Part shown: piece by piece, positions 1-64,000 of the stretch | Layout: each line of letters begins with the position of its first letter | Position numbering within the stretch: the stretch's first letter is position 1 | NCBI GenBank assembly: GCA_028286865.1 | Contig: JAQBQU010000019.1 | Span: 6,930 to 70,929 of the forward strand | Direction of reading: 5' to 3' | Length of the DNA: 64,000 bases | DNA from: Candidatus Kaiserbacteria bacterium | GTDB lineage: Bacteria > Patescibacteriota > Minisyncoccia > Phycocordibacterales > UBA2100 | Notes under the pieces: generated by a model | Database searches by the model: none | What the model saw: the letters and a program-made list of their open reading frames with translations, nothing else | What the model was told of the DNA's origin: nothing | Made by a program: the position numbers and the translations under genes

Positions 1-386
1 GCCACTTGGTCTTCTCGACGCTTCATACCAACAACGCCGCACAGACCATCGACCGTATCATCGACATTTTCCCGGCGTCGCAACAGGATCAGATACGCCT
101 GCAGCTCGCGGCGTCGCTTGCCGGCATCTTTTCGCAGCGGCTTGTGCCGCGCGTATCCGGCGGCCTCATTCCGGCGTGCGAACTTCTCATCAACAACAAC
201 GCGGTATCGAATCTCATTCGCGAAAAGCGCGCGCACGAGATCAATACCGTCATCGAAACGGGCTCCCAAGACGGCATGATCGACATGAACCGCTCACTCG
301 CTGAATTGGTGGCGCGCGGCGAGATCACGACCGAGACCGCGTATCAATACTCAACGAACCCCAACGTGCTCGACAAACTGATGTAG
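1..386 (+). CDS. pilT: Type IV pilus retraction ATPase PilT, C-terminal fragment (5' end lies outside the window)
   Basis: ORF 6..386 is open to the window edge. Translation (TLHTNNAAQTIDRIIDIFP...GMIDMNRSLAELVARGEIT) matches the conserved PilT/GspE-family C-terminus. pilC follows directly. Confidence 0.8.
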   Translation, partial: HLVFSTLHTNNAAQTIDRIIDIFPASQQDQIRLQLAASLAGIFSQRLVPRVSGGLIPACELLINNNAVSNLIREKRAHEINTVIETGSQDGMIDMNRSLAELVARGEITTETAYQYSTNPNVLDKLM

Positions 387-389
387 CAT

Positions 390-1598
390 ATGGCAGTTTT
401 TAATTACAGCGCACTCGACGCCGAAGGTCACGAGCGGCAAGGTACCATCGACGCGGTGTCGATGGACGTGGCTATTACCGCGATCCAACGCCGCGGCCTC
501 GTCATCTCTTCGATAGCACCCGAGGCGACAAAGACCGGACTCGGTAAGAATATTTCGCTTTTCAACCGCGTGACCAACGCGGACATCGTTATGCTTAGCC
601 GGCAGATCACTACGCTCTTCGAGGCCCAGGTCTCCGCACTCCGCGCATTCCGTCTTTTGGCCGCAGAAGCGCGCACACCGATACTCGGCGAGAAGCTTAC
701 CGAGATCGCCAATGATATTCAAAGCGGCAGCAGTATCTCCGCGTCGCTTGCGCGTCAGCCCAACGTGTTCTCGCCGTTCTACGTCAACATGGTCCGCGCC
801 GGAGAAGAGTCGGGAAAACTCGACGAGACATTCCTTTTCCTCGCTGACTACATGGACCGCAATTACGAGATCACCCAAAAAGCGCGCAACGCACTCATTT
901 ATCCGGCATTCATATTGGGTACGTTTGCGGTAGTGATGACGCTCATGATGACGCTCGTTATTCCGCGCCTCGCGAGCATGCTCGATGAAGTGGGGCAAGC
1001 GGTCCCGATATACACGCGCCTCGTGATCGGGCTCAGTAACTTCATGACGCACTACATCCTTTTGATACTCGTTGCGCTCGTGGCTTCCGGCGTCTTTTTG
1101 TACCGATACGCAAAGACCGAAGGCGGTAACGCCCTCTTCTCCCGCGCGCGGCTCGATCTGCCGGTCATCGGCGGGATCTACCGCAAGATCTATCTCTCGC
1201 GCATCGCGGACAATCTCTCGACCATGCTTCGTTCCGGCATCCAGATATTGCGCGGTATTGAGATCACGGCGAGCGTCGTGGAAGATGCGACCTATGAACG
1301 GGTGCTCCTCGACGCCGCAAACGACGTCAAAGGCGGTATGCCGGTGTCCGACGCACTGCGAAAACACCCCGAAATACCGGGCATTGTTGTCGCCATGATG
1401 AAGATCGGCGAGGAGACGGGAAATATGGGAGAGATCCTCGAAACGATGGCCCGATTCTACCGCCGCGAGGTCAATAACGCCGTCGATACGATGGTCGACC
1501 TCATCGAGCCGATCATGATCGTGATGCTGGCGGTGGGCGTTGCAGTGCTCCTGGCATCGGTTCTGATCCCGATCTACAACATCGCATCCGGATTCTGA
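390..1598 (+). CDS. pilC: Type IV pilus platform protein PilC (GspF family)
   Basis: 402 aa with two GspF-like repeats and polytopic membrane segments. Sits between pilT and the pilin genes. Confidence 0.85.
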   Translation: MAVFNYSALDAEGHERQGTIDAVSMDVAITAIQRRGLVISSIAPEATKTGLGKNISLFNRVTNADIVMLSRQITTLFEAQVSALRAFRLLAAEARTPILGEKLTEIANDIQSGSSISASLARQPNVFSPFYVNMVRAGEESGKLDETFLFLADYMDRNYEITQKARNALIYPAFILGTFAVVMTLMMTLVIPRLASMLDEVGQAVPIYTRLVIGLSNFMTHYILLILVALVASGVFLYRYAKTEGGNALFSRARLDLPVIGGIYRKIYLSRIADNLSTMLRSGIQILRGIEITASVVEDATYERVLLDAANDVKGGMPVSDALRKHPEIPGIVVAMMKIGEETGNMGEILETMARFYRREVNNAVDTMVDLIEPIMIVMLAVGVAVLLASVLIPIYNIASGF

Positions 1599-1698
1599 CG
1601 TTTCGGTAGGGTTTTGTTATCCACACGGGGATAAACGCGGAGCGCAGCACGGTATACAATGTCCGTACTTACCAGCAACCATATTAAAAACCAGTGAA

Positions 1699-2244
<546 letters not shown>

Positions 2245-2261
2245 TCATCCCCGCACCATGC

Positions 2262-2288
2262 AAACACCCCGCGTAGGCGGGGTGTTTT
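2262..2288 (+). terminator. Rho-independent terminator after the pilin gene
   Basis: AAACACCCCGC-gtag-GCGGGGTGTTT, an 11-bp stem followed by a T run. The stem is nearly identical to the hairpin at 10026-10049. Confidence 0.75.
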
Positions 2289-2309
2289 CATACGGTATAC
2301 TTTTGAGCA

Positions 2310-3125
2310 ATGACTCTCGGACTCGTGTGCGGACTCTTCGGTCTCATTGCGGGAAGTTTTCTCAATGTCGTCATATTGCGCCACGGCGCCAAATCGCTCG
2401 ACGGCCGCTCTCAGTGCATGTCATGCGGTGTACAGCTCAAATGGTATGACCTCGTTCCGGTCATTTCCTGGGTCGCGCTGCGCGGAAAGTGCCGTGCGTG
2501 TCACAGCTCGATCTCGATCCAGTATCCGCTCGTTGAGCTTGCGAGCGGGGTGAGTTTTGTGCTCATCGGTACTTCGCAGGAGACATTCGGACTCGTCACG
2601 CCATTCTACTTTGCCGTGGCGGCTTTTATGATCGTGATCGCCGCCTATGACATCCGCCACACGATCATTCCCGATGAATGGGCGTATATGTTCGCGATAC
2701 TCGCTGCTGTCACCAGTATTATGGCGCCGCTATATGCCGGATCATTCCTCTTTTTGATCCTCGCGGGACCGCTCGCGGCACTTCCGCTGTTTCTGCTTTG
2801 GCTTGTCTCCGGCGGAAGCTGGATGGGGCTCGGCGACGCTAAGCTTGCACTCGGTATCGGTTGGCTCCTGGGGCCCGTGTACGGACCGGCCGCTATCATG
2901 GGAGCGTTCGTGATCGGGGCTGTCATCAGCGTCGGCATTCTTTTGCCGCTCCCGCATGCGCGCGCATATCTGCATCGGCTCCGCGCGGGAAAGGGGATAG
3001 CGCGGTTGAGAGGCGGACACACGGGACTTACAATGACGAGTGAGGTCGCGTTCGGTCCGTTCCTGGTGGCGAGCGCCTTTCTTACCTGGATGCTTCTTCT
3101 GTATCACGTCCCGCTTCCTTTGTGA
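2310..3125 (+). CDS. pilD: Prepilin peptidase (A24 family, PilD)
   Basis: N-terminal Cys motif (CMSCGVQL...CRAC) plus a polytopic membrane core, typical of peptidase A24. Confidence 0.85.
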   Translation: MTLGLVCGLFGLIAGSFLNVVILRHGAKSLDGRSQCMSCGVQLKWYDLVPVISWVALRGKCRACHSSISIQYPLVELASGVSFVLIGTSQETFGLVTPFYFAVAAFMIVIAAYDIRHTIIPDEWAYMFAILAAVTSIMAPLYAGSFLFLILAGPLAALPLFLLWLVSGGSWMGLGDAKLALGIGWLLGPVYGPAAIMGAFVIGAVISVGILLPLPHARAYLHRLRAGKGIARLRGGHTGLTMTSEVAFGPFLVASAFLTWMLLLYHVPLPL

Positions 3126-3130
3126 AAAAT

Positions 3131-3721
3131 ATGTTCAAAAAACTGAAAACCCGAAAATTGCATCGCGTGCGAAATGCGGGCTTCACACTTATTGAGCTGT
3201 TGGCGGTGACGGCCATCATGATGCTCATCACCGGGCTCGTGCTCGGCAACAATAATAAGTTCAACGGGACGATACTGCTGCAGAACGTCGCCTACGATAT
3301 CGCGCTCTCCGTGCGCGAAGCACAGGTGTACGGTATCTCGGTGCAAAATTTCAACGGGACGTTCACTGCGCCTTACGGCATGCACTTCCAGGTCAACGGA
3401 AACAACACTTCCATCTACATACTCTTTGCAGATGCCTCGATCGTGAACGGGACCTACGATAGCGGAGAGCTCGTGCAATCGACGACGCTCTCCGGCGGCT
3501 ATCGCATCAATGATCTGTGCGCGACCCCGCCGAGCGGAACCGAAGTATGCGGGCTCACATCGCTCGACGTCACATTCGTGCGTCCCGAGCCGGACGCATA
3601 CATACGCACATCGGCATACAGCGGCCTCAACAGTTCGGCGCGCATCCGTATCACATCTACGTCCGGCAGCTCGCGTGACGTCGTGATCGGGGCCAACGGC
3701 CAGATCTCGGTGCAACAATAA
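3131..3721 (+). CDS. Pseudopilin / minor pilin (prepilin-type N-terminal domain)
   Basis: RNAGFTLIELLAVTAIMMLI motif. The ORF track starts at GTG 3122, overlapping the pilD stop. I prefer the ATG at 3131. Confidence 0.7.
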   Translation: MFKKLKTRKLHRVRNAGFTLIELLAVTAIMMLITGLVLGNNNKFNGTILLQNVAYDIALSVREAQVYGISVQNFNGTFTAPYGMHFQVNGNNTSIYILFADASIVNGTYDSGELVQSTTLSGGYRINDLCATPPSGTEVCGLTSLDVTFVRPEPDAYIRTSAYSGLNSSARIRITSTSGSSRDVVIGANGQISVQQ

Positions 3722-3722
3722 T

Positions 3723-4319
3723 ATGAATACTTCGTTCAAACAGAAAAGATCGCGCACGGGTCAGTCGGGCTTCACACTGATCGAAATGATCGTGGCGGTG
3801 GGTCTCTTTGCAGTCGTCATGATGGTCTCGGTAGGGGCACTTCTCTCGTTGGTGACTGCCAACAGAAAAGCACAGGGGCTTCAGTCGGTGATGAACAACA
3901 TGAACGTGGCGATCGACGGCATGGTACGCGCGGTACGCATGGGAAGCATCTATCATTGCGGCGAGGGCACATATACGATAGCGGCCGACTGTTCATCGGG
4001 CAATTCGGTGCTTGCGTTCGAGCCGTATCACACGGGTCCGACCGTGCCGCCGTGGATCTACTGGTATGCGACCGATTCCAAGGGTGTCGGCCGCTTGTAT
4101 AAATCCGAAGACGGAACCATCGCGAGCGGACTTCCCATCACCGCTCCCGAGGTCAGTATCGATTCGGTAAAATTCTACGTGCTGGGCTCTGCGCGCGGGG
4201 ACACGCAGCAGCCGAAGGTCCTCATCATCATCAAGGGAAGCGCCGGCAATACACAGCTCATCACGACCACCACCTTCCACATTCAGGCCACCGCGGTCCA
4301 ACGTATACTCGATCTATGA
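3723..4319 (+). CDS. Pseudopilin / minor pilin
   Basis: GQSGFTLIEMIVAVGLFAVV prepilin motif, located in the pilus operon. Confidence 0.7.
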   Translation: MNTSFKQKRSRTGQSGFTLIEMIVAVGLFAVVMMVSVGALLSLVTANRKAQGLQSVMNNMNVAIDGMVRAVRMGSIYHCGEGTYTIAADCSSGNSVLAFEPYHTGPTVPPWIYWYATDSKGVGRLYKSEDGTIASGLPITAPEVSIDSVKFYVLGSARGDTQQPKVLIIIKGSAGNTQLITTTTFHIQATAVQRILDL

Positions 4320-4885
4320 TGCATCACTCTTTTGGTACGGCGCGCGGATTCACCCTCATCGAAACCATGGTGGCGGTCTCATTGCTCTCGATCGCGATCG
4401 TGGCGCCGATGGCGCTGACGACGCAGAGTCTTACGGCAGCGTTCTATGCGCGCGATCAGGTGACGGCGTTCAATCTCGCTCAAGAGGGGATCGAGGCAGT
4501 GCGCGCCATCCGCGACGGACAGATCCTCCAAATATCTCAGAATTCCGACGCTTCCGGTATCGACCTCTTCGGCCCTATCCCGGTCGATCAGGACTTCACC
4601 ATCGACTCGCGCCAATCGATACCGACCAATGCGATAAGTTCGTGCTCGGGCGCGTGTCCGGCGCTCCAGACGGACGGCACGCTCTACGGATACGACGCCG
4701 ACCTCACCACATGGCTCCCGACCCATTTCACCCGCACCCTCCATGTGAAATACGTCGGCGCGAGCCACGACGAGATCCGTGTCTCGGTGACGGTCTCGTG
4801 GCCGACGGCATCGGGTCAAACGCGATCGTTCACGATATTCGGCAATCTCTACCGCTGGGTCCAGGACGGTGCCGCCACCTCATAA
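4316..4885 (+). CDS. Pseudopilin / minor pilin
   Basis: ARGFTLIETMVAVSLL motif. ATGA start/stop overlap with the upstream gene. Confidence 0.7.
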   Translation: MMHHSFGTARGFTLIETMVAVSLLSIAIVAPMALTTQSLTAAFYARDQVTAFNLAQEGIEAVRAIRDGQILQISQNSDASGIDLFGPIPVDQDFTIDSRQSIPTNAISSCSGACPALQTDGTLYGYDADLTTWLPTHFTRTLHVKYVGASHDEIRVSVTVSWPTASGQTRSFTIFGNLYRWVQDGAATS

Positions 4886-4886
4886 T

Positions 4887-5417
4887 ATGAAAATATACTC
4901 ATCTTTTAGAGCGGCTCTAGAGAAATTATTCCCGACATTCGCGTCGGCGTTCTCCGGCACGCGCACAAAAGGATTCACGCTCTTGCTCGCGGCACTCGTC
5001 GCGTCGATCGTGCTCTCACTTGGCACCTCGGTGTACACGATCGCGGTGAAGCAGGTGCAGCTCTCGAGCCTCGGGCGCGATTCGCAATTCGCATTTTATA
5101 CAGCAGACACCGGCGCCGAATGCGCACTCTACTGGGATGTGCGCTTCGACGCGTTCGCCACCAGTAGCGTGGCCGCGCCGACATGCGACGGACAAGCGGT
5201 CACTATCACCGCGGTCGGGAGCGATTACCCGTATACGCGCGAGTTCGAGGTGAATCTCTTCTCGGATCAATCCACCGGATACTGTGCCGACGTTCTCATC
5301 ACCAAGAACTCGACCAATCCGCACACGGTGATCCACGCCGACGGCTATAGCGTCACCTGCGCTGAGCGCGACGCGAGCACGCGAGCCCTGCAGCGCTCGG
5401 TCGAGCTCCAATACTAA
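4887..5417 (+). CDS. Pilin-like protein (degenerate prepilin N-terminus)
   Basis: TKGFTLLLAALVASIVLS hydrophobic segment. ATG at 4887 lies just after the upstream stop (the track starts at GTG 4869). Confidence 0.55.
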   Translation: MKIYSSFRAALEKLFPTFASAFSGTRTKGFTLLLAALVASIVLSLGTSVYTIAVKQVQLSSLGRDSQFAFYTADTGAECALYWDVRFDAFATSSVAAPTCDGQAVTITAVGSDYPYTREFEVNLFSDQSTGYCADVLITKNSTNPHTVIHADGYSVTCAERDASTRALQRSVELQY

Positions 5418-7765
<2,348 letters not shown>

Positions 7766-7766
7766 T

Positions 7767-9179
7767 ATGGATCTCACGACACTCACGATAGCCAAGGCGC
7801 GACGTGCCCTTGATGCGGGCGAATATACATCGCTCGAGCTTACCAATGCGTATCTCGACTCGATCAAGGAGAAAGACGGCGAAATACATGCGTATCTTGA
7901 AGTGTGGGAAGAAAGTGCGCGCGAAGAGGCGCATGCTGCTGATATTTTGATCAAGGCAGGGAAGGCGCAGGCGCTCACCGGTATCCCGCTTGCGATCAAA
8001 GACAATATGCTGATAAAGGGCAGGGTCGTGAGCGCGGCATCAAAAATGCTCGAACACTACACGGCTTCGTACGACGCATTCGTCATCGAAAAATTGAAAG
8101 CGCAGGGCGCTGTACTCTTGGGACGCACCAACATGGATGAGTTTGCAATGGGAAGCTCAACAGAAAATTCCGCATTCGGCCCCACGAAGAATCCGCTTGA
8201 TATGACGAGGGTTCCGGGCGGCTCATCCGGCGGCTCGGCGGCGGCTGTTGCAGGGCATTTGGCCGTCGCATCGCTTGGCTCTGACACGGGAGGTTCGATA
8301 AGGCAACCGGCATCGCTTACCGGTCTTGTGGGGTTCAAGCCGACCTACGGTGCGGTCTCACGATACGGCTTGATCGCCATGGGCAGCAGTTTGGATCAGA
8401 TAGGACCTTTTGCGCATACAGTCGCTGACACGAAGATATTATTCGATGCAATACGGGGGCATGATGCCCACGACAGTACTTCTATAGCCGACTACAGTCC
8501 CGAAGGGGCTGCGCCAAAAGTGATCGGAGTGCCACGCTCGTTCTTGGCGCAGGGGGTGGACCCCGATGTGCTCGTGAATTTCGAGAAAACACTCGAAAAA
8601 CTTAAGACGCAGGGATATGTGATACGCGACATCGAGCTTCCGAATGTGCCGTATTCTCTTGCCGTGTATTACATCATCATGCCTGCAGAAGTATCGACCA
8701 ATCTCGGGCGGCTCGACGGAATTCGATACGGACTTTCAGTGCCGGCGGATACCATTCAGGAAGTGTACGGAAAGAGTCGTGCGGCGGGATTTGGACCGGA
8801 GACGCGCCGCCGCATCCTTGTCGGCACATTCGTACTATCTTCCGGCTATGTTGATGCGTACTATCGTCGTGCGCAAAAAGTTCGCGCTGCTATTCGAAAT
8901 GAATTTGCCCATGCGTTCGAGTCGGGGATAGATGCGATCGTGACACCGACCACACCGTCGCCCGCTTTTAAATTCGGCTCTAAATCTGATCCGGTCGCGA
9001 TGTACGCTGAAGATGTCTTTGCCGTACCGGTGAATCTTGCCGGCGTCCCAGCGATCTCGGTACCGAATGGAAGCGTGGAACGCGACGGGGTCATGCTCCC
9101 AACCGGATTTCAGATCATCGCTGCACATAAGCGTGAGGACGTATTGTTCAAGATCGGCGAGGACGTGGAGAGTGCATAG
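7767..9179 (+). CDS. gatA: Asp/Glu-tRNA amidotransferase subunit A
   Basis: 470 aa with the amidase signature (GGSSGGSAAAVA...GSDTGGSIRQPAS). Confidence 0.95.
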   Translation: MDLTTLTIAKARRALDAGEYTSLELTNAYLDSIKEKDGEIHAYLEVWEESAREEAHAADILIKAGKAQALTGIPLAIKDNMLIKGRVVSAASKMLEHYTASYDAFVIEKLKAQGAVLLGRTNMDEFAMGSSTENSAFGPTKNPLDMTRVPGGSSGGSAAAVAGHLAVASLGSDTGGSIRQPASLTGLVGFKPTYGAVSRYGLIAMGSSLDQIGPFAHTVADTKILFDAIRGHDAHDSTSIADYSPEGAAPKVIGVPRSFLAQGVDPDVLVNFEKTLEKLKTQGYVIRDIELPNVPYSLAVYYIIMPAEVSTNLGRLDGIRYGLSVPADTIQEVYGKSRAAGFGPETRRRILVGTFVLSSGYVDAYYRRAQKVRAAIRNEFAHAFESGIDAIVTPTTPSPAFKFGSKSDPVAMYAEDVFAVPVNLAGVPAISVPNGSVERDGVMLPTGFQIIAAHKREDVLFKIGEDVESA

Positions 9180-9202
9180 TTTTTCAAGTTATACTTTAGT
9201 AC

Positions 9203-9895
9203 ATGCAAGACGAAACGCTCGGCGGCGGCATTCTGACCGCTTTGCACTATGCGGGCGACATCATGTTCCGCTGGATACCGGGCACCGTCGAGGCTGTCTC
9301 GGGCGTCACTCCGGGTCCCTCTCCGGTTATCACGCCTATCACGCAGCCGATAACGACCGGTGCGGTGAGCAATTTCCTGCAGACCACTGCTTCGGCTGAA
9401 GCATTTTCCGAGCTCTATACTGATTGGCATGTACTCGTGACACTCTCTATCATCATTTCGATCATCCTCATGATCGGTATCGTCTACTGCGTGCTGCGCA
9501 TCTTCCAGATACGAAAGACCGAAGAGGACCGCTTCCGCGCATCGGCGCACCCGGTCGCGGCCAAAGACGTATCACGTGTGCAGCTGCGGTGGAACCGCAT
9601 TGTCGAACAGACGCGCACCGAGAACGAGCAGAACTGGCGCCTTGCTATCCTCGAGGCGGACATCATGCTTAATGATCTGCTTGATCAATTGGGATACCGC
9701 GGCGAGACCATGGCCGACAAGATGAAGCAGATCGAGCGTACCAGATTCAATTCGATCGACATGGCGTGGGAGGCGCATCTCGTACGCAACGCCATCGCAC
9801 ACCAGGGGTCGCTCCAGGCGTTGACCCAGCGCGAAGCACGACGGGTCGTCGGACTGTACGAACACGTGTTCAGAGAGTTCCGTTATATCGTCTGA
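9203..9895 (+). CDS. Hypothetical membrane protein
   Basis: 230 aa with one clear TM segment (LVTLSIIISIILMIGIVYCVL). TATACT lies 7 nt before the ATG. No family recognised. Confidence 0.5.
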   Translation: MQDETLGGGILTALHYAGDIMFRWIPGTVEAVSGVTPGPSPVITPITQPITTGAVSNFLQTTASAEAFSELYTDWHVLVTLSIIISIILMIGIVYCVLRIFQIRKTEEDRFRASAHPVAAKDVSRVQLRWNRIVEQTRTENEQNWRLAILEADIMLNDLLDQLGYRGETMADKMKQIERTRFNSIDMAWEAHLVRNAIAHQGSLQALTQREARRVVGLYEHVFREFRYIV

Positions 9896-9944
9896 TCAGA
9901 AAATTGCGAGGGGAGTGCATCCGTAGTAGAATGTCGGACACGAT

Positions 9945-10016
9945 AGCGGGGTGGAGCAGTAGTAGCTCGCAAGGCTCATAACCTTGAGGTCGCGGGTGCA
10001 ATTCCCGCCCCCGCAA
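9945..10016 (+). tRNA. tRNA-Met (CAT), initiator-like, with atypical D and T loops
   Basis: Hand-folded cloverleaf AGCGGGG-TG-GAGC-AGTAGTA-GCTC-G-CAAGG-CTCATAA-CCTTG-AGGTC-GCGGG-TGCAATT-CCCGC-CCCCGCA-A. Close to E. coli tRNA-fMet in the acceptor and D stem, with a 1:72 mismatch. No encoded CCA. Confidence 0.7.
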
Positions 10017-10025
10017 CACGAAAGC

Positions 10026-10049
10026 AAAACACCCCGACCGGGGTGTTTT
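10026..10049. terminator. Bidirectional hairpin terminator
   Basis: AAAACACCCCG/CGGGGTGTTTT hairpin with an A run on one side and a T run on the other. Lies between the tRNA-Met and a convergent small ORF. Confidence 0.65.
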
Positions 10050-10059
10050 GCACAGGGGG

Positions 10060-10242
10060 TCAGCTCTCGGAAATGATGCCGATCACGGCGCCTGCTATCG
10101 AAGTGAGGCCCACGAAGATGAACGAAATGATGAGCAGCTTCCAGTCCCAAGCGAAGATGAGTCGTCCGACCGCATACAGAAAGAAGACGACCGAAATAGG
10201 CCAGAAGACAAAGGAATTAACGGCAAGTATTTTTTCCCACAT
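10060..10242 (-). CDS. Small two-TM membrane protein (hypothetical)
   Basis: 60 aa and strongly hydrophobic. It starts 1 nt after the minus-strand tRNA(CAT) and ends at the bidirectional terminator. Confidence 0.45.
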   Translation of the reverse strand: MWEKILAVNSFVFWPISVVFFLYAVGRLIFAWDWKLLIISFIFVGLTSIAGAVIGIISES

Positions 10243-10243
10243 G

Positions 10244-10317
10244 TGTCGAGGGTGGGACTCGAACCCACGACCTAGCGCTTATGAAACGCTCGCTCTAACC
10301 GGCTGAGCTACCCCGAC
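10244..10317 (-). tRNA. tRNA with CAT anticodon (elongator Met or Ile2; cannot be distinguished by eye)
   Basis: Reverse complement folds as GTCGGGG-TA-GCTC-AGCCGGTTA-GAGC-G-AGCGT-TTCATAA-GCGCT-AGGTC-GTGGG-TTCGAGT-CCCAC-CCTCGAC-A. Confidence 0.8.
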
Positions 10318-10363
10318 AACTGAGCAACGAAAGAGGAAGCTTGCTTGCTCTTTCTGCGAAGGC

Positions 10364-10396
10364 CGTCGGTGAAAGCGCTTTGCGCTTACCCCGACG
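10364..10396 (-). repeat. Nested hairpin element about 45 nt upstream of the minus-strand tRNA(CAT); homolog of the 14168 and 14231 elements
   Basis: Outer stem CGTCGG/CCGACG, inner stem AAGCGC/GCGCTT. The flanking leader cgcagaaagagcaagcaagc matches cgcagaaaggcaagtagaag at 14201-14220. Confidence 0.55.
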
Positions 10397-10508
10397 ATAC
10401 GGAGACAATATCGCATTTTCGGCCTTTTGCGAATAGGGGATACATCTTTTACGAAAGCCCACTCGCAAAAAAGCGAAAAATACGGTATTCTCACGCAGTT
10501 GCTCACTT

Positions 10509-10582
10509 GCGGGTGTAGCTCAATTGGTTAGAGCACTCCCCTGTCACGGGAGAGGCTGCGGGTTCGAGTCCCGTCACTCGCG
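10509..10582 (+). tRNA. tRNA-Asp (GTC)
   Basis: GCGGGTG-TA-GCTC-AATTGGTTA-GAGC-A-CTCCC-CTGTCAC-GGGAG-AGGCT-GCGGG-TTCGAGT-CCCGT-CACTCGC-G. Confidence 0.85.
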
Positions 10583-10635
10583 CAAACGCAAAATAAGACC
10601 TCGATTACTCACCAGGGCCGTACTATACTAAGCGG

Positions 10636-11700
10636 ATGAAAGCGGAGCATTTTGACCCCTTGGGCCGATCGGGTCTTCCTAAGCTCGCGGAAAGAGCGGA
10701 GATAAGTAGTGAGGACGCACTGGAGAGCCAAGGACTGGGGTTTGCGTTTCCCGTGCACAAAAAGATCAGAACCATGCAGGCGCTGCATATCCCTACTTTC
10801 GCTGAGGGAGGCGAACAGATCGACAGGGCAGAACTCTTAAAAGTAAGCCTCCGCAGCGTGAAAAATGCGTGGGAAAAAGCGATCGAGCCTCGTATCGGCG
10901 CTATCCGCAACAAAGCAGTCGAAGAAAAGGAACGAAAAGAAGGTAATGATTTCTTTACCGAGGCCGACGTTGAAAGCGAAAAACTTATCGTCGGCGAGTT
11001 CACTCGCGAGTTCGGCGAACAAAATCTGCAGTTCTATGGTGAAGAAGTCGGAGGGTATAGCGGTAATCCCGATGCGAACATCACTGTGCGAATTGATCCG
11101 ATCGACGGGACTCATACATTTAAATTCGGTAAACAGGACTGGTGCATCATGGTCGGCGTGTATGAAGGGAAGCGAGATGCGCAGGAGCAGATCGTGGCGT
11201 CCGTTTTTTCGCCGGAGCGCAACGAACTTTTTTACTACGTCAAAGATATCGGAGCGTTTTCATACAACCAAGAGACGGGAGAAAGCACTGAGCTGTTACC
11301 GGTAGAGGGTCAGGATGATCTGCGTGAACTCATTGTCAGTTTTTATGCGCATGCAGAATTTGAGCAGCGTGGAAAAGACGATGAGATCATAAAGACGCTC
11401 GGAGAACAGGGCGCCGAGGTGAAGATGTTCTCATCCGGCACCGAGGTCCTGGAAGCATTTATGACGAGAGGGAAGCGGATACTGATATTCGACGGGGATA
11501 TGGACCAGACCGATTACATACCGCTTTCGATGCTTGTTCGCGCGGGCTATAAGATCTATGAGTGGGGCGCAGATCAGGAGATCCGCCCGGAGGATCCCGC
11601 GTTGGATAACAAGAAAGTGGTGATAGTTCCCCCGGGGCAAGCCGGCCTGCAGGTCCGCGAGCTGATCGCACACATTCATACCAAGGACGGACCGAATTGA
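10636..11700 (+). CDS. Inositol monophosphatase / FBPase-family phosphatase with an N-terminal extension
   Basis: Motifs FFTEADVESEKLI and RIDPIDGTHTF (IMPase metal-binding signatures). TATACT lies 6 nt before the ATG. Confidence 0.6.
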   Translation: MKAEHFDPLGRSGLPKLAERAEISSEDALESQGLGFAFPVHKKIRTMQALHIPTFAEGGEQIDRAELLKVSLRSVKNAWEKAIEPRIGAIRNKAVEEKERKEGNDFFTEADVESEKLIVGEFTREFGEQNLQFYGEEVGGYSGNPDANITVRIDPIDGTHTFKFGKQDWCIMVGVYEGKRDAQEQIVASVFSPERNELFYYVKDIGAFSYNQETGESTELLPVEGQDDLRELIVSFYAHAEFEQRGKDDEIIKTLGEQGAEVKMFSSGTEVLEAFMTRGKRILIFDGDMDQTDYIPLSMLVRAGYKIYEWGADQEIRPEDPALDNKKVVIVPPGQAGLQVRELIAHIHTKDGPN

Positions 11701-11702
11701 AC

Positions 11703-12176
11703 ATGAAAAATACGGAAGCAGCGTTCCATTGGATCATTGGCATTTTACAAAAACATGCCATCCCGTTTCAGATCACGGGCGGCTTTGCCGCACGCGTATA
11801 CGGAGCAACGCGTGAACTCGCTGACATAGATTTCGATATTCCCGAGGAAGGCATCGAAGCGATCATTCCCGACGTGAAGCCGTACATAATCTATGGTCCG
11901 ACACAGTACAAAGATGCACATTGGGACCTTCTCCTGCTTACGCTCTCGTATGAGGGGCAAGAAATTGATATGTCCGGCGCCTACAAGGGAAAGCAATTCG
12001 ATCAAACGACCGGGTCTTGGGTGGCTGCACCAGCGGACTTGTCCTCCCCGCATATGCAGGAGGTATATGGCGTTACGGTACCGGTGATACCCAAAGAAAG
12101 GCTCATTTCGTACAAGAAAAGACTTGGTCGAGAGGTCGATAGAGAGGATGTGCGATCGCTCGAAGCGCTGTCCTGA
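11703..12176 (+). CDS. Nucleotidyltransferase-fold protein (ANT(2'')/LinF-like small NTase)
   Basis: ITGGFAARVYGATRELADIDFDI pattern (G-G...D-x-D). The track start, TTG 11697, overlaps the upstream stop. I prefer the ATG at 11703. Confidence 0.45.
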   Translation: MKNTEAAFHWIIGILQKHAIPFQITGGFAARVYGATRELADIDFDIPEEGIEAIIPDVKPYIIYGPTQYKDAHWDLLLLTLSYEGQEIDMSGAYKGKQFDQTTGSWVAAPADLSSPHMQEVYGVTVPVIPKERLISYKKRLGREVDREDVRSLEALS

Positions 12177-12196
12177 TAGCGTGCTAGCATATCCGC

Positions 12197-13468
12197 ATGA
12201 ACAGGGTCGCGAACAAGCTCAAGTCATACTGGAAGATACTCGGTCCGGGACTCGTGACGGGTGCGGCGGATGACGATCCGTCGGGAATTGCCACCTACAG
12301 TCAGACAGGGGCACAGTACGGCCTCCAGCTCGTGTGGATGGCGCTCTTCACGCTGCCTCTGGCATATGTGGTCCAAGAGATATGCGCGCGGATCGGGATG
12401 GTGACCGGCGAGGGGCTCGGCGATAACATCCGCAAAACGTATGCCAGGCCGGTCGTGTATGCGTGTATGATCCTCCTCTTTGCCGCCAATACGTTCAACA
12501 TCGGAGCCGATATCTCTGCTATGGCGAGCGGAGTGCAGCTCCTGGTGCCACAGCTCAATACACTCGTGCTCATCTTTGCCTTCGCGCTTCTGTGTTTGTG
12601 GCTGCAGGTGTATCTTTCGTATCCGCTCTACTCGCGTTATCTCAAGATCTTGGCACTCGTTCTGCTTTCATACATTGTGACGGGATTTTTGGTGCATCTG
12701 AATTGGAAAGATGTCGCCTTCCACACCGTGGTGCCCGCACTCTCGTTCTCGAAAGACCAGATCATTCTCGTATGCGCCATCCTTGGTACCACGATCTCTC
12801 CGTATCTTTTCTTTTGGCAGTCATCGCAGGAAGTGGAGGAAGAAAAAGAGGAGGGCAGAGAAACGGTCGCACAGCGCAAAGGAGCCACCGCCAAAGAGCT
12901 CAAGGATATGCGCATCGACGTGGCCGCGGGCATGTTCATTTCCGAACTTGTGATGTTCTTCATCATTGCGGTATGTGCCGCCACACTTTTCGCTCACGGT
13001 GTCACCAATATCCAGACCGCCGCAGATGCCGCAAAAGCGCTTCGTCCGCTGGCAGGGGCATGGGCGGAACTCCTCTTCGCTGTCGGCATTATCGGTACAG
13101 GCTTGCTCTCGGTCCCGGTCCTGGCGGGTGCCTCGGCATACGCGATCGCGGAAGCATTTCGATGGAGAGAAGGGCTCGCAAAGAAATTCGGTCAGGCGCA
13201 GGGATTCTATATGGTGATCGTAGTGTCGATGCTCGCTGCGGTCGCGATCGATATCCTTGGTATCGATCCTATCAAAGCACTCTTGTATTCGGCGGTCGGC
13301 AACGGCATCGTGGCCCCCGTTGTGCTTTTTTTCATCATGCGAATCAGCAGCGACAAAAAGATCATGGGTACCAATGCCAATCGTCCGATGACACAGGTCG
13401 TCGGCTGGGGCATCACCGCTATCATGGCGGCCGCGAGCATTACAACGCTCATATTCCTTTTCGTATGA
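12197..13468 (+). CDS. mntH: NRAMP-family divalent metal transporter
   Basis: 423 aa. N-terminal GPGLVTGAADDDPSGIATYSQTGAQYG is the NRAMP signature, and the protein is polytopic. Confidence 0.85.
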   Translation: MNRVANKLKSYWKILGPGLVTGAADDDPSGIATYSQTGAQYGLQLVWMALFTLPLAYVVQEICARIGMVTGEGLGDNIRKTYARPVVYACMILLFAANTFNIGADISAMASGVQLLVPQLNTLVLIFAFALLCLWLQVYLSYPLYSRYLKILALVLLSYIVTGFLVHLNWKDVAFHTVVPALSFSKDQIILVCAILGTTISPYLFFWQSSQEVEEEKEEGRETVAQRKGATAKELKDMRIDVAAGMFISELVMFFIIAVCAATLFAHGVTNIQTAADAAKALRPLAGAWAELLFAVGIIGTGLLSVPVLAGASAYAIAEAFRWREGLAKKFGQAQGFYMVIVVSMLAAVAIDILGIDPIKALLYSAVGNGIVAPVVLFFIMRISSDKKIMGTNANRPMTQVVGWGITAIMAAASITTLIFLFV

Positions 13469-14115
13469 CCGTCGGCGACGTGTACGAAAAATACCGACTC
13501 CTGCCGATACTGAAGATGCATCAGCTGCGGGTCGCGGCGGTCGGCAAAACGATATGCGACCATTTCGACCGCGGGCTCGATACGCAATCGGTCGTCTTGG
13601 CGTGTTTGCTCCACGACATGGGCAATATCATAAAGTCGGACCTATCCGTCTTTCCGGCTGCTCTGGAGCCTCAGGGGCGCGACCATTGGGAGCAGGTAAA
13701 AAAGGAATTCATTGCTACCTATGGACCGGATGAGCATCAAGCGGCGCTTACCATTGCGCGCGAGATCGGAGCCTCTGAGGCGGTCATACGGCTCATGGAC
13801 GGGATCGGTTTCTCCAAGCTCGAAATCACACGCGACCATCCGCTTTTCGAACCAAAGATCGTGGAATACAGCGACTGCCGCGTGAGTCCGGCCGGCATCA
13901 CCGACATGACGGTCCGGCTCGAAGACGCCCGCGCTCGGTACGCGTACCAACCGACGGATATCCCCAGAACACCTGAGCGGTTCAATGAATTGCTCGGGGC
14001 AGCTCATGAAATAGAGATGCAGATATTCGCGCATACCGATATAACTCCGACGGAGCTGAGCGAAGAGGCGCTTGCCCCGTCCATCGCAGCGCTTCGCGAG
14101 TACAAAATCGCGTGA
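13465..14115 (+). CDS. HD-domain phosphohydrolase
   Basis: ATGA overlap with the NRAMP stop. VVLACLLHDMGNI carries the HD motif. The upstream 1 kb of the 550-aa track ORF is an alternate-frame shadow of mntH. Confidence 0.65.
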   Translation: MTVGDVYEKYRLLPILKMHQLRVAAVGKTICDHFDRGLDTQSVVLACLLHDMGNIIKSDLSVFPAALEPQGRDHWEQVKKEFIATYGPDEHQAALTIAREIGASEAVIRLMDGIGFSKLEITRDHPLFEPKIVEYSDCRVSPAGITDMTVRLEDARARYAYQPTDIPRTPERFNELLGAAHEIEMQIFAHTDITPTELSEEALAPSIAALREYKIA

Positions 14116-14167
14116 TAGTATCGGGATGCGATGCGGACTGTCCGCAGATGAGTTTCGGCACTCATTC

Positions 14168-14258
14168 GCCAACGTAAGCCCAAGGGCTTTCGTCGGCTTC
14201 GCTCGCAGAAAGGCAAGTAGAAGAGGGCATGCCAACGTAAGCTAAAGCTTTCGTCGGC
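14168..14258 (+). repeat. Two tandem hairpins (63-nt period) that mimic the tRNA-Thr acceptor stem
   Basis: 14168-14197 GCCAACGTAAGCCCAAGGGCTTTCGTCGGC and 14231-14258 GCCAACGTAAGCTAAAGCTTTCGTCGGC. The outer arms equal the acceptor strands GCCGACG/CGTCGGC of the tRNA at 14305 except for one base. Confidence 0.7.
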
Positions 14259-14304
14259 AGCGTTCGGGAAAAATGTGAACGAGTTCTCATTTTGTCCCTC
14301 ACTT

Positions 14305-14380
14305 GCCGACGTAGCTCAGTTGGTAGAGCACGTCCTTGGTAAGGACGAGGTCATCGGTTCAATCCCGATCGTCGGCTCCA
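14305..14380 (+). tRNA. tRNA-Thr (GGT), CCA encoded
   Basis: GCCGACG-TA-GCTC-AGTTGGTA-GAGC-A-CGTCC-TTGGTAA-GGACG-AGGTC-ATCGG-TTCAATC-CCGAT-CGTCGGC-T-CCA. Confidence 0.9.
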
Positions 14381-14994
14381 TGAAAAATCTCGCCCGTGGG
14401 CGCGGATATATTCTAAGCTTCACACTCGCATATATTGCGCTCTTTAGCGCCGGATTCATGTATGGCGGCAATTATGAATTCGCCATCTACACCGTTGTAA
14501 TGGTCGCCGCAACCTTGCTCGTGGCGCTCATCGCTCGCGATACTGAGATCCCCAACGGGTTCCTGTGGGCGCTCTCCGGGATGGGAATACTGCATATGCT
14601 TGGCGGCGGCGTACATATTCATGGCGAACGATTATACGCCTATCGTATCTGGGATCTGTACGAAAGCGGCGATCCGGGGCTCGTCGTACTTAAATATGAT
14701 CAGTTCATCCATTTGCTCGGCTATGCGGTCATTGCGGTTGCGATACATTACGTACTTCGCCGAACGATGCCGGGGCTCGATGCGATCGGTCGTGCGGTAC
14801 TTTCTATTCTTGCCGCTATGGCGATCGGATCGATCAACGAACTCGCAGAATTCTCGGCGGTGCTTCTGTTGCCGCGCACGGGAGTGGGGGATTATTTCAA
14901 TACGATGCTCGACCTCTCGTTCAATACGCTGGGCGCCGTGGCCGGGGTCGTCTTATACGAATCGTGGGTGCGTTTGAAAAAGTACTCCGAATAG
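14380..14994 (+). CDS. Hypothetical polytopic membrane protein
   Basis: The internal ATG at 14380 overlaps the last A of the tRNA's CCA. The upstream 35 codons of the track ORF (GTG 14275) are the translated tRNA gene. About 5 TM segments. Confidence 0.55.
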   Translation: MKNLARGRGYILSFTLAYIALFSAGFMYGGNYEFAIYTVVMVAATLLVALIARDTEIPNGFLWALSGMGILHMLGGGVHIHGERLYAYRIWDLYESGDPGLVVLKYDQFIHLLGYAVIAVAIHYVLRRTMPGLDAIGRAVLSILAAMAIGSINELAEFSAVLLLPRTGVGDYFNTMLDLSFNTLGAVAGVVLYESWVRLKKYSE

Positions 14995-15016
14995 CGTAGG
15001 ATTTGCAGCGTTAGTC

Positions 15017-15089
15017 GCCACCTTAGCTCAGCTGGTAGAGCAACTCATTCGTAATGAGTAGGTCCCCGGTTCAAATCCGGGAGGTGGCT
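15017..15089 (+). tRNA. tRNA-Thr (CGT)
   Basis: GCCACCT-TA-GCTC-AGCTGGTA-GAGC-A-ACTCA-TTCGTAA-TGAGT-AGGTC-CCCGG-TTCAAAT-CCGGG-AGGTGGC-T. Confidence 0.9.
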
Positions 15090-15110
15090 CACGAACGAAA
15101 TGAGTGAATT

Positions 15111-15140
15111 TTGCCACCTCCAAATCCCTTTTGCTATACT
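15111..15140 (+). promoter_or_regulatory. Sigma70-type promoter of prfB, predicting a leaderless transcript
   Basis: TTGCCA (15111-15116), 18-nt spacer, TATACT (15135-15140), then 6 nt to ATG 15147. Confidence 0.55.
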
Positions 15141-15146
15141 GCCAGC

Positions 15147-16028
15147 ATGCAAAAAGAGGCGATAGAGGCCCGTATAACCGAGATCGAAACGGCCATGGTT
15201 GAGGCAGATTTTTGGACCGATAAAGATAAGGCACAGACCATCCTCAAGGAATATCAGGACCTCAAGGTCAAACTTGAAGGCGGTGACACGCACGACAAAA
15301 GCGATGCGCTCGTTTCTATCATTTCGGGTGCCGGAGGCGACGATGCCGAGGATTTCTCACGCATCATATTTGATATGTATTCCAAGTACGTCGCATCGCG
15401 TGGCTGGAAGAGCGCGCTACTCTCATCGAATGAAAATTCCCTCGGCGGCTACCGCAGCGTCTCGTTCGAAGTCTCCGGCGCGGGCGCGTATGGCACGCTC
15501 AAGCGCGAAGCGGGTGTACACCGGCTCGTGCGCATGTCGCCCTTCAATTCTGCGGGCAAGCGCCAGACCTCATTTTCTCTCGTGGAAGTGCTGCCGAAGA
15601 TCCCCGACGCCGGAGAGATGCATATTCCCGATAAGGACCTCGAGATCGCGATCGCCCGATCCGGAGGTCCGGGAGGCCAGAACGTGAACAAGCGCGAGAC
15701 GGCCGTCCGCATGACCCACATACCCACGGGAGTCGCGGTACACGTGACCAGTGAGCGCTCACAGGCCCAGAACAAAGAAAAGGCGCTTGAGCTCATTCGC
15801 GGCAAGCTCTACAAAATGCGTGAAGCAGATGAGGCGCGTCAGGCCAAAGGACTTGCGATGGCATCGAATAGCAAGATCGAATGGGGAAGTCAGATACGTT
15901 CGTATGTACTGCATCCCTATCAGCTCGTGAAGGATCACCGCACCGAGCACGAGCGTCGCGACGTGGAAAAGGTGCTCGAAGGCGATATTCAGTCGTTCAT
16001 CGATGCGGAAAAAGGATTGCAGCAATAG
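15147..16028 (+). CDS. prfB: Peptide chain release factor 2 (short form, no programmed frameshift)
   Basis: SPF tripeptide (RMSPFNS), GGQ (SGGPGGQNVN) and a conserved C-terminus. Only about 60 aa precede the SGAGGDDAEDF motif. Confidence 0.9.
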   Translation: MQKEAIEARITEIETAMVEADFWTDKDKAQTILKEYQDLKVKLEGGDTHDKSDALVSIISGAGGDDAEDFSRIIFDMYSKYVASRGWKSALLSSNENSLGGYRSVSFEVSGAGAYGTLKREAGVHRLVRMSPFNSAGKRQTSFSLVEVLPKIPDAGEMHIPDKDLEIAIARSGGPGGQNVNKRETAVRMTHIPTGVAVHVTSERSQAQNKEKALELIRGKLYKMREADEARQAKGLAMASNSKIEWGSQIRSYVLHPYQLVKDHRTEHERRDVEKVLEGDIQSFIDAEKGLQQ

Positions 16029-16057
16029 GTGGCTCAATGCTTGTGTGGGGATAAGCA

Positions 16058-16086
16058 TTGACAAATCTACTTTTATAGTATATAAT
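16058..16086 (+). promoter_or_regulatory. Perfect consensus sigma70 promoter
   Basis: TTGACA (16058-16063), 17-nt spacer, TATAAT (16081-16086). Followed by a ~30-nt leader with AAGGAGG (16111-16117) before ATG 16123. Confidence 0.7.
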
Positions 16087-16122
16087 ATGCATAGTGGTGC
16101 ATTCCGCACCAAGGAGGATGTC

Positions 16123-16710
16123 ATGGATCGCAGAAAATTGTTTCTTCTCGCCGGTGCCGTTGGCATGGGCGGGGTGGCCTCGATGTTCGGACTGCGGGGA
16201 GCGAAAGCGCTCACGCTCGACGCTCATTCCGTCTTCGTGAATCACGTTCCGGTGCTCGTCTGGCCGACCGATCTTCGCTCTCAGTTTCGTGCCGGCGATC
16301 TTCAACTCTCGCCCAACGGGACCAATGGCGTCGGTGTCGGCGGTCACTTCTGGAACGAAGTGCCCGTGGTCGAAACGGCGCCGGGTGCGTACCACATGGT
16401 TCGTACGACGCTCATGCGCGATGCCTATGACAGCGAGATCCGCGACGAGATCGCAAACTCGCCGCTTCAGACACGCGACGCACATCTCGCGCATGCGGGG
16501 GCACTCGTCGCCGGACAGATGCAGGGTTATCGTGGGCACTTGCCCGTCGATAAGCCGGCGCTGTTCTATCTCGACGGCTCCGAGTCCGCGCTCCTGTTGC
16601 AGCTCGATCCGCGATGGCGCGAAAAAGGGATCCCGTTCTGGAACGCTCACATGTCCCGCAAGGACCGTGTTCGCTCCGTCGGCACCGAGATCTTCCGCCT
16701 CTACGCCTGA
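16123..16710 (+). CDS. Secreted protein of unknown function with a twin-arginine-like signal peptide
   Basis: MDRRKLFLLAGAVGMGGVASMFGLRGAKA N-terminus. Strong SD 5 nt upstream, and a terminator directly downstream. Confidence 0.6.
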   Translation: MDRRKLFLLAGAVGMGGVASMFGLRGAKALTLDAHSVFVNHVPVLVWPTDLRSQFRAGDLQLSPNGTNGVGVGGHFWNEVPVVETAPGAYHMVRTTLMRDAYDSEIRDEIANSPLQTRDAHLAHAGALVAGQMQGYRGHLPVDKPALFYLDGSESALLLQLDPRWREKGIPFWNAHMSRKDRVRSVGTEIFRLYA

Positions 16711-16733
16711 CGCGACCACACCAAAGAATTAAG

Positions 16734-16755
16734 CGCCGCAGTGATGCGGCGTTTT
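16734..16755 (+). terminator. Rho-independent terminator
   Basis: CGCCGCA-gtga-TGCGGCG followed by TTTT. Confidence 0.7.
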
Positions 16756-16776
16756 CCTTTTGATACACTACGGCTC

Positions 16777-17469
16777 ATGACCGTTCAGCAAAAACTCGTG
16801 AGCTGGCTCATCGATTACTGCTACATGCTCAGAGGATTTTTTGCGATGGAGATACACCGCATCCCGCCCGAGAGATATCGCGCAGGCATTCCCGGAAAGA
16901 CCGCAGCGGTTCTGATCCCGGGGATACTCGGTACCTGGGCGTTCATGAAAGATATCGGCGACCGGCTTTCGCTCGCGGGCCACGCGGTCTACACCGTACC
17001 TGCGCTCGGCAACAATATGTTGGATATCGCCTCATCCGCCAAGATCGTGCAGTCGCTGATCGAGCGCGAAAATATCCACGAGGCGGTCTTGGTGACACAC
17101 AGCAAAGGCGGCCTCATCGGAAAGCACCTGCTCGCACATCAAGGCGCGGGGTGTGTGCCCGGCATGGTCGCGATCGCGGCACCATTCTCCGGCTCACGTA
17201 TGGCACGGCTCGTTCCGCTTCGGGCATTTCGTGAACTCGATACCGAAAGCGCCGTCATTCATGAACTCGCAGAAGAGAGATCGGTGAATGACCGCATCAT
17301 CTCCATCATGCCGGAATATGACAATCATGTGTGGGCTGAACAGGGGAGCTATCTCGAAGGGGCACAGAACATCACCGTCGCGGTGCGCGGTCACCACAAG
17401 GTACTTTTCAGCCCGCAGGTATGGGACGCGGTCGTAAAGGCAGTGGAAGAGATCGCGTTGCGAAAGTGA
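16777..17469 (+). CDS. Alpha/beta hydrolase (lipase-like)
   Basis: Nucleophile elbow THSKGG. The track start at 16741 lies inside the terminator hairpin. ATG 16777 has TACACT 7 nt upstream. Confidence 0.55.
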   Translation: MTVQQKLVSWLIDYCYMLRGFFAMEIHRIPPERYRAGIPGKTAAVLIPGILGTWAFMKDIGDRLSLAGHAVYTVPALGNNMLDIASSAKIVQSLIERENIHEAVLVTHSKGGLIGKHLLAHQGAGCVPGMVAIAAPFSGSRMARLVPLRAFRELDTESAVIHELAEERSVNDRIISIMPEYDNHVWAEQGSYLEGAQNITVAVRGHHKVLFSPQVWDAVVKAVEEIALRK

Positions 17470-17585
17470 ACTTTCGCAATTCCCTCGCGCGGAGCTATAG
17501 GCAAAGCCTTGCTCCCGTCACTTGCGCCTTGCGAAAACAAGTTTTCCCAATTCGCTCATTAGGCGGTATAATCTAACCCGTTGCC

Positions 17586-18269
17586 ATGATCTACTTCGAC
17601 AAAGTCACTAAGATCTACTACGACGGCGCGCCACCAGCGGTTGCCGATATCAATCTCTCCATAGAACCGGGCGAATTCGTCTCCATCGTCGGACACTCCG
17701 GCGCGGGTAAGACCACGCTCCTCAAAATGCTTTTCGCCGAGGTCGTCCCTACGGAAGGGTCGGTCTATTTCGGCTCCCGTGAGATCTCCGAGCTCTCCAA
17801 GAACGATCTCTTGAAACTGCGCCGCAATATCGGCACGGTCTTCCAGGATTTCCGACTCCTTTCCACCAAAAATGTATATGAAAATATCGCCTTCGCGCTC
17901 GAAGTGGCGGGGAAAAGCGACGAGGACATTCAAGCCGATGTGCCGCATGTGCTCGACCTCGTGGGCCTCGCCGACAAGATCTGGAGTTTTCCCCATGAGC
18001 TTTCCGGGGGAGAACAGCAGCGCGTCGCCATTGCGCGCGCGATCGTGAATCAGCCCGATGTGCTTATCGCTGATGAGCCGACGGGGAACCTCGATCCCAT
18101 CAATACCCACGACGTCGTCGAGATCCTCAAGAAGATCAACGACCTCGGTACGACCGTGCTTCTTACGACCCACAACAAATCAGTAGTGGATTCCGCCGGG
18201 AGGCGCGTTGTCACGATGGATCAGGGGCGCATCGTGCGCGATGATAAACAGGGTAAATACGTACTGTAA
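17586..18269 (+). CDS. ftsE: Cell division ATP-binding protein FtsE
   Basis: Walker A (GHSGAGKTT), ABC signature (LSGGEQQR) and Walker B ([11 protein letters not shown]). ftsX follows. Confidence 0.9.
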
Positions 18270-18278
18270 TATAGATAT

Positions 18279-19208
18279 ATGTCATTCTGGGTAACAAGTA
18301 AGAGAGTCGCGCGATACGGATTGGCCGGATTCGTCCGCAATGGGTTCGTGTCCCTCGCCGCGGTCCTTATCATGACCATCACGCTCTTCGTGGTCTCGGG
18401 GCTTATGATAGCCGGTGCGGCGCTCTCCTCGACCCTCACACAGCTCACCAATACCGTTGACGTCACGGTCTACTTCACGACCGACGCGACCCAGGACCAG
18501 ATCAACGACATACAGAACTCGCTCAAAGCACTCCCGGAGGTCGCATCGGTGGCCTACGTGAGCCGCGAGCAAGCATTGGCCGATTTCAAGACACGTCACC
18601 AGGACGATCAGCTCACGATGCAAGCGCTCGATGAGCTCGGAAGCAATCCGCTCGGCGCTGCCCTTGAGGTGCGCGCGAAGCAGACGAGTCAGTACGAGGC
18701 GATCGCACAATATCTCACGACCCAGCAATCCGCAGGGACGGGCTCGGGTGTTGCGATCGATAAAGTGAATTTCTACCAGAACAAAACAGCCATCGACCGT
18801 CTTACCAACATCATCGACACGTCGCGTCGCGTCGGCTTTGTGGTGGCGATCATCCTTGCGCTCTCATCGCTACTCATCTCGTTCAACACCATCCGCCTCG
18901 CCATCTACACCTCGCGCGATGAGATCGGGGTGATGAATCTCGTCGGTGCCGGACACTGGTACGTGCGCGGACCGTTCATGATCGCCGGAGTTCTCTACGG
19001 AGCGGTCGCGGGTATCGCGGTCTTACTTCTTTTGTATCCGATCACACTCTGGCTTGGGCCGGGATCGGAGCGCTTCCTGGGCACATTCAATGTGTTCAGA
19101 TACTACACGACTTCGTTCCCGGTCATCTTCCTGGTGATCATGGGCTCGGGGATCGCACTGGGGGCACTGTCGAGTTATTTAGCAGTTCGCAGATATCTAC
19201 GCGCATAA
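18279..19208 (+). CDS. ftsX: Cell division permease-like protein FtsX
   Basis: 309 aa: N-terminal TM, large periplasmic loop and a C-terminal 3-TM FtsX domain, downstream of ftsE. Confidence 0.85.
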   Translation: MSFWVTSKRVARYGLAGFVRNGFVSLAAVLIMTITLFVVSGLMIAGAALSSTLTQLTNTVDVTVYFTTDATQDQINDIQNSLKALPEVASVAYVSREQALADFKTRHQDDQLTMQALDELGSNPLGAALEVRAKQTSQYEAIAQYLTTQQSAGTGSGVAIDKVNFYQNKTAIDRLTNIIDTSRRVGFVVAIILALSSLLISFNTIRLAIYTSRDEIGVMNLVGAGHWYVRGPFMIAGVLYGAVAGIAVLLLLYPITLWLGPGSERFLGTFNVFRYYTTSFPVIFLVIMGSGIALGALSSYLAVRRYLRA

Positions 19209-19209
19209 T

Positions 19210-20874
19210 ATGGTTGCAAGAAGGGGTCCCCGAAACGGGCATAAATACATTTTCGTGTTCGGTGGAGTGATGTCGGGGGTCGGCAAGGGTATTTCGACCG
19301 CATCGATCGGAAAAATTCTCGCCGGCCGCGGGCTCAAGGTCAATCTGGTCAAGATCGATCCGTATCTCAACGTCGATGCGGGGACGATGAATCCCACGGA
19401 GCACGGCGAGGTCTTCGTCCTTGATTCGGGGCTGGAGACCGACCAGGACATGGGCAACTACGAGCGCTTCCTCAATCGCGACCTGGGTCCTGAAGACTAC
19501 ATGACTTCCGGCATGGTCTACAAAGCGGTGATCGAGCGCGAGCGCAATTTGGGCTATCAGGGCAAGTTCGTCGAAGCCATCCCTCATGTGCGCGATGAGA
19601 TCATCGAGCGATTGCGCCGTTCAGCCAAAATGGCGGCCTCCGATGTCACTGTCGTCGAAGTGGGCGGTACTTTGGGGGATTTTTCCAATGCACTTTTTAT
19701 CGATGCTGCGCGCGTGATGCATCTTGAGAGCCCCGCAGATGTGCTCTTCGTCATGGTCTCGTATCTTCCGGTCCCATACACGATCGGCGAAATGAAGACC
19801 AAGCCGACCCAGAATGCCGTGCGCCAACTCAACTCCTACGGGGTCCAGCCGGACATCATCATGGCCCGCTCGACGCACCCGCTCGATCACAAGCGCAAAG
19901 AGAAGCTCGCGATCTGGTGCAACGTGCAGGCCGATCACATCATCTCTGCCCCCGACGTCGATTCTATCTACGATGTACCCCTCAATTTCGAGCGCGACAA
20001 ACTCTCGGATATTCTCCTTAAGGCCCTCGGCAAGCGTGTGAAGCAGACCTCGGATCTTAATGAGTGGAAATCATTCGCCGACAAAGCGCATCATGCACAG
20101 AAGCCCGTGAAGATCGGCATCGTCGGCAAATACTTCGATACCGGCGACTTTGTTCTATCAGACGCATATCTCTCGGTGATCGAAGCGATCAAATTCTCTG
20201 CATATCACGAAGGTCACAAGCCAGAGATCGCATGGATCAATGCCAAAGACATCGAAAGCGGGAAGCTTCCGCTCTCAGCACTCGAAGACTACGACGGCAT
20301 CCTCGTCCCCGGCGGATTTGGAGAGAGCGGTATCGAAGGCAAGATCAAAGCGATCCAATTCGCACGCGAGAATAAGATCCCATATTTCGGCCTCTGCTAC
20401 GGCATGCAGCTGCTCACGGTGGAATACGCACGTCATGTCGCCGGACTCGAGGGCGCCAATACGACCGAGATCAATCCGAAGGCAAAAGATCCGGTCATTA
20501 TGATATTGCCGGAACAGATCGAGAAACTTGCCAAGAAGGATTACGGAGGCTCAATGCGACTCGGTGCATATCCGTGTAAGCTCGAAGAGGGAACGATCGC
20601 GCGCGAAGCATACGGAGAGAAGACCGTTTCCGAGCGCCACCGTCACCGCTACGAAGTGAATCCTGACTACGTTGAGCGTCTCGAAGAAGCCGGCCTCGTA
20701 TTCTCGGGCCGCTCTCCCGATGGCCGCCTCATGGAGATCGCGGAGCTTCCGAAGAGCGAACACCCATTCATGCTCGGCACCCAATTCCATCCCGAGCTCA
20801 AAGCGCGTCCGCTCAGCCCGCATCCGCTCTTCACCGCGTTCATCAAGGCGGCTATCGTTAAGGGCAAGAAGTAG
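19210..20874 (+). CDS. pyrG: CTP synthase
   Basis: KYIFVFGGVMSGVGKGI N-terminus and a C-terminal GATase domain (GLCYGMQ...HRHRYEVN). Confidence 0.95.
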   Translation: MVARRGPRNGHKYIFVFGGVMSGVGKGISTASIGKILAGRGLKVNLVKIDPYLNVDAGTMNPTEHGEVFVLDSGLETDQDMGNYERFLNRDLGPEDYMTSGMVYKAVIERERNLGYQGKFVEAIPHVRDEIIERLRRSAKMAASDVTVVEVGGTLGDFSNALFIDAARVMHLESPADVLFVMVSYLPVPYTIGEMKTKPTQNAVRQLNSYGVQPDIIMARSTHPLDHKRKEKLAIWCNVQADHIISAPDVDSIYDVPLNFERDKLSDILLKALGKRVKQTSDLNEWKSFADKAHHAQKPVKIGIVGKYFDTGDFVLSDAYLSVIEAIKFSAYHEGHKPEIAWINAKDIESGKLPLSALEDYDGILVPGGFGESGIEGKIKAIQFARENKIPYFGLCYGMQLLTVEYARHVAGLEGANTTEINPKAKDPVIMILPEQIEKLAKKDYGGSMRLGAYPCKLEEGTIAREAYGEKTVSERHRHRYEVNPDYVERLEEAGLVFSGRSPDGRLMEIAELPKSEHPFMLGTQFHPELKARPLSPHPLFTAFIKAAIVKGKK

Positions 20875-20876
20875 TC

Positions 20877-21626
20877 ATGCGGCAGTTGAAGCTCGTCTCG
20901 GTGAATATAGAGTATTCCAAACACCTCGATCGCGTTGCAGCATTTCTCTCATCTCAGCGTCCTGATGTGGTCTGTCTGCAGGAACTGAGAGAGATCGATA
21001 TTCCGAATATCAAAGCGGCATTCGGAGCCGAGCATCATGCTTTTGCCCCCGTCACAAGACAAACGTATGAGGGTGAAGAACATGTAGTGGGCATCGGTAT
21101 CCTTTCGTGCATACCGATCGTATCGAGTTCCATCTTTCATTACACGGATGTAACGGAACTGCCGGCCTCTGATACTACGGACCCGTCTACTTACAACAAA
21201 AAACTTTCTCCGGTGCTCTTCTGTGACTTTCGGCGAGAGGATGCAGCGTTCAAGATCGGTACCGCGCACTTCACCTGGACGCCCGACGGCAGCACGAGCG
21301 ATGAGCAGCGCCGGGACATCAAAGTGCTTTTGAGCATTCTTGAGAAGCTCGGAGAATTTGTGTTCACGGGGGATCTCAATGCGCCGCGTATCTACAATGG
21401 AAAGCCGGGGGAGATATTCTCGCAGCTTGCAGAAAGGTACAAAGATAATATTCCTTTTCAATATATTTCTTCGCTTGATCCGGATCTCCATCGGGCAGGG
21501 AAGCTCGATCTGATGGTCGACGGCCTCTTTACGACCCCCGGCTATGTCGCCGATGGGGTCGAACTCCATACCGGCGTGAGCGATCACTGCGCGATCACTG
21601 CCGTTATTCGTCCGGTCACACCATAA
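20877..21626 (+). CDS. Endonuclease/exonuclease/phosphatase (EEP) family protein
   Basis: DVVCLQEL, GDLNAPR and SDHCAI motifs. Confidence 0.7.
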   Translation: MRQLKLVSVNIEYSKHLDRVAAFLSSQRPDVVCLQELREIDIPNIKAAFGAEHHAFAPVTRQTYEGEEHVVGIGILSCIPIVSSSIFHYTDVTELPASDTTDPSTYNKKLSPVLFCDFRREDAAFKIGTAHFTWTPDGSTSDEQRRDIKVLLSILEKLGEFVFTGDLNAPRIYNGKPGEIFSQLAERYKDNIPFQYISSLDPDLHRAGKLDLMVDGLFTTPGYVADGVELHTGVSDHCAITAVIRPVTP

Positions 21627-21632
21627 ACGAAA

Positions 21633-21661
21633 GACGTATCGCAGAATTGCTGCGATACGTC
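21633..21661. terminator. Bidirectional hairpin between convergent genes
   Basis: GACGTATCGCAG-aattg-CTGCGATACGTC, a perfect 12-bp stem. Confidence 0.7.
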
Positions 21662-21675
21662 CTTTATGCGTCTTT

Positions 21676-21888
21676 TCATGCCGGCACCTCCGGCAGGAGA
21701 TAGATCAGATACATCTTATCCTTGAACGGAACTTCACCGTAATAGGTCCCGAGGTCGGAACTTATTTCGGTCACAAAGAACTTGCTTGGGCCGTTGGAAA
21801 AGCTCTTCGAGGCGCTACCGTCGATGATCATCTCTTCGATCGCCCTCTCTGCCGCTTCGGCCAGGCCCTTACTCACTGAGATAGACAT
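21676..21888 (-). CDS. Small hypothetical protein (70 aa)
   Basis: AGGGGG SD about 7 nt before the ATG, in an AT-rich leader. Downstream of the kinase-like gene on the same strand. Confidence 0.5.
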   Translation of the reverse strand: MSISVSKGLAEAAERAIEEMIIDGSASKSFSNGPSKFFVTEISSDLGTYYGEVPFKDKMYLIYLLPEVPA

Positions 21889-21953
21889 GGTCTTTCCCCC
21901 TGGTTATACATAAACTATAGCACAATTACCTAGTTTATGCAAGCTACAGCTAC

Positions 21954-22814
21954 TTAATGGCTTAAATAATAGCGTTTTAGGTGATCGAGGACTTTTTCCA
22001 GTTGCAGTTCATCGCGCGCGTATGGCTTCATCGGTACCCCCGCTGCGTCGCGCGCTTCATATGCACTTTCCTCGGTGATCGCAAAGGCCGCCTTCCCGAA
22101 GTCGATGATATAAGGACTACTGTCCGGAGCGATAAGAATGTTGCCCATATGCATGTCTCGATGATAGATATGGCGCGCGTGCATAGCCGTCATATATGCG
22201 CGGAGCCGCTTCGCAAAAAGATCGAAATCGAAATTTTCGGGCAGTGCCTTGCCCTGAGCAAGGATATCTTCGATGCTCATTGCCTCAAGATACTCCATCG
22301 AGATAACTTTCACTGAGGGAAGGTCGATAACGGTATACAGGATCGGAGTACGTACCCCGTCAACCACGAGATCCTCAAGATCTTCGAGATATTTCGCTTC
22401 GTTCCCGATCGAGTTGCACAATCTGTACTCTTCGAAATTGGTGATCGATTTATAACACACGCGAGAATCTTTCATGTCCTTAAAGACTTTTGCAGCCTTT
22501 CCTTTTCCGACATACAGGTCTTCGCGTTCGGCCGCCTCGCCGATGCGGGCGAGTGTCGCGTATATGCGCCCCTCATCGGATTCGAGATGTTTGAGATCCG
22601 TCATAAACGGCGGCGCCTTCTGTGAGTTCAGTGATCTGCGCTCCTGGATAAACTTGTTGAGTTTGCGCGAAAGTTCCGGCAGTTCTGTGGCGTCGGCTCT
22701 GCTCAGCCTGTCTTCCCAACGGTCACGCAGTTCTTCCGGAAGCGTCCCAATGCGGCGCTCGATCCCTTCGGCAGTATCCTCAAGCGGATTGCGGGGCTTG
22801 AACATCTCAGGCAT
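21954..22814 (-). CDS. Protein kinase-like (ePK/APH fold) protein
   Basis: YHRDMHMGNILI (HRD-type catalytic loop) and IIDFGKA (DFG). The start is uncertain: Met at 22814 has TACAAT 9 nt upstream, and alternatives at 22883 and 23048 overlap the divergent gene. Confidence 0.55.
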   Translation of the reverse strand: MPEMFKPRNPLEDTAEGIERRIGTLPEELRDRWEDRLSRADATELPELSRKLNKFIQERRSLNSQKAPPFMTDLKHLESDEGRIYATLARIGEAAEREDLYVGKGKAAKVFKDMKDSRVCYKSITNFEEYRLCNSIGNEAKYLEDLEDLVVDGVRTPILYTVIDLPSVKVISMEYLEAMSIEDILAQGKALPENFDFDLFAKRLRAYMTAMHARHIYHRDMHMGNILIAPDSSPYIIDFGKAAFAITEESAYEARDAAGVPMKPYARDELQLEKVLDHLKRYYLSH

Positions 22815-22881
22815 AGATATTCCATTGTAACGCACGTAACGGTCATTGCATCCGATACCGAAGTAGGCGAAAGTAGGAGAC

Positions 22882-23817
22882 ATGAAAGGGGTTTGGAGAA
22901 TATTACTCATTGGCGGGCTTGCATGTGCGGCGCTTTTCTTCGTGCATGGCGTGTACCTGCAGGCGGACAATATCGTCGATATTCCGCGTCTATCCGAGGC
23001 GCGCGTGGTGGTCGGCGGCGACATGATGTTCGACCGCTCGATCCGCACGACTATCGATGAGAAAGGCGGCGACTATGTCTTTTCGTGCCTCGACCCGGTG
23101 CTCAAGGGAGCGGATCTCGTGATGGCGAATCTTGAGGGTCCTATCACTCCGAATGCGTCCAAGAGCGTGGGAAGCTCGGTCGGCGGAGCGGGGAATTTCA
23201 CTTTCACTTTCCCGCTTTCCACCGCGGAGCTCCTCTACCGGCACAATGTGCGCGTCGTGAATCTCGGTAATAATCACATCCTCAATTTTAACTTCGAAGG
23301 ACTCCGTGCGACCGAAGACGCACTTACTACCGCGGGGGTAGCGTATTTCGGCGATCCGGTCGCGCAGAGCGTTGCAACGGTCAATATCAATGACGTCGTC
23401 CTTGCTTTCATCAACTACAACGACTTCGGACTCAGTTCGAGCAGCTACCGCGCATCCACGACGCTCTCTCAGATCCGTGCCGCCAAAAAAGCCGGAGCGC
23501 TTCCGGTCGTGTACACGCACTGGGGGATAGAGTACGTGCCCGAGAACGACGCGCAGATAGCGCTCGCGCACGAATTCGTCGATGCCGGTGCGGCGATAGT
23601 GATCGGCTCGCACCCGCATGTAGTGCAGCATCATGAAGTGTACAAGGGGGCCTATATTTATTATTCGCTCGGCAACATGATCTTCGATCAGTATTGGAAT
23701 GATGCAGTGCGCTCGGGGCTTTTGCTCGATATTACATTCCACAAAGGCGGCGTGCGAAGTGTGAAAGAAGTGCCGGTATACCTTGAACGCGACCGAACAA
23801 CGTGCCCTAAGCAGTAA
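22882..23817 (+). CDS. CapA/PgsA-family metallophosphoesterase-like protein (poly-gamma-glutamate capsule synthesis family)
   Basis: N-terminal TM, then GGDMMFDR, ANLEGPIT, NLGNNHILNF, HWGIEY and GSHPHVVQ motifs. Confidence 0.7.
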   Translation: MKGVWRILLIGGLACAALFFVHGVYLQADNIVDIPRLSEARVVVGGDMMFDRSIRTTIDEKGGDYVFSCLDPVLKGADLVMANLEGPITPNASKSVGSSVGGAGNFTFTFPLSTAELLYRHNVRVVNLGNNHILNFNFEGLRATEDALTTAGVAYFGDPVAQSVATVNINDVVLAFINYNDFGLSSSSYRASTTLSQIRAAKKAGALPVVYTHWGIEYVPENDAQIALAHEFVDAGAAIVIGSHPHVVQHHEVYKGAYIYYSLGNMIFDQYWNDAVRSGLLLDITFHKGGVRSVKEVPVYLERDRTTCPKQ

Positions 23818-23858
23818 TCCCCATTGTGCTTTTCGCTCAGCAGGCGATACTTCGCTGA

Positions 23859-23981
23859 ATGCAGCAAAAAACATATCGCTTTCTGAGCATCTTTTTTCTC
23901 TCGGCGCTCTTCTTGATGGTCGCGGTCGTGTGGCAACAACACGCGAGCGTCGTATACGCGGGATCGCTCTCAGGCCTCTAG
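23859..23981 (+). CDS. Candidate 40-aa membrane/secreted peptide (below the ORF-track cutoff)
   Basis: Hand translation gives MQQKTYRFLSIFFLSALFLMVAVVWQQHASVVYAGSLSGL*. GATACT lies 7 nt before the ATG. There is no homology evidence. Confidence 0.3.
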   Translation: MQQKTYRFLSIFFLSALFLMVAVVWQQHASVVYAGSLSGL

Positions 23982-24037
23982 GGATTTAAAATTCCCGAGA
24001 TTCTGATACACTAGCCCCACGTCGCGAAAGCGGCTAT

Positions 24038-24108
24038 TGCCGGATCGTCTAATGGTAGGACTCCTCCCTCTGGAGGAGGGTATCTTGGTTCGAATCCAAG
24101 TCCGGCAA
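24038..24108 (+). tRNA. tRNA-Gln (CTG)
   Basis: TGCCGGA-TC-GTCT-AATGGTA-GGAC-T-CCTCC-CTCTGGA-GGAGG-GTAT-CTTGG-TTCGAAT-CCAAG-TCCGGCA-A. Confidence 0.85.
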
Positions 24109-24130
24109 CAAGTGAACGAAGTGAATCTTT

Positions 24131-24244
24131 TGCCGGACGCAGGATTCGAACGGGAAAGGGGTCGGGAAAACACTCTGTTTTCCCGTGGAGGAAGGATTGG
24201 GAAAACCGTGGGTTTCCCAGTGGTTCGCAGTCCAAATCCGGCAA
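24131..24244 (+). other. 114-nt tRNA-Gln-derived structured element (not a foldable tRNA)
   Basis: Begins TGCCGGA and ends TCCGGCAA, the same acceptor strands as tRNA-Gln. The 3' part GGTTCGCAGTCCAAATCCGGCAA is a degenerate copy of the tRNA 3' end. The interior holds GGGAAAAC/GTTTTCCC/GGGAAAAC/GGTTTCCC segments. Confidence 0.6.
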
Positions 24245-24275
24245 CTCGTAGAATTTACATGATATTGTATTCCTT

Positions 24276-24644
24276 ATGGAAGGGATAAAACATGAGAAGC
24301 AGCCGACCCCGCAGCTTGTACTTGAAGCAATTAAGCGAAAATTCTCTACCTCAAGAGAGTTTATGGCAGAAGTCGTGAGCTCTTCAAAAGAGCATCGGGC
24401 TCACTCCGGTAAGCCAGACGTTGCCGGAGTGATTGCTAAACTTGCGTCCATACGTACTAATACATATGGAAGTGAAGGTGAGGGATTATCGCCAAATGAC
24501 GAATCAGTGACGCCAGACAGAGCAAAAGAGATATGGCACGAGGCGACCAATTTTGGCTTCCTGGTTGCAGCTGTTTACCATGGAGAGGCTACGTTTGTAG
24601 GGGAGAATGGTGAACTCTTGAATGCCCCTCGAAACTTTAACTAG
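24276..24644 (+). CDS. Hypothetical protein (122 aa)
   Basis: An ORF only, with no recognisable family. First gene of the repeat-delimited array. Confidence 0.45.
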   Translation: MEGIKHEKQPTPQLVLEAIKRKFSTSREFMAEVVSSSKEHRAHSGKPDVAGVIAKLASIRTNTYGSEGEGLSPNDESVTPDRAKEIWHEATNFGFLVAAVYHGEATFVGENGELLNAPRNFN

Positions 24645-24664
24645 CTGTTTCTTGGTCCAACAAA

Positions 24665-24686
24665 GTTCCAACTTCGTACCAGACCC
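24665..24686 (+). repeat. Array repeat copy 1
   Basis: GTTCCAACTTCGTACCAGACCC, 20 nt after the upstream stop. Preceded by a partial copy, GGTCCAAC. Confidence 0.8.
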
Positions 24687-24736
24687 CGTACAAGGCGTTC
24701 AAATTAGGTTACATAGAGCGGTGATATAATCCGCAT

Positions 24737-25207
24737 ATGGAAAAAGACATAACAGCGCTGCGTGCCACCGCCCTCGACTTCCTAAAGGGCCATAATGCGG
24801 GGGTAATAGCGACCGTCTCGTCAGAAGGCGATCCGCACGCATCCGTTGTTTATTATGTGGCGGACGATTCGTTTAATATTTATTTTCTGACAAAGCTGGG
24901 CAGCAGAAAATATACCGCGATCCAAGCTCATCCCGCAGCAGCTTTTACTGTCGGACGGCAGGATGTTCCACAAACACTTCAAATTGAAGGCGTAGCTGTT
25001 GAGCTTACGAACGAGGATGAGAAGCGCCCGCATGTAGCCGAATTGATGGACACACTGGCTAAAAATAATCCGCTCTATATACCGATCGCAAAAATGGATT
25101 CGGAAGTGGTCATTATGTGGATACAGCCGAAGTGGATCCGCTGGGCCGACTTTTCTGCGCATGGCATTGGCAACGAAGCGATGTTCACCGAAATTCCGGT
25201 TAACTAA
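24737..25207 (+). CDS. Pyridoxamine 5'-phosphate oxidase-family FMN-binding protein
   Basis: Split-barrel family pattern (GVIATVSSEGDPHASVVYYV...IYFLT). TATAAT + 6 nt + ATG. Confidence 0.65.
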   Translation: MEKDITALRATALDFLKGHNAGVIATVSSEGDPHASVVYYVADDSFNIYFLTKLGSRKYTAIQAHPAAAFTVGRQDVPQTLQIEGVAVELTNEDEKRPHVAELMDTLAKNNPLYIPIAKMDSEVVIMWIQPKWIRWADFSAHGIGNEAMFTEIPVN

Positions 25208-25236
25208 TTCAACACACCTCAGTTTGATCAATGGAG

Positions 25237-25258
25237 GTTCCAACTTCGTACGAGACTC
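25237..25258 (+). repeat. Array repeat copy 2
   Basis: GTTCCAACTTCGTACGAGACTC, 29 nt after the upstream stop. Confidence 0.8.
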
Positions 25259-25281
25259 CACAAGCAAGGTAGAATATCTAT

Positions 25282-25878
25282 ATGACCAAGTACGTCTTGA
25301 ATTCCGGAGGGATGCGGAATTATCCTGACAGAGCGAAGAAGTTCTTCGCTGAAGTCGTAAGCGGACTAGGTGAAAAGCCAAGGATCCTTATTTGTTGCTT
25401 TGCACAGCCGCGGGAGGACTGGGAAGAGAAATTTGAGAAAGATAAGAACACTCTTTTTGATCTATTCCCGGAAGGAATACACCCGGTCCTTGAAATGGCT
25501 TTTCCCGCGACATTCACGGAGCAGATAGAGAATTCTGATGTGGTATATATGCACGGCGGCGATGATCACTTGATCCAGTTCTGGCTGAAACAATTCGATA
25601 TTCCCAAGATCTGGGATGGAAAAGTTGTAGCCACCAGTTCGGCAAGTTCGAATGCACTCGCTCGGCATTTCTGGACCTGCGACTGGCGTCAGGCAATGGA
25701 CGGCCTTGGGATCTTACCGATAAAATTTCTAGCACATTACGATTCTGAATACGGAAAGAATGATCCTCGCGGCCCGGTCGACTGGCAGGCGGGTCGGGAA
25801 GAACTGGAGTCATTCGGGGATACGTCGATGCCGGTACACGCTCTGGGAGAAGGGGAATTCATTGTAATACATGTGTGA
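25282..25878 (+). CDS. Peptidase S51 / type-1 glutamine amidotransferase-like protein
   Basis: VYMHGGDDHLI and VVATSSASSNAL resemble the PepE-family GGN and S-A-G regions. TAGAAT + 6 nt + ATG. Confidence 0.45.
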   Translation: MTKYVLNSGGMRNYPDRAKKFFAEVVSGLGEKPRILICCFAQPREDWEEKFEKDKNTLFDLFPEGIHPVLEMAFPATFTEQIENSDVVYMHGGDDHLIQFWLKQFDIPKIWDGKVVATSSASSNALARHFWTCDWRQAMDGLGILPIKFLAHYDSEYGKNDPRGPVDWQAGREELESFGDTSMPVHALGEGEFIVIHV

Positions 25879-26377
25879 TATGGAAGATGTCGTCGTTGTA
25901 AATGAGAAAGACGAAGTGATCGGCATGATGCCTAAGAATGAAGCGCATCAGAATGGGACACTGCATCGGATCGTTGTCGTTTATATCGAAAACGATAGCG
26001 GAGAATTTCTGGTACAGATCCGCGCCGACGGATTGCTCGATCATTCGGCAGCAGGGCACGTCTTCCCGGACGAGTCGTATATGGACGCCGGGAAACGAGA
26101 ACTTTTAGAGGAGCTTGAGATCACTGCTTCAAGCCTCGCGTACGTGGGTCACGGATCTACTCGTAATGAGCGACAGGCGGGCAAGATCAGTTCGCATGAA
26201 TTCGATATCTTCACGTATACGGCAGAACCGGGAAAGTTGCAGGAAGATGAGGTGAAAGACGTATATTGGGCGAAGCCCGAGCACGTGCTGAAAGATATGC
26301 AGATGAACGGCGATAAATATTGCGAGGGGTTCAAGGTGTCGTTGCCTATTTTTCGATCATTTCAGCAGACTCGATAG
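25871..26377 (+). CDS. NUDIX hydrolase
   Basis: Nudix box GHVFPDESYMDAGKRELLEELEI. Overlaps the upstream gene by 8 nt (alternative ATG at 25880). Confidence 0.75.
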   Translation: MCDMEDVVVVNEKDEVIGMMPKNEAHQNGTLHRIVVVYIENDSGEFLVQIRADGLLDHSAAGHVFPDESYMDAGKRELLEELEITASSLAYVGHGSTRNERQAGKISSHEFDIFTYTAEPGKLQEDEVKDVYWAKPEHVLKDMQMNGDKYCEGFKVSLPIFRSFQQTR

Positions 26378-26379
26378 AG

Positions 26380-26401
26380 GTTCCAACTTCGTATCAGGAC
26401 T
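26380..26401 (+). repeat. Array repeat copy 3
   Basis: GTTCCAACTTCGTATCAGGACT, 2 nt after the stop. Its TTCGTA lies 17 nt upstream of the next gene's TACAAT. Confidence 0.8.
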
Positions 26402-26422
26402 CGGTTCGTATACAATGACGTT

Positions 26423-26851
26423 ATGACCGCAATGTTCGGAAGTTACGATGTATCCGATCGGGTGATCGTCGAGAACGATAGCGCTTTCGCTTTTCCCACA
26501 AACATACCGATTGTCTCGGGCCATGTACTCATTGCCCCTAAGCGCATCGTCGAGAAGTACGAAGACCTCTCCGAGGCGGAGCGCAGCGCCATCGAAGACC
26601 TCAGGCAAAAGATAAAGCATGCGCTTACGACAGTGTTTGCCGCGGAAGGATTTAATTACGCATGGAATGAAGCGAGGATCGGCGGGCAGTCAGTGCCGCA
26701 CTTTCATTTACATGTAGTTCCCAGAAAAGAGGGTGACGCCGGTATCTCTAATTATGAGCCTCGGGAGTTTCTATACCGCCCGGGCCCGCGACCGGAGAGC
26801 CCTGATGCAGAGCTCGTGGAAGTCGCGAATTCTGTTCGAGCCGCTCTATAG
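26423..26851 (+). CDS. HIT-family hydrolase
   Basis: Histidine triad VPHFHLHVVPR. TACAAT + 6 nt + ATG. Confidence 0.8.
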   Translation: MTAMFGSYDVSDRVIVENDSAFAFPTNIPIVSGHVLIAPKRIVEKYEDLSEAERSAIEDLRQKIKHALTTVFAAEGFNYAWNEARIGGQSVPHFHLHVVPRKEGDAGISNYEPREFLYRPGPRPESPDAELVEVANSVRAAL

Positions 26852-26937
26852 CGGTTCTCGGGGCGATATAGAAATGAGCTTCCGGCCTCGTCCCTTATCC
26901 CAACAAATGACAGACTGAGTTTTGCTATACTTTCGGG

Positions 26938-27507
26938 ATGAGAAAACTTGTACTCTTCCTGCATCTATCGTTCGACGGATTCAGTGCCGCAGAAGATGGT
27001 GGGCTTGGTTGGATACCCTATAACGAGGCATTTGAGAAATATGCTGAGAAAATAGTTAAAACCGTAGGGACGCCGGTATACGGGCGCATTACGTACGAGA
27101 TGATGAGATCATATTGGCCGACCGTACTAACGAATCCGGCTGCATCTGCGCACGATAGAGAGCATGCGCTATGGCTAGAGGATGTAGAGAAGATCGTCGT
27201 TTCGACAACGCTCCCGGAACAAGAGTGGAACAACACCAGAGTGATACGTGAGGATGTCGTTGAAGAGATCATTAAGCTGAAACAAAAAGAGGGGAAGGAC
27301 CTCGTTATCTTCGGCAGCATAACGCTCGCTACGTCGCTCATGGCGCATGGCCTTATTGACGAGTTTCAATTCACCGTGAGCCCCGTCATGCTGGGGAAAG
27401 GAAAGACCTTTATACGAAGTATAGAGGAGAAGGTCCCGCTCAAACTTTTGTCATCAGAGACACTCAAGAGCGGAATAGTAGGCCTTCACTATGCAGTCGT
27501 CCGCTAA
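26938..27507 (+). CDS. Dihydrofolate reductase-family protein (RibD C-terminal domain)
   Basis: MRKLVLFLHLSFDGF... and DLVIFGSITLATSL...FTVSPVMLGKGKTF, typical of the family. TATACT + 6 nt + ATG. Confidence 0.7.
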   Translation: MRKLVLFLHLSFDGFSAAEDGGLGWIPYNEAFEKYAEKIVKTVGTPVYGRITYEMMRSYWPTVLTNPAASAHDREHALWLEDVEKIVVSTTLPEQEWNNTRVIREDVVEEIIKLKQKEGKDLVIFGSITLATSLMAHGLIDEFQFTVSPVMLGKGKTFIRSIEEKVPLKLLSSETLKSGIVGLHYAVVR

Positions 27508-27508
27508 G

Positions 27509-27537
27509 GTTCTTACGTCAACTCTTCGTACCGATAC
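27509..27537 (+). repeat. Array repeat copy 4 (with internal insertion)
   Basis: GTTCttacgtCAACTcTTCGTACCGATAC, 1 nt after the stop. Its TTCGTA lies 17 nt upstream of TAAGAT. Confidence 0.7.
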
Positions 27538-27559
27538 CCGGGTCTGTTAAGATGCAATT

Positions 27560-27838
27560 ATGGAGAATAAGAATATAAAGGCAGTGGTGATCGGCGAGCC
27601 GTCAGGCGCGAGTATGGATGCGATCATGGAAATATTTCCGCGGCACAAAGCGGTATTGGACAAATATATACAAAATGGCGACGTGATCGGCGTCGGCCCT
27701 TTTTCCGACATGGGAAATATGGCGATATTTAGATCGCGGGCCGCGGCAGAGGCTTTTGCAGCTGAAGATCCTTTTGTTCTAGAGGGGGTGGTGAAATCAT
27801 TCGCTATCCGCGACTGGAATGACAGTTTATTGAAATAA
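27560..27838 (+). CDS. YciI-family protein
   Basis: 92 aa with a YCII-like pattern (GVGPFSD...AEDPFVLEGVV...W). TAAGAT + 6 nt + ATG. Confidence 0.6.
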   Translation: MENKNIKAVVIGEPSGASMDAIMEIFPRHKAVLDKYIQNGDVIGVGPFSDMGNMAIFRSRAAAEAFAAEDPFVLEGVVKSFAIRDWNDSLLK

Positions 27839-27839
27839 A

Positions 27840-27861
27840 GTTCCAACGTCGTACCAGTCCG
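27840..27861 (+). repeat. Array repeat copy 5
   Basis: GTTCCAACGTCGTACCAGTCCG, 1 nt after the stop. No same-strand gene lies downstream; the next gene converges. Confidence 0.8.
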
Positions 27862-27887
27862 CCGATCGGGGAGGGTAGAAAAGATGA

Positions 27888-28337
27888 TTACTTGTTGACT
27901 ATCCTATCGAAATCACCCAAAACAGATCCTCCTTTTCTTACGATATCTTGAGTGCGCTTTATCACAGTATTTCTATCGGTTCGGATCGCCGTGATCCATT
28001 TTCGCGAGGCGCCCGTGCGAGGGTCATGTGCCGCACCCCATTCGGTCAGATCGAGTAATAGCGGGATCAGATCCAGGCCTTTGGCCGTTAGGTGATACTC
28101 CTCCTTTCGCTGATCGATCTTACTGAGCGACTTACTAAGGATCCCTTTTTTCTCCAGGACCGCCAGCCGATGAGCGAGTACGCTCGTTCCGATGCGCTCC
28201 GCCGATCCCAAGAATTCACCGTATGTGTTTTTGCCAAAGTACACGATGTCGCGCACGATAAGTAGCGACCATGGGTCGCCAAACGTCTCCAGAGCAAAAT
28301 TTATTGCACAGTCTGATTTCCTGTCCGTTCGTTTCAT
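27888..28337 (-). CDS. HxlR-family transcriptional regulator
   Basis: CAINFALETFGDPWSLLIVRDI...EYHLTAKG winged-helix pattern. Divergent from a hydrolase gene. Confidence 0.8.
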   Translation of the reverse strand: MKRTDRKSDCAINFALETFGDPWSLLIVRDIVYFGKNTYGEFLGSAERIGTSVLAHRLAVLEKKGILSKSLSKIDQRKEEYHLTAKGLDLIPLLLDLTEWGAAHDPRTGASRKWITAIRTDRNTVIKRTQDIVRKGGSVLGDFDRIVNK

Positions 28338-28357
28338 GTGAACAGTGTATCACATTC

Positions 28358-28378
28358 ACTTACATTATGAAAGTAAGT
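28358..28378. promoter_or_regulatory. Candidate operator in the HxlR/hydrolase divergent region
   Basis: Inverted repeat ACTTAC-N9-GTAAGT, with a second repeat, ATGTGA-N7-TCACAT, at about 28336-28354. Confidence 0.35.
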
Positions 28379-28421
28379 ATGATACGCTGATCATAAGACA
28401 TTAGCAATAAGGAAACCAATT

Positions 28422-29198
28422 ATGAATACTGTTATTTCCAAAGACGGGACAAAGATCGCTTATGATCGCACCGGAATTGGGCCCGCGCTCATACTGGTCG
28501 GAGGTGCATTACAGCATAGATCCGACCAATTGATGGGCCGATTAGCGCCCCTGCTCGCAAAAGATTTTACCGTTATCAGCTATGACCGCCGTGGTCGGGG
28601 AGACAGTACCGATGGAAGATCATACGCTACTGATCGGGAGATCGAGGATCTTGAATCCGTGATTACAGAAGCCGGCGGATCAGCATACGTTTTTGGCATG
28701 TCATCCGGAGGAATTTTGGCACTTTTGGCAGCTACGAAACTGCCCTACATCACGAAGATCGCGGTATACGAAGCGCCTTTTATATCTGATCAAGAGATAG
28801 GCACAGGTGCGGCAGAATACACGGCGCAGCTTAAGGAGGCTGTAGCAGGTGATGAGCGCAGCAAGGCAGTGAAGCTATTTATGAAGCGAATCGGTATGCC
28901 GGCACCGATACTTTTTATAATGCGCCTTATGCCCATGTGGTCACAATTGAAAAAACTCGCGCCGACACTTGTGTACGACGCGCTCATTGTGGGCGATGGT
29001 AGTGTGCCTCAACAATTCGCATCTATTACCGCCCCGACTCTATTGGTGACCGGGATGTCCGATCCAATGAAGGAAGGTGCTCGGGCAGCTGCCGGCATAC
29101 TTCCCAACGCACAACACAAGGTACTTGAAGGACAAACACACAACGTCAAGCCGGATGTACTTGCGCCCGTGTTGAGAACTTTCTTCAAAGGAAACTAA
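28422..29198 (+). CDS. Alpha/beta hydrolase
   Basis: GMSSGG nucleophile elbow in a 258-aa alpha/beta fold. AAGGAA SD before the ATG, unlike the leaderless neighbours. Confidence 0.75.
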   Translation: MNTVISKDGTKIAYDRTGIGPALILVGGALQHRSDQLMGRLAPLLAKDFTVISYDRRGRGDSTDGRSYATDREIEDLESVITEAGGSAYVFGMSSGGILALLAATKLPYITKIAVYEAPFISDQEIGTGAAEYTAQLKEAVAGDERSKAVKLFMKRIGMPAPILFIMRLMPMWSQLKKLAPTLVYDALIVGDGSVPQQFASITAPTLLVTGMSDPMKEGARAAAGILPNAQHKVLEGQTHNVKPDVLAPVLRTFFKGN

Positions 29199-29273
29199 CG
29201 AAGTGATGAGTCGTCTGGTATTTCACGAACTCGGGCTATTCAGGAATAAATATGTGCGTTATCATCGGCATCT

Positions 29274-29951
29274 ATGCAGGATGATCACGAACACGATCAC
29301 GACCATAATCATGGTCACCACGACCACGATACTCATTCAGAACACGGCCACAGTCATGGTCTCGTAGACGAATCCATTATCCGATCAAAAGAAGGGGTAA
29401 AAGCGGTAAGTATCAGTCTCGCGGTCCTACTCGCCGCCTCGTTGATACAAGTGGGTATTTTCTCCATAACCAATTCCGTCTCGCTGCTCGCGGACGTGAT
29501 ACACAATTTCGGCGATGCGCTCACGGCGGTGCCGCTCGCGATCGCGTTCTTGCTGCGAAACAAGGTGGCGGAGAAATATTCCGGCTATTTCGTAGTCGGC
29601 GCTATTTTCATTAGTGCCTGTGTCGCCGGTTATACCGCGTTTGATCGGTTGATCCATCCACACATGGTCTCGCACTTGTATGCGCTTATCGCAGCAGGAA
29701 TTATCGGCTTCTTAGGCAATGAAATTGCTGCAGTCATCCGACTTCGGGCAGGGAAGCACCTGAATAGTCCGGCGCTTATCGCCGACGGCGATCACGCGCG
29801 CGTCGATGGTCTCGTGAGTCTTTCGGTCGTTGCAAGCGGAATTCTGGTAGCACTCGGATCGCAGATCGCGGACCCTGTCATCGGCCTGCTCATGACCGCT
29901 CTTATTCTCAGGATCACGTGGCAGTCATACGAGACCATTCGAAACGTCTAA
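29274..29951 (+). CDS. Cation diffusion facilitator transporter (short; no obvious cytoplasmic C-terminal domain)
   Basis: His/Asp-rich N-terminus (DHEHDHDHNHGHHDHD) and a TM core with the HNFGDALTA and ADGDHARVD motifs. Confidence 0.7.
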   Translation: MQDDHEHDHDHNHGHHDHDTHSEHGHSHGLVDESIIRSKEGVKAVSISLAVLLAASLIQVGIFSITNSVSLLADVIHNFGDALTAVPLAIAFLLRNKVAEKYSGYFVVGAIFISACVAGYTAFDRLIHPHMVSHLYALIAAGIIGFLGNEIAAVIRLRAGKHLNSPALIADGDHARVDGLVSLSVVASGILVALGSQIADPVIGLLMTALILRITWQSYETIRNV

Positions 29952-29957
29952 CATCTT

Positions 29958-30425
29958 TTACTGAATATAAGTGGCAAGTTTTTCGAGCTGCTGCGTAAAG
30001 CCCGCTTCCATGCCCTGCACGGCCATTCCTGCTTTCGGACCAGTTTTGAGAATAGCGGCTTTAATTTCGATCTTTGTCTTGCCGTCTACCTCGCGCAACA
30101 CGATCTCAGTCGTCTGATCGATGAGTGTTTCTTCTTTCATGCCCTCGGTCCATGCTTGGGCCGTATAGGAAAGCTTCGCATTCGGTTCGACTTCGGTGAA
30201 TTCTGCGAGCATTGGCCACTTCGTGCCTTTGTACGGTCCCATCGCTTCGCCCGCTTCCATCACGATGTAAAATTTTCCGCCGACTCGCAGATCTACTTCA
30301 CATTCGGGAATGCTGACGTTGTTCGGCCCCCACCATTGCATCAGCTCTTTCGGATCGGTCCATGCCTTCCATACTTTCTCGATCGGGGCGTCCACTGTTC
30401 TCTCGATCGTAATTGCTTTTTCCAT
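29958..30425 (-). CDS. SRPBCC / AHSA1-domain protein
   Basis: ITIERTVDAPIEKVWKAWTDPKELMQWWGP is typical of the family. Downstream of arsR-type regulator on the same strand. Confidence 0.75.
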   Translation of the reverse strand: MEKAITIERTVDAPIEKVWKAWTDPKELMQWWGPNNVSIPECEVDLRVGGKFYIVMEAGEAMGPYKGTKWPMLAEFTEVEPNAKLSYTAQAWTEGMKEETLIDQTTEIVLREVDGKTKIEIKAAILKTGPKAGMAVQGMEAGFTQQLEKLATYIQ

Positions 30426-30428
30426 ACA

Positions 30429-30755
30429 TTATTTATTAGGTTTTAAAAACTCTTCTAATCGGTCTATTTTTTCCTCCCACAAGATTCGGTACTGCGCTAA
30501 GTACGTATCTGCCCTGCCCAGTCCGGCAGGGGAGAGTTCGACCTTTTGCTCGCGTCCGCTCCGGCGTTTTCGCACGAGCCGTGCCCGCTCGAGCACTTGG
30601 AGGTGTTTGGAAACGGCCGCAAAGGTAAGGTCATAATGCTGCGCGAGTTCACCCACGGTGTGCTCGCGCGGCCGCAAACGGCGCAATATATCGCGCCGCG
30701 TCGGATCGGCGAGCGACTGGAATATCACATCAAGATCCTTGCTATATTCAACCAT
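30429..30755 (-). CDS. ArsR/SmtB-family transcriptional regulator
   Basis: FQSLADPTRRDILRRL...VSKHLQVLERARLV. I chose the internal Met at 30755 because a consensus promoter lies just upstream. Confidence 0.75.
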   Translation of the reverse strand: MVEYSKDLDVIFQSLADPTRRDILRRLRPREHTVGELAQHYDLTFAAVSKHLQVLERARLVRKRRSGREQKVELSPAGLGRADTYLAQYRILWEEKIDRLEEFLKPNK

Positions 30756-30762
30756 ATAGTTG

Positions 30763-30791
30763 AATATATACCGCGCCGCATGAGGTGTCAA
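30763..30791 (-). promoter_or_regulatory. Promoter of the arsR-SRPBCC operon
   Basis: On the minus strand: TTGACA, 17-nt spacer, TATATT, then 7 nt to the ATG. Confidence 0.55.
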
Positions 30792-30878
30792 TGCGGACAC
30801 TCGCTGCTTTTGTCGGACGTCGACAGCTTTCGCAAAACGATATGAATGTTTCTGCAGTACATATGCTAGCCTAAATAC

Positions 30879-31454
30879 ATGTCGGATACTCGAACAGATC
30901 AAGAACTCGTGGTAGCGGCGCTGAAAGACCGCCACGCGTTCATTGAGATCGTAGAGCGATACCAAGCTGCGCTCAGTCGCTATATAGCGCGTCTCGGCAT
31001 CACTGATGCTGATACCGTGAAAGACCTCCTGCAGGAATCATTTATCAAGGCCTATATAAACCTCAATGATTACAACCGATCATTTTCGCTCAGCGGCTGG
31101 CTGTATCGCATCGTTCACAATGAAGTGATCGATCATTTCCGAAAGCAGAAGCACCGCCCTCATTCTGTGGAGCGGGAAGATGATCTCGTGCTCTTCGACA
31201 AAATTGTTGACGAATTTGATATAGAGAAAGAACTCGACGGGCGCAAACGTCAGTACGTCATGCGAGAGGCACTCGACACCCTCGAGCAGCACTATCGCGA
31301 CGTCATCGTGCTCCGGTATTTTGAAGAGAAATCGTATGATGAGATCTCGGATATTCTGAGGATCCCGAGCGGGACCGTGGCGACCTACCTCAGTCGGGCA
31401 AAGTCGAAGCTCAAAGCGGTGTTAATGCGATTATATGATCAGCGTATACTGTAA
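30879..31454 (+). CDS. ECF-type RNA polymerase sigma-70 factor
   Basis: Region 2 (LLQESFIKAY...WLYRIVHNEVIDHFRK) and region 4 (SYDEISDILRIPSGTVATYLSRAK). Confidence 0.85.
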   Translation: MSDTRTDQELVVAALKDRHAFIEIVERYQAALSRYIARLGITDADTVKDLLQESFIKAYINLNDYNRSFSLSGWLYRIVHNEVIDHFRKQKHRPHSVEREDDLVLFDKIVDEFDIEKELDGRKRQYVMREALDTLEQHYRDVIVLRYFEEKSYDEISDILRIPSGTVATYLSRAKSKLKAVLMRLYDQRIL

Positions 31455-31457
31455 ATT

Positions 31458-31931
31458 ATGAACACATTATCTGAACAGATCGCCAAAGAACTCGAGTCAC
31501 GGGGCGCATCGCCGAAGCCGCGTTGGCATTTCCTTGTAGCGCGGGGGACCTTTTGGCTGCTTGCGGTCACATCGGTGTTGATCGGCGGCATCGCGTTTGC
31601 CGTGGCATCATTCGTCTTCTTTGACAACGACGGAGCGAGCATGAGCGTGCTCGAACGATCATCCATATACGACATTGCACAGAGCATTCCATTTGTATGG
31701 CTCGCGATATTCGGACTCTTCACGGCGAGTACGTACGCCGGCTTTCGTAACACACGCTCAGGATACAAATATGCGACATCACTCGTGATCATAGTCGCAA
31801 TACTCGCGAGTATTGCGCTGGGATTACTACTCAACACGCTCGACTTCGGACAAAATGTCCACCGCTATTTGCTCGAGCACACAAGCTTTTATGATCCGCT
31901 CATTCACTCACGTGAAGACCTGCCTGATTAG
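31458..31931 (+). CDS. Membrane protein, candidate anti-sigma factor
   Basis: Starts 4 nt after the sigma gene and has about 4 TM segments. The function is inferred from position only. Confidence 0.35.
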   Translation: MNTLSEQIAKELESRGASPKPRWHFLVARGTFWLLAVTSVLIGGIAFAVASFVFFDNDGASMSVLERSSIYDIAQSIPFVWLAIFGLFTASTYAGFRNTRSGYKYATSLVIIVAILASIALGLLLNTLDFGQNVHRYLLEHTSFYDPLIHSREDLPD

Positions 31932-32008
31932 GGCCTGAAAGGAAATCCCGCCGGGTAGCGTACTACTAATATGGGCGAAAGCCCGCAATTAGCAGTTAGT
32001 ATTACACT

Positions 32009-32326
32009 ATGGTTTTATCGAGAACATATATTGCGATCGTGGTCGCATTTGCAGTGGGAGTCATCGGGGCGGTAGGATTCTCTGTTCATGCGCAAAGCAT
32101 TCCAGCCACTACAACTACCGATCAGGTAGCGGCAGTGAGCACTACAGCGACCCAGGTCTCTGATGGTGATGGGGAACAGCCGGATGCTACGGAAGCATCC
32201 GCCCAGGATGCTTCCGGTACCGATCTTGAGACCGCAGATGACGGTCAGACCGGTTCTGCCGACGCGACCGATGCCCCTGACGCCCCGGACACAGGCTCGT
32301 CCGGCTCAGAGGTACAGGGGGATTAG
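32009..32326 (+). CDS. Membrane-anchored acidic low-complexity protein
   Basis: N-terminal TM/signal segment followed by a T/D/A/G-rich tail (DGDGEQPDATEASAQDASGTDLETADDG). Confidence 0.4.
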   Translation: MVLSRTYIAIVVAFAVGVIGAVGFSVHAQSIPATTTTDQVAAVSTTATQVSDGDGEQPDATEASAQDASGTDLETADDGQTGSADATDAPDAPDTGSSGSEVQGD

Positions 32327-32343
32327 TCGAAAGACTGCACGAA

Positions 32344-32375
32344 ATGTACCAGGGCCTGACCCCGCCCTGGTACAT
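32344..32375 (+). terminator. Hairpin terminator
   Basis: ATGTACCAGGGC-ctgacccc-GCCCTGGTACAT, a perfect 12-bp stem followed by TTCTT. Confidence 0.6.
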
Positions 32376-32404
32376 TCTTGTGTTATATTTTTATATATTG
32401 CACT

Positions 32405-33175
32405 ATGAATACAACTCTCAGGCAAATGCTCAATAAGGTCCCGGAAATCACTCTTTATTTCTGGATCATCAAAATACTCTGTACGACCGTCGGCGAGACA
32501 GCGGCGGATTTCTTGAACACTGCACTCGGTTTCGGACTCACCAACACGACCTATGTGATGGGAGCGATCCTCATTGCGGTGCTCATCGCGCAATTCAGAT
32601 CCTCGAAATATGTGCCCTCGGTCTATTGGCTCGCCGTGGTGCTCCTGAGCGTTGTCGGTACGCTCATCACCGACAATCTCACCGATAATTTCGGCGTCTC
32701 ACTCGTCACGACCACCGTCATATTTGCGATCGCACTCGCGGCTATATTCGCGGGATGGTATGCGAGCGAAAAAACGCTCTCTATCCACAGCATCGTCACG
32801 ACGCGTCGCGAAACGTTCTACTGGCTCGCAATTCTTTTCACGTTTGCCTTGGGCACGGCCGCAGGAGATCTGAGTGCCGAGCGTTTCGCGCTCGGGTATC
32901 TGACATCGGCCCTTATCTTCGGCGGCTTGATCGCCATAATCTATGCAGCGTATCGATTTCGTCTCAATGCGGTCTTGGCATTCTGGCTCGCGTACATTCT
33001 CACGCGCCCCCTCGGCGCATCGATCGGCGACTATCTCTCGCAATCTCCCGATGACGGCGGCCTCGGATTGGGGACGACCACTACGAGCTTTATATTCCTC
33101 GCCGCAATTCTGCTGCTCGTGATATATCTCACGGTAACAAAAAGGGATCGTATACAAACGCAGATAACTACATAA
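32405..33175 (+). CDS. Polytopic membrane protein (COG4705-like)
   Basis: Two repeats of the TxGETAADF / GTAAGDL motif in TM context. The track start at 32378 precedes the likely -10 box. Confidence 0.5.
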   Translation: MNTTLRQMLNKVPEITLYFWIIKILCTTVGETAADFLNTALGFGLTNTTYVMGAILIAVLIAQFRSSKYVPSVYWLAVVLLSVVGTLITDNLTDNFGVSLVTTTVIFAIALAAIFAGWYASEKTLSIHSIVTTRRETFYWLAILFTFALGTAAGDLSAERFALGYLTSALIFGGLIAIIYAAYRFRLNAVLAFWLAYILTRPLGASIGDYLSQSPDDGGLGLGTTTTSFIFLAAILLLVIYLTVTKRDRIQTQITT

Positions 33176-33226
33176 GTTCAATTTTCACCTGATTCTCAAT
33201 CAAATATAGTCTGGTAGAATTCTCGC

Positions 33227-33574
33227 ATGTCAGGATTCCGCACGCCCGAGAGCCAGGCTGAATACGAGCGGGTATTGCCGGAGATACTCAGTCATGGATG
33301 TCCGTTGTGCACGAAGCAGGCCGTAGAATCGTTCGTACATTGGAAGATCGTCACCGATGACTTTCCGTACAACAAGATCGCGAAATTGCATCATGTGCTC
33401 ACGCCGCTGCGACATGTGTTAGAGCGAGAGCTGAACGGCGAAGAACGTCAGGAATATCACGATATTAAGGAGGAGCAGCTAGAAGGGAAATATGAATACG
33501 TAATTGAGCCGATCGGCCAGCACCGTTCGGTCCCGGGACATTTTCACACGCACCTGATCGTCTCGCTCGATTAA
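33227..33574 (+). CDS. Small HIT-like protein
   Basis: C-terminal GHFHTHLI histidine-triad-like motif. TAGAAT + 6 nt + ATG. Confidence 0.4.
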   Translation: MSGFRTPESQAEYERVLPEILSHGCPLCTKQAVESFVHWKIVTDDFPYNKIAKLHHVLTPLRHVLERELNGEERQEYHDIKEEQLEGKYEYVIEPIGQHRSVPGHFHTHLIVSLD

Positions 33575-33575
33575 C

Positions 33576-33998
33576 ATGCACATTCTTTTTGTGTGTCAGG
33601 GCAATGTAAATCGCAGTCAGATGGCTGCCACTATAATGCGAGCTTTGCGACCGGATATCGAAGTGGTGTCTGCGGGTGTCATGGCAGAGAACGCGGGAGA
33701 TATGGTATCTGATGTATCCGAGAAGGGTATAGAGGTGATGAAAGAGCTCGGCTATGATATGTCGCACAATAAAATATCGCAGCTTGAACCGCAGATGGTT
33801 GATGCAGCCGAGAGGGTAATACTCATGGGCGAACTTCCTGAATCCGCCGCGCCGGATTATTTGAAGAATTCTCCGAAGCTCGAAACGTGGGACGTGCCTG
33901 ATCCCGGATACGGACACATCACCCATGCAGCTGCGCGCGATATGATCCTGGAAAAAGTGAAAGACCTCGCGGAGCGGGTCGGGCACGAGCATAAATAA
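33576..33998 (+). CDS. Low-molecular-weight phosphotyrosine phosphatase / arsenate reductase family
   Basis: N-terminal ILFVCQGNVNRS is the CX5R(S) P-loop. Confidence 0.8.
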   Translation: MHILFVCQGNVNRSQMAATIMRALRPDIEVVSAGVMAENAGDMVSDVSEKGIEVMKELGYDMSHNKISQLEPQMVDAAERVILMGELPESAAPDYLKNSPKLETWDVPDPGYGHITHAAARDMILEKVKDLAERVGHEHK

Positions 33999-34001
33999 AA
34001 A

Positions 34002-34025
34002 ATCCGCCGCATTGCTGCGGCGGAT
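34002..34025. terminator. Bidirectional terminator
   Basis: ATCCGCCGCA-ttgc-TGCGGCGGAT, preceded by an A run, between convergent genes. Confidence 0.75.
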
Positions 34026-34047
34026 CATATTCTCACAGTTGGGCAGT

Positions 34048-34785
34048 TCAGGCCGGTTCGCGTTTATTGATGATCTTCACGACCGACGGGTCGCCGTTGA
34101 TCGGGATCATTTTTACGACCAATGCCACACGGTTGTCGCGATCGAGCAGATCCCAATACTGCTCGGCGATCTCGGTGATCCCGCCACGCAGCGGGATGAG
34201 AAGTGGCTGTCCGTAGTAGGGCGGAGTCGGTGTGCCGTTCTGCTCGTACGTGCGAATATAGTGACCATATCCGGCCGGGATCAAAGGATAGGTCCACAGC
34301 GCATGTTCGGGGACTTTATAACCACGTTCCGAGGCTCGGATAATTCCGATCTGAAACAGAGGGTTCTTGCCGTTCGTAAAGACGGCGGCGATCCGCGCCG
34401 TAAGATTCGTATCCGGCTCATACGTTTCCTTCTGCAGCGCGGTGTAGAAGTTGCCGCTGCTGCCGATCATTTCCCTGACGATCGCTTTCGTGTGCCCGCC
34501 GTTGGACACAATGTAGTGTCCGTCTGCTTCAGCCATGGCGTCGTAGAAGAGAAGCGGGTTCTTGTCTTCTACCGGATCGATCGCATCGGTTTCAACGAGA
34601 CCGCTGCCGCTGTCTTTCAGGTAACGGTTCTTGTTGGGCTCGCTGCGGACCGTCACAATAAGCATCTCGACGCAGTTCCTGCCCGTGTCATCCAGGCCGA
34701 TCGCAAGCACTCGCCCTGGATACTGATTGTTCGCGAAGTTATCGAGGTTGAGTGCTGCAATATCTTTGTCATACTCTGCCGACAT
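34048..34785 (-). CDS. IMP cyclohydrolase-like protein (PurO family)
   Basis: YPGRVLAIGLDDTGRNCVEMLIVTVRSEPNKNRYL resembles the archaeal-type PurO N-terminus. AGGAG SD lies 7 nt before Met 34785. The 285-aa plus-strand ORF here is an antisense shadow. Confidence 0.55.
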   Translation of the reverse strand: MSAEYDKDIAALNLDNFANNQYPGRVLAIGLDDTGRNCVEMLIVTVRSEPNKNRYLKDSGSGLVETDAIDPVEDKNPLLFYDAMAEADGHYIVSNGGHTKAIVREMIGSSGNFYTALQKETYEPDTNLTARIAAVFTNGKNPLFQIGIIRASERGYKVPEHALWTYPLIPAGYGHYIRTYEQNGTPTPPYYGQPLLIPLRGGITEIAEQYWDLLDRDNRVALVVKMIPINGDPSVVKIINKREPA

Positions 34786-34881
34786 GGTGCCACTCCTGGT
34801 TGGCTGTTTACCCTGCCGGGAGGGTATCACGACGGCCCTTCCGGACAAAGCTCACACCATACCAAGTGATACAATTGATGC

Positions 34882-35268
34882 ATGCTTCAACACATCTCAG
34901 CGTTCAGCGGGTTTTCGGTCAAAGATATCGGGCAGGCAAAGGATTTTTATGAAAATGTGCTCGGCCTCGCGATTGAACAGTCGTCCGAAGGGCTGCAGGT
35001 ACAGTTCCAGGACGGTAAAGAAGTGTTTCTCTACCCAAAACAGGATCATGCGCCCGCGACATACACCGTGCTCAACTTCGTCGTCGAAGATATAAATACG
35101 GCCGTCGACCAACTCGCGCAAAAGGGTGTGACGCTTGAGAATTACGATTCGGGCCCGATGAAAGCCGACGAGAAAGGAATTTACCGCGGCAAAGCCGCCG
35201 GCTACGGGCCCGATATCGCCTGGTTCAAGGACCCTTCGGGCAACATTCTTTCGCTCATCCAGAACTGA
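34882..35268 (+). CDS. VOC (glyoxalase/bleomycin-resistance) family protein
   Basis: 128 aa (FSVKDIGQAKDFYENVLGL...WFKDPSGNILSL). TACAAT + 6 nt + ATG. Confidence 0.7.
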   Translation: MLQHISAFSGFSVKDIGQAKDFYENVLGLAIEQSSEGLQVQFQDGKEVFLYPKQDHAPATYTVLNFVVEDINTAVDQLAQKGVTLENYDSGPMKADEKGIYRGKAAGYGPDIAWFKDPSGNILSLIQN

Positions 35269-35280
35269 TCATTTGATGAT

Positions 35281-35667
35281 ATGCCACACGAGGATCTTTC
35301 GCAGTCCGTACCGGCGACTCAGTCTCCGGTCTGCCCGACATGCCACCAAGGCATCAAGCCCGAATATTATTTCTGCCCGAACTGCGGGACGATGCTTCAC
35401 CAGGCACCGCTTTCCACCGAACCCCTCGCGCAGTTCTGGATATATGCATTCAGTATCATTCTGCCGATGATCGCGTTCCTCTTTGTCACGCGGTGGCCGG
35501 GCATGAAGTATTACCGCTCGGAAGACCCGAAAGCCCGGCTCGTGGGGCAGGTCGCGTGGGTGTTGCTCGTCCTCTCGACGATCGGTACGTCGTGGTACAT
35601 CTACAATTGGACACAGAACGCGGTCAATACTGCCGTGAACAATATCAATACCGACATGAGCTTCTAG
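35281..35667 (+). CDS. Zinc-ribbon membrane protein
   Basis: CPTCHQG...CPNCG ribbon followed by two TM segments. Confidence 0.5.
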   Translation: MPHEDLSQSVPATQSPVCPTCHQGIKPEYYFCPNCGTMLHQAPLSTEPLAQFWIYAFSIILPMIAFLFVTRWPGMKYYRSEDPKARLVGQVAWVLLVLSTIGTSWYIYNWTQNAVNTAVNNINTDMSF

Positions 35668-35707
35668 CTTCACGGACGCGTCACTTATTACTCGCTACAC
35701 TACGATC

Positions 35708-36343
35708 ATGAAAATAACCAAACTCGGACATTGCTGCTTACTCATCGAGGACGGAGGAAAGACGATATTGACCGATCCGGGAAATTATTCGGATACGCAA
35801 AATACTATCAAGGGCATCGATATCGTCGTGATCACGCATGAGCACGGTGACCATTTGCACGTCGATTCACTCAAGGCCGTACTCGGCAACAACCTCGATG
35901 CGACGGTCGTGTGCAATTCTGCGGTAGGGCGTATTCTCGACAAGGAAGGTATCAAGTATCAGGTGATCGAAGGCATAGGTACCGCTGTCGTGAAAGATGT
36001 CGCCATCGAAGCATGCGACGGCAGGCATGAAGAAATATTCGAAGAGATAGGCCAAGTACAGAACACCGGATACATGCTCATGGATCGGCTCTATTATCCG
36101 GGCGATTCGTTCACGGCGCCGCAGAAACAGATAGAGATATTGGCGCTTCCGGTCGGCGGTCCGTGGTGCAAATTGCCCGATGCGCTCCATTTCATGCTGA
36201 GGGTCATGCCGAAGAAAGTATTTCCGGTCCATGACGGGATGTTGAAATCCGCCGGTATGCTGCCCTTGCTCAAAGATGCCGTCTTCGGCAAGCACAATAT
36301 CGAGCTGGTCATGATGGGCCCCGGAGATTCAAATGATTTTTAG
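35708..36343 (+). CDS. MBL-fold metallo-hydrolase
   Basis: ITHEHGDHLH (HxHxDH). TACACT + 6 nt + ATG. Confidence 0.75.
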   Translation: MKITKLGHCCLLIEDGGKTILTDPGNYSDTQNTIKGIDIVVITHEHGDHLHVDSLKAVLGNNLDATVVCNSAVGRILDKEGIKYQVIEGIGTAVVKDVAIEACDGRHEEIFEEIGQVQNTGYMLMDRLYYPGDSFTAPQKQIEILALPVGGPWCKLPDALHFMLRVMPKKVFPVHDGMLKSAGMLPLLKDAVFGKHNIELVMMGPGDSNDF

Positions 36344-36413
36344 CCCCGTTATTCTCTCCACAGGGGAATGTCTTGTTCGTCTAAAGAGAATCCACGAGTG
36401 ATATACTGCCGGC

Positions 36414-36836
36414 ATGAATATAGAGCGATACGCGCGACCGCAGACGGTGGTCAAGTACATAGCGCTCTACCTCACCGTCCTTTTTATCGGTATCGTAACG
36501 ATCGAGCGCTTCCCGGGCGTTCTCGTTGATACTGCCGTGCCACATGAATGGCTCATGTTCGGACTCTTCAAGATCTCGCTGATCGATGATATTACCCATG
36601 GTCTTTCGGGCCTTTTCGGCCTGCTCGCGATCCTTTCAGGATATCGCTGGACCGTAAAGTATTTGATGGTTATCGGAGGCTACTATGCGCTCGATGCGCT
36701 TTTCACTGTAGGAAACGGATTTGCCATCGGTCAGGACTTCATTAGCAACATGCTGCTCAATGGCCCGCATATCGGCATCACCGTGCTCGTTCTGATCGCG
36801 CTCTACTCATCCGTTCGACGGATAGAACTCAAATAA
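36414..36836 (+). CDS. Hypothetical 4-TM membrane protein
   Basis: Hydrophobic 140 aa. TATACT + 6 nt + ATG. The overlapping minus-strand 72-aa ORF is rejected. Confidence 0.5.
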   Translation: MNIERYARPQTVVKYIALYLTVLFIGIVTIERFPGVLVDTAVPHEWLMFGLFKISLIDDITHGLSGLFGLLAILSGYRWTVKYLMVIGGYYALDALFTVGNGFAIGQDFISNMLLNGPHIGITVLVLIALYSSVRRIELK

Positions 36837-36843
36837 TTCGCAT

Positions 36844-39327
36844 ATGAGCAGGGGGCATCAATTGCGTACCGCGCTCACTGCAAGGCGGATCGCATATGCG
36901 ATCATCGGTGTCGTTGTTATTTTTGCGGTTTCCGTGTCGGTCGTTGCGCTCCAAACCCGCAGCAATCCGCTTCCTCAGAAGCTCGCGCGCGAATCCGAGA
37001 ATACGAAGAACAATATCGTCGTGGATGTCACCGGCCTGTACCCGATCAAGGTGCAGGGGATCATCGTTCCGCATACGATCGACGAGATCGTACAAGCGGT
37101 CAAACTGAATGATCATGTTTCGATCGGTGGAGGACGCAATAGCATGGGCGGACAGACCGCAAGCTCTCGCGCGGTGCAGATCGATATGCGCGAGTACAAT
37201 AAAGTTCTCGATCTCTCAACGACCACCAAAGAAATAACGGTCCAGGCAGGGATCCGCTGGTACGATGTCCAAAAGTATATCGATCCGTACAACCTCTCGG
37301 TCAAGATCATGCAGACCTATTCCAACTTCACTGTCGGCGGGTCGCTGTCGGTAAATGTGCATGGTCGCTATGTGGGGCTTGGTCCGTTCGTTATGAGCGT
37401 GAAAAGCTTCCGCATCGTGCTTGCCGACGGATCGGTCATAAATGCGACGCCGACTGAACACAGCGATATTTTCTACAGCGCGATCGGCGGCCTTGGCGGG
37501 ATCGGGGTCGTGAGCGATGTCACGCTCGAGCTTGCGGACAATGTGAATGTCGAGCGTTCCCGTACGGTGATCCCCACAAGCGAGTACGCTGTGTTCTTTG
37601 CCGACAATGTCCGCTCGAACCCGAATGTCATATTCCACAACGGCGATATGTATCCGCCGGATTTCACGCACGTCTCAGCGGTGAGCTGGAGCATCACCGA
37701 CAAGGCGCCGACGGTGACAGACCGGCTGATACCTAAGAGCACCGATTACTGGCTCGAGCGCTTCGCCTGGGTCGTCATGAGCGATTGGCCGGGAGGGCGG
37801 TGGATACGCGAGCATATATTTGAGCCGCTCATTTATCGCGGCCCGCCCCCGGTGCATACACGCAATTACGAAGCGAGCTATGACATCGCCGAACTCGAAC
37901 CCGAGAGTCGTGACACCTCCACGTACGTACTTCAGGAATATTTCGTGCCCGTCGAGAATTTCGATCAATGGGTGCCCAAGATGAAAAGCGTCTTTGATCG
38001 TTACGACGTCAATGTGCTCAATGTGTCCATTCGACATGCCAAACAGGATCCCGGCGTTGTGCTGGCCTGGGCGCCCAAAGAGAGTTTTGCGTTCGTTGTG
38101 TATTACAAACAAGGCACCGATGACGCTTCGAAGCAAGCCGCTGCGCAGTGGACACGCGCGATGATCGACCAGGTACTCACGGTCGGAGGCACCTATTATT
38201 TGCCGTATCAACCCGCAGCGACCGACGACCAATTCCATCGCGCATACCCGGGTGCGATCACATACTTTCAAATAAAGAAGTATTACGATCCGACAGACAA
38301 ATTCACGAACAATCTATGGGATACCTATTACAGTCCCGAAAAACTCGACCTCTATGCTCAGAAGCAAAAGGAACTTGAGGTGGCAAGCACGACTCCGGAT
38401 TATTATCGTCCGTCCGATAACATGTATCTTTCGCTACCTGAGTGGTACATCGTGTATACGGCTGATGAATATGCTGCGGTCTTGCGCGATTCGCTGCCGT
38501 CGCACTTCCCGTACTTCGGCGCACATCAGGAGTATTGGCGAGAATATCATGCGGTCGACTCTCGCACGGCGACCAGTACCGCCTATGCACCTGATTACAA
38601 GACCGTATTGAAGGTGATCGGTGTGAGTTTTAGTGCCGAAAATATCGTAAAGGGGGTCTACGAGAATACGATCGGCCGCGCGACGGAATTTTTGGCGGGA
38701 AACAAACAGGTCCCTGAGGATACGTATGCCGCGCAGGTGGCGCAGCAGTATGCAGATTATATTTACGACTATCCATGGTACGACTTTTCATTCGGTAGCA
38801 GTTTCAAGGGATTGTGGACACTTCGCAGTGCCGAGCATTACTCGATCGGGCAGGACATACGCCGGATAGAACGAAAGATATTTCTTTCGTTCGAATACGG
38901 AATAAAAGCAGGGTATTCATCGGTGATCGCTTTCGCGTCGCATACGAAGTTCGGCTCGAAAGGAGAAGAAGTATATGCGGTCATAACCCGGGACGGATCC
39001 ACCTACGAGCTTATCCATGCGGCGCATTATCAACCCTTTACGCGGCTCTTACTCTCAGAGATCCAAAAAGAGTCCTCCAATGATCGATTTGCCGTCCTCA
39101 ATATTGCGGGAAACGACCGGATCCTTTTGACCTATCGCGACGTCGTCGGTACTGCATCTGTCTCGGGTACTGAAGTCGAACGTCATCAACAAATAGACAC
39201 TCTCGTAGACGGAGTCGTGCATTACAAGGACAGGATCACTGTTGAAGTCGCGCTGGCGGACCTTCCACTTGTATATAAAGACCTTGTCCTAAAAGGCATA
39301 CAGATAGATCACATATACGACTACTGA
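36844..39327 (+). CDS. FAD-binding (PCMH/FAD_binding_4) oxidoreductase fused to a large uncharacterised C-terminal region
   Basis: N-terminal TM, then GGGRNSMGGQ...TVGGSLSVNVHG, typical of vanillyl-alcohol-oxidase-type flavoenzymes. I do not recognise the roughly 330 C-terminal residues. Confidence 0.65.
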   Translation: MSRGHQLRTALTARRIAYAIIGVVVIFAVSVSVVALQTRSNPLPQKLARESENTKNNIVVDVTGLYPIKVQGIIVPHTIDEIVQAVKLNDHVSIGGGRNSMGGQTASSRAVQIDMREYNKVLDLSTTTKEITVQAGIRWYDVQKYIDPYNLSVKIMQTYSNFTVGGSLSVNVHGRYVGLGPFVMSVKSFRIVLADGSVINATPTEHSDIFYSAIGGLGGIGVVSDVTLELADNVNVERSRTVIPTSEYAVFFADNVRSNPNVIFHNGDMYPPDFTHVSAVSWSITDKAPTVTDRLIPKSTDYWLERFAWVVMSDWPGGRWIREHIFEPLIYRGPPPVHTRNYEASYDIAELEPESRDTSTYVLQEYFVPVENFDQWVPKMKSVFDRYDVNVLNVSIRHAKQDPGVVLAWAPKESFAFVVYYKQGTDDASKQAAAQWTRAMIDQVLTVGGTYYLPYQPAATDDQFHRAYPGAITYFQIKKYYDPTDKFTNNLWDTYYSPEKLDLYAQKQKELEVASTTPDYYRPSDNMYLSLPEWYIVYTADEYAAVLRDSLPSHFPYFGAHQEYWREYHAVDSRTATSTAYAPDYKTVLKVIGVSFSAENIVKGVYENTIGRATEFLAGNKQVPEDTYAAQVAQQYADYIYDYPWYDFSFGSSFKGLWTLRSAEHYSIGQDIRRIERKIFLSFEYGIKAGYSSVIAFASHTKFGSKGEEVYAVITRDGSTYELIHAAHYQPFTRLLLSEIQKESSNDRFAVLNIAGNDRILLTYRDVVGTASVSGTEVERHQQIDTLVDGVVHYKDRITVEVALADLPLVYKDLVLKGIQIDHIYDY

Positions 39328-39385
39328 TCACTGCCGTTCGATCACGGCGTTTCGCATATATGGCTTGAACGTGTATAACTCACTC

Positions 39386-39955
39386 ATGGAGATCACGAGA
39401 TCACAATTCGTAAAGGGCATCCGGGGTACCGATGCGATCATTGAGGACGGCGTACCCGTGTATGCATTTGTCGGCCGCTCGAATGTCGGCAAATCGAGTC
39501 TTATCAATGCGATCACGGGGCGCACCGACATGGCGCGCGTCGGCAAAAAGCCGGGGAAGACCACCGAGATCAACTTCTTTTTTGTGAACAACGCCTTCTA
39601 CCTGGCGGACCTTCCGGGATACGGATACGCCAAGGCGACTCCGCAAGAGCGCGCGAAGCTCAAGAAGCTCATCATCTGGTACCTGACATATTCGGGAGCG
39701 AAGCCTAAAAAGGTCGTGCTCATATTGGACTGCAAGGTCGGCGTGACCGATTTTGACCGCGATATGATCATGATCCTCAATGAGGAAAAGCATCCGTATG
39801 TCATAGTCGCCAATAAAATAGACAAGATCACGCAGAAGGAGGCGAGTGCCCAGATGGCCTTGATGACCGAAGCGGCCGGAAATGCACCGATCACCGCCTT
39901 CTCTTCAAAGACCGGAAAAGGCAAGAAACAGCTGCTCGAAATGATATTCTCGTAA
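39386..39955 (+). CDS. engB: Ribosome biogenesis GTPase YsxC/EngB
   Basis: GRSNVGKSSLIN (G1) and LADLPGYGYA (G3). The internal Met at 39386 has TATAAC 6 nt upstream (the track starts at 39365). Confidence 0.85.
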   Translation: MEITRSQFVKGIRGTDAIIEDGVPVYAFVGRSNVGKSSLINAITGRTDMARVGKKPGKTTEINFFFVNNAFYLADLPGYGYAKATPQERAKLKKLIIWYLTYSGAKPKKVVLILDCKVGVTDFDRDMIMILNEEKHPYVIVANKIDKITQKEASAQMALMTEAAGNAPITAFSSKTGKGKKQLLEMIFS

Positions 39956-39956
39956 T

Positions 39957-40448
39957 ATGGAGTTCCAACCGAATCAGGAAAGCCGGATCCGCATGTACTT
40001 CCGCATTAGTATTTTCCTCAAGGGGGTAGTGTCTCTCTTGGAGATCATCGGCGGAGTTCTCGCATTGTTCATCCCCGTATCGGCAGTGACGGCGTATATG
40101 GTCCGGCTCGCTGAAGGAGAGCTTTCGGAGGACGGGTACGACTTCATCGCAACGCACCTCATCCAGTTGGCGCATTCACTTTCCGTCACGGGAGGTCTTT
40201 TCATCGGTATCTATCTTTTGAGCCGCGGACTCATCAAGCTCGTGCTTGTCGTGGCGCTGCTCAAGAATCAGCTCTGGGCCTATCCGAGCTCGCTCGCGGT
40301 CCTCGGACTCTTCGTGCTCTATCAGGCATACGAAATTCTGCATACTCATTCGGTCTTTCTCATCGCACTCACCCTTTTCGATCTGCTCGTCATGTGGTTC
40401 ATCTGGCGTGAATATGAGGTCCTGCGTTCGCATGTCGTACGACCGTAA
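39957..40448 (+). CDS. DUF2127-like membrane protein
   Basis: FLKGVVSLLEIIGGVLALF and 4 TM segments. Confidence 0.5.
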   Translation: MEFQPNQESRIRMYFRISIFLKGVVSLLEIIGGVLALFIPVSAVTAYMVRLAEGELSEDGYDFIATHLIQLAHSLSVTGGLFIGIYLLSRGLIKLVLVVALLKNQLWAYPSSLAVLGLFVLYQAYEILHTHSVFLIALTLFDLLVMWFIWREYEVLRSHVVRP

Positions 40449-40450
40449 GT

Positions 40451-41212
40451 ATGGAAAAGAAACCGGATCGCGACACATCGTGGGGCAAAGTATCCCAATG
40501 GTACGACACCTATCTCGCGGGAGATGACAGCTACCAGATGCAGGTCATATTGCCGAATCTGGTGAGAGTGCTCGGTCTAAAAAAGGAGGAGCGGGTGCTC
40601 GACCTTGCCTGCGGCCAGGGATTCTTCACACGCGAATTCGCGAAGACGGGCGCGGCGGTGCAGGGAACGGATATCGCGCCGGAGCTTATCAAAGAGGCGA
40701 AGAAGCACGGCGGGGATATTCGCTACGATATCGCATCCGCGGAAGACCTTTCATTCGCACGCGACGCGTCGTTCGATACGGTCGTCTGCGTGCTCGCGCT
40801 TCAGAATATGGAGAACCTCGGGAAGGTCTGTAAGGAGGTCGAACGCGTGCTCGTGCCCGGCGGCAGGTTCGTGCTGGTCCTCAATCACCCGGCATTCCGA
40901 GTGCTGAAGCGCTCGAAGTGGGGATGGGATGAAGGGGGAATTCAATTCCGTCGCGTCGACGGATATCTCTCGGCGGCGAAAGTATTCATCGACATGCACC
41001 CGGGCAAAGGCGGCGAGAAAATACAGACCATCTCATATCATCGGTCGCTCCAGGATTTCTTCAAGTCGCTCGCGGGGGCCTCGCTCGCGGTGACGCGCCT
41101 AGAGGAATGGATATCACATCGGGTGAGCGAAAAAGGTCCCAAGCAAAAAGCGGAAGATACGGCACGCAAAGAGATCCCGCTCTTTATGATGCTCGAGGCC
41201 CGCAAGAGGTAG
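40451..41212 (+). CDS. Class I SAM-dependent methyltransferase
   Basis: VLDLACGQGFFT (motif I) and the downstream motifs. Confidence 0.8.
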   Translation: MEKKPDRDTSWGKVSQWYDTYLAGDDSYQMQVILPNLVRVLGLKKEERVLDLACGQGFFTREFAKTGAAVQGTDIAPELIKEAKKHGGDIRYDIASAEDLSFARDASFDTVVCVLALQNMENLGKVCKEVERVLVPGGRFVLVLNHPAFRVLKRSKWGWDEGGIQFRRVDGYLSAAKVFIDMHPGKGGEKIQTISYHRSLQDFFKSLAGASLAVTRLEEWISHRVSEKGPKQKAEDTARKEIPLFMMLEARKR

Positions 41213-41227
41213 GCGTATACTGTGCAC

Positions 41228-41812
41228 ATGAGACGCTCCCGTCCGATACGTATTGTTTCCTTCATAATTCTGATCATCCTCGTCGGTACCTATTTCTTCG
41301 TTACGCGCCGTGAAGAACAAACGGTAGTGACCGGCACCGCGATCGCCGCTACCGCTACTCCATACGTCGAAGGCAGCTTTGTGAAGCCGGCGGACTCGGT
41401 ACTGCGCGCGACGCTCACCCCGGAAATGTACGATGTCACCCAACGAAACGGCACTGAAGCCCCGTTCCATAATGAATACTGGGACAATCACGAAGAAGGG
41501 ATCTACGTCGATATCGTCTCCGGGGAGCCGCTCTTTTCTTCCAAGGATAAATATGATTCCGGCACCGGCTGGCCTTCTTTCACCAAGCCGCTGGTCGCCG
41601 CAAATATAAAGACCGTCGCCGATAATTCGCTCAGCGACGAGCGCACCGAAGTGCGCTCGGTACATGCTGATTCGCATCTTGGTCACGTATTCAACGACGG
41701 TCCCGCGCCGCTCGGGCTTCGCTATTGTATGAATTCCGCCGCAATGCGGTTCGTTCCGAAGAACGACCTTGTCGCACAAGGATACGGAGAATTTCTTTCC
41801 CTGTTCCAATAA
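41228..41812 (+). CDS. msrB: Peptide-methionine (R)-S-oxide reductase MsrB with an N-terminal membrane anchor
   Basis: [17 protein letters not shown] and RYCMNS motifs. N-terminal [24 protein letters not shown] + 6 nt + ATG 41228. Confidence 0.85.
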
Positions 41813-41890
41813 GTGAATAACCCCCGTAGCGCGGCATGCCGCGTGCTATCGTGCAAGGTAATCACCCGATTATTTATAATTATTTCATAT

Positions 41891-42268
41891 ATGCTTCTCG
41901 CACAGATCCTCGGACTCTATTTTATGATCATCGGCGTCGTCGTGCTCTACCGCCGCCGCGCTGTCATGCCGGCAGTATCTCGACTCGTCGCGAATCGCCC
42001 GCTCTTGCTTGTGATCGGTCTCATGGAGATCCTCGGCGGTATCGCTATCGTCCTCACGTATCCCATGTTCACGCTCGACGCCAGCGGACTCATCTCGCTC
42101 ATCGGCCTCGTGCTTTTGATCGAAGGCATCGTCTATTTCGCATTGCCGTCGCGCAAAGTACAGCGCTTCGTTCGACGCTTCAACACCCCGTCGTGGTATG
42201 GCGCAGGCGGGCTCCTTTCTCTGATCATGGGCGTCTATCTCGCCGGCTCCGGATTCGGTCTCTTCTAG
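41891..42268 (+). CDS. Hypothetical 4-TM membrane protein
   Basis: Internal Met at 41891 after an AT-rich TATAAT region. The overlapping alternate-frame ORFs (41836 plus, 41885 minus) are rejected. Confidence 0.45.
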   Translation: MLLAQILGLYFMIIGVVVLYRRRAVMPAVSRLVANRPLLLVIGLMEILGGIAIVLTYPMFTLDASGLISLIGLVLLIEGIVYFALPSRKVQRFVRRFNTPSWYGAGGLLSLIMGVYLAGSGFGLF

Positions 42269-42301
42269 TGCCGTCTCGTGTCGGTGCGCTACACTGGATG
42301 G

Positions 42302-42541
42302 ATGTACTTCGTGTATCTGCTCGAGTGCGCCGACAAAAGTATCTATACCGGTATCGCCACCGACGTGGAGCGACGGTTCAAGGAGCATCAAAAGGGAACA
42401 GCCGCCGCCTATACGCGTTCGCGGAAGGCAGTTCGCGTCTTGTATACGGAGAAGGCGATCGATCGCAGTACCGCTCTCAAGCGCGAGGCTGCTATCAAGA
42501 AATTGACCCGTACGCAAAAGCTCGAACTGGCGGCCTCATGA
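42302..42541 (+). CDS. GIY-YIG domain protein (UPF0213-like)
   Basis: MYFVYLLECADKSIYTGIATDVERRFKEH. TACACT + 6 nt + ATG 42302 (the track starts at GTG 42278). Confidence 0.75.
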   Translation: MYFVYLLECADKSIYTGIATDVERRFKEHQKGTAAAYTRSRKAVRVLYTEKAIDRSTALKREAAIKKLTRTQKLELAAS

Positions 42542-42573
42542 ATTCTTAATCGATCGCACGATAGCATGCATCG

Positions 42574-42981
42574 ATGAACGGATATTACGCGAACATCGAA
42601 GAGATCACGCTGGCAAACGAGACCTTCCGAACGGTGCTGTACACCGCCAACAACACGCAGCTCGTCGTGATGAGCCTCAAGCCGGGAGAGGAGATCGGAG
42701 AAGAAGTGCACGGAGTGGACCAGTTCATCCGCATCGAGGCGGGGACCGGGAAGACCGTTCTCAACGGTGAGGAAAGGAAACTGAACGATGGCTCGGCGGT
42801 ATTAGTTCCCGCCGGAACGAAGCACAATATAATTAATACCTCCGCGACCGCACCAATGAAACTCTACACGGTGTACGGGCCGCCGAATCATATCGACGGT
42901 ACCGTCCATAAGACAAAGGCTGCTGCGGAAAAGGACGAAGACCGTGACCACTTCGACGGCAAAACTACCGAGTCGCAATAG
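42574..42981 (+). CDS. Cupin-domain protein
   Basis: GEEIGEEVHGVDQFIRIEAG...VPAGTKHNI cupin motifs. TAGCAT + 6 nt + ATG. Confidence 0.7.
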   Translation: MNGYYANIEEITLANETFRTVLYTANNTQLVVMSLKPGEEIGEEVHGVDQFIRIEAGTGKTVLNGEERKLNDGSAVLVPAGTKHNIINTSATAPMKLYTVYGPPNHIDGTVHKTKAAAEKDEDRDHFDGKTTESQ

Positions 42982-44230
42982 CAGCGGCACTCGTGCCTGC
43001 CACATATCCGCTCGTCCAGCAGATCTGCAGAGAGTAGCCGCCCGACGGGCGATCGATATCGAGCATGTCGCCGACGAGATACAGATTCGGAAACTTTTTT
43101 GAAGCCATCGTTTTGAAATCGACTTCCGTAAGTGCGACACCGCCGGACGTGGTGATGGCCTTATCAAGGCCTAAAAGCCCTGCTACCTCAAGCCGCAGAT
43201 GTTTGAGCGTGCGCATCAGCCGCACGCGCGCCTCGCGTGTGACGCTGTTGCATTGCGTGTCGGAGTCGATCGCCGCGTATTCTAGTACACTCGCCACGAG
43301 CGAAGGCTGCACCATAGTGCCCAACACATTTCGAATTTTCTTGTTGATACCGTCGCGGAAAAGTTGCTGTAGCTTGGCGTCGACGACATCGAAGCCCTGT
43401 TCGGGAAGCAGGTCGATCTCTATTTCGACCTCACCGTATTTCAAAAGTTCTCCGATCTCGCGCGAGAGGTTCAGTATCGCCGGTCCGCTGAGACCGACGT
43501 GAGTGAAAAGCATTTTGCCGATCCCTTGTGCCTGCTTCGCATTATTTTGATACACCGTTATTTTCACATCGCGCAGCGAGACCCCGGCGGCTCCCACGAG
43601 CGGCTTTTTGAGGGCGAGCGGGACGAGTGCGGCTTCGGTGTCATTCACCGTGTGGCCGATATCGCGCAGCATGCGGAAGCCGTCGCCGGTCGAACCGGTC
43701 TCCGGATGCGAGAGTCCGCCGGTGGCGAGTACGAACGCTTTCGCGCGGATAGCGTCGCCGTATTTCAGTTGTGCGGAAACGATACGACCGTCTTCGGAAT
43801 TAAGCGATTCGACCCGCGAATTCGACAGAACGGTGACACCCGTCTCTTTGAGATATGCGACGAGCACATCCCAGACCGACTGTGCGGTGTCTGATACGGG
43901 GAACGCGCGATTCTCTGCCTGGACTTTCGTGGGCATGCCGCGCCCCTCAAAGAAGTCGATCGTCTCCCTCGCACTCCATTGAGAGAAAGGGGAGGCGAGA
44001 AATTTGCCGCCGTCGCGGAATTTGGCGAGTAGCTTTTTGGTATCGAATTCGGCATTGGTGACATTGCAGCGGCCACCCCCGGTGATAAGGAGCTTCTTCC
44101 CGAGAGAGTTATTGCGCTCAAGGAGTATGACCTTTGCCCCGGTTTCAGCGGCACGAGCCGCGGCCATCATGCCCGCCGGACCTCCGCCCACCACGCATAC
44201 GTCCCATATTTCAGCCCCCAGAGTCTTCAT
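42965..44230 (-). CDS. NAD(P)/FAD-dependent oxidoreductase (HI0933/BaiN family)
   Basis: VCVVGGGPAGMMAA...LLITGGGRCNVTN. Its 3' end overlaps the cupin gene by 17 nt. Confidence 0.8.
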   Translation of the reverse strand: MKTLGAEIWDVCVVGGGPAGMMAAARAAETGAKVILLERNNSLGKKLLITGGGRCNVTNAEFDTKKLLAKFRDGGKFLASPFSQWSARETIDFFEGRGMPTKVQAENRAFPVSDTAQSVWDVLVAYLKETGVTVLSNSRVESLNSEDGRIVSAQLKYGDAIRAKAFVLATGGLSHPETGSTGDGFRMLRDIGHTVNDTEAALVPLALKKPLVGAAGVSLRDVKITVYQNNAKQAQGIGKMLFTHVGLSGPAILNLSREIGELLKYGEVEIEIDLLPEQGFDVVDAKLQQLFRDGINKKIRNVLGTMVQPSLVASVLEYAAIDSDTQCNSVTREARVRLMRTLKHLRLEVAGLLGLDKAITTSGGVALTEVDFKTMASKKFPNLYLVGDMLDIDRPSGGYSLQICWTSGYVAGTSAAAIATR

Positions 44231-44294
44231 GCAGGCATCCTAACACCAGTTGTATATTTGACTCCATGAAGCAAATCGTGTAAGATACTTACAT

Positions 44295-44720
44295 ATGTTC
44301 AAGTCCGACCAGATAGCAGAGATATTCCGGGGCATGATGGCGCTCAAACGGGCCCTCATGTTCAAGATGCCCGACGATTCCGCACCCACCATCACGCCCT
44401 CGCAATGGCTTGCGGTAAGTACGATCGGTGACGGTGCACATACGGTGAAGGCCGTGGCCAACGAGCTGAAGATATCCAGCAGCGCGGCTACTCAGCTGAT
44501 AGACGGGCTGGTGAAATGCGGTTATGTGCTTCGTTCTCCCGGTAAAGATGATAAGCGAGAGACCGAGCTCACACTCTCGAAAGATAGTGTTGCGGGTATC
44601 AGGGAAGTGAAACGACAGAAGATGGAACGGTTCGAAAAAGTATTCTCGGTCCTCTCGGAAAAGGAACTCGATGAATTCGCCGAACTTATGAAAAAATTAT
44701 CCGCATCAATAAATAAATAA
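44295..44720 (+). CDS. MarR-family transcriptional regulator
   Basis: Winged-helix pattern ([32 protein letters not shown]). Upstream of an MFS pump. Confidence 0.8.
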
Positions 44721-44725
44721 TAATT

Positions 44726-46375
44726 ATGCAAAACGTAACAAACAGATTCGCCATCCTCGGAGCCGTCATGCTCGGCATGTTTCTCGCCGCGCTCGACCAG
44801 ACGATCGTGGCCACGGCTATGCCGCGCATCGTGGAAGAGTTCAACGGACTCTCGCAGCTCTCGTGGGTGTTCACCGCGTACATGCTCGCATCCACCATTA
44901 CGGTGCCCATCTACGGCAAGCTCTCCGACATCTTCGGACGCCGCGGACTCTATATTCTCGGTATCGGCATCTTCCTTGTGGGCTCGGCGCTTTCCGGATT
45001 CGCACATTCGATGATCCAGCTCATCATCTTCCGCTTCATCCAGGGTATCGGTGCAGGTGCGATCATGGTGAATTCGATCGCGATCATCTCCGATGTCTTT
45101 CCGCCGTCTGAGCGCGGTAAGTTCCAGGGCCTCATCGGTGCCGTCTTCGGCCTCGCATCAGTGATCGGCCCCTTCCTCGGCGGATTCATCACCGACAACT
45201 TCTCGTGGCGCTGGACCTTCTATATCAACATTCCGCTCGGCCTCATTGCGATGGTGGTGCTCGCAAGCGTGCTTCCGAAGATCGCCGTTAAGCTCGGTCG
45301 CTCGATCGACTATCTCGGAGCACTGCTCATGACCACGACCTTGGTGCCGTTCTTGCTCGCACTCGTGTGGGGCGGCAGCACCTATGCATGGAATTCGACC
45401 GAGATATTGCTTCTTCTCGGAGCCGCACTCGGATTCGGATTCCTCTTTATCGCGCGCGAAATGACGGCGCCGGAGCCGATCATCTCACTCGACCTCTTCA
45501 AGAATCGCGTCTTCCTTATCTCGGTGCTCTCGGTCTTCATCACGGCGATGGGCATGTTCGGAGCCATTCTCTACATTCCGCTCTTTGCGCAGGGAGTGAT
45601 AGGAGTTTCGGCCACGCACTCCGGGCTTGCTCTCACACCGATGATGCTCGGGCTCGTCTTTGCTTCGACCATCGGCGGACAGATCATGTCGCGCACCGGA
45701 AAATATAAATGGCTCGCCGTCGGCGGCGTGGCGTTCGTCATGGTCGGCATGTATCTCTTCTCGACCATCACCGTGGATACGACCTCCATCGGATTGGCAC
45801 TTCGCATGGTGGTCCTCGGTCTCGGTCTCGGAGCGACCATGCCTGTCTTCAATCTCGTCGTACAAAGCGCATTCACCCGCGAAAAGCTCGGTGAGGTCAC
45901 GGCGAGCGTGCAGCTTGCGCGCTCGATCGGAGGCACGGTGGGGACCGCCATCCTCGGCGGCGTCATGAACGCCGGCCTCTCAAGCCGCCTCGGTAATCTC
46001 TCGTCGGACCCGTTCGTCTCCGCCATGCAGCAGATCGATCCGAACAGTGCCATCGGCACGGTGAATAGCGATACGATCCAGGGACTTCTCAATCCGCAGG
46101 TGCAGGACCAGATCCGTGCAGGCATTTCGCAGGCGCCGAATGCCGACCAGCTCCTCTCAGGATTCGACAACTTCCTTGCCACCATCAAGCTCGCATTCAC
46201 GGCATCGGTGGATCATGTGTTCATCATCGGTGCCGCACTCATGGCGGTGGCATTCGTGATCGTCTGGTTCTTGCCGGTCATAGAGATCCACAAATCGACG
46301 AAGCCGAAGATCCAGCAGGCGGAAGACGACATCGAGGAAGAGCTCGCGTACGACGCCGGGGCGCTTGCGCACTAA
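44726..46375 (+). CDS. MFS transporter, DHA2 (EmrB/QacA-like, 14-TM) family
   Basis: 549 aa ([23 protein letters not shown] motifs). Confidence 0.85.
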
Positions 46376-46430
46376 TTGACCGAAGCGTCTTCTGATTGTA
46401 AGGTCTCTCCAGATTCACAGGAGAGTACCG

Positions 46431-46922
46431 ATGAAGCAAGACATTCTCAATAAAGAACTCGTGGCGCGTGCGTTCGAGTGCGCTCGCCCGATGATTCATG
46501 ATTTGCTACGAAGGCTTCCGGTCAAGAACAAGGGACTGGTCGTCGTCGTCGCAGCCGCTGATCTGCATGAGACACCGCGCGACGCGACAGCTTTCAAGGA
46601 AAACTGCTTGTTGATCGAGCGTTTTGGCGACCCGACCATGTACACGGGTCCGTTTGAAGCCGTCGCTCTTTCCAAGACGCATCTCTCCGCTATGACAGGC
46701 AAGGGGACGGCTCAGCTTGATGCGTCGATGTTGCGAGTAGGCGACACCGTCAATGCCGGCAGCGTTGTCATCGGTCGCGTTGCGGCGGGGGCATCTGGCT
46801 CCAAAGGGTATTTCGACGAGTCGATCTCGTACATCCTTGCGGGCCTGATCCACGGCTTCTGTCGTCACGAATTCGCTCGTCTCAAGGATAACGACGCCGT
46901 GAATTTCGTCGGTGAATTCTGA
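46431..46922 (+). CDS. Hypothetical protein, possibly GlcG/DUF336-like
   Basis: Weak resemblance only (GSVVIGRVAAGASGSKGYFDE). AGGAG SD 7 nt before the ATG. Confidence 0.35.
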   Translation: MKQDILNKELVARAFECARPMIHDLLRRLPVKNKGLVVVVAAADLHETPRDATAFKENCLLIERFGDPTMYTGPFEAVALSKTHLSAMTGKGTAQLDASMLRVGDTVNAGSVVIGRVAAGASGSKGYFDESISYILAGLIHGFCRHEFARLKDNDAVNFVGEF

Positions 46923-46948
46923 AGCATTGCCAGCAATACCCAAAGGAT

Positions 46949-46974
46949 AAGCCCCCGCATGGCTGCGGGGGCTT
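46949..46974 (+). terminator. Rho-independent terminator
   Basis: AAGCCCCCGCA-tggc-TGCGGGGGCTT followed by a T-rich stretch. Confidence 0.75.
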
Positions 46975-46991
46975 TGTATATAAAGATCGCC

Positions 46992-47020
46992 TTGACAGCG
47001 GGCGGCCGCGGTGATACTAT
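46992..47020 (+). promoter_or_regulatory. Near-consensus sigma70 promoter of the DEAD-box helicase gene
   Basis: TTGACA (46992-46997), 17-nt spacer, TACTAT (47015-47020). Predicts a 5' UTR of about 70 nt. Confidence 0.65.
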
Positions 47021-47096
47021 AGATATACCAACGTTCTCTAGTTTCTGTCTTGAGGCATTCACTCAGGACCACCCCGCCAGTCGAAAGAAGGGGTGT

Positions 47097-48401
47097 ATGA
47101 GTCTGAAGGCCGATGGATTAAATAGTAATGCTGCACTCGCAGCACACATACAGTATATGTATCACCGATCATTCGGGCCCCGTTCTGGCGGCTCATCCGG
47201 CTACGCTCCACGCGGAGGCCGACGCCCAGCAGGTGGAGGTTCTCGCTCAGGCGGCGGACGTCCACAGTCACGTTCAGGTGGCGGTCGCAATTTTGGCGGC
47301 CAGCGCATCGACACGGCGCGTTTTATCAATAAGGCAGTCGTCGTCGAAGAGCAGGCGGTATTCAATCCGATCCATGCATTCAACGATTTCCAGATCGAAG
47401 AGAGTCTCAAGAAGAACATCACCGCAAAGGGATATGTTCATCCGACTCCGATCCAGGACAGTGCGATCCCGCACGTGCTTCGCGGCGAAGACGTCGTCGG
47501 CATCGCGAACACCGGCACCGGCAAGACCGCTGCCTTCCTTATCCCGCTCATCAACAAGGTCCTCAAAGACCGCAACCAGCGCATCCTCATCATGGTCCCG
47601 ACGCGCGAGCTCGCGCAGCAGATCGAAGAGGAGTTCTGGGGCTTTGCCAATTACATGCGCATCGGCGCGGTCACGTGTGTCGGCGGTGCCAACATCAATC
47701 CGCAGATCAACATGCTCCGCCGCAAGCCAAATTTCGTCATCGGTACACCGGGACGATTGAAGGACATCATGGAGCGCCGCGTCTTGGATCTTTCGGGATT
47801 CCAGACCGTCGTTCTCGACGAAGCGGATCGCATGCTCGACATGGGATTCATCGACGACATGAAATTCATCCTCGGCCAGATGGCTCGTGAGCGCCACACG
47901 CTTTTCTTCTCCGCGACACTCTCGCGCGATATTGAAATGCTCATCGGCAGCTTCCTCAACAATCCTATCCGTATCTCGGTCAAGACCGGCGACACGTCGA
48001 AGAATGTTGATCAGGACGTCGTTCGCGTTTCGGGCAAGAACAAGGTGGATGTGCTCCACGACTTGCTCACACAGCCGGGATTCTCCAAGGTGCTCGTCTT
48101 CGGACGCACCAAGCACGGCGTCGAGAAGCTTTCACAGCTTCTCAACGACCGCGGGGTCAAGGCCGAATCGATCCACGGCAACAAGACGCAGTCGAAGCGT
48201 GAGCGCGCACTCTCAGGATTCAAGGGCAACCGTGTCCAGGTGCTCGTCGCGACCGACGTCGCCGCACGCGGTATCGACGTGGACAACGTCTCGCATGTCA
48301 TCAACTACGACATCCCGACGACCTACGAAGACTACGTGCACCGCATCGGCCGAACCGGGCGCGCTGGCAAGGGCGGCAAAGCGCTGACCTTCATCGACTA
48401 A
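47097..48401 (+). CDS. DEAD-box ATP-dependent RNA helicase with an N-terminal Arg/Gly-rich region
   Basis: Q motif, AxTGTGKT, DEAD (VLDEADRM), SAT and HRIGRTGRAG. Start uncertain: ATG 47097 has GAAGGGG upstream, and an alternative Met lies at 47157. Confidence 0.85.
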   Translation: MSLKADGLNSNAALAAHIQYMYHRSFGPRSGGSSGYAPRGGRRPAGGGSRSGGGRPQSRSGGGRNFGGQRIDTARFINKAVVVEEQAVFNPIHAFNDFQIEESLKKNITAKGYVHPTPIQDSAIPHVLRGEDVVGIANTGTGKTAAFLIPLINKVLKDRNQRILIMVPTRELAQQIEEEFWGFANYMRIGAVTCVGGANINPQINMLRRKPNFVIGTPGRLKDIMERRVLDLSGFQTVVLDEADRMLDMGFIDDMKFILGQMARERHTLFFSATLSRDIEMLIGSFLNNPIRISVKTGDTSKNVDQDVVRVSGKNKVDVLHDLLTQPGFSKVLVFGRTKHGVEKLSQLLNDRGVKAESIHGNKTQSKRERALSGFKGNRVQVLVATDVAARGIDVDNVSHVINYDIPTTYEDYVHRIGRTGRAGKGGKALTFID

Positions 48402-48411
48402 TACTCGAGAA

Positions 48412-48440
48412 CAAAAAGCCCCGCATTTCGCGGGGCTTTT
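48412..48440. terminator. Bidirectional terminator
   Basis: AAAAAGCCCCGC-atttc-GCGGGGCTTTTT between convergent genes. Confidence 0.8.
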
Positions 48441-48449
48441 TGTTATGTA

Positions 48450-49496
48450 TCAGTTTGTTATCTGCAGATACCACTGATGGATATGCTGCGGGATACTGTT
48501 CACGAACTCCTGGACCGACGGGTAGTGGATGTAGCAGAATCCGAAGGCGATCGCGATAAAGAGGATACCGATAGCATCGACGAGCGCGAACCACGGGTCG
48601 CTGTAGCCATGATGGCCGCGTCCCGACTGAAGCGGGCCGGTGACCGCGTGGAAAAGCACGAAGAGGATCACGATCGCGACCCACAAGGGGACCGTGGCCG
48701 GAAGCATGAGGCCGAATACAGTGCCGCTGGTGATAAGTCCCAAAAGCGCCACGATCCACACGACCGCCAGGATCACGCTCAAAAGTCCGAAAATATGTCG
48801 CGTACCTGAGGGCTCAGGGTGATTCTGGAATTTCTTCCACATGCGACGATCGTTCTTCCATGCATGGCGTTTCGCCTTCCAATTATTCCATTTCTCAGAG
48901 CGCCACGCGCCGCCTTCGGCGAAATTTTGGTATTGGGCGCGCGCTTTGTTCACCAGTTCCTGCGCGTTGAACGGAAGTCCGTGTGCTGCGGCCTTTTGTT
49001 CGGAGGTATACGCATAGGGGATAAGGATCATCGCGGCGATATACGCAAAAATAAATGCACCGCCCGTGATCACGGTGAGCCCGATGAATATGATGCGCAC
49101 GATCGTCACATCCACATTCAGGTATGCCGCGATCCCGGCACACACTCCGCCGATGACGGCACCCTCATACATAAGGTAGAGCTTCTTGGGAGCATCGGTC
49201 TTTTCGCCGGAAGTCGCCCCGGGATCAGTCTTTGGCTGCTCTTCTCCGGAGACCGGTCCCATTTCTACCAATATCGTTTCCACCTCGGTGGTCGTGACCA
49301 CGTCTTTGTGAGAGCTGAGGTATCGGGCACACTTTTCTCCGATCGCCTGCTCGAGATCCTTCACGATCTCCGCCTTGTCGGGATTTTCCGCGAGGTGGCG
49401 CTCGGCTTCAGAGAGGTAGGCGCGCAGCGCATCATACCCGGGCTCCTCGACCTGGTATGCCTTGCCGCCCAGATGAATTGAAATGACTTTGTTCAT
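48450..49496 (-). CDS. PspC-domain membrane protein
   Basis: LYLMYEGAVIGGVCAGIAAYLNVDVTIVRIIF is the PspC domain. Downstream of padR on the same strand. Confidence 0.75.
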   Translation of the reverse strand: MNKVISIHLGGKAYQVEEPGYDALRAYLSEAERHLAENPDKAEIVKDLEQAIGEKCARYLSSHKDVVTTTEVETILVEMGPVSGEEQPKTDPGATSGEKTDAPKKLYLMYEGAVIGGVCAGIAAYLNVDVTIVRIIFIGLTVITGGAFIFAYIAAMILIPYAYTSEQKAAAHGLPFNAQELVNKARAQYQNFAEGGAWRSEKWNNWKAKRHAWKNDRRMWKKFQNHPEPSGTRHIFGLLSVILAVVWIVALLGLITSGTVFGLMLPATVPLWVAIVILFVLFHAVTGPLQSGRGHHGYSDPWFALVDAIGILFIAIAFGFCYIHYPSVQEFVNSIPQHIHQWYLQITN

Positions 49497-49501
49497 AATT
49501 C

Positions 49502-49840
49502 TTATTTAATCTTCTGTGCGAGCTTACTAAGAGTCGTTTCGATGCGGTTCAGATAATCTTTGATGTCTTCGAGGTGTTCAGTTCCTTTCTTGGTCAGGCT
49601 GTAATACTTACGCGGGGGCCCGGCGTCTGATTCACGCCACTCATAATCGACGAATTCTTCACGCCGTAGCTTCGAGAGGAGAGGGTAGAGGGTGCCTTCG
49701 AGGGTCGCGAATTCAGTGCCGGCGAGCTTCGCGAGAATATCCGCCGCGTACACATCGCCGCGCGAGATCACCGAGAGCACCGCACACTCCAAGAGCCCGC
49801 TGCGGATCGGCTGGAAACGTTCATCGATAGAAGTAGTCAT
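49502..49840 (-). CDS. PadR-family transcriptional regulator
   Basis: LLECAVLSVISRGDVYAADIL...GTLYPLLSKLRREEFV. Confidence 0.85.
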   Translation of the reverse strand: MTTSIDERFQPIRSGLLECAVLSVISRGDVYAADILAKLAGTEFATLEGTLYPLLSKLRREEFVDYEWRESDAGPPRKYYSLTKKGTEHLEDIKDYLNRIETTLSKLAQKIK

Positions 49841-49924
49841 ATAGCTCTTTGGTACCTTGTATCAAAAAGGTAGCATACTGTAAAAAGGTGTCAAGCGCTC
49901 TGCGGCCCGTGCTACGATCGCGAC

Positions 49925-51220
49925 ATGACAGCCCGAAACCGACTGCTGGCGCAAAGCGGCCTCATCCTTGTCGTGCTCACCCTCCTGATCGTGATAGCGT
50001 GCATCTTTCAAAAGGTCGTACCGGTCCCGCAGCCCGTGCCTCCGGTATCGTCGGACACTCATTATCTGTATGCACCGGGCAACGTTCAATTCGACATCGC
50101 ACCCGGGTGGGTACTCGCCACGGACACGGTCGCACTGCCAAAAGATATCAGCGGACTCCGTTTCGCATTTCTCAAACAAGGAACGCCCTGCGTCTTTGCA
50201 TACGTGCGAATGACGAGCGCCGAGCGGGAAGCGTATGTGCAGACGTCGTTCGCCGAGCGCATATTCAGCGGACCAAATGATGCGAATCAATTCGATTCGT
50301 CGTGGTATATCCGCAAAACGGACACGCCGGCGGGATTTGCTTTTGATTGGGACGCACGCCAGCCGTTTCGCAATGAGGTCCGTATCATGCCGCCAGGATA
50401 TCTCGGCAGATGGGAATACGGCGATCATATGCGCGCATTCCTTTTGTATGACGAGGACGGTACGACCGTGCCGGATGAGTGTAATGCGGATGTGAATAGC
50501 ATGCTTCATACGCTCGTCGAATATTATCCGACGACAACCCTCTCTAGAGATGCCGTAGGCTCGCTGTATATAAAATATTCCAAAGTGCTGCTCTTGGGCG
50601 ACGACGACATCGCGCGCCTCGTGTACGAACTTCCCGCCGGCGCGAGCGATTTCATGTTCGCGCGGAATCGCATCTACTATCGCGCGGGCAGTAGCGTGCG
50701 ATTCTATGATCTGCTCCAGATGGCAGATGGTGTGACCGGCGTCCGGCCCTTAGCGACCGATGCCAACTACTCATATTTGGTCTCGGGCGCATCGATCTTC
50801 AGTATTTCCGACGGGAGCTGTGCGCCGGATGTGCCATGTAAACAAAAATTGTATGACATGGATATCGGAACCGGCCTCTCATCTTTTTTAGGCGACGTTT
50901 CAGCCAATTCGATCATGGGATTCAGTACGAAGGATCAGGCGGTGTATCTCGAGTGGGCGCACGGCGACGCGGGATGCGCGAGCAGCGCCGTGACAAGATA
51001 CTCGATCATTCGCGGCGTGATGGAAGATGTAGGAAACTTCAGTAGTTGTCAGGAAGACACGGGTTATGCGGCGAAAATGGCGGCATATAAGGCGGTTCGC
51101 GATAGCCTCGATGGTGGCATGCGATCCGGCACCCACATTGATGTCGCACACGGCCTGTTCACGATCCCCTCGAACGATACATTCGCCGATCCGGGTGCCT
51201 TCCCGCTACGTTTTGAATAG
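49925..51220 (+). CDS. Membrane-anchored hypothetical protein (431 aa)
   Basis: N-terminal TM (GLILVVLTLLIVIACIF) with no recognisable domain. TACGAT + 6 nt + ATG. Confidence 0.55.
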   Translation: MTARNRLLAQSGLILVVLTLLIVIACIFQKVVPVPQPVPPVSSDTHYLYAPGNVQFDIAPGWVLATDTVALPKDISGLRFAFLKQGTPCVFAYVRMTSAEREAYVQTSFAERIFSGPNDANQFDSSWYIRKTDTPAGFAFDWDARQPFRNEVRIMPPGYLGRWEYGDHMRAFLLYDEDGTTVPDECNADVNSMLHTLVEYYPTTTLSRDAVGSLYIKYSKVLLLGDDDIARLVYELPAGASDFMFARNRIYYRAGSSVRFYDLLQMADGVTGVRPLATDANYSYLVSGASIFSISDGSCAPDVPCKQKLYDMDIGTGLSSFLGDVSANSIMGFSTKDQAVYLEWAHGDAGCASSAVTRYSIIRGVMEDVGNFSSCQEDTGYAAKMAAYKAVRDSLDGGMRSGTHIDVAHGLFTIPSNDTFADPGAFPLRFE

Positions 51221-51346
51221 AAAGTAAGAAAGTGCGGCCACGCTTGCGCTTTTACCCGGAAAAGTGCATAACTGTGATATTAGCCCAGAGACCATGGAAT
51301 AGGTCAAGGGTGACGAAGCTTATAAACCGTTATTTAGAGCCAAGAA

Positions 51347-53026
51347 ATGTATTATATGAACAAAGTTATCACCGCCGGTATCATCGCACTGAGCCTCCTT
51401 ACTACGGGAGTCGCATCAGCCCAAAGCTATTCATACGGCTCACCGTACTCGTATTCGCAGACCTATTCCTACGGTACTTGCAACCAGATCTCGCGCGACC
51501 TTTCCCGCGGCATGCGCGGCAGCGATGTCTCGGCTCTCCAGTCCTTCCTCGTCGCTCAGAACTATTCCGGCTCCGGCTCGTGGATGGTGACCGGATTCTT
51601 CGGCACCGCAACAGCGGTCGCTGTTCAGAACTTCCAGCGCTCGCACAATCTTCCGGTTTCCGGCATCGCCGACAGCTGGACGCGCGCTGCGATCATGAGC
51701 TCATGCGGTAACACCTATCCGACGACTCCGACATATCCGTCGTACCCGACGTATCCTACATACCCAACCTACCCGACGTATCCTACATACCCGACCTATC
51801 CGACACAGAATGTCGTGAGCATCACTTCGCTCACACCGAACACCGCCACTTCCGGATCCGTCGTCACGATCTACGGATCGGGATTCGATCAGACGAACAC
51901 CGTCTATGTCGGCTCCACTGCCGTTCCGTCGACCTCGTACGGAGGCACCACGATCACCTTCACCGTCCCTGCGTTCCTCTCCGGTACGCAGCAGGTGTAC
52001 GTCGCGAATACCCGCGGCACGAGCAACAGCTTGCCGCTTACGATCAGCTCTAACAACTGCGCATACACCTCGAATTATTACGGAGGCAATTGCTACAATC
52101 CGTGCACCTATAATTGCAATACGGGAGCGCTCTCCGTCTCGTACCTCAATCCGTCATCCGGCGCCGTCGGTTCCAATGTCACTATCATCGGCTCCGGATT
52201 CTCAGCGACGGGCAACACCGTTCACTTCGGGCAGGGTATCATCGCGGGTGCTATCTCAAGCGACGGCAACTCCGTATCATTCACCGTTCCGACCACTCTT
52301 ACGGGCTACGGCTCACAGCAGACACAGCTCGGTACCTATCCGGTCTCAGTGACCAACAGCTCAGGCGCGAGCTCGAACTCGGTGCAGTACACCGTGACCT
52401 CGCTCGGCACCACCAATGCGCCGGTCATCACAAGCGTGAACGGCCCATCGAATCTTCAGGCGGGCGTCAGCGGCACCTGGACCGTCAATGTGACGACCTA
52501 CGGTAATCAGAACACCCTCGTGAATGCCGCATGGGGCGACACCGGCAATGGCTACGTCAATGCCGCAGCTCCGCAGAATCTCTACGGTTCAGGCGCGCAG
52601 ACGGTCACGTTCACTCATGCATATGTGACACAAGGCACCTACACGGCGACCTTCACGGTCTCGAACAACAACGGTCAGTCGAACGTGTACACCATGACCG
52701 TGTACGTTTCCGGCAACGCGAACAATCAGGTCACACTCTCATACCTCTCGCCGACATCCGGCCGCATCGGCACACAAGTGATGCTTTCGGGCACCGGCTT
52801 CGCGCAGAACGACAACACGGTCCACTTCGGGACCGGCGGCACCATGCACGTGCCAAGCTATGGCAACACCATCTACTTCACCATCCCGTCGTACATCTCG
52901 GTGTGTGATGTGACGCCAGGAACTAACTGCTTCGCAGCGCAGGCTGTGACCCCGGGCACCTACCAGATCTACATCACCAACAGCAATGGCCAGACCAACC
53001 AGCTTACGTTCACCGTCACTCAGTAG
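51347..53026 (+). CDS. Secreted protein: peptidoglycan-binding domain, P-T-Y repeat linker, IPT/TIG repeats and a PKD-like domain
   Basis: Signal peptide, PG_binding_1 pattern (GSDVSALQSFLV...VAVQNFQRSHNLPVSG), repeated TxxGSGF...TVxFG modules and a WGDTGNG...THAY...GTYTATFTV module. Confidence 0.7.
   Translation: MYYMNKVITAGIIALSLLTTGVASAQSYSYGSPYSYSQTYSYGTCNQISRDLSRGMRGSDVSALQSFLVAQNYSGSGSWMVTGFFGTATAVAVQNFQRSHNLPVSGIADSWTRAAIMSSCGNTYPTTPTYPSYPTYPTYPTYPTYPTYPTYPTQNVVSITSLTPNTATSGSVVTIYGSGFDQTNTVYVGSTAVPSTSYGGTTITFTVPAFLSGTQQVYVANTRGTSNSLPLTISSNNCAYTSNYYGGNCYNPCTYNCNTGALSVSYLNPSSGAVGSNVTIIGSGFSATGNTVHFGQGIIAGAISSDGNSVSFTVPTTLTGYGSQQTQLGTYPVSVTNSSGASSNSVQYTVTSLGTTNAPVITSVNGPSNLQAGVSGTWTVNVTTYGNQNTLVNAAWGDTGNGYVNAAAPQNLYGSGAQTVTFTHAYVTQGTYTATFTVSNNNGQSNVYTMTVYVSGNANNQVTLSYLSPTSGRIGTQVMLSGTGFAQNDNTVHFGTGGTMHVPSYGNTIYFTIPSYISVCDVTPGTNCFAAQAVTPGTYQIYITNSNGQTNQLTFTVTQ
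51712..51804 (+). repeat. In-frame 9-bp tandem repeat encoding (P-T/S-Y)n
   Basis: ACCTATCCG/ACATATCCG/TCGTACCCG/ACGTATCCT... about 10 units, giving the peptide TYPTTPTYPSYPTYPTYPTYPTYPTYPTYPT. Confidence 0.8.
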
Positions 53027-53042
53027 ATCTTCCTTCTGAGGT

Positions 53043-53076
53043 AATGCAAAGCGCGCCGTACGGCGCGCTTTGCATT
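53043..53076. terminator. Perfect 34-nt palindrome hairpin
   Basis: AATGCAAAGCGCGCCG-TA-CGGCGCGCTTTGCATT. Confidence 0.7.
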
Positions 53077-53119
53077 TGAGCTCATTGAGCCTCCATGAAA
53101 GCGGCGTATATTCCTCAAT

Positions 53120-53800
53120 ATGTTCAAGCACGAATGGGACGTGTCCATCCCGGAAGCGACCCGTATCCAAAAAGAAATGCGCTCGCTGGTGCGGCTGGAA
53201 CCTTTGCCGCACGCGCCGCATACCATCGCCGGCGCCGACATTTCATTCAATCGGTACTCGGACATCTTTCACGCAGGCATCGTCGTTCTTTCGCTGCCGG
53301 ACCTCGTGATCATCGACCGAAGCTTCCATACGATGCAGGTGAAATTTCCGTATGTTCCCGGCTATCTCTCATTTCGCGAAGTGCCGGCCATCATGGAAGC
53401 GTATGCGCGACTCAAGATAAAACCCGATGTCCTCATGATGGACGGCAATGGCATCGCGCACCCGAGGCGGCTCGGGGTAGCGACGCACCTCGGGATATTG
53501 CTCGATATTCCGGTCATCGGTGTTGCCAAATCACTGCTCTATGGAGTGGGAGAAGAACCCGCTCAGGAGAAGGGAAGTATTTCGTATCTCACCGCACGGG
53601 ACAACGGAGAAACGATCGGTGCCTACCTGCGCACCAAGGACCGCGTGAAGCCGGTCATCGTCTCTCCGGGGCATCGCATAACGCTGCCCGAATCGATCGC
53701 GCTCTCGCTCGCGTGCGTAAGAAATCACCGTATTCCCGAGCCTACGCGGCTTGCTCATAATACGGTCAATGAATTCAGGCGAGGCGAGATCGAGGGGTGA
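53120..53800 (+). CDS. nfi: Endonuclease V
   Basis: GADISF...PYVPGYLSFREVP...DGNGIAHPRRLGVATHLG...VIGVAKS. Confidence 0.9.
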   Translation: MFKHEWDVSIPEATRIQKEMRSLVRLEPLPHAPHTIAGADISFNRYSDIFHAGIVVLSLPDLVIIDRSFHTMQVKFPYVPGYLSFREVPAIMEAYARLKIKPDVLMMDGNGIAHPRRLGVATHLGILLDIPVIGVAKSLLYGVGEEPAQEKGSISYLTARDNGETIGAYLRTKDRVKPVIVSPGHRITLPESIALSLACVRNHRIPEPTRLAHNTVNEFRRGEIEG

Positions 53801-53822
53801 TTTTTTAGTGCATACTATCGGT

Positions 53823-54470
53823 ATGCCATTTGAGCGATATGTGCGCCTCGCACTCATTGCGATCTTGTCGGCCCTCGCGGTCGTCATCATGGTGCCCGTG
53901 TGCATGCGCCTCGCCATGCAGAACTACATGTATACCAACGTCGATGACGTGCCGGTCGCGCAGGTCGCACTCGTGCTCGGTGCCTCGGTAAGTCACGGCC
54001 AGCCGTCGCCTATCCTCGAGCGCCGCGCCGCCGCCGCGGTCGAGCTGTACCGTCGCGGCAAAGTCTCAAAGATACTCGTGACGGGGGACAACGGCGCGCT
54101 TTCTCACGATGAAGTGACCCCGGTGCGCAAATACCTGATCGATGCCGGTATCCCGGCGGGCGATATATTTCTCGATCATGCCGGCTTCGATACTTATTCG
54201 AGCATGTACCGCGCGCGCGATGTGTTCCAGGCGCAATCGATCACGATCGTGACCCAGGATTTCCATTTGCCGCGCGCACTCTTCATTGCGCGGCATCTCG
54301 GCATGACCGCCTACGGCTACACCGCGGCGGGAGGTGATGAGGAGCACGATTATATACGCGAGATACCGGCGTCCAACAAAGCACTGCTTGATCTCGTGAT
54401 CCGCCGCGTGCCTAAGTATCTCGGAGATATCATTCCATTATCGGGAGACGGCAGCACGACTTGGTATTAG
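53823..54470 (+). CDS. SanA/ElyC/YdcF (DUF218) family protein
   Basis: N-terminal TM, ALVLGA...ILVTGDNG...TQDFHLPRA. CATACT + 6 nt + ATG 53823 (the track starts at 53751, inside nfi). Confidence 0.75.
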   Translation: MPFERYVRLALIAILSALAVVIMVPVCMRLAMQNYMYTNVDDVPVAQVALVLGASVSHGQPSPILERRAAAAVELYRRGKVSKILVTGDNGALSHDEVTPVRKYLIDAGIPAGDIFLDHAGFDTYSSMYRARDVFQAQSITIVTQDFHLPRALFIARHLGMTAYGYTAAGGDEEHDYIREIPASNKALLDLVIRRVPKYLGDIIPLSGDGSTTWY

Positions 54471-54612
54471 CGCGAAAAGAAATACGCTTCGGAAACCTTG
54501 AGTTTGCGCCGACCGGTCACGAAGTAAGGTTGCTCATGTTGCGCGATGTTTCTGCAGCATATTTCCTTTCGCACTCCTCGCTTTTTGTCGGAAAATTTGT
54601 TACATACAGAGA

Positions 54613-54906
54613 ATGCAATTCAAAATTCCATTCAAAGGTTCGCGCGCAGACGGTATCGTACGTATCAAGCAGATGCTCACCGAGCACGCCGCACAGATCA
54701 AAGAGAATGCGCAGGGGGTCAAGACCGAGTGGAACGATCACGTCCTTTCTTTTGAGTTCACCGCGCAGGGCAAACACATCACGGGTACGGTCACGGTCAA
54801 CGACAACGAATTCGATATCTACGCCAAGCTCCCGCTCACGCTCAGGCTTTTTGAGGGTACGATCGAGCGGATGGTAGAGGGTGAGATCAAGAAATTGGCT
54901 CTGTAG
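54613..54906 (+). CDS. Polyhydroxyalkanoic-acid-system-like small protein (PHA_gran_rgn family)
   Basis: 97 aa: ...WNDHVLSFEFTAQGKHITGTVTVNDNEFDIYAKLPLTLRLFEGTIE. Confidence 0.5.
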   Translation: MQFKIPFKGSRADGIVRIKQMLTEHAAQIKENAQGVKTEWNDHVLSFEFTAQGKHITGTVTVNDNEFDIYAKLPLTLRLFEGTIERMVEGEIKKLAL

Positions 54907-54956
54907 AGCCCCCAGAATTAGCTGTAACGAAGCGCGCGTTGATACGTCTCATACGT

Positions 54957-56180
54957 ATGCATCTCTTCAATACACATATAGTAAGTTTTTTCCTCGCACC
55001 GTTCATATTCTTCGGGGCTATGTTCTCGCATAACGCGTATACGCCGCCCGCTGCTACCTCCATCGATCCGGTCGCATGCACTATGGAAGCCAAGCTCTGT
55101 CCCGACGGCTCATACGTCGGCCGCACCGGCCCTCAGTGCCAATTCACCGAATGTCCTACGGGAGTCGCAACGACGACTCCACATACCATCGTATCGGTCA
55201 GTTCGCTCTCACCGACCTCCGGTGTCGTCGGTTCAGTAGTGACGATCAAAGGTTCCGGATTCGCGGGTGATAACACGGTGCATTTTGGTTCGGGGGTCAT
55301 CGTCCATGTCATATCAAAAAGCAATACATCACTGACCTTTACCGTACCGAACGGTCTCACTCCAGCATGTTTTTATTCAAATCCGCGCTGTATGGTCATG
55401 ACTCGTCTGACTACTCCCGGCGTCTATCCTGTCTCCGTGCAAAATTCCCGCGGAACGAGCAATGTGGTGAATTTCACCGTGACGGATGGATCTACACCTG
55501 AGCCGACGACGATCTCGATCCAATCCATAATTCCGAAGTCGGGCACCGTTGGCACCGTGGTCACGCTCACCGGACGATTCATGAGCGATAGCAACATCAT
55601 TCATTTCGGGAGCGGCGCGATCGGTCCGGTGGGAATTGATTCTTCCATCGCCGTTGCATGTACCACCGATCCGTCGTGCATTCCCGGCATCCGCCAGACG
55701 ATCCATTTCACCGTGCCATCAAGCGTCGGTCCGTACTGCCAGCCCGGAATGATGTGTCCTATGTATCTGCAGCTCGTTACGCCGGGCACCTACAAAGTGT
55801 ACGTAGAGAATGAGAACGGAACGACCAATACGGTAACGTTCACGGTCACCGGTCCGGTCGCTTCCGGCGGCCCGCTCTCGGTCACCGGTCTTGATGCTCC
55901 CGCATCACTCGCGCTCGGCACCACCGGCACGTGGACGATCCATGTCAATACCAATACGGACGCCGGCACGCTGCACTATTCAGTGGTATGGGGAGATGAA
56001 ACGAATGCAGCTACTGCAAGCCAGATACGCGATCCGGGAACCGTTGATATTCAGTCATCCGCCACCTTCACGCATAGCTATCAGCGATCGGGCACATTCA
56101 CCCCTACGTTCACCGTTGTTGACGATGCAGGGCACAGCGTAACGACCAGTTCCACTGTGGTCGTTACGCCGCTCTATTAA
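54957..56180 (+). CDS. Secreted IPT/TIG-repeat + PKD-like protein (paralog of the 51347 gene's C-terminal part)
   Basis: Signal-like N-terminus, VVTIKGSGFAGDNTVHFG modules and a WGDETN...THSY...GTFTPTFTVVD module. The track start is TTG 54939. I prefer the ATG at 54957. Confidence 0.65.
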   Translation: MHLFNTHIVSFFLAPFIFFGAMFSHNAYTPPAATSIDPVACTMEAKLCPDGSYVGRTGPQCQFTECPTGVATTTPHTIVSVSSLSPTSGVVGSVVTIKGSGFAGDNTVHFGSGVIVHVISKSNTSLTFTVPNGLTPACFYSNPRCMVMTRLTTPGVYPVSVQNSRGTSNVVNFTVTDGSTPEPTTISIQSIIPKSGTVGTVVTLTGRFMSDSNIIHFGSGAIGPVGIDSSIAVACTTDPSCIPGIRQTIHFTVPSSVGPYCQPGMMCPMYLQLVTPGTYKVYVENENGTTNTVTFTVTGPVASGGPLSVTGLDAPASLALGTTGTWTIHVNTNTDAGTLHYSVVWGDETNAATASQIRDPGTVDIQSSATFTHSYQRSGTFTPTFTVVDDAGHSVTTSSTVVVTPLY

Positions 56181-56207
56181 ATTAAATCCGTTTGCTAAAC
56201 TGCTTTT

Positions 56208-56687
56208 ATGGCAGTACACAAAGAAGTGACGATCGGCCATGTGCATCTCACGGTCTCGGATCTTGAGCGATCGCTCAGCTTCTATCGCGACATCCTCGGC
56301 TTTGAAGTCACGGCCCGATTCGATTCCGCTGCATTTCTCTCCGCCGGCGGCTATCACCATCACATCGGTCTCAATACATGGGCCGGAGCGGGGGCGTCGC
56401 GCCCGCCGGCAGGACGCACCGGGCTGTATCATTTTGCGATCCTCTATCCCACCCGAAGAGAGCTCGCGCTCGCGCTGAGGTCGCTCGGCGCGGCAGAATA
56501 TCCGCTCACGGGAAGCGCAGACCACGGCGTCTCAGAAGCGATCTATCTCGATGATCCCGACGGCAATGGGGTCGAGCTGTATGTGGATCGCCCGCGGTCT
56601 GAGTGGAAGGTATCGAATGACGGCAAAGTGGAGATGATCACGGCGCCACTCGATATCGAAGACCTGCTCAAAGCCGCGGACTCGTGA
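56208..56687 (+). CDS. VOC-family protein (glyoxalase / extradiol dioxygenase-like)
   Basis: IGHVHLTVSDLERSLSFYRDILGF...EAIYLDDPDGNGVELY. TAAACT + 6 nt + ATG. Confidence 0.75.
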   Translation: MAVHKEVTIGHVHLTVSDLERSLSFYRDILGFEVTARFDSAAFLSAGGYHHHIGLNTWAGAGASRPPAGRTGLYHFAILYPTRRELALALRSLGAAEYPLTGSADHGVSEAIYLDDPDGNGVELYVDRPRSEWKVSNDGKVEMITAPLDIEDLLKAADS

Positions 56688-56750
56688 TCCCACAGCCAAA
56701 TTCATGCAAACTACACTGCAAGAATTGGTATACTCACACGTCTAGATCCT

Positions 56751-58283
56751 ATGAGAAAATATTTCAGTTTTTTTGTCGTTGCAGCATTTCTTGCGCTCCC
56801 TGCCGTATCGTCAGCCGCTGCATCTCCCAACTTTGAAGTGACGGGGTGGATCCCATATTGGCGTACCGCCACCGGCACCGCCGATGTGTTGCCGCACCTG
56901 AACGAGCTCACCGAAGTGAATCCTTTTGTATATACGATCAAATCCGACGGTACCTTCGTGGACAACGGCCCTTTGAACACCGAGCCGTGGACGAGCTTTA
57001 TCGCTGCCGCGCACGCGCAGAATGTCCGTGTCATCCCGAGCATCATGACGAGTAATTCCTCGCTCGTGCACACGCTGCTCAGCGACACCGTCCAGCGCAA
57101 TGCGCTCCAAGACCGCATCGTCGCACTCGTCAACGCCAATAATTTCGACGGCATTGATATCGACTTCGAAGGGAAGAGCGCTGACGACAAGGATTATTTT
57201 TCCGCCTTCCTTCAGGGGCTGCATGATCGTCTCGGTAATAAATTCCTGATGTGTACGATCGAAGCGCGCACGCCGATCGACGCCCGTTATTACGGTACCG
57301 AAGTTCCGCCGGACGCGGATATCTTTGCCAATGACCTTCCGAAGATCAATCAGTTCTGTGACCGTGTGCGCATCATGACCTACGATCAACAAGGGATCGA
57401 TCTCCAGCTTGCCGCTCAAGCGGAGTCGGGAGGGCAGCTCTATGCACCGGTCGCCGATCCGGCCTGGGTCACGAAAGTGGTCAATCTGATGGCAAAAGAC
57501 ATCGATCGTTCAAAGATGCTGATCGGCGTACCTACCTACGGGTATGAGTACGATGTGACCGCATATGCCAACAATCAATACACATACAACATTCTCTGGA
57601 CCTTCAACCCGGGATATGCGACCCCGATCGCAGCGCAATACGGCATCATTCCGAGCAGAAATGCGGCTGGGGAGCTTTTCTTCAGCTACACGCCGACCTC
57701 GTCGAGTACAGCGCCTACTGCTTACAATAATTCCGCTTCCGTCGCGGCAGCAGCATCTCTCTACGCCACACAATACAATTCACACCTCAACTTCCGCTTG
57801 ATGGACTGGCCCGATGCGCAGTCGGTGCAGACCAAGATCGATCTTGCCAGATCTCTCGGTGTCCGCGGCATCTCCATCTTCAAATTCGACGGCGGCGAAG
57901 ATCAGAATATTTGGAACGTGCTCAATGGCGTGAAGGGCACCACTGAGTCGAAGGTGACTGTCACCACTCCGACACCAACAACTCCGACTCCGACTCCGAC
58001 TCCGAGCACTCCGGTAGCAGGCACGCTCAGCCGCGGACTCGGCATTGGCACGGTAAACGCACAGGTACGAATTCTCCAGCAAATACTCAATAAAGATGCT
58101 GGCACCCGCGTATCTGCTTCGGGTGTCGGATCTTCGGGCCACGAGACCACATACTTCGGCCCCGCAACTCTGAAGGCCGTTCAGAAATTCCAGATCAAAT
58201 ACGGTATCGCCAAGCCGGGCAACGCGGGCTACGGCTACGTCGGCCCTGCGACTCGCGCGAAGATGAATAGTTTGAGCGCCTAA
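56751..58283 (+). CDS. Secreted glycoside hydrolase family 18 protein with a C-terminal peptidoglycan-binding domain
   Basis: Signal peptide, FDGIDIDFE (DxxDxDxE), PT-rich linker (TPTPTTPTPTPTPSTP) and a PG_binding_1-like C-terminus. Confidence 0.8.
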   Translation: MRKYFSFFVVAAFLALPAVSSAAASPNFEVTGWIPYWRTATGTADVLPHLNELTEVNPFVYTIKSDGTFVDNGPLNTEPWTSFIAAAHAQNVRVIPSIMTSNSSLVHTLLSDTVQRNALQDRIVALVNANNFDGIDIDFEGKSADDKDYFSAFLQGLHDRLGNKFLMCTIEARTPIDARYYGTEVPPDADIFANDLPKINQFCDRVRIMTYDQQGIDLQLAAQAESGGQLYAPVADPAWVTKVVNLMAKDIDRSKMLIGVPTYGYEYDVTAYANNQYTYNILWTFNPGYATPIAAQYGIIPSRNAAGELFFSYTPTSSSTAPTAYNNSASVAAAASLYATQYNSHLNFRLMDWPDAQSVQTKIDLARSLGVRGISIFKFDGGEDQNIWNVLNGVKGTTESKVTVTTPTPTTPTPTPTPSTPVAGTLSRGLGIGTVNAQVRILQQILNKDAGTRVSASGVGSSGHETTYFGPATLKAVQKFQIKYGIAKPGNAGYGYVGPATRAKMNSLSA

Positions 58284-58316
58284 ACGCTAGATTTTCACTG
58301 ATATACTTCCGCTTAT

Positions 58317-59585
58317 ATGTCGGAAGGAATGCCGCAGCCCAACAAAAGAAAATTCGACAAAGAATTGGAGTTCAATGCCGACCGCTGGGAGCGACAGGCA
58401 GAGAATCGCGGTATTTTCAGCAAAGAAAAGACCGCCGATGATTTTATGCGCGCTGAGGCAAAGCGCGATGATATTGATTTTGAGAAGAAGTACATAAAGG
58501 AGAGTGCAAAAGAATACGAAGTGTGGGAAGCGCATGCGCAACCGGTCCGGGAAGCATTTCTTCTGCAAGCAGAGAGTCCGGAGGATGTCGATTTCGTTAC
58601 GGTAAATATTTTTATGCAGGGCGGCATGCGCGCGGCGGGCATCGCCGGTGCAGCACTTGGTCAAGACATGGCGGGAGCAACATCCAAGACCGTCAATTAC
58701 GCAGTGGGTATTTCAAGCGGGGCAACTGTTGCGGCGCGATTCGTCGGAGGCCGCGAAGAGCTTTTGCGTGGAACGGCGATGCTAACGGGACCACTCGCTA
58801 AAAAAGAATTCATTTCTCCCCGTTTGGGCAACACGATCAATCTCCCGTATTTGAAAGATCTTGAAGAGAATGGAGAATATGCTATCGATCAGCAGAAAGT
58901 AAAAGATGCGCATTGCAAACTCTGGACGATCGTGACCGAGCCCATGAAGGGGGCTGAAGGGCCAAGGGTCCGCATCATTGATAGTAAGACGGTGGAGGAA
59001 GGCATGACGACAGCGACCGTCTCGAGCATGTCGATCCCACAGGTGACCGGGAAGATCCCAACGCTCGGAGGCGAGACGTTTTACGATGGTGGATTCGCCG
59101 CACTTCCGATCAAAGAGATCATCGAGAAAGTGCGCTCTGAAAATCCGAATAAAAAAGTTAAGGTACTTATTTACACCCAAGCGAGTTTTGATGGCATGGA
59201 GGACATAAAGCCGGCGTCAGCGGAAACACTGGGGGCAAAAATAATGCACGGCATCGCAACTCCTCTAAAGGGGCTCGGTTCGCTTGATCCGGATACCGTA
59301 CGACAATTAGCAAAAGGACTCGTTCTAAAAGAGAATCTCAGAAAGTCACTCGAAGCGATCGAGAAAGAGACCGATGCAGATATCGGGGTTATGTGGGCGC
59401 CTCCGACCAATTTGGGGATGACGAGTATCGATCCCGACGAATTGAAGATGGCGGTCAATGAATCTGCGCGCAATGCGATCAAGCTCTTTGGCGCAGAGCA
59501 GCCGGAGGAGCTGCCGGAATATGTGCCACAAAGAGATCAGCTCAAGAAAGCCATCGAGGAGTACAAACAGGCGAAAGCCGCGTAG
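58317..59585 (+). CDS. Patatin-like phospholipase with a ~100-aa charged N-terminal extension
   Basis: QGGMRAAG (oxyanion region), GISSGA (GxSxG) and YDGGF (catalytic Asp motif). Confidence 0.6.
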   Translation: MSEGMPQPNKRKFDKELEFNADRWERQAENRGIFSKEKTADDFMRAEAKRDDIDFEKKYIKESAKEYEVWEAHAQPVREAFLLQAESPEDVDFVTVNIFMQGGMRAAGIAGAALGQDMAGATSKTVNYAVGISSGATVAARFVGGREELLRGTAMLTGPLAKKEFISPRLGNTINLPYLKDLEENGEYAIDQQKVKDAHCKLWTIVTEPMKGAEGPRVRIIDSKTVEEGMTTATVSSMSIPQVTGKIPTLGGETFYDGGFAALPIKEIIEKVRSENPNKKVKVLIYTQASFDGMEDIKPASAETLGAKIMHGIATPLKGLGSLDPDTVRQLAKGLVLKENLRKSLEAIEKETDADIGVMWAPPTNLGMTSIDPDELKMAVNESARNAIKLFGAEQPEELPEYVPQRDQLKKAIEEYKQAKAA

Positions 59586-59628
59586 GAATGCGGATTTGTG
59601 CACTTTAGAAATAGTGTAGAATAAGCGC

Positions 59629-60372
59629 ATGACTGAAAACACCACCGCACCATTCGATTACTCAAAATTATTCGTTCCTGCCGCTATCGTTATCGCGGGT
59701 ATTATCATCGGCATATTTGCCATGATCGGCCTCTCTAAATTCGCTCCTGCTACTGCCGGAGGGACCGGCACGCAGCCGACCGTCGCGGTGAATATCAACG
59801 ATGTGAAGACCGACGGCGATCCGTTCATCGGCAATGCCAACGCTCCGGTCACGATAGCGTACTGGTCGGACTATCAGTGCCCGTTCTGTAAAGCAGTGGA
59901 AGTCGGCGGCGTGAACGGCATCAATATCGGCGCATCCATGCCGACTCTGATCAAGGACTACGTGAATACCGGCAAGCTCAAGATCGTCTTCAAGGACTAT
60001 CCGTTCTTGGGCAATGATTCGACCACGGCAGCGCTCTATGAGCATGCGATCTGGAAATTGTATCCAAGCAAGTTCTACCAGTGGCGCGAAGCGATGTTCA
60101 AGGCGCAGGACGCTGAAGGCGACACCGGATTCGGCAATGCCTCCACGATCGATACGCTCATCAAAACCATCGCCGGACTCGACGATGCCAAGATCAAGGC
60201 CGATGTCGCGGCGAATACTGCCGAGTATCAGAAGCAGATCGACGCCGACCGCGCCGAGGGCACTGCATTCGGCATCACCGGCACCCCGGGCTTCATCACC
60301 GGCACGACGCTCATCCCCGGCGCTGCTGAGCTTGCGACCTTTACGGCGGCTATTGATGCTCAACTGAAGTAA
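59629..60372 (+). CDS. DsbA-family thiol:disulfide oxidoreductase, membrane-anchored
   Basis: N-terminal TM and CPFC active site (YWSDYQCPFCKAVE). TAGAAT + 6 nt + ATG. Confidence 0.8.
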   Translation: MTENTTAPFDYSKLFVPAAIVIAGIIIGIFAMIGLSKFAPATAGGTGTQPTVAVNINDVKTDGDPFIGNANAPVTIAYWSDYQCPFCKAVEVGGVNGINIGASMPTLIKDYVNTGKLKIVFKDYPFLGNDSTTAALYEHAIWKLYPSKFYQWREAMFKAQDAEGDTGFGNASTIDTLIKTIAGLDDAKIKADVAANTAEYQKQIDADRAEGTAFGITGTPGFITGTTLIPGAAELATFTAAIDAQLK

Positions 60373-60384
60373 CGAGCGCGCTCG

Positions 60385-60476
60385 GTGGCAGTGTCTTTTG
60401 GAGATCAACTTTTTTCTGCTGAAAAAAGTACTATCCTCGCGCCAAGCGCTGCGGGGTCTCCAAAAGACACTGCCAC
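60385..60476. repeat. 92-nt element bounded by perfect 20-bp inverted repeats
   Basis: GTGGCAGTGTCTTTTGGAGA (60385-60404) and TCTCCAAAAGACACTGCCAC (60457-60476). An inner hairpin, ACTTTTTT-ctgctg-AAAAAAGT, lies in the 52-nt loop. Confidence 0.75.
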
Positions 60477-60607
60477 ACTCGCTTGGGCCGGGCATTTGCT
60501 GAGCGGAGACGAGTGGGAACGTAGAATTGACTTTTGAGCTGAAATAGCGCACAATTGAGCCACGAGGTGCCTCACGGGAGGCCTTTCTTTTTAGATAATA
60601 TTCACCT

Positions 60608-62395
60608 ATGGAAATTCGTAACATCGCTATCATCGCGCACGTCGACCACGGAAAGACGACCCTTACCGATGCCATTCTCAAGCAGACCGGCGTCGGCGAA
60701 GAGGGCGTATCTATGGACTCCAACGCCCTCGAACTCGAGCGCGGCATCACCATTTATTCCAAGAATGCCGCCATTTTCTATAAAGACACCAAGATCAACA
60801 TCGTCGACACTCCCGGTCACGCCGACTTCGGTTCTGAGGTCGAGCGCGTGCTCCGCTCTATCGACTCGGTACTGCTCGTCGTCGACGCCCAGGAGGGCCC
60901 GATGCCGCAGACGCGATTCGTGCTCAAGAAGTCCCTCGAACTCGGCCTTCGTCCTATCGTCGTCATCAACAAGATCGACAAGCCGGCCGCCGACCCGAAG
61001 CGCGCAGAAGAGCAGGTGCTCGAACTCTTCCTTGAGCTCGGGGCCTCAGACCTTCAGGCGGAATTCCCGGTCGTCTACGCTATCGGCAAGCAGGGTATCG
61101 CCAAGCGCAAGCTCGATGATGAATCCACAGACCTCTTTCCGCTCCTCGATGTCGTGCTTGAGCATGTGAAGCCTGCTTCGGAAGGCCACTCGGCCACCGA
61201 GCCGCTTCGCGCGCAGCCGTTCAACCTCGGATACGACAACTTCCTCGGCCGTCTCGCTATCACCCGCATCTACGACGGTACGCTCAAGATGGGCGACACC
61301 GTATTTGTGAAGCAGCCTTCCGGCGAGACCCGCCCGGGCAAGATCACCAAGATGCACACCTTCCGCGGACTCAAGAAAGAGGAGGCGACCGAGGTGCAGG
61401 CAGGTGACATCGTGCTCATCGCCGGACTCTCGGACATTTTCATCGGAGAGACCATCACCAACGACCAGAACGTCGAACCGCTTCCTGCCATCGCTATCGA
61501 TGAACCGACCATCACATTGAACTTCCTCGTCAACAGCTCGCCGTTCGGCGGACGCGAAGGCAAATTCGTCACGACCCGCCAGATACGCGACCGCCTCGAA
61601 AAAGAGCTCGAGATCAACGTGGGCCTCAAAGTAGATTTCTCCGGAGGCGACACCTTCAAGGTCTCAGGCCGCGGCGAACTCCACATCGCGATCCTCCTCG
61701 AGAACATGCGCCGCGAAGGATTCGAACTCCAGGTCTCGCAGCCGCAGGTCATCATCCGTGAAGAGAACGGTGTGAAGATGGAACCGTACGAGGAGGTCAT
61801 CGTTGATACGCCGACCGAGTACCAGGGCCCGATCATCGAGCGCTTGGGTACCCGTAAATTCGTCATGAAAGACATGAAGGTCCACGACAACACGGTGCGC
61901 CTCATCTTCGAGGGCCCGACCCGCGGACTCTTGGGCTACAAAAATCAATTCGTGCTCGACACCAAGGGCGAGGGAATTCTCTCGAGCCGCGTCATCGGAT
62001 TCAAGGAACACGCAGGCGAGATCAAGAAGAAGCAGGTAGGCTCGATGATCTCGATGGCCTCGGGCAAAGCGCTCGGCTTCTCGCTGTGGAATCTCCAGGA
62101 TCGCGGCGTCTTGTACATCAAGCCTGCTACGGAAGTGTACGAAGGCATGGTCATCGGCAATACATCCAAGGGCGAAGAGATGATGGTGAACCCTACAAAA
62201 GGTAAACAGCTCACCAACATGCGCTCGAAGGGTACCGACGAAGCGCTCAACCTTGTCCCACCATTTGAGATCACGATCGAACGCGGCCTTGAGGTCATGG
62301 GCGAAGACGAATATCTCGAGATCACTCCGGTCTCCGTGCGTATGCGAAAGCAGTTCCTCACCGAGAACGACCGCATCAAGGCTCGCCGCAACTAA
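60608..62395 (+). CDS. typA: Translational GTPase TypA/BipA
   Basis: [30 protein letters not shown] and the BipA-type C-terminal domain. Confidence 0.95.
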
Positions 62396-62418
62396 CCCCG
62401 ATCATTCAGTGTTTGATC

Positions 62419-62447
62419 CATGAGGCGCGACTTTGTCGCGCCTCATG
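62419..62447 (+). terminator. Hairpin after typA
   Basis: CATGAGGCGCGAC-ttt-GTCGCGCCTCATG, a 13-bp stem with no clear T run. Confidence 0.55.
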
Positions 62448-62479
62448 ATGTTGTAATCCACACTTGCTATACTTATTGC

Positions 62480-62878
62480 ATGACAAACAAACCAATGCCC
62501 GAGACCGAGGAACAGTGGCAGCAGATGCTCACTCCCGAGCAGTATAAAATTCTGCGTGAACGGGGAACGGAAGCGCCATTTAGCGGCGAATACGTCCATG
62601 AGAAAGCCGACGGCACGTATGCGTGCGCCGCGTGCGGCAATCCGCTTTTCGATTCAAGCACCAAATTCGATTCAGGTTCGGGCTGGCCGTCTTTCGATAG
62701 CGCGCTCCCCGGAGCGGTCGAGACGCACCGCGACAGCGATCATGGGATGGAGCGCACCGAGATCACGTGCGCCCGCTGCGGTTCGCACCTCGGCCATGTC
62801 TTCGACGACGGCCCGAAAGAGACCACCGGCAAACGCTACTGTATCAATTCAGTCTGTTTAGATTTAGAGGAAAAGTAG
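62480..62878 (+). CDS. msrB: Peptide-methionine (R)-S-oxide reductase MsrB (cytoplasmic, Zn-type CxxC pairs)
   Basis: CAACGNPLF...GSGWPSF...[16 protein letters not shown]...RYCINS. TATACT + 6 nt + ATG 62480 (the track starts at 62420). Confidence 0.9.
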
Positions 62879-62941
62879 CGTAGAGATAGTGCGACCGAGC
62901 AAGCGTGCGAGGAAGTGCCAAAGGCCAGTAGGCCGTGGCGT

Positions 62942-62977
62942 ATAAACTCCGTGTGTCTCGATCTGGAAGAGAAGTAA
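62942..62977 (+). pseudogene. Second copy of the msrB 3' end, in frame and synonymously recoded ([11 protein letters not shown])
   Basis: ATAAACTCCGTGTGTCTCGATCTGGAAGAGAAGTAA encodes the same 11 aa + stop as 62843-62878 (ATCAATTCAGTCTGTTTAGATTTAGAGGAAAAGTAG), exactly 99 nt downstream. Confidence 0.7.
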
Positions 62978-62984
62978 AAAAGAT

Positions 62985-63008
62985 ACGGCGGCCTCGCGAG
63001 GCCGCCGT
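62985..63008. terminator. Bidirectional terminator
   Basis: ACGGCGGCC-tcgcga-GGCCGCCGT, with an A run upstream that reads as a T run for the minus-strand gene. Confidence 0.75.
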
Positions 63009-63023
63009 CAGTCTTTCATCCGA

Positions 63024-63389
63024 TCATGTCGATCTCGCCCGCACGTCCTCGAAGTCGAGATTGTAGACCGCGCAGAGACGGCGTACATAGCGGGTCACCA
63101 GGCTCTTGTCGCTCCTGAGCGCGAGCGCACCGGTCTTCTCGAGGATGTCCGCGGTCGCGACGCCGCGTCCTATAGCTGCAGCGCGGGGCCCGGGGTTCAC
63201 GGTGCGATATTTCATGACGAGCAGGAATGCCTGCCGAAGCGCAGTTGTATAGAGGCCGGACTCCGGTGCACGGAGCGTATCGACCGTGGTATTACCGAGA
63301 GCCGCCAGTGTATGCATTGCTGCGTGGAGATCCGGCGGAGGTGTCTTGCTGCGCTCCGGCGCAGCGGCCGTGGGAGCGCGCGAAACCAT
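63024..63389 (-). CDS. Hypothetical protein (121 aa)
   Basis: AGGAG lies 7 nt before the Met at 63389. The longer track ORFs (to 63503, and the 63212..63757 frame) lack start signals. No family recognised. Confidence 0.4.
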   Translation of the reverse strand: MVSRAPTAAAPERSKTPPPDLHAAMHTLAALGNTTVDTLRAPESGLYTTALRQAFLLVMKYRTVNPGPRAAAIGRGVATADILEKTGALALRSDKSLVTRYVRRLCAVYNLDFEDVRARST

Positions 63390-63509
63390 GGTATTACTCC
63401 TGCCACATGAGGGGGTCTTCCGCCATAGTACCCATCCGCCCGTTTTGTGCCAGCGGCATGCGCCAACATGAGCCGTGCTAGCATGGGCGTATACCAGTAG
63501 CACATCTCT

Positions 63510-63998
63510 ATGAATACAAAAACTATCTCAGCGATCATCGTTGTAATCGTCCTTATTGCGCTGGCATACTTCTTCTTGGGAGTGAAGCGCACGGTGCCTG
63601 AAACCGCTACGACCGGTACTTCGACGGAAGCGACGACGACCATAAAGGGGAAAATGACCGCATCTGCACTCGCGGGCGCCCGCGACCCGAAGATGGCAGG
63701 CACGTGGCAAGCGACTGACGATGCCAAAGCGACGCGCACATTCTCAATGGACGGCACGGTGACCGACCGCTACGCGGGCGATGCATCAGCGACCGACACC
63801 GGCACGTGGGAGGTCGTCGATCCGACGAAAGAGGTGATCGGGGTCCCGGCGGAAAGCGTCGCGGGGATGACGGTCCTTCGCATGAATTTCGAGCACTCCG
63901 GTGCATTCTTCTACACGGTGCTTTCTCTCACCGACAACGGTCTGGAGCTGAGCTATCTCGGTCGCGGCAATACGCTCTCATACACCAAGGTGAAATAA
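63510..63998 (+). CDS. Membrane-anchored hypothetical protein
   Basis: N-terminal TM (ISAIIVVIVLIALAYFFLG) and a T-rich linker. TAGCAC + 6 nt + ATG. Confidence 0.5.
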   Translation: MNTKTISAIIVVIVLIALAYFFLGVKRTVPETATTGTSTEATTTIKGKMTASALAGARDPKMAGTWQATDDAKATRTFSMDGTVTDRYAGDASATDTGTWEVVDPTKEVIGVPAESVAGMTVLRMNFEHSGAFFYTVLSLTDNGLELSYLGRGNTLSYTKVK

Positions 63999-64000
63999 AA

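Follow-up and report, generated by a model that had tools for sequence, protein, structure and literature searches.

A small folded element with target-matched arms behind tRNA-Gln represents a large, apparently undescribed family of protein-less insertions in CPR/Patescibacteria

The tRNA-Gln locus and its element

The stretch of DNA analyzed here (64 kb; hereafter, the window) carries an intact and still functional tRNA-Gln(CTG) gene on the + strand at 24038..24108, identified by ARAGORN and by the Rfam tRNA model (59.5 bits), with the discriminator A at 24108. The gene is capped by a short non-coding element. The terminal segment of the tRNA, hereafter T (24088..24108, + strand), includes the T-loop, the 3' strand of the T-stem, the 3' strand of the acceptor stem and the discriminator, and it is copied in both arms of the element; the equivalent segment is likewise the one copied at other tRNAs. 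T is followed by a 22-nt spacer (24109-24130, + strand), of which 24109..24129 is assigned to a loop with the motif GAACGAAGTGAA. This motif also separates the tRNA from the arm at tRNA-Gln (L026, L033), tRNA-Lys (L103), tRNA-Val (L105) and tRNA-Thr (L145, and positions 15089-15112 of the window), and since it is shared by short-type copies at different tRNAs, the spacer is a loop, or leader, that belongs to the short-type element and not a tRNA trailer. There is no terminator between tRNA-Gln and the element in the window.

After the spacer, the sequence TGCCGGACGCAGGATTCGAAC is the reverse complement of the tRNA segment from the T-loop to the acceptor 3' end. This anti-T arm (24130..24151, + strand), delineated by inverted-repeat comparison, has the structure TTGCCGGAC-GCA-GGATTCGAAC, where the two blocks match the tRNA at 9/9 and 10/10 positions, respectively, and are separated by GCA in the place in which the tRNA complement would have TT. 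The interior of the element (24152-24221), its conserved core, also read on the + strand, consists of four parts: the A-rich linker GGGAAA with the adjoining GGGGTC (24152..24163), of which the linker lies outside the search pattern described below; hairpin H1 (CGGGAAAAC-ACTCT-GTTTTCCCG; 24163..24185), for which covariation was detected; junction J2 (GUGGAGGA, then AGGAUU; 24186..24198), whose free NN covaries with the H2 loop; and hairpin H2 (GGGAAAACC-GTG-GGTTTCCC with one bulged A; 24199..24218), which is located within the covariance-model match at 24151-24223. The element is closed by T' (GGTTCGCAGTCCAAATCCGGCAA; 24222..24244, + strand), a modified direct repeat of the tRNA 3' end that pairs with the anti-T arm. 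The altered T-loop GTTCGCAGTCC of T' is common to the window and L033, and three positions of the window T' have changed by drift or remodelling.

Counted without the leader, the element is 114 nt long, with TGCCGGA as its first bases at 24131 and TCCGGCAA as its last at 24244. The interior motifs are GGGAAAAC at 24164 and 24199 and GTTTTCCC at 24177, as well as, by direct reading of the sequence, GGTTTCCC at 24211 and GGGAAA at 24152. The coordinates, arm copies and interior motifs of 24131-24244 given in the original prediction were thus reproduced base for base. The two hairpins form a 35-nt tandem pair with 73% identity and are kept as separate hairpins, so that the attenuator-like pairing of the second interior motif with the third, proposed earlier, is not needed. 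The motif TCCGGCAA occurs 8 times in the window versus 2.5 expected. The predicted minimum free energy is -48.1 kcal/mol for the element (z = -3.3 versus shuffled sequence) and -96.8 kcal/mol for the tRNA and element together (z = -6.5); by this model, a read-through transcript would favour T:anti-T pairing over the cloverleaf.

Only the acceptor strands, which by sequence reading form the pairs U1-A72, G2-C71 and C3-G70, and the damaged T-loop of the element are tRNA-like. The earlier observation that the element does not fold as a cloverleaf holds: ARAGORN calls no tRNA there, and Rfam gives no match even at E<=10. The 5' end of the element presumably resembles that of a tmRNA. A tmRNA combines a tRNA-Ala-like domain, marked by a G3:U70 pair, with a tag reading frame; ARAGORN finds none at the element. 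Two further candidates were rejected by eye, namely a tRNA-like fold of the minus strand, in which the 5' strand of the T-stem is not conserved, and a small ORF behind the GGAGG of J2, which is not conserved between the window and L033 or L021.

The protein CapA encoded just upstream of tRNA-Gln (NCBI JWM46_854) was used as a synteny anchor, and Kaiserbacteria relatives with 67-72% identical CapA were compared. In these relatives, the order FtsX, PyrG, EEP (an endonuclease/exonuclease/phosphatase-family protein), CapA and tRNA-Gln is followed, with the tRNA identical or nearly so and the element absent; in L002-L006, all without the element, the tRNA-Gln sequence is identical. The genes beyond tRNA-Gln are different in each relative. 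This variability agrees with the earlier proposal that the element marks the left edge of an accessory region, whereas the downstream region contains no mobility genes and has cation-efflux and Lactamase_B_3 genes in common with L002. Among the Pfam-scanned ORFs at 20-48 kb of the window there is no integrase or transposase, and in the entire 64 kb there is no further copy of the tRNA-Gln 3' end that could serve as an att partner. A second family copy is present in the window as a remnant that has lost its core: tRNA-Thr(cgt) is followed, at 15089..15121 of the + strand, by a loop (ACGAACGAA..GAGTGAAT) and an anti-T arm (GCCACCTCC), and an intact copy at the same tRNA is present in L145.

A family with a constant core and target-matched arms

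An exact core pattern, GGGGTCGGGRRAA and TTYYCCCGYGNNGGA separated by 4-14 nt, was drawn from the invariant interior of other copies; it matches at least 120 metagenome contigs and is also found in the window copy. A covariance model of the core, R1, was built on 53 sequences, the window copy among them. Its match at 24151-24223 of the window (72.5 bits, E = 1e-21) covers the full model, and the next + strand score in the window is below 10 bits, so that exactly one core copy is present in the 64 kb. Among genomes, R1 scores 71 bits in L033 and 40-41 bits in L020, L016 and L021. A scan of species-representative genomes for the 3' 22-mer of tRNA-Gln gave 28 loci, and a homologous element directly follows tRNA-Gln in 5/28 species. 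Four of these elements are full: in the Minisyncoccia locus L033, which is nearly identical to the window over the aligned length, and in Parcubacteria (L021), Harrisonbacteria (L016) and Saccharibacteria (L020); the one in Kaiserbacteria (L026) is truncated at its 3' end. In three other loci (L013, L025, L036), an inverted copy of the tRNA end is followed by a different structured sequence. The expectation, attached in the original prediction to a MITE, that further copies would be found was borne out in both genomes and metagenomes; attribution of the family to CPR is based on 7 genomes.

No known RNA family was matched. Rfam 15 gave nothing at E<=10 at the element in the window and only tRNAs and scattered noise elsewhere; beyond the window, the search covered 9 genome loci, as well as 12 further copies at E<=1. 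A phage origin found no support: in IMG/VR, there was no true match to the tRNA-Gln 3' 22-mer or to two core patterns, and the 4 matches to a loose core pattern are coding sequence or terminators. A literature search returned no description of the family, only papers on group I introns of Patescibacteria. The elements thus apparently constitute a large undescribed family of small, protein-less folded insertions in CPR/Patescibacteria, which could not be placed in any described kind.

Along the strand, the copies have the order gene body, T, loop, anti-T, 6-nt linker, core and T', with an element size of about 110-220 nt and a core of about 70-130 nt. The core contains the linker GRGAAA, GGGGUC, H1, GYGNNGGA, an optional hairpin and H2, to which long forms add a hairpin and CGAC. 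The anti-T arm comprises the 9-20 nt just 5' of the linker, complements the T-loop, the T-stem 3' strand and the acceptor 3' strand, and ends 5-7 nt before GGGGTC (the linker of the window copy is 6 nt). At tRNAs, T' repeats the last 13-20 nt including the discriminator, plus CCA if it is encoded in the gene. The window copy has the same arm layout, with anti-T at 24130-24151 and T' at 24222-24244. At tRNAs, T' carries one of several subfamily-specific pseudo-T-loops in place of its T-loop part: GTGAGAT, GTTCTTGTC, GGTTCTAG-hairpin-GGA, or the GTTCGCAGTCC of the window and L033. A G precedes T' in most long forms.

The matches listed contain 127 copies; upstream sequence of 130 nt or more is available for 117. 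A tRNA ends within 130 nt upstream in 55/117 of them, always on the same strand (55 versus 0 on the opposite strand), and the tRNAs beside these 55 copies represent 16 isotypes; from the tRNA end to GGGGTC, the median distance in the tRNA-adjoining copies listed is 67 nt. The arms are matched to the individual target: among the same copies, anti-T fits its own tRNA in 45/55 (15% for other-isotype controls) and T' in 41/54 (3% for controls). Group I introns, described from within tRNA genes of Patescibacteria (PMC13011429), may explain why ARAGORN missed tRNA-like 3' ends upstream of the copies in L052 and L072. Targets other than tRNAs follow the same plan, including the tmRNA 3' end (L044), the C-terminus of ribosomal protein S7 (L063) and the 3' ends of other ORFs (L054, L060). 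In L064, L085 and L100, the target is the region of the N-terminal G1 motif, i.e. the gene 5' end, of translational GTPase genes located on the opposite strand. The duplicated target is about 13-20 nt long at tRNAs and reaches up to about 75 nt (73 nt in L060). Arm-less variants lie flush between two tRNAs in L076, L114 and L159. By eye, a terminator-like hairpin (a stem followed by a T run) precedes many copies, and one contig ends at the boundary between the tRNA and the element.

Folding and covariation of the core

Parts of the core were fixed in the search pattern, and their constancy has to be read accordingly: the invariance of GGGGTCGGG in alignments A2 and A3 is no evidence by itself, and neither is that of G-Y-G-NN-GGA. 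The A-rich linker just upstream of GGGGTC, which is absent from the pattern, is at least 90% conserved at two positions. Two covarying positions of H1 had been left free as R and Y. Among 114 copies from the matches listed, the first of these pairs is GC in 59, AU in 51 and GU in 4 copies, and the second is AU in 101, GC in 11 and GU in 2 copies, while the mismatch AC occurs in neither (0 and 0). The H1 loops are mostly GNRA, and some are UNCG. RNAalifold recovered only H1 from the 114-sequence alignment because optional hairpins broke the alignment, and H2 was therefore analyzed by script. In 107 unique copies listed, H2 has a mean stem of 9.6 bp, in which all four Watson-Crick pair types occur and an A.G is conserved. 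The J2 dinucleotide covaries with the H2 loop: GT accompanies GCAA in 12/13 copies, and GC accompanies GAGG, GCTG or GATG in 17/19 copies among the matches listed, which suggests a tertiary contact between the junction and the loop.

The core and the closing helices appear to fold as a single strand, probably as RNA of the + strand. Single-stranded DNA is a less probable alternative; many copies follow apparent intrinsic terminators, which argues against co-transcription. The proposal that the element is a structured ncRNA co-transcribed with tRNA-Gln is therefore upheld for the structure, which is real and conserved, whereas for co-transcription it is opposed by the terminator-like hairpins and by the antisense orientation of some copies. 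A very stable mini-hairpin, GCGAAGC, recurs in the family. A giant foldback palindrome over T, trailer and arm was considered and rejected as a general feature, being found in some tRNA copies only (e.g. L016). Overall, self-complementarity of the inner loops is modest (0.64 versus 0.55 in shuffles), and it is missing from the protein-gene copies.

Origin, relation to known elements and meaning

Several observations suggest insertion and mobility, among them the patchy presence of the element in species with the same tRNA-Gln end. Near-identical or identical cores, as judged by a 34-35-nt H1 segment, are found at Ala, Val, Arg and Gln tRNAs, and contig L071 carries two similar copies at different targets. 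Complementarity of the anti-T arm to T is usually perfect, including in copies with a diverged or decayed T' (L105, L041, L112); T and anti-T are thus expected to travel or to be maintained together, with T' as the odd one out. In protein genes, T and T' can be compared as coding sequences. The two copies specify the same peptide in L085 (MSRDYPLEKVRNFGIVA, about 12 synonymous differences) and in L063 (FAHFAW*, again with synonymous differences); in L060, they are identical at 73/73 positions up to the stop codon; and in L100, they have diverged in the manner of orthologues. Since the element and its target have opposite orientations at GTPase genes, T' cannot be kept there by translation in place, and T and T' are therefore probably derived from different lineages, which would imply horizontal arrival. 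No protein accompanies the family consistently: when 1068 ORFs around about 120 copies listed were clustered, no protein cluster was found in more than 6 loci, the inspected clusters were all housekeeping, and no linked recombinase, reverse transcriptase or nuclease was among them. A LAGLIDADG-like ORF was seen in 4 of these loci.

The family shares single features with several known systems. Short, structured, multi-copy, intergenic and protein-less repeats are also known as MITEs, REP/REPIN, ERIC and Correia elements; in these, the termini are constant throughout a family, whereas here constancy is confined to the interior, and the termini repeat target sequence. The attC sites of integrons and the attP(+) of CTX phages are likewise non-coding imperfect hairpins with a closing stem completed by neighbouring sequence, and they resemble the family in strict orientation and in the recurrence of the GCGAAGC mini-hairpin. 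An attC site is defined by the R''/R' boxes (RYYYAAC ... GTTRRRY) and a nearby IntI. The family has no such boxes, its arms end differently at different targets, and neither IntI nor Xer is linked to the 120 copies listed; its variable, target-derived stem and conserved interior are the reverse of the attC arrangement. The omega-RNAs of TnpB/IscB and the ribozyme-processed RNAs of R2 likewise place a sequence of about 15-20 nt, identical to the flanking target, directly after a conserved structured scaffold, whereas the family lacks genes for a nuclease or reverse transcriptase, has an antisense arm that is paired with the flank copy, and duplicates the gene end. Integrative elements at the 3' ends of tRNA and tmRNA genes follow the attB/attP logic of tyrosine integrases. 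Like the family, they spare the gene by supply or duplication of its 3' end, with a direct repeat from the T-loop to the 3' end flanking the insert, and they use tmRNA and the ends of conserved protein genes as well. The family differs from them by the absence of an integrase or cargo, by a whole-element size of 110-220 nt, by targets that span nearly every tRNA isotype, and by a folded conserved core and an inverted target copy, neither of which is part of att sites.

Of the readings put forward earlier, an att-site scar or nested att duplication, as the trace of an island driven into tRNA-Gln by an integrase, would account for the direct repeat of the tRNA 3' end, for the variable gene content downstream of tRNA-Gln among relatives, and for L017, where several degenerate repeats of the tRNA-Gln 3' end are present. 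It is rejected as extremely improbable, given that the same core with re-matched arms is found beside protein genes and tRNAs of 16 isotypes, that the partner expected at the far end of the island is absent from the window, that no integrase is encoded by the scanned ORFs or near the 120 copies listed, and that IMG/VR contigs have neither the tRNA-Gln end nor the core. A classical MITE, i.e. a deletion derivative of a transposon, mobilised by a transposase through fixed terminal inverted repeats and leaving a target duplication of short, constant length, is an improbable reading too. The family is indeed small, non-coding and multi-copy, with inverted termini, as the earlier suggestion of a tRNA-derived MITE had it, but only the arms are tRNA-derived, and they depend on the target, whereas the core is unrelated to tRNA. 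Because the arms change with each target, whose own sequence they repeat, they are not fixed terminal inverted repeats; in addition, the target duplication ranges from about 13 to 75 nt, no transposase is linked to the about 120 loci listed, and conservation of the core obeys RNA-like covariation rules.

Two alternatives would make the element an RNA with a function of its own. A group I intron interrupts its gene, forms P1 from the 5' exon end and a guide, and has a P3-P9 core. A small intron-like self-splicing or self-cleaving ribozyme, with anti-T as the internal guide and T' as the 3' exon, would fit the order of guide, core and exon copy, which resembles a trans-splicing group I design, and the G before T' in most long forms. 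Group I introns are, moreover, abundant in tRNA, tmRNA and protein genes of Patescibacteria (PMC13011429), and they share with the family the hosts, the kinds of conserved targets and a guide-like pairing. We nevertheless regard this reading as very improbable: the gene is complete without the element, which is located outside it, the pairing partner of anti-T is the start of T and not the sequence 5' of T, the element is far smaller than such an intron, its core of only about 70-130 nt matches no Rfam group I (RF00028) or ribozyme model, and copies antisense to GTPase genes cannot be spliced from the mRNAs of those genes. A family of host-beneficial structured ncRNA genes, for example protein-binding or catalytic ones, spread by ordinary duplication, is a more serious, though still rather unlikely, possibility. 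Such RNAs would be transcribed together with tRNAs, or after them, and RNase P and RNase Z would trim their ends, as the closing helix imitates an acceptor/T-stem minihelix. The covariation of helices and of the junction with its loop, the GNRA/UNCG loops, the lack of a terminator between tRNA and element in the window, and the closing helix and discriminator that copy the top half of the tRNA, CCA included when gene-encoded, all agree with it, and the arm-less variants flush between two tRNAs (L076, L114, L159) fit release by the two RNases. It is opposed by the patchy presence of the element among close relatives, by the non-tRNA-like closing helices of protein-gene copies, by the antisense orientation at GTPase genes, by terminator-like hairpins that often precede the core, by T' fragments that probably come from other lineages, and by the lack of a conserved protein partner near the about 120 loci listed.

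The explanation that we favour, with moderate confidence, is that the window element and its 22-nt leader are a short-type member of a family of non-autonomous, mobile, structured elements that preserve their target genes by end duplication. Such a selfish element would enter at a highly conserved segment near the gene end; the full gene-end copy T would remain joined to the gene body, leaving the gene intact, and T' would end up on the far side of the core. The core and closing helices would fold as a single strand, most likely as + strand RNA, and mobility would require trans-acting functions as well as a templated step by which target sequence is written into the arms. This arm-writing step is implied by the rapid change of targets with little change in the core, and which of T and T' came in with the element is inferred as well. 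Recombination, with the duplicated conserved segment as portable homology, may be a route between genomes, although the about 20 nt of T' seem too short for ordinary homologous recombination. Strong conservation of the core and the tertiary covariation could equally mean that the RNA is useful to the host; such a role agrees with the data and could coexist with mobility. More tentatively, and at somewhat less than even confidence, we suggest that the family represents a new class of mobile elements, in which a protein-less folded RNA or single-stranded DNA would write sense and antisense copies of its target into its own closing helices by a self-templating or guide-like mechanism without precedent, with at least two unrelated cores obeying the same arm logic. 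Under this suggestion, the module would invade the best-conserved parts of essential genes, namely the tRNA T-arm/acceptor, tmRNA, the GTPase G1 motif and the ends of ribosomal-protein genes.

The genomes of CPR bacteria are tiny, yet many copies of the element are tolerated at the most essential genes. The family explains partial tRNA duplicates in CPR genomes and may explain some assembly breaks, and in CPR MAGs its duplicates could be mistaken for att sites. A ready marker for insertion polymorphism at the population level is available in model R1 and the search pattern. If mobile, the family would be a mobile element with neither a protein gene of its own nor fixed ends, whose targeting information is the target copy itself, and targeting of this kind could be programmable; as a host RNA, the family would instead be a major, so far overlooked class of RNAs associated with tRNA loci.

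Arms and cores of the family

In a comparison locus with a copy at tRNA-Arg(tct) (L051), the T-loop of the functional tRNA copy is the unusual TCCGATT, whereas the second direct copy of the gene end, T', keeps the canonical TTCGATT. The inverted copy, the anti-T arm, agrees with the unusual TCCGATT version of the functional tRNA. After tRNA-Gln, a second structured core (..CGGAGCG..) was found in three loci: L013 (7930-8000), L025 (at the contig end) and L036 (1-190, minus strand). This core is unrelated to that of the element and is accompanied by the same inverted tRNA-end arm, which in L025 and L036 is interrupted by a hairpin between the acceptor part and the T-stem part. In a subfamily comprising L045, L046, L056, L061, L073, L090 and L136, the simple arm is replaced by the module GCGCA-GAAU-hairpin-GAUGAAU-GCGC, whose appearance suggests a kink-turn or a loop-E motif. 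A similar module is also present downstream in the same subfamily, and L136 contains a second copy of the module 2.6 kb away.

Possible intron-related neighbours

LAGLIDADG-like ORFs that form one sequence cluster (..YWAEGSKG..) recur near copies in four loci (L160, L128 and two more), at a distance of some 0.5 kb beyond the downstream side of the core; these may be homing endonucleases of rRNA introns rather than partners of the element. Upstream of two other copies, the sequence terminates in a T-arm and an acceptor 3' strand that resemble those of a tRNA (L052, 1620-1760; L072, 11230-11370), for which ARAGORN calls no tRNA. Group I introns have been reported at position 35/36 of Patescibacteria tRNA-Asn and tRNA-Asp (PMC13011429), and a putative intervening sequence at these two loci resembles introns of this kind.

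The tRNA-Gln locus and its downstream region

In window 24000-34000, the GC content falls to 48-51% from 55-58% upstream, and a series of small genes (PNPOx, S51 peptidase, NUDIX, HIT and RibD_C) is encoded on the same strand. No mobility genes were found in this region, and its gene content (cation efflux, Lactamase_B_3) is partly common to L002, a relative without the element. In another tRNA-Gln locus, L017, several degenerate direct repeats of the tRNA 3' end, CAAGTCCGGCAAC then GTGCAAGTCCTGCAAC, are located downstream of the tRNA (~4020-4300) without the element's core, and may be classic att remnants. The Logan contig SRR13312974_690493 (L001) encodes the exact CapA protein of the window and an identical tRNA-Gln; it stops precisely at the final tRNA-Gln base, which is the element boundary, a break that could reflect repeats or population heterogeneity.

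tRNA-Thr genes of the window

Upstream of tRNA-Thr(ggt), a pair of similar hairpins, GCCAACGTAAGC..GCTTTCGTCGGC (window 14169-14258), have 3' arms that both terminate in CGTCGGC, the complement of the acceptor 5' strand of this tRNA; the motif GTGAACGA is found nearby at window 14275. After tRNA-Thr(cgt), window 15080-15121 contains ACGAACGAAATGAGTGAATTTT, then GCCACCTCC, the reverse complement of the acceptor 3' strand of the adjoining tRNA, and the core is absent. TTGCCA within this stretch, spaced 18 nt from a TATACT, could also act as the -35 box of the release-factor gene that lies downstream. The sequence following tRNA-Thr(cgt) looks like a decayed member of the element's family.

Follow-up and report, generated by a model that had tools for sequence, protein, structure and literature searches.

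How does a run of small and unrelated genes, interspersed with copies of one short repeat, come to lie behind a single tRNA-Gln gene in a genome of Kaiserbacteria? The segment (coordinates below) lies in a 64-kb stretch of DNA that was analysed as a whole and is called here the window. The first-pass annotation described it as cassette-like but not a canonical integron, a description that we uphold, because its repeats form no hairpin and no recombinase is linked to it; the same arrangement recurs across Patescibacteria. We explain the segment best as a chromosomal array of small cassettes with promoters of their own, built at the 3' end of tRNA-Gln and bringing the repeat with them. That the repeat is the attachment site of mobile single-gene cassettes inserting at this end is a reading to which we give a probability of about 0.55.

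Features of the tRNA-Gln array and its borders in the window
Feature	Position	Strand	Remarks
tRNA-Gln (CTG)	24038..24109	+	array anchor; ARAGORN and Rfam
X element	24130..24245	+	between tRNA-Gln and first cassette; direct reading of the sequence
Cassette 1 ORF	24276..24644	+	122 aa; no Pfam family match
Motif copy 1	24665..24690	+	GTTCCAACTTCGTACCAGACCCCGTAC; 3' CCAGC end lost
Cassette 2 ORF	24737..25207	+	PNPOx-like; leaderless-type start (TATAAT + 6 nt + ATG)
Motif copy 2	25237..25263	+	GTTCCAACTTCGTACGAGACTCCACAA
Cassette 3 ORFs	25282..26377	+	overlapping S51-like (25282-25878) and NUDIX (25871-26377)
Motif copy 3	26380..26406	+	GTTCCAACTTCGTATCAGGACTCGGTT
Cassette 4 ORF	26423..26851	+	HIT family
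Degenerate split motif	26853..26918	+	GGTTC, ~45 nt, then CCAACaaatgaCAGAC (at 26903); direct reading
Cassette 5 ORF	26938..27507	+	RibD_C (DHFR-like)
Motif copy 4	27508..27540	+	GGTTCttacgtCAACTcTTCGTACCGATACC; with insertions; read directly in the sequence
Cassette 6 ORF	27560..27838	+	YCII
Motif copy 5	27840..27868	+	GTTCCAACGTCGTACCAGTCCGCCGATCG; last copy, then 3' end of convergent HxlR gene
HxlR regulator and alpha/beta hydrolase	27888..29198		HxlR 27888-28337 (-); hydrolase 28422-29198 (+)

The repeat copies reported at first are real. The sequence GTTCCAACKTCGTAYSAG occurs on the plus strand at 24665, 25237, 26380 and 27840, with no or one mismatch to the 18-mer used as query; shuffling gives an expectation of 0.02 matches, and four copies were reached in none of 100 shuffles. 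The fifth copy, read at 27509 as GTTCttacgtCAACTcTTCGTACC, carries insertions of 6 nt and 1 nt and was identified by direct reading, being missed by both ungapped and profile scans. Within the window the motif does not recur at ordinary promoters or terminators: outside the array, over the remaining 60 kb, the same scans found no copy. Stop codons precede the five copies by 20, 29, 2, 1 and 1 nt, within the 1-29 nt first noted. The split trace behind the HIT gene is plausibly a remnant motif, judging from another Kaiserbacteria MAG (L036) in which the orthologous HIT gene, 67% identical in amino acids, has motif copies on either side, with an intact one where the window has the trace. All window copies lack the CCAGC core and have the look of fossils, and their divergence in the core suggests that this array is probably old and fixed. 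The Logan contig of the source sample is continuous across copies 1-3.

The gene families of the cassettes are those originally proposed, and RibD_C, HIT, NUDIX, S51 and PNPOx recur in other tRNA-Gln arrays (RibD_C, for example, in L012 and L072). Five ORFs start as described, with a -10 box, 6 nt and ATG; the first, credited with no such start, has a weak TATTGT 7 nt upstream of its ATG. The claim that the segment is more AT-rich than its flanks holds on the upstream side (GC 0.48-0.52 in 24-28 kb versus 0.55-0.58) and fails on the other, where GC stays at 0.50-0.53 up to ~40 kb, so that the array occupies only part of the AT-rich zone.

The 18-mer was sought in 185,579 species genomes and found mainly in Patescibacteria, in many classes. 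Profile scores classified as CPR-type 44 of the 75 species-genome stretches carrying it (47 loci before three non-CPR loci were set aside), distributed among Saccharibacteria, Kaiser-, Adler-, Nomura- and Zambryskibacteria and other Paceibacterota. Outside the window the motif extends to (A/G)GTTCCAAC-N-TCGTACCAGAC-NNN-CCAGC, about 29 nt, in which a conserved, non-palindromic arm (GGTTCCAAC-N-TCGTACCAGAC) is followed by a short core, NNN-CCAGC, resembling the acceptor 3' end of tRNA-Gln (...CCCAGC or ...GGCAGC); secondary copies, which the 18-mer had not selected, agree with this consensus. In all 19 multi-copy loci the copies (57 altogether) lie on one strand, at a median spacing of 558 nt, with ORFs of either direction between them. 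In 16 of 45 cases the motif abuts the upstream ORF of its own strand, lying at -3 to +5 nt from that ORF's stop codon.

A tRNA-Gln gene lies within the 8-kb stretch at 18 of the 47 loci, always upstream and co-oriented, against a chance expectation estimated at ~1-2% per locus; a tRNA other than Gln was seen at one locus only, and the array begins at tRNA-Gln in each of the 18 loci where this gene is in view. Moreover, the end of the tRNA and the end of the motif appear interchangeable: the 30 nt after the CAGC of tRNA-Gln in L067 match those after the motif CAGC of L027 at 24 positions in register, and L049 and L014 compared likewise match at 21 of 30, the background mode being 8 of 30, while in L021 both ends have CGGGCAGCTCGT in common. 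Motif core and resident tRNA-Gln end covary genome by genome at a level that is no more than suggestive (permutation p = 0.06).

Between tRNA-Gln and the first cassette lies an element, X, that had not been singled out before. It consists, in this order, of the tRNA-Gln 3' end in inverted form, a conserved two-hairpin core (GGGGTC-hairpin-GTGGAGGAAGGATT-GGGAAAACCGTGGGTTTCCC-AG) and the tRNA 3' end once more in direct orientation (TCCAAATCCGGCAAC), a duplication that appears as a 15-mer repeat. Metagenome contigs contain 116 exact matches to its 23-mer core, covariation is seen in hairpin 1, and the element matches nothing in Rfam.

Cassettes common to different CPR classes are 76-78% identical in nucleotides, versus ~64-70% for housekeeping genes between classes, and their similarity stops exactly at the 3' end of the motif; in L016 it begins 3 nt past the previous motif. 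Neither an empty site nor a circular junction was found. Comparison with close relatives gives a more mixed picture. The closest ones retain prfB-ftsEX-pyrG-PGA_cap-tRNA-Gln, and gene content differs from 3 nt past the tRNA (blastn similarity to the closest, L208, ends at 24112), so that gene order is by no means invariant. The expectation that breakpoints coincide with repeats is not borne out on the right, where similarity to L208 resumes at 29316, away from any repeat; HxlR and the hydrolase, which are missing from L208, belong to the variable block and have no motif delimiting them. In L208 the whole block from tRNA-Gln to a conserved cation-efflux gene is swapped for other genes, and there, as in L198, the other of the two closest relatives, the variable genes at this tRNA-Gln are free of the motif. 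Other mechanisms must therefore remodel this site too. In the relative L211 the DNA downstream of the same tRNA-Gln includes a defence island that carries a large serine recombinase.

Of the three readings of the first-pass annotation, the best supported takes the repeats for recombination sites belonging to an undescribed cassette system. What the data show is the anatomy of the arrays, their recurrence throughout the phylum, their anchoring at tRNA-Gln, the cassette borders at the motif and the occurrence of common cassettes in different classes. From this we infer site-specific recombination, in which a free cassette, made of promoter, ORF and motif, would be joined to the chromosome by a trans-acting, sequence-specific recombinase or nuclease, the junction falling on or close to the terminal CAGC either of the tRNA-Gln gene or of a motif already in place. 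The tRNA itself would be left intact and older cassettes displaced distally by new ones, so that every site would come to be co-oriented with the tRNA.

No enzyme-specific site would be needed if the motif were a portable patch of homology, with cassettes swapped by RecA-dependent or homology-facilitated recombination via the flanking 27-29-bp sequence or tRNA-Gln. Patescibacteria are thought to depend on DNA uptake, and the motif length is near the minimum for efficient homologous recombination; no linked recombinase was found at any array, and the whole-block replacement in L208 is like that of replacement-type flexible islands. We nevertheless regard such exchange as unlikely, for it leaves unexplained the near-identity of an asymmetric sequence across classes that differ at ~35% of housekeeping nucleotides, the restriction of arrays to tRNA-Gln and the equivalence in exact register of tRNA-end and motif-end junctions sharing only ~5 nt. 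This last register and the tRNA-Gln linkage are equally unaccounted for if the motif were a protein-binding site (operator, UP-like or activator) co-regulating small genes for stress response and house-cleaning, with gene compaction alone giving the appearance of an array. Promoters in fixed register directly past the motif fit a regulatory role as well: a -35-like TTGAC starts 1-8 nt past it in forward arrays, in reversed ones the TTGACA belonging to the divergent gene is 7-9 nt away from the other end of the motif, TTCGTA is 17 nt from the -10 box in window copies 3 and 4, and the gene families share one functional flavour. Yet the motif tracks the direction of the tRNA and not that of the genes, the motif end that faces the promoter in forward cassettes is the opposite of that in reversed ones, no gene follows copy 5 or other terminal copies, and canonical sigma-70 promoters are not enriched in the array region. 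Regulation thus seems quite improbable, and the promoter module initially considered is the weakest of the three early readings, also because the distance from TTCGTA to -10 can be anything between 16 and 23 nt, depending on the locus.

The third early reading, decayed tRNA-derived att copies, survives in part: the motif begins with GGTTC and, outside the window, ends with CCAGC as the 3' end of tRNA-Gln does, and arrays start at this gene. In its strict form the repeats would be no more than passive scars: larger islands with an integrase would have integrated one after another, each leaving a partial copy of tRNA-Gln (an attR remnant) that has since diverged, and would later have decayed to single genes, with no mobility of the cassettes themselves. 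The L211 island, the degenerate window copies and the occurrence of tRNA 3'-end duplications (in X, and at a tRNA-Leu in L205) agree with this. True att scars, however, duplicate the resident tRNA 3' end, and tRNA-Gln lacks 20 of the motif's 29 nt (GGTTCCAAC-N-TCGTACCAGAC), whose near-invariance across classes argues for selection on the sequence itself; units are uniformly of single-gene size and integrase fragments were not seen in the arrays, making scars a poor explanation. Very improbable indeed is a signal in RNA, a 3'-UTR or processing element separating cistrons, such as a tRNA-like tag for tRNA-processing enzymes. The position of every window copy in the 3' UTR of a plus-strand gene, the tRNA-like motif ends and the lack of intrinsic terminators between the window genes would suit it; but every gene in L038, L013, L069 and L070 runs antisense to the motif, which lies beyond the terminators of these genes, and the motif has neither predicted structure nor an Rfam match.

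Returning to the cassette reading, chromosomal (sedentary) integrons offer many parallels: long arrays of mostly single-gene cassettes, co-oriented sites at the cassette end that often abut the stop codon, small accessory genes (HIT, NUDIX, glyoxalase/VOC-type, toxin-antitoxin pairs, unknowns) and cassettes common to distant hosts. However, no intI is adjacent. As first stated, no recombinase was found among the 40 window ORFs scanned, nor does one appear among the 25 commonest Pfam families of 150 neighbouring ORFs (180-450 aa) at motif loci. The site is a linear, non-palindromic ~29-mer, conserved in sequence, beyond structure, across a phylum-level radiation, unlike the folded attC with its R''-L''/L'-R' boxes, an architecture confirmed as absent by the lack of single-strand structure in the window's intergenic regions (z from -1.2 to +2.0); the anchor is tRNA-Gln instead of attI, and cassettes have their own -10 or leaderless starts instead of relying on Pc. 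The tycheposon-built islands of Prochlorococcus (bioRxiv 10.1101/2020.12.28.424599) likewise grow by tandem accretion from a tRNA gene in streamlined genomes with few classical mobile elements, DNA entering beside the tRNA, pushing older DNA distally and leaving units separated by repeats related to the tRNA 3' end. Tycheposons, though, are multi-gene elements, each encoding a tyrosine or serine recombinase of its own, with genuine partial tRNA copies between them (bioRxiv 10.1101/2020.12.28.424599), whereas here the units are single genes without recombinase, the repeat matches the tRNA only at its two ends and one tRNA species serves phylum-wide. Small gene modules with ~28-bp bounding sites, no recombinase gene of their own and dependence on a host enzyme (putative here) are also known in pdif modules and IMEX elements, which are Xer-dependent; their dif-like sites are 11-6-11 partial palindromes, alternating in orientation in pdif modules, while the present motif lacks such symmetry, is always direct and is tied to a tRNA gene. 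The literature searched yielded no description of this system. The recurrence of a ~29-base border behind tRNA-Gln across Patescibacteria (CPR) points to an undescribed system of cassette insertion in these bacteria.

Four copies of the 18-mer GTTCCAACKTCGTAYSAG can be read directly in the region behind tRNA-Gln, all on the plus strand, against a chance expectation of 0.02 matches and with four copies in 0 of 100 dinucleotide shuffles. A fifth copy carries two small insertions and a sixth, 3' of the HIT gene, is split and degenerate; a profile search of the 64-kb window recovered no copies beyond this array, and none in the other 60 kb. Each copy begins 1-29 nt 3' of the stop codon of a plus-strand ORF, and the cassette ORFs comprise a 122-aa protein without family match, PNPOx, S51 overlapping NUDIX, HIT, RibD_C and YCII, five of the six units having a -10-like hexamer followed by 6 nt and an ATG start. 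The first-pass annotation, which had described a same-strand array of small unrelated genes delimited by a repeat, was correct in its copies, their placing behind stop codons, the ORF families and the starts, all of which were re-read in the window. It had also considered the segment more AT-rich than its flanks, and this holds on the upstream side (GC 0.48-0.52 in the array region vs. 0.55-0.58 upstream) but not on the downstream side, where GC is still about 0.50-0.53 to roughly 40 kb. As a separate observation, the array genes in the window (24723-27562) and at many other loci with the motif start 6-7 nt past the -10-like hexamer, without Shine-Dalgarno spacing, which implies that they produce leaderless mRNAs; cassettes from other CPR classes have start architecture of the same type.

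An exact scan with the degenerate 18-mer, using one genome per species for 185,579 species, yielded 75 stretches. About 30 of these are scattered matches of chance type within genes of unrelated phyla; the remainder belong to Patescibacteria of many classes, including Saccharibacteria, Kaiser-, Adler-, Nomura- and Zambryskibacteria and other Paceibacterota. The patescibacterial matches are intergenic and extend to a common 29-nt consensus, (A/G)GTTCCAAC-N-TCGTACCAGAC-NNN-CCAGC, with the blocks GGTTCCAAC, TCGTACCAGAC and CCAGC. Since this consensus recurs in many classes, and also in additional profile-found copies that had not been selected by the 18-mer, the repeat is a conserved element of the radiation and not private to the genome of the window. 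The 19 multi-copy loci have two to eight copies each (57 in total, with a median spacing of 558 nt), and in all 19 the copies are co-oriented, as are the five or six plus-strand copies of the window. One or two small ORFs, in either orientation, lie between neighboring copies: an upstream ORF on the motif strand usually has its stop within a few nucleotides of the motif's first base, and a divergent ORF has its start about 55-65 nt from the motif. Among the Pfam families of 150 neighboring ORFs of 44 loci are RibD_C, S51, serine hydrolases, histidine phosphatases and similar ones. In the window, the copies have kept the arm of the motif and lost its CCAGC end, and a Logan contig of the source sample runs unbroken across copies 1-3; hence, this array is probably fixed. 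The PNPOx and PGA_cap proteins of the window have identical counterparts in a Candidatus Kaiserbacteria MAG.

How did such cassettes come to lie behind the same tRNA in different classes? A tRNA-Gln gene (CTG or TTG) is present within the 8-kb stretch in 18 of 47 motif loci and in all 18 precedes the motif in the same orientation; only one motif locus has any other tRNA. The neighborhood of this tRNA-Gln (tRNA-Thr, prfB, ftsE, ftsX, pyrG and others) is conserved in Kaiserbacteria, other Paceibacteria and Saccharibacteria, and therefore the arrays occupy an orthologous site. Many tRNA-Gln genes of the loci end in ...CCCAGC or ...GGCAGC, similarly to the ...CCAGC end of the motif; at locus L021 (L-numbers designate the loci and contigs compared with the window) tRNA end and motif end are common over 12 nt (CGGGCAGCTCGT). 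Matching of the motif end to the tRNA-Gln end of its own genome is only suggestive (p = 0.06 in a permutation test).

Cassettes are also found in distant hosts. A two-gene unit of 1 kb has 76% nucleotide identity between a Saccharibacteria MAG and a Zambryskibacteria MAG, and a 600-nt unit has 78% identity between a Nomurabacteria MAG and another Paceibacterota MAG, where housekeeping genes between classes have about 64-70%. In both cross-class pairs the similarity ends exactly at the last base of the motif, and at locus L016 it begins 3 nt past the preceding motif. In another Kaiserbacteria MAG, an ortholog of the window's HIT cassette (67% amino acid identity) has motif copies on either side. 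Moreover, the 30 nt that follow the CAGC of tRNA-Gln at locus L067 match the 30 nt that follow the CAGC of the motif at L027 in 24 positions, in register, and the same comparison between L049 and L014 gives 21/30; the mode of the background, from about 26,000 comparisons, is 8. Because the sequences match in register after both ends, tRNA end and motif end are equivalent junctions. Twelve nucleotides that follow copy 1 (AAGGCGTTCAAA) also occur after tRNA-Gln in L208; this match could be due to chance and was set aside. Within one contig (JADGRH010000002.1, L014 and L018), the first 30 nt after two motif copies are identical at 29 positions, which suggests a cassette duplication or a repeated 5' module of cassettes within the array. 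Homologues of PNPOx in six other contexts have no adjoining motif, so this family also moves or resides independently of the motif system.

Relatives of the window indicate what else the site at tRNA-Gln can hold. Contigs L208-L210 (PGA_cap 72% amino acid identity; 72-79% nucleotide identity) are collinear with the window from prfB to tRNA-Gln. Similarity to L208 is lost 3 nt past the tRNA and is regained at the cation-efflux gene; between these points the window has 5.2 kb and L208 has 1.8 kb with three unrelated genes, and neither X, the unannotated element between tRNA-Gln and the array, nor the motif. In the more distant L198, tRNA-Gln is accompanied by X, a GIY-YIG gene and further genes, PNPOx is inverted at the far end, and no motif occurs in this region. 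In L211 (PGA_cap 67% amino acid identity) the orthologous site is occupied by a defense island with an OLD-family TOPRIM/AAA_15 protein and UvrD helicase pair (Gabija-like), a large serine recombinase and a type I restriction-modification methylase. Given these other inserts behind the orthologous tRNA-Gln, the site is thus a general hot spot, at which cassettes bounded by the motif represent one sort of insert among several. Four further blocks that the window has and L208 lacks, between 29.9 and 43 kb, have no motif at any border; from 24 to 43 kb the window is flexible and low in GC throughout. Locus L205 is a second case in this lineage in which accessory genes have been inserted directly behind the duplicated end of a tRNA. 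Behind its tRNA-Leu lies an element of about 190 nt that has a core unlike that of X and closes with 19 nt directly repeating the tRNA-Leu 3' end (GAGTCCCACCCCCGGCACA); a leaderless-type promoter and a PNPOx gene adjoin this repeat.

Positions of the features discussed, in the window and at the loci compared with it
Feature	Locus	Position (strand)	Content or context
Motif, 18-mer copies	window	24665, 25237, 26380, 27840 (+)	
Motif, fifth copy	window	27509	
X element, about 115 nt, unannotated	window	24130-24245 (+)	between tRNA-Gln and array
X element, other copy	L049	6985-7085	
X element, other copy	L198	about 9420-9510 (-)	
X element, other copies	L081-L196		
Segment without similarity to L208	window	24112-29316	X, array, HxlR, hydrolase
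Block absent from L208	window	29942-35359	AHSA1/ArsR/ECF sigma/DUF347/glyoxalase
Block absent from L208	window	36318-39369	140-aa ORF + 827-aa FAD-binding protein
Block absent from L208	window	41207-41810	MsrB
Block absent from L208	window	42529-42983	cupin
UPF0213, GIY-YIG only, about 80 aa	window	42302-42538 (+)	18 kb downstream of tRNA-Gln
UPF0213	L208	12980-13222	6.4 kb downstream of tRNA-Gln
UPF0213	L198	9057-9332	0.2 kb downstream of tRNA-Gln
UPF0213	L032, L075, L049, L054, L067, L021, L027, L045, L109		near tRNA-Gln
Defense island	L211	8171-18103	orthologous tRNA-Gln site
tRNA-Leu and following element	L205	6725-7000	
Motif copies followed by similar sequence	L014; L018	294; 7233	

In the X element, two copies of the 3' end of the neighboring tRNA, one inverted and one direct, form the closing helix; they enclose a highly conserved core of two hairpins, GGGGTC-hairpin-GTGGAGGAAGGATT-GGGAAAACCGTGGGTTTCCC-AG, of which hairpin 1 covaries. 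Its 23-mer core has 116 exact matches in metagenome contigs and no matches in IMG/VR; a tRNA (16 isotypes in all) precedes 58 of the 99 distinct copies at a distance of less than 160 nt, and the flanks of these copies match that tRNA. The neighbors of the copies are housekeeping genes, no integrase was found beside them, and Rfam gives no match at X (E up to 10). It looks like an undescribed structured RNA or a miniature element targeting tRNA ends. A link with the motif was rejected: the 653 kb around the 99 distinct copies contain no motif, so X and the motif are separate phenomena that meet at tRNA-Gln. The Logan contigs L001 and L002 (SRR13312974) break off at 24109, where tRNA-Gln has its final base, and set in again at 24237, immediately past the point at which the tRNA 3' end and its copy in X last differ. 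Such breaks would be expected in a de Bruijn graph if an X-less allele, with tRNA-Gln joined directly to TCGTAGAAT..., coexisted in the source population, as the contig ends may indicate.

Does the array belong to a system already described? The view of the first-pass annotation that it is cassette-like without being a canonical integron was borne out: co-oriented sites delimit single-gene cassettes, yet no intI (tyrosine recombinase) was found among the window ORFs scanned or the commonest families at the motif loci, and the six intergenic regions folded on either strand contain no attC-like ssDNA hairpins (z -1.2 to +2.0), which rules out the canonical integron. The consensus has no internal inverted repeat. 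Instead of promoterless cassettes served by a platform promoter (Pc), most window units have their own -10, and many cassettes elsewhere are antisense to the array. As in tRNA-targeted elements, the island begins at the 3' end of an intact tRNA gene, but no element-encoded integrase was found: there is no recombinase domain among the 40 ORFs scanned in the window, nor a recombinase family among the 25 commonest Pfam families of the 150 neighboring ORFs; the only serine recombinase is that of L211, an island of a different kind. Dispersed repeats of REP/BIME or MITE type were rejected, the motif being non-palindromic, confined to the array and in a single orientation, and a DNA uptake sequence likewise, the copies being confined to arrays. 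A Xer/dif site (28 bp, two 11-bp inverted arms and a 6-bp spacer) does not fit the consensus GGTTCCAACNTCGTACCAGACNNNCCAGC, which lacks such symmetry; the related idea of a terminus, from a GC-skew maximum near 29 kb, fails as there is no switch in gene orientation and the skew of the cassettes themselves produces the peak. Viral contigs gave only chance-type matches, and the three in IMG/VR that could have indicated a phage or episome attP have no 3' extension and look like chance.

Other explanations take the motif as a regulatory site, an RNA signal, a passive att scar or a site of homology-driven swapping. A promoter or RNA function dependent on gene direction is opposed by loci L038, L013, L069 and L070, in which every gene is antisense to the motif and the motif lies 3' of gene terminators. 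No canonical sigma-70 promoters or terminators are enriched in the region, and a sigma-54 or ECF-type promoter on the reverse complement (TGGTACG-N4-TTGGAA; GGAAC) was discarded by eye for its spacing and misfitting -12 element. Known RNA families match neither the repeats nor X: Rfam 15 has no covariance-model match at the repeats (E up to 10), and only tRNAs reach the gathering score in the window. rRNA, tmRNA, SRP RNA and RNase P RNA are not known to contain a convincing match to the motif. With regard to scars derived from the tRNA, the motif shares its initial GGTTC and its ...CCAGC end with the tRNA-Gln 3' end; the central 20 nt of the motif are foreign to tRNA-Gln, and a true partial copy of this tRNA occurs only at X. 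The equivalence of tRNA end and motif end is predicted by recombinational insertion at these points and not by a regulatory reading.

The simplest account of the array anatomy, the tRNA anchor, the identity and exchange of cassettes and the differences among relatives is that small cassettes, circular or linear, insert site-specifically at the tRNA-Gln 3' end, a reading to which we assign a probability of about 55%. The motif could then be lambda-like, with its invariant 20 nt as a P-arm next to a core resembling the tRNA end, while the promoter region of the cassette would form the P' side. We place the crossover at or near CAGC, given that cassette-specific sequence starts in the same register after tRNA and motif, but it may lie elsewhere in the motif; the exact point is hidden because the motif itself is conserved everywhere. 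The enzyme would have to act in trans. A Xer-like protein of the host is one candidate; another is UPF0213, a small GIY-YIG nuclease that is syntenic with tRNA-Gln in many of these genomes, often as the first gene beside it. There are 9-10 copies of UPF0213 per 376 kb of motif loci vs. 3 per 653 kb of control CPR loci, and its solved relatives (1ywl, 1zg2) are annotated only as hypothetical UPF0213 proteins. Its distances from tRNA-Gln look as if the gene had been pushed away by inserts at the tRNA end. We advance with considerable reserve, as somewhat less probable than its opposite, the joint reading: an ancient, phylum-wide cassette system without linked integrase, in which the tRNA-Gln 3' end is the insertion point and a 29-bp linear site on each promoter-carrying cassette its partner, served by an enzyme not yet recognized as a recombinase and constituting a main route of gene gain in ultra-small, DNA-scavenging bacteria.

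Full-text searches, including literal sequence strings and one recent paper on gene exchange in Patescibacteria, returned no account of the motif or of tRNA-Gln cassette arrays in these organisms. Its nearest known counterparts are chromosomal integrons and tRNA-seeded islands of the kind that tycheposons build; the system has the same logic as these but fails the defining features of both, and there is a substantial chance that it is more than a variant of these if its enzyme proves to be new. Patescibacteria (CPR) comprise a large share of bacterial diversity, with genomes of about 1 Mb and few recognizable mobile elements, and how they acquire accessory genes is, to our knowledge, poorly understood. 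If a cassette border is indeed tied to one tRNA gene across the radiation, it would serve as a sequence handle by which flexible genes could be found and catalogued in any metagenome, and as a defined DNA substrate in the search for the enzyme. Genetic tools for the few members that can be cultivated would gain a natural place of insertion, and the problem solved by integrons would have a second, structurally different solution.

Follow-up and report, generated by a model that had tools for sequence, protein, structure and literature searches.

A second copy of the msrB gene end behind the working msrB of a Candidatus Kaiserbacteria genome, possibly the stub of a diverged msrB

The last 11 codons of msrB occur twice, one set behind the other, in a 64-kb stretch of DNA from a Candidatus Kaiserbacteria MAG (the whole stretch is hereafter called the window), and the short spacer between the two copies is homologous to an N-terminal insert found in other msrB genes. 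We tentatively interpret nucleotides 62879-62977, directly behind the working gene, as a miniature stub left by another, diverged msrB, with a start region joined to the last 11 codons. The elements of the locus are these:

62480-62878, forward strand: functional msrB, 132 codons plus TAG
62843-62878, forward strand: E1, the last 11 codons presumed to be expressed, plus TAG; atypical codon usage
62879-62888, forward strand: linker CGTAGAGATA, 10 nt, from the E1 stop to X
62889-62941, forward strand: module X, type A, with a GTG start; homologous to the msrB N-terminal insert
62889-62945, forward strand: 18-codon ORF from the GTG of X (VRPSKRARKCQRPVGRGV, then a stop), out of frame with E2
62891-62916, forward strand: hairpin 1 of X, arms GCGACCGAGC and GCGAGGAAGT, with tandem G.A in the stem
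62917-62939, forward strand: hairpin 2 of X, outer stem GCCA/TGGC, inner stem GGCC-AGTA-GGCC
62942-62977, forward strand: E2, the second copy of the last 11 codons, presumed silent, plus TAA; same peptide as E1
62985-63008, no strand assigned: bidirectional intrinsic terminator, a perfect 12+12 palindrome

The two ends read ATC AAT TCA GTC TGT TTA GAT TTA GAG GAA AAG TAG (E1) and ATA AAC TCC GTG TGT CTC GAT CTG GAA GAG AAG TAA (E2). An earlier note on this DNA had reported that they encode an identical peptide at 62843-62878 and 62942-62977, that 8 of the 11 codons differ, all synonymously, and that the copies lie 99 nt apart in the same frame with 21 stop-free codons (RRDSATEQACEEVPKASRPWR) between them; we confirmed each of these points. 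The 10 nucleotide changes comprise 8 at third positions and 2 at the first position of Leu codons. A six-frame search of the window for INSVCLDLE, allowing up to 3 mismatches, returned the E1 and E2 sites only, and this result, taken with the recurrence of the same pair in independent assemblies of relatives, argues that the duplication is not a chance resemblance. Nor is it an assembly artefact, a candidate that we rejected on finding the layout in independent ENA, JGI, Logan and NCBI assemblies. The longest run common to E1 and E2 is 5 nt (AAGTA), the bases preceding the two copies are unlike (CTACTGT for E1, TGGCGT for E2), and E2 has no start codon of its own that is kept across lineages.

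The earlier claim that E1 uses atypical codons is right for this genome: TTA makes up 3% of the Leu codons in the 59 long ORFs of the window, E1 contains two of them, and a CAI-like score puts E1 (0.515) at the 7th percentile of 11-codon windows and E2 (0.705) at the 46th. As a general rule it fails, since in a related locus, L161, it is E2 that has TTA. We also considered a diversity-generating retroelement and rejected it, because the E1/E2 substitutions involve all four bases and are not adenine-specific; no reverse transcriptase was found among the neighbouring genes tested by Pfam. Long-range pairing of E1 with E2 (RNAalifold) was likewise discarded: the stems derive from the quasi-palindromic L-D-L-E codons, and the covariation term is unfavourable.

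The product of the working gene matches Pfam SelR (E 7.7e-53, residues 17-130), with the catalytic Cys encoded by the TGT at 62840-62842, and is 100% identical to P0001, which carries the name msrB of Candidatus Kaiserbacteria; exact-protein look-ups gave no record for the window MsrB, whether started at 62480 or 62420, or for P0001. The NCBI annotation places the start at the second ATG, 62495. The first ATG is preceded, 8 nt upstream, by a -10-like TATACT, and the upstream gene is typA. On the other side, neither neighbouring ORF, 63027-63392(-) or 63510-63995(+), has a Pfam match. The strong terminator that the earlier note placed after E2 is indeed there, as a perfect 12+12 palindrome flanked by an A-tract, supplied by the last bases of E2, and a T-tract; it also serves the convergent ORF 63027-63392(-). 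In L168, a relative with a single msrB end, that end is followed by a closely similar terminator hairpin. A second MsrB paralogue in the window (41222-41812) was considered as a donor for gene conversion and rejected, its C-terminus being different.

A key observation is that X is homologous to an in-frame insert of 13-16 codons (M-R/L-PSDERGSTKASRPHV) near the N-terminus of full-length msrB genes in other Paceibacterota. These 5' copies of X (L006, L088, L089 and L176) lie in frame inside msrB and come without E1. A profile built from the 5' copies alone matches 62890-62935 of the window (nhmmer, E 2.4e-3) as well as the spacers of L124 (E 1.2e-7) and L186 (E 1.7e-6); in the reverse direction the E values range from 1.3e-6 to 1.6e-11, the best being that of L006 (1.6e-11). 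Outside msrB, nhmmer found no other match to X below E 0.1 in about 0.98 Mb. A second variant of the spacer, type B (L086, L115), is collinear with the type B N-terminus of L088 (p = 0.004 and 0.02), and that alignment extends to codons past the insert (CCYCGATCC, encoding PRS). In 62879-62977 the 3' part encodes a peptide identical to the MsrB C-terminus, and the 5' part resembles the insert near the N-terminus in msrB genes of other lineages. In all loci examined, X sits 5' or 3' of msrB and never both, and type A and type B are each found at both sites. Compared with the msrB 5' end of its own genome, the spacer gives no significant match (p = 0.12), and in several lineages its best alignments there fall at the N-terminal PExEE codons. 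Protein word searches with the peptides encoded by X returned nothing, though known positives were likewise not returned. The spacer may derive from the N-terminal insert, or the insert from the spacer.

The spacer, which occurs once in the window, is 63 nt long there and 43-63 nt over the lineages; the linker is 2-5 nt in other type A lineages, and the NTG codon that opens X begins 2-10 nt past the E1 stop. This first codon is ATG in the 5' genes, GTG in the window, TTG in L186 and CTG in L161, L082 and L124. Its frame, as read from the sequences, is out of frame with E2 in L161 as in the window, and it enters E2 in L186, L082 and L124, making mini-ORFs of 27-28 codons; by eye, the reading frame of the type B insert enters E2 in L115 too. 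Hairpin 1 has six pairs that are invariant in 8/8 copies, a result that neither supports nor refutes pairing, and a loop that varies in length and sequence (AAGCGT in the window; GNRA-like, GAGA and GCGA, in L082 and L124). The inner helix of hairpin 2 is paired in 90.6% of cells. Two of its pairs are changed on both sides, in L082 only (GCGC/GCGC), covariation that 5 of 500 shuffles also reached, and in its outer stem an A-U pair of the window is G-C in L161. The region 62830-63015, terminator included, folds better than shuffled controls (z = -3.9). A cmscan of 62300-63200 against Rfam 15 at E <= 10 gave no match within 62879-62941; its matches elsewhere in that region were weak chance ones, on the terminator and within msrB. 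We found no fold common to type A and type B X and, by eye, no terminal inverted repeats of X. Imperfect 10-nt direct repeats (CGGCAGATGC / CCGCACGTGC) border the 5' copies, at a place where msrB genes that lack the insert have a single AGGCCCATGC; the 3' copies also have these flanks, so the flanks may be part of module X itself. An integron attC site, a hammerhead and group II domain V were dropped because their core motifs are absent, and a SECIS element because the catalytic residue is Cys and there is no in-frame TGA. A scan of a viral collection with the hairpin-1 pattern yielded one chance match, within a coding region (L169).

The duplicated-end layout occurs in at least seven Paceibacterota msrB lineages (the window, L161, L186, L082, L124, and the type B L086 and L115), with offsets between E1 and E2 of 99, 90, 89, 92, 89, 92 and 79 nt; E1 and E2 share a frame only in the window and L161. 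Given this breadth, the insertion proposed in the earlier note, of a foreign 99-bp segment, is not a recent event private to this genome. Nor is the spacer the residue of an element body, being homologous with the N-terminal insert, and once the spacer is seen as an msrB N-terminal homologue, the unit 62879-62977 stands out as much as 62843-62941. Likewise, the idea of an element that targets the gene 3' end finds no recombinase and copies that share a run of at most 5 nt, and a larger element between the copies, which relatives might have carried, is absent from about 100 related loci. Empty sites, on the other hand, do exist among relatives: L168, L181 and L182 are single-ended, with the typA-msrB synteny kept (L168 at 93% identity). 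Within the group at >=87% identity, three loci are duplicated (window, L161, L186) and five are single (L168, L177, L181, L182, L185). An IS200/IS605 Y1 transposase gene near the msrB of L182 was followed up and set aside, as it shows no related hairpins and no tie to X.

E1 and E2 are 58-75% identical within a genome, which is not above the identity between genomes; there is therefore no gene conversion, and the earlier view that both ends come from diverged coding copies, not from a recent duplication in situ, holds. Among the E2 copies of the window, L161, L186 and L115, 5-10 of 33 nt differ, all synonymously (P <= 3e-4 per pair). The earlier note had proposed that non-synonymous change in the second copy would mark a neutral remnant, and here the lineages divide: L082 (VNAVCLDLEQK), L124 and L086 carry non-synonymous or stop changes in E2, and the window, L161, L186 and L115 none. 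Between the window, L161 and L186, X differs by 11-19%, as against 49-57% at the 4-fold sites of msrB, and the flanking intergenic DNA is unalignable; the 5' copies of X are only a few nt apart from each other. Two indels, one of 8 nt and one of 1 nt, separate the window spacer from that of L161 and jointly preserve the frame from E1 to E2. E1 is not conserved jointly with the spacer: its synonymous sites are saturated where X is 81-89% identical, and the notion that E1 and X travel as a unit is not supported. When L161 is compared with single-copy relatives, 46% of codons differ in E2, 77% in E1 and 48% in the gene body. We also dropped the notion that the E2 of the window is orthologous to the E1 of L161, because unrelated lineages are equally close (3-5 differences); among 93 such short ends (33-36 nt) unrelated ones are as close, and trees of them thus have no resolving power.

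We hypothesize that these features record the remains of two msrB copies that diverged under protein-level selection, were then juxtaposed, and of which one was cut down. The second copy could have been a tandem paralogue, or an allele recombined in from another lineage. What would be left of it, directly behind the working msrB, is a start-type codon (GTG 62889) with some 17 codons' worth of the N-terminal region of an N-terminally extended msrB variant, joined to the last 11 codons and stop, with about 100 middle codons missing. We propose that the two ends encode the same peptide in different codons because the copies they came from were by then diverged. We infer that the stub arose when the copies were juxtaposed and the middle of one was then deleted; the working protein presumably ends at the TAG, and the stub would contribute nothing to making MsrB. 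The conserved hairpin part of the stub may have persisted as an RNA element at the 3' end, and the end of E2 as a component of the common terminator. Several observations argue for such a stub: X is homologous to, and located only at, msrB; it lies exclusively 5' or 3', and type B spacers are collinear with the N-terminus of L088; E2 decays in three lineages and takes all three frames relative to E1; and the mini-ORFs that run into E2 in L186, L082 and L124 (and by eye in L115) are what an in-frame internal deletion is expected to leave. Furthermore, full-length tandem msrB pairs exist (L035, L118, L150), all of them in other phyla. Against it, neither a full-length tandem pair nor a less reduced intermediate was found in the about 100 Patescibacteria loci that we fetched; a dead stub should be less conserved than X, given its 11-19% divergence against 49-57% at 4-fold sites; and synonymous-only change of E2 in four lineages is unlike a silent relic shared by descent. 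The spacer, moreover, is not significantly similar either to its own msrB 5' end (p = 0.12) or to the 130 nt before E1 (p = 0.10), and the type of X is discordant with the msrB tree: L088, of type B, and L089, of type A, are near-identical in gene and flanks, so some horizontal exchange of the module is needed.

The main rival, which we consider rather unlikely, holds that a miniature cassette, consisting of E1, its stop and X, enters msrB right after the catalytic Cys codon, restores the gene end much as e14 or phage 21 does at icd, and pushes the host's own end downstream, and that it is repeatedly lost and regained through recombination or a recombinase acting in trans; module X could also sit in frame after msrB codon 5. 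Periodic re-expression of the host end would keep E2 intact, and a need for X in mobility together with reuse of E2 would leave E2 with synonymous changes only, as is seen in four lineages, and X conserved at the nucleotide level, as it is. The patchiness among close relatives (three duplicated against five single-ended at >=87% identity), the incongruence of X type with host genes (L088 and L089) and the presence of both types at both sites fit as well, as do the atypical E1 codons of the window and the native-like E2, but not E1, of L161. Yet the 43-63 nt between the copies hold no recombinase or other gene, the neighbouring ORFs have no Pfam match, the junctions have no identical core, and no locus examined contains a larger body. 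The saturation of E1 next to an X that is 81-89% identical argues that the two are not a young travelling unit, X comes without E1 in the 5' copies, and E2 decays in three lineages. A bolder reading, which we regard as unlikely, is that the locus shows either an active 'mini-msrB' cassette of 90-100 nt that lacks a recombinase, or in X a new RNA that acts in cis from either end of the mRNA. Such a cassette would bring along both a start (NTG plus X) and an end (E1 plus stop) of its target gene, would restore msrB wherever it recombined, whether past codon 5 or past the catalytic Cys codon, and through its repeated loss and regain would leave the displaced host end usable; either form would account for nucleotide-level conservation of X alongside coding-type evolution of the two gene ends. 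In a simpler form, X would be an RNA (or DNA) element acting in cis on msrB from either transcript end, and the doubled gene end would be a by-product of its movement from 5' to 3'. In favour of this, there is one X per msrB at one end or the other, the arms of hairpin 1 are invariant in coding and non-coding contexts, the 5' copies are a few nt apart against roughly 50% at 4-fold sites in three other lineages, and 62830-63015, with its terminator, folds well (z = -3.9). We nevertheless think this quite unlikely: hairpin 1 has no covariation, compensatory changes in hairpin 2 are confined to one lineage, the spacer has no Rfam match at E <= 10, types A and B do not share a fold, and the evolution of E2 is left unaccounted for.

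Another explanation, very unlikely in our view, would have E2 translated and under selection, either at the tail of a long isoform made by recoding (stop read-through in the window and L161, frameshifting in the others) or at the end of a coupled small ORF whose start is the NTG of X. The zero non-synonymous changes in four lineages are what it predicts, and the frame is stop-free across the spacer in 7/7 lineages (chance 0.45-0.73 each, product about 0.02); the frame-keeping indels between the window and L161, and the L186 mini-ORF with a TTG start 2 nt past the stop, also fit. However, no single mechanism fits: relative to E1, the frame of E2 is 0, +1 or +2, and relative to the NTG of X the trio of the window, L161 and L186 already shows all three frames. 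Three lineages would have to start at CTG, the middle peptide is unconserved, E2 is degraded in L082, L124 and L086, and the E1 stop is TAA in 5/7 lineages, with a T after it in L161 and L186. The earlier note had raised TAG read-through and a suppressor tRNA(CUA). With offsets of 79-99 nt, and with TAG an ordinary stop that ends 15 of the 59 long ORFs, read-through fails as a general explanation, and none of the 6 tRNAs in the window is such a suppressor. Least probable of all, and already disfavoured, is an old tandem duplication in situ of the last ~100 nt of msrB whose upstream part decayed to the spacer, which the earlier note had listed as an in-frame duplication. A weak likeness by eye of EEVPKASRPWR to a 13-residue peptide, and a second tblastn match in L115 that extends to 22 residues, speak for it. 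In every lineage, however, the spacer shows no significant similarity to the 130 nt before E1 (p 0.10-0.87); it is homologous to the N-terminal insert instead, and uniform decay would not leave 11 perfect codons beside an unrecognisable upstream part.

The locus can be set beside several known systems. At icd of E. coli, a conserved housekeeping gene, the incoming copy of the last codons carried by e14 or phage 21 ends the gene, and the original end survives further downstream as a fragment, icdC; the two ends differ mostly synonymously, and loss of the insert rejoins icd to the displaced end (PMC13626634, and Hill et al. 1989 as cited in it). The msrB loci of the window and six other lineages are similar in that the 3' end is doubled around an insert and that close relatives (L168, L181, L182) have unoccupied sites. 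They differ in that 63 nt, and not about 15 kb, separate the copies, that there is no integrase or identical att core, that the spacer is itself msrB-derived or msrB-specific, and that the layout spans lineages with saturated synonymous sites. Pseudogene stubs left by tandem duplication or replacement are comparable as incomplete copies behind a working gene that decay in some lineages; unlike them, the msrB stub keeps the two extreme ends alone (about 17 + 11 codons), exists in two variants and is conserved far above neutral DNA. Rickettsia palindromic elements are short hairpin-forming inserts that lie in frame within coding regions and are translated (PMC10969869). X in L006, L088, L089 and L176 is, like these elements and intragenic MITEs, in frame and translated; unlike the Rickettsia elements, it is single per locus, found in msrB alone (0.98 Mb searched) and without clear terminal inverted repeats, and its layout duplicates gene ends, which they do not. 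With programmed stop-codon read-through or translational bypass, as in T4 gene 60, the locus shares a stop, a structured gap and a coding-like repeat of the peptide before the gap. In the msrB lineages, however, neither frame nor gap length is conserved, no matching take-off and landing codons are common to them, and MsrB is already complete at the first stop.

If the segment is no more than a stub, it neatly documents the duplication or replacement of a gene in the very small genomes of Patescibacteria. If the conservation of X reflects selection, it would point to a very small gene-restoring mobile unit that lives in an essential-type gene without splicing or, alternatively, to an as yet unrecognised RNA element associated with a repair gene for oxidative stress; under the mobile-unit or RNA reading, it is unusual for a silent copy to undergo synonymous changes only. 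For annotation, the homology also carries a warning, since the N-terminal 'extension' assigned by gene callers to some MsrB proteins and the post-gene 'intergenic' DNA of others are one and the same sequence.

The msrB gene of the window ends twice, exactly as the earlier note had described: its last 11 codons and stop (E1) recur downstream, encoding the same peptide with different codons (E2).

60608-62395: typA, upstream of msrB, with its own terminator hairpin between typA and msrB
62480-62878: msrB, downstream of typA
62843-62878: E1, ATC AAT TCA GTC TGT TTA GAT TTA GAG GAA AAG TAG
62942-62977: E2, 99 nt downstream of E1, ATA AAC TCC GTG TGT CTC GAT CTG GAA GAG AAG TAA

The two ends specify one 11-residue peptide plus a stop through eight unlike codons, all of them (8/8) synonymous, and no stop lies within the 21 codons that separate them. 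Searched in six frames, the whole window has this peptide at E1 and E2 only, and the 63-nt spacer occurs a single time; the doubled msrB end is genuine and well outside what chance could produce. The repeated segment starts immediately 3' of the catalytic Cys codon (RYC, then INS) and falls within the SelR domain, for which the Pfam span is residues 17-130 of 132. The atypical codons claimed for E1 are borne out: TTA, 3% of Leu codons in the 59 long ORFs of the window, is used twice in E1, and a CAI-like score puts E1 at the 7th percentile and E2 at the 46th. The strong terminator reported after E2 is likewise present, as a perfect 12+12 palindrome (62985-63008) with an A-tract 5' and a T-tract 3'; it terminates in both directions, serving msrB and the convergent ORF 63027-63392(-). 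Its A-tract is formed by the final bases of E2.

The window's MsrB is 100% identical to P0001, an msrB-named protein of a Candidatus Kaiserbacteria MAG, and its closest relatives belong to Kaiserbacteria, Paceibacterota and other Patescibacteria MAGs. We looked in any frame of 188 msrB locus sequences (window included) for a repeat of the C-terminal peptide, which occurs in six further lineages (loci L161-L167, L186, L082, L124, L115 and L086 from other genomes or metagenomes). L161-L167 are seven independent contigs of one lineage, with MsrB 90% identical to the window's; that of L186 is 88% identical, and its typA-msrB synteny is as in the window. Close relatives with a single msrB end, which the earlier note had suggested looking for, do exist (L168, L181, L182-184, L177 and L185): L168 MsrB is 93% identical, with a terminator hairpin much like the window's directly after its sole stop, and L181 and L182-184 keep the typA-msrB synteny. 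The larger element asked about between the copies does not appear, nothing longer than 63 nt separating them at any locus.

The E1-to-E2 offsets in the seven lineages (99, 90, 89, 92, 89, 92 and 79 nt) place E2 in each of the three frames with respect to E1, so that read-through of the E1 stop, proposed earlier as a TAG-dependent isoform, cannot account for the arrangement in general; furthermore, the E1 stop is TAA in 5/7 lineages. TAG is an ordinary stop in this genome, since it ends 15 of the window's 59 long ORFs (TAA ends 25 and TGA 19) and none of the six window tRNAs carries the CUA anticodon of the suppressor that had been suggested. We assign a low likelihood to translation of E2 by recoding or from a small ORF. 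The E2 frame is stop-free across the spacer in 7/7 lineages (chance 0.45-0.73 each, joint ~0.02 if lineages are independent), and indels of 8 and 1 nt between the window and L161 jointly keep E2 in frame with E1, but no one translation mechanism fits every lineage.

The spacer, whose core is module X (62889-62941 in the window), is of two types: A (window, L161, L186, L082, L124) and B (L115, L086). Type A consists of an invariant core, TGCGACCGAGC-loop-GCGAGGAAGT, and then a second small hairpin. The same 50 nt are found in the 5' end of full-length msrB in L006, L089 and L176, as an in-frame insert of ~16 codons (M-R/L-PSDERGSTKASRPHV) between MTKR and PExEExW, and the insert appears as a gene-caller N-terminal extension in the proteins P0017, P0088 and P0118. 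A profile from the three 5' copies alone matches the 3' spacers (L124, E 1.2e-7; L186, 1.7e-6; L082, 1.4e-4; window, 2.4e-3), and one from the 3' spacers alone matches the 5' copies (L006, E 1.6e-11; L176, 1.3e-7; L089, 1.3e-6), with no further match to X below E 0.1 in 0.98 Mb. By these non-circular profile tests, the type A spacer is homologous to the msrB N-terminal insert. The type B spacers of L115 and L086 strongly resemble each other and can be aligned collinearly to the N-terminal insert of type B in L088/L170 (MTKRS-TRPDERDSVGR-VPRS...; p = 0.004 and 0.02), the L115 alignment running past the insert into the codons PRS. Types A and B each occur at both 5' and 3' sites, and the two locations are mutually exclusive per gene at all loci seen.

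The first codon of X is NTG in every copy (ATG in the 5' genes; TTG in L186; GTG at 62889 in the window; CTG in L161, L082 and L124) and lies 2-10 nt past the E1 stop. The frame that it opens continues into E2 in L186, L082 and L124, giving mini-ORFs of 27-28 codons, and in L115 the reading frame of the type B insert likewise enters E2. It does not reach E2 in the window and L161, because the loop is 1 nt longer; an 18-codon ORF (62889-62945; VRPSKRARKCQRPVGRGV, then a stop) is left in the window after this frame break. At one 5' site, L088 (2950-3024) and L089 (2963-3023), which have near-identical msrB (~95% identity by direct comparison of protein sequences) and identical upstream DNA, carry unlike in-frame N-terminal inserts in the same place, of 39 nt and 48 nt, respectively. 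The insert is bounded by imperfect 10-nt direct repeats (CGGCAGATGC / CCGCACGTGC), and insert-free genes have a single copy (AGGCCCATGC). We also observed that the 3' two-thirds of X align to a junction joining two insert-free msrB genes head to tail (GAGGAAAAGTAA joined to ATGACCAAAAGGCCCATGCC, against GAGGAAGTACTAAGGCCAGTAGGCCGCACGTGCC; p ~0.02, uncorrected for multiple tests), a weak lead that, if the alignment is real, would make X itself the scar of tandem msrB copies.

We hypothesize, with modest confidence, that 62879-62977 is best explained as what is left of a second msrB copy, reduced to a miniature stub. The 99 nt that follow the TAG would comprise a codon of start type, the region next to the start in the extended msrB variant and the final 11 codons plus stop, ~100 middle codons being missing; the two copies would have diverged while both were functional, giving unlike codons at the two ends. 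This reading also accounts for the confinement of the spacer to msrB, for the start-like codon just past the first stop and for the in-frame mini-ORF in four lineages. The central claim of the earlier note, the joining of two gene ends with separate evolutionary histories, is supported. Full-length tandem msrB pairs are known outside this group, in other phyla (L035, a Flavobacteriales MAG, 3007-3785; metagenome contigs L118, 1624-2415, and L150, 3001-3833), with gaps of ~30-75 nt. In three lineages E2 bears the marks of a relic: VNAVCLDLEQK in L082, a 10-residue variant and then a stop in L124, and an altered 11-residue peptide in L086. That the last ~100 nt were simply duplicated in place, the in-frame alternative raised earlier, is not supported, as the stretch of 130 nt upstream of E1 has no significant similarity to the spacers (p 0.10-0.87). 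The doubled end is related to known kinds of arrangement, namely gene remnants and gene-end duplication at insertion sites; what is unusual is a silent gene end evolving like coding sequence beside a strongly conserved msrB-specific module.

This pattern of conservation is at odds with a dead stub. Among the window, L161 and L186, X differs by 11-19%, against 49-57% at 4-fold degenerate sites of the msrB body, and the intergenic DNA flanking both sides is unalignable; X is too well conserved. The arms of hairpin 1 are identical in 8/8 type A copies, translated (5') or untranslated (3'), and none of its six pairs varies; in hairpin 2, 90.6% of cells are paired, with compensatory changes in one lineage only. 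Covariation lends thin support to base pairing in X, and Rfam has no match for it. E2, which evolves like coding sequence, differs at 5-10/33 nt among the window, L161, L186 and L115, always synonymously (P <= 3e-4 per pair if positions are random), and its frame varies among these loci relative to both E1 and the NTG of X. Together with X types incongruent with the msrB tree (type B in L088, type A in L089), these features suggest turnover or selection. A small reversible cassette that carries its own replacement gene end and restores msrB would yield all three and, as the one model that explains them, is a serious rival. It has a documented precedent in prophage e14: icd runs into the prophage, the displaced icdC fragment lies at the far end, and excision joins icd back to icdC (PMC13626634). 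However, there is no recombinase, no core common to the junctions (the longest identical run between copies is 5 nt) and no larger body at any locus. The reading as a recent foreign 99-bp insertion by a gene-end-targeting element holds only in part. E1 synonymous sites are saturated between lineages in which X is 81-89% identical, and E1 plus X is therefore not a young travelling unit. In L161, codons unlike those of single-copy relatives make up 46% of E2, 77% of E1 and 48% of the gene body, which speaks mildly for E2 being the native end; the same comparison does not separate the ends in the window (60% vs 67%). Allele families drawn from the 33-nt ends were discarded, unrelated lineages coming as near as 3 differences among 93 ends.

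Several further features were noted. In L115 (3444-3482), msrA (GCFWC motif) has its ATG directly against the E2 stop, and E2 holds GAGGA just upstream of that ATG; here the second copy occupies the native operon position and may provide the ribosome-binding site of msrA. An IS200/IS605-type Y1 transposase gene (PF01797; 2426-2896) lies ~540 nt downstream of the single-copy msrB of L182, from a related MAG, in a region with no hairpins akin to the spacer module. A -10-like box (TATACT, GATACAAT, GATATAGT, GATACAGT) is positioned 7-8 nt before the msrB ATG in the window (62462-62482) and in the same place in L082, L161, L168 and L088/L089, and msrB of this clade has no Shine-Dalgarno sequence; its mRNAs are probably leaderless. 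The window also encodes a second, divergent MsrB paralogue at 41222-41812 (+), with 47% identity over 112 residues, an N-terminal hydrophobic segment, no CxxC zinc pairs and an unlike C-terminus; the protein is probably membrane-anchored or exported. Finally, a 640-nt stretch (9945-10583) holds a tRNA-Asp gene and two tRNA-Met genes, the latter on opposite strands, and two tRNA-Thr genes lie at 14305-15090.
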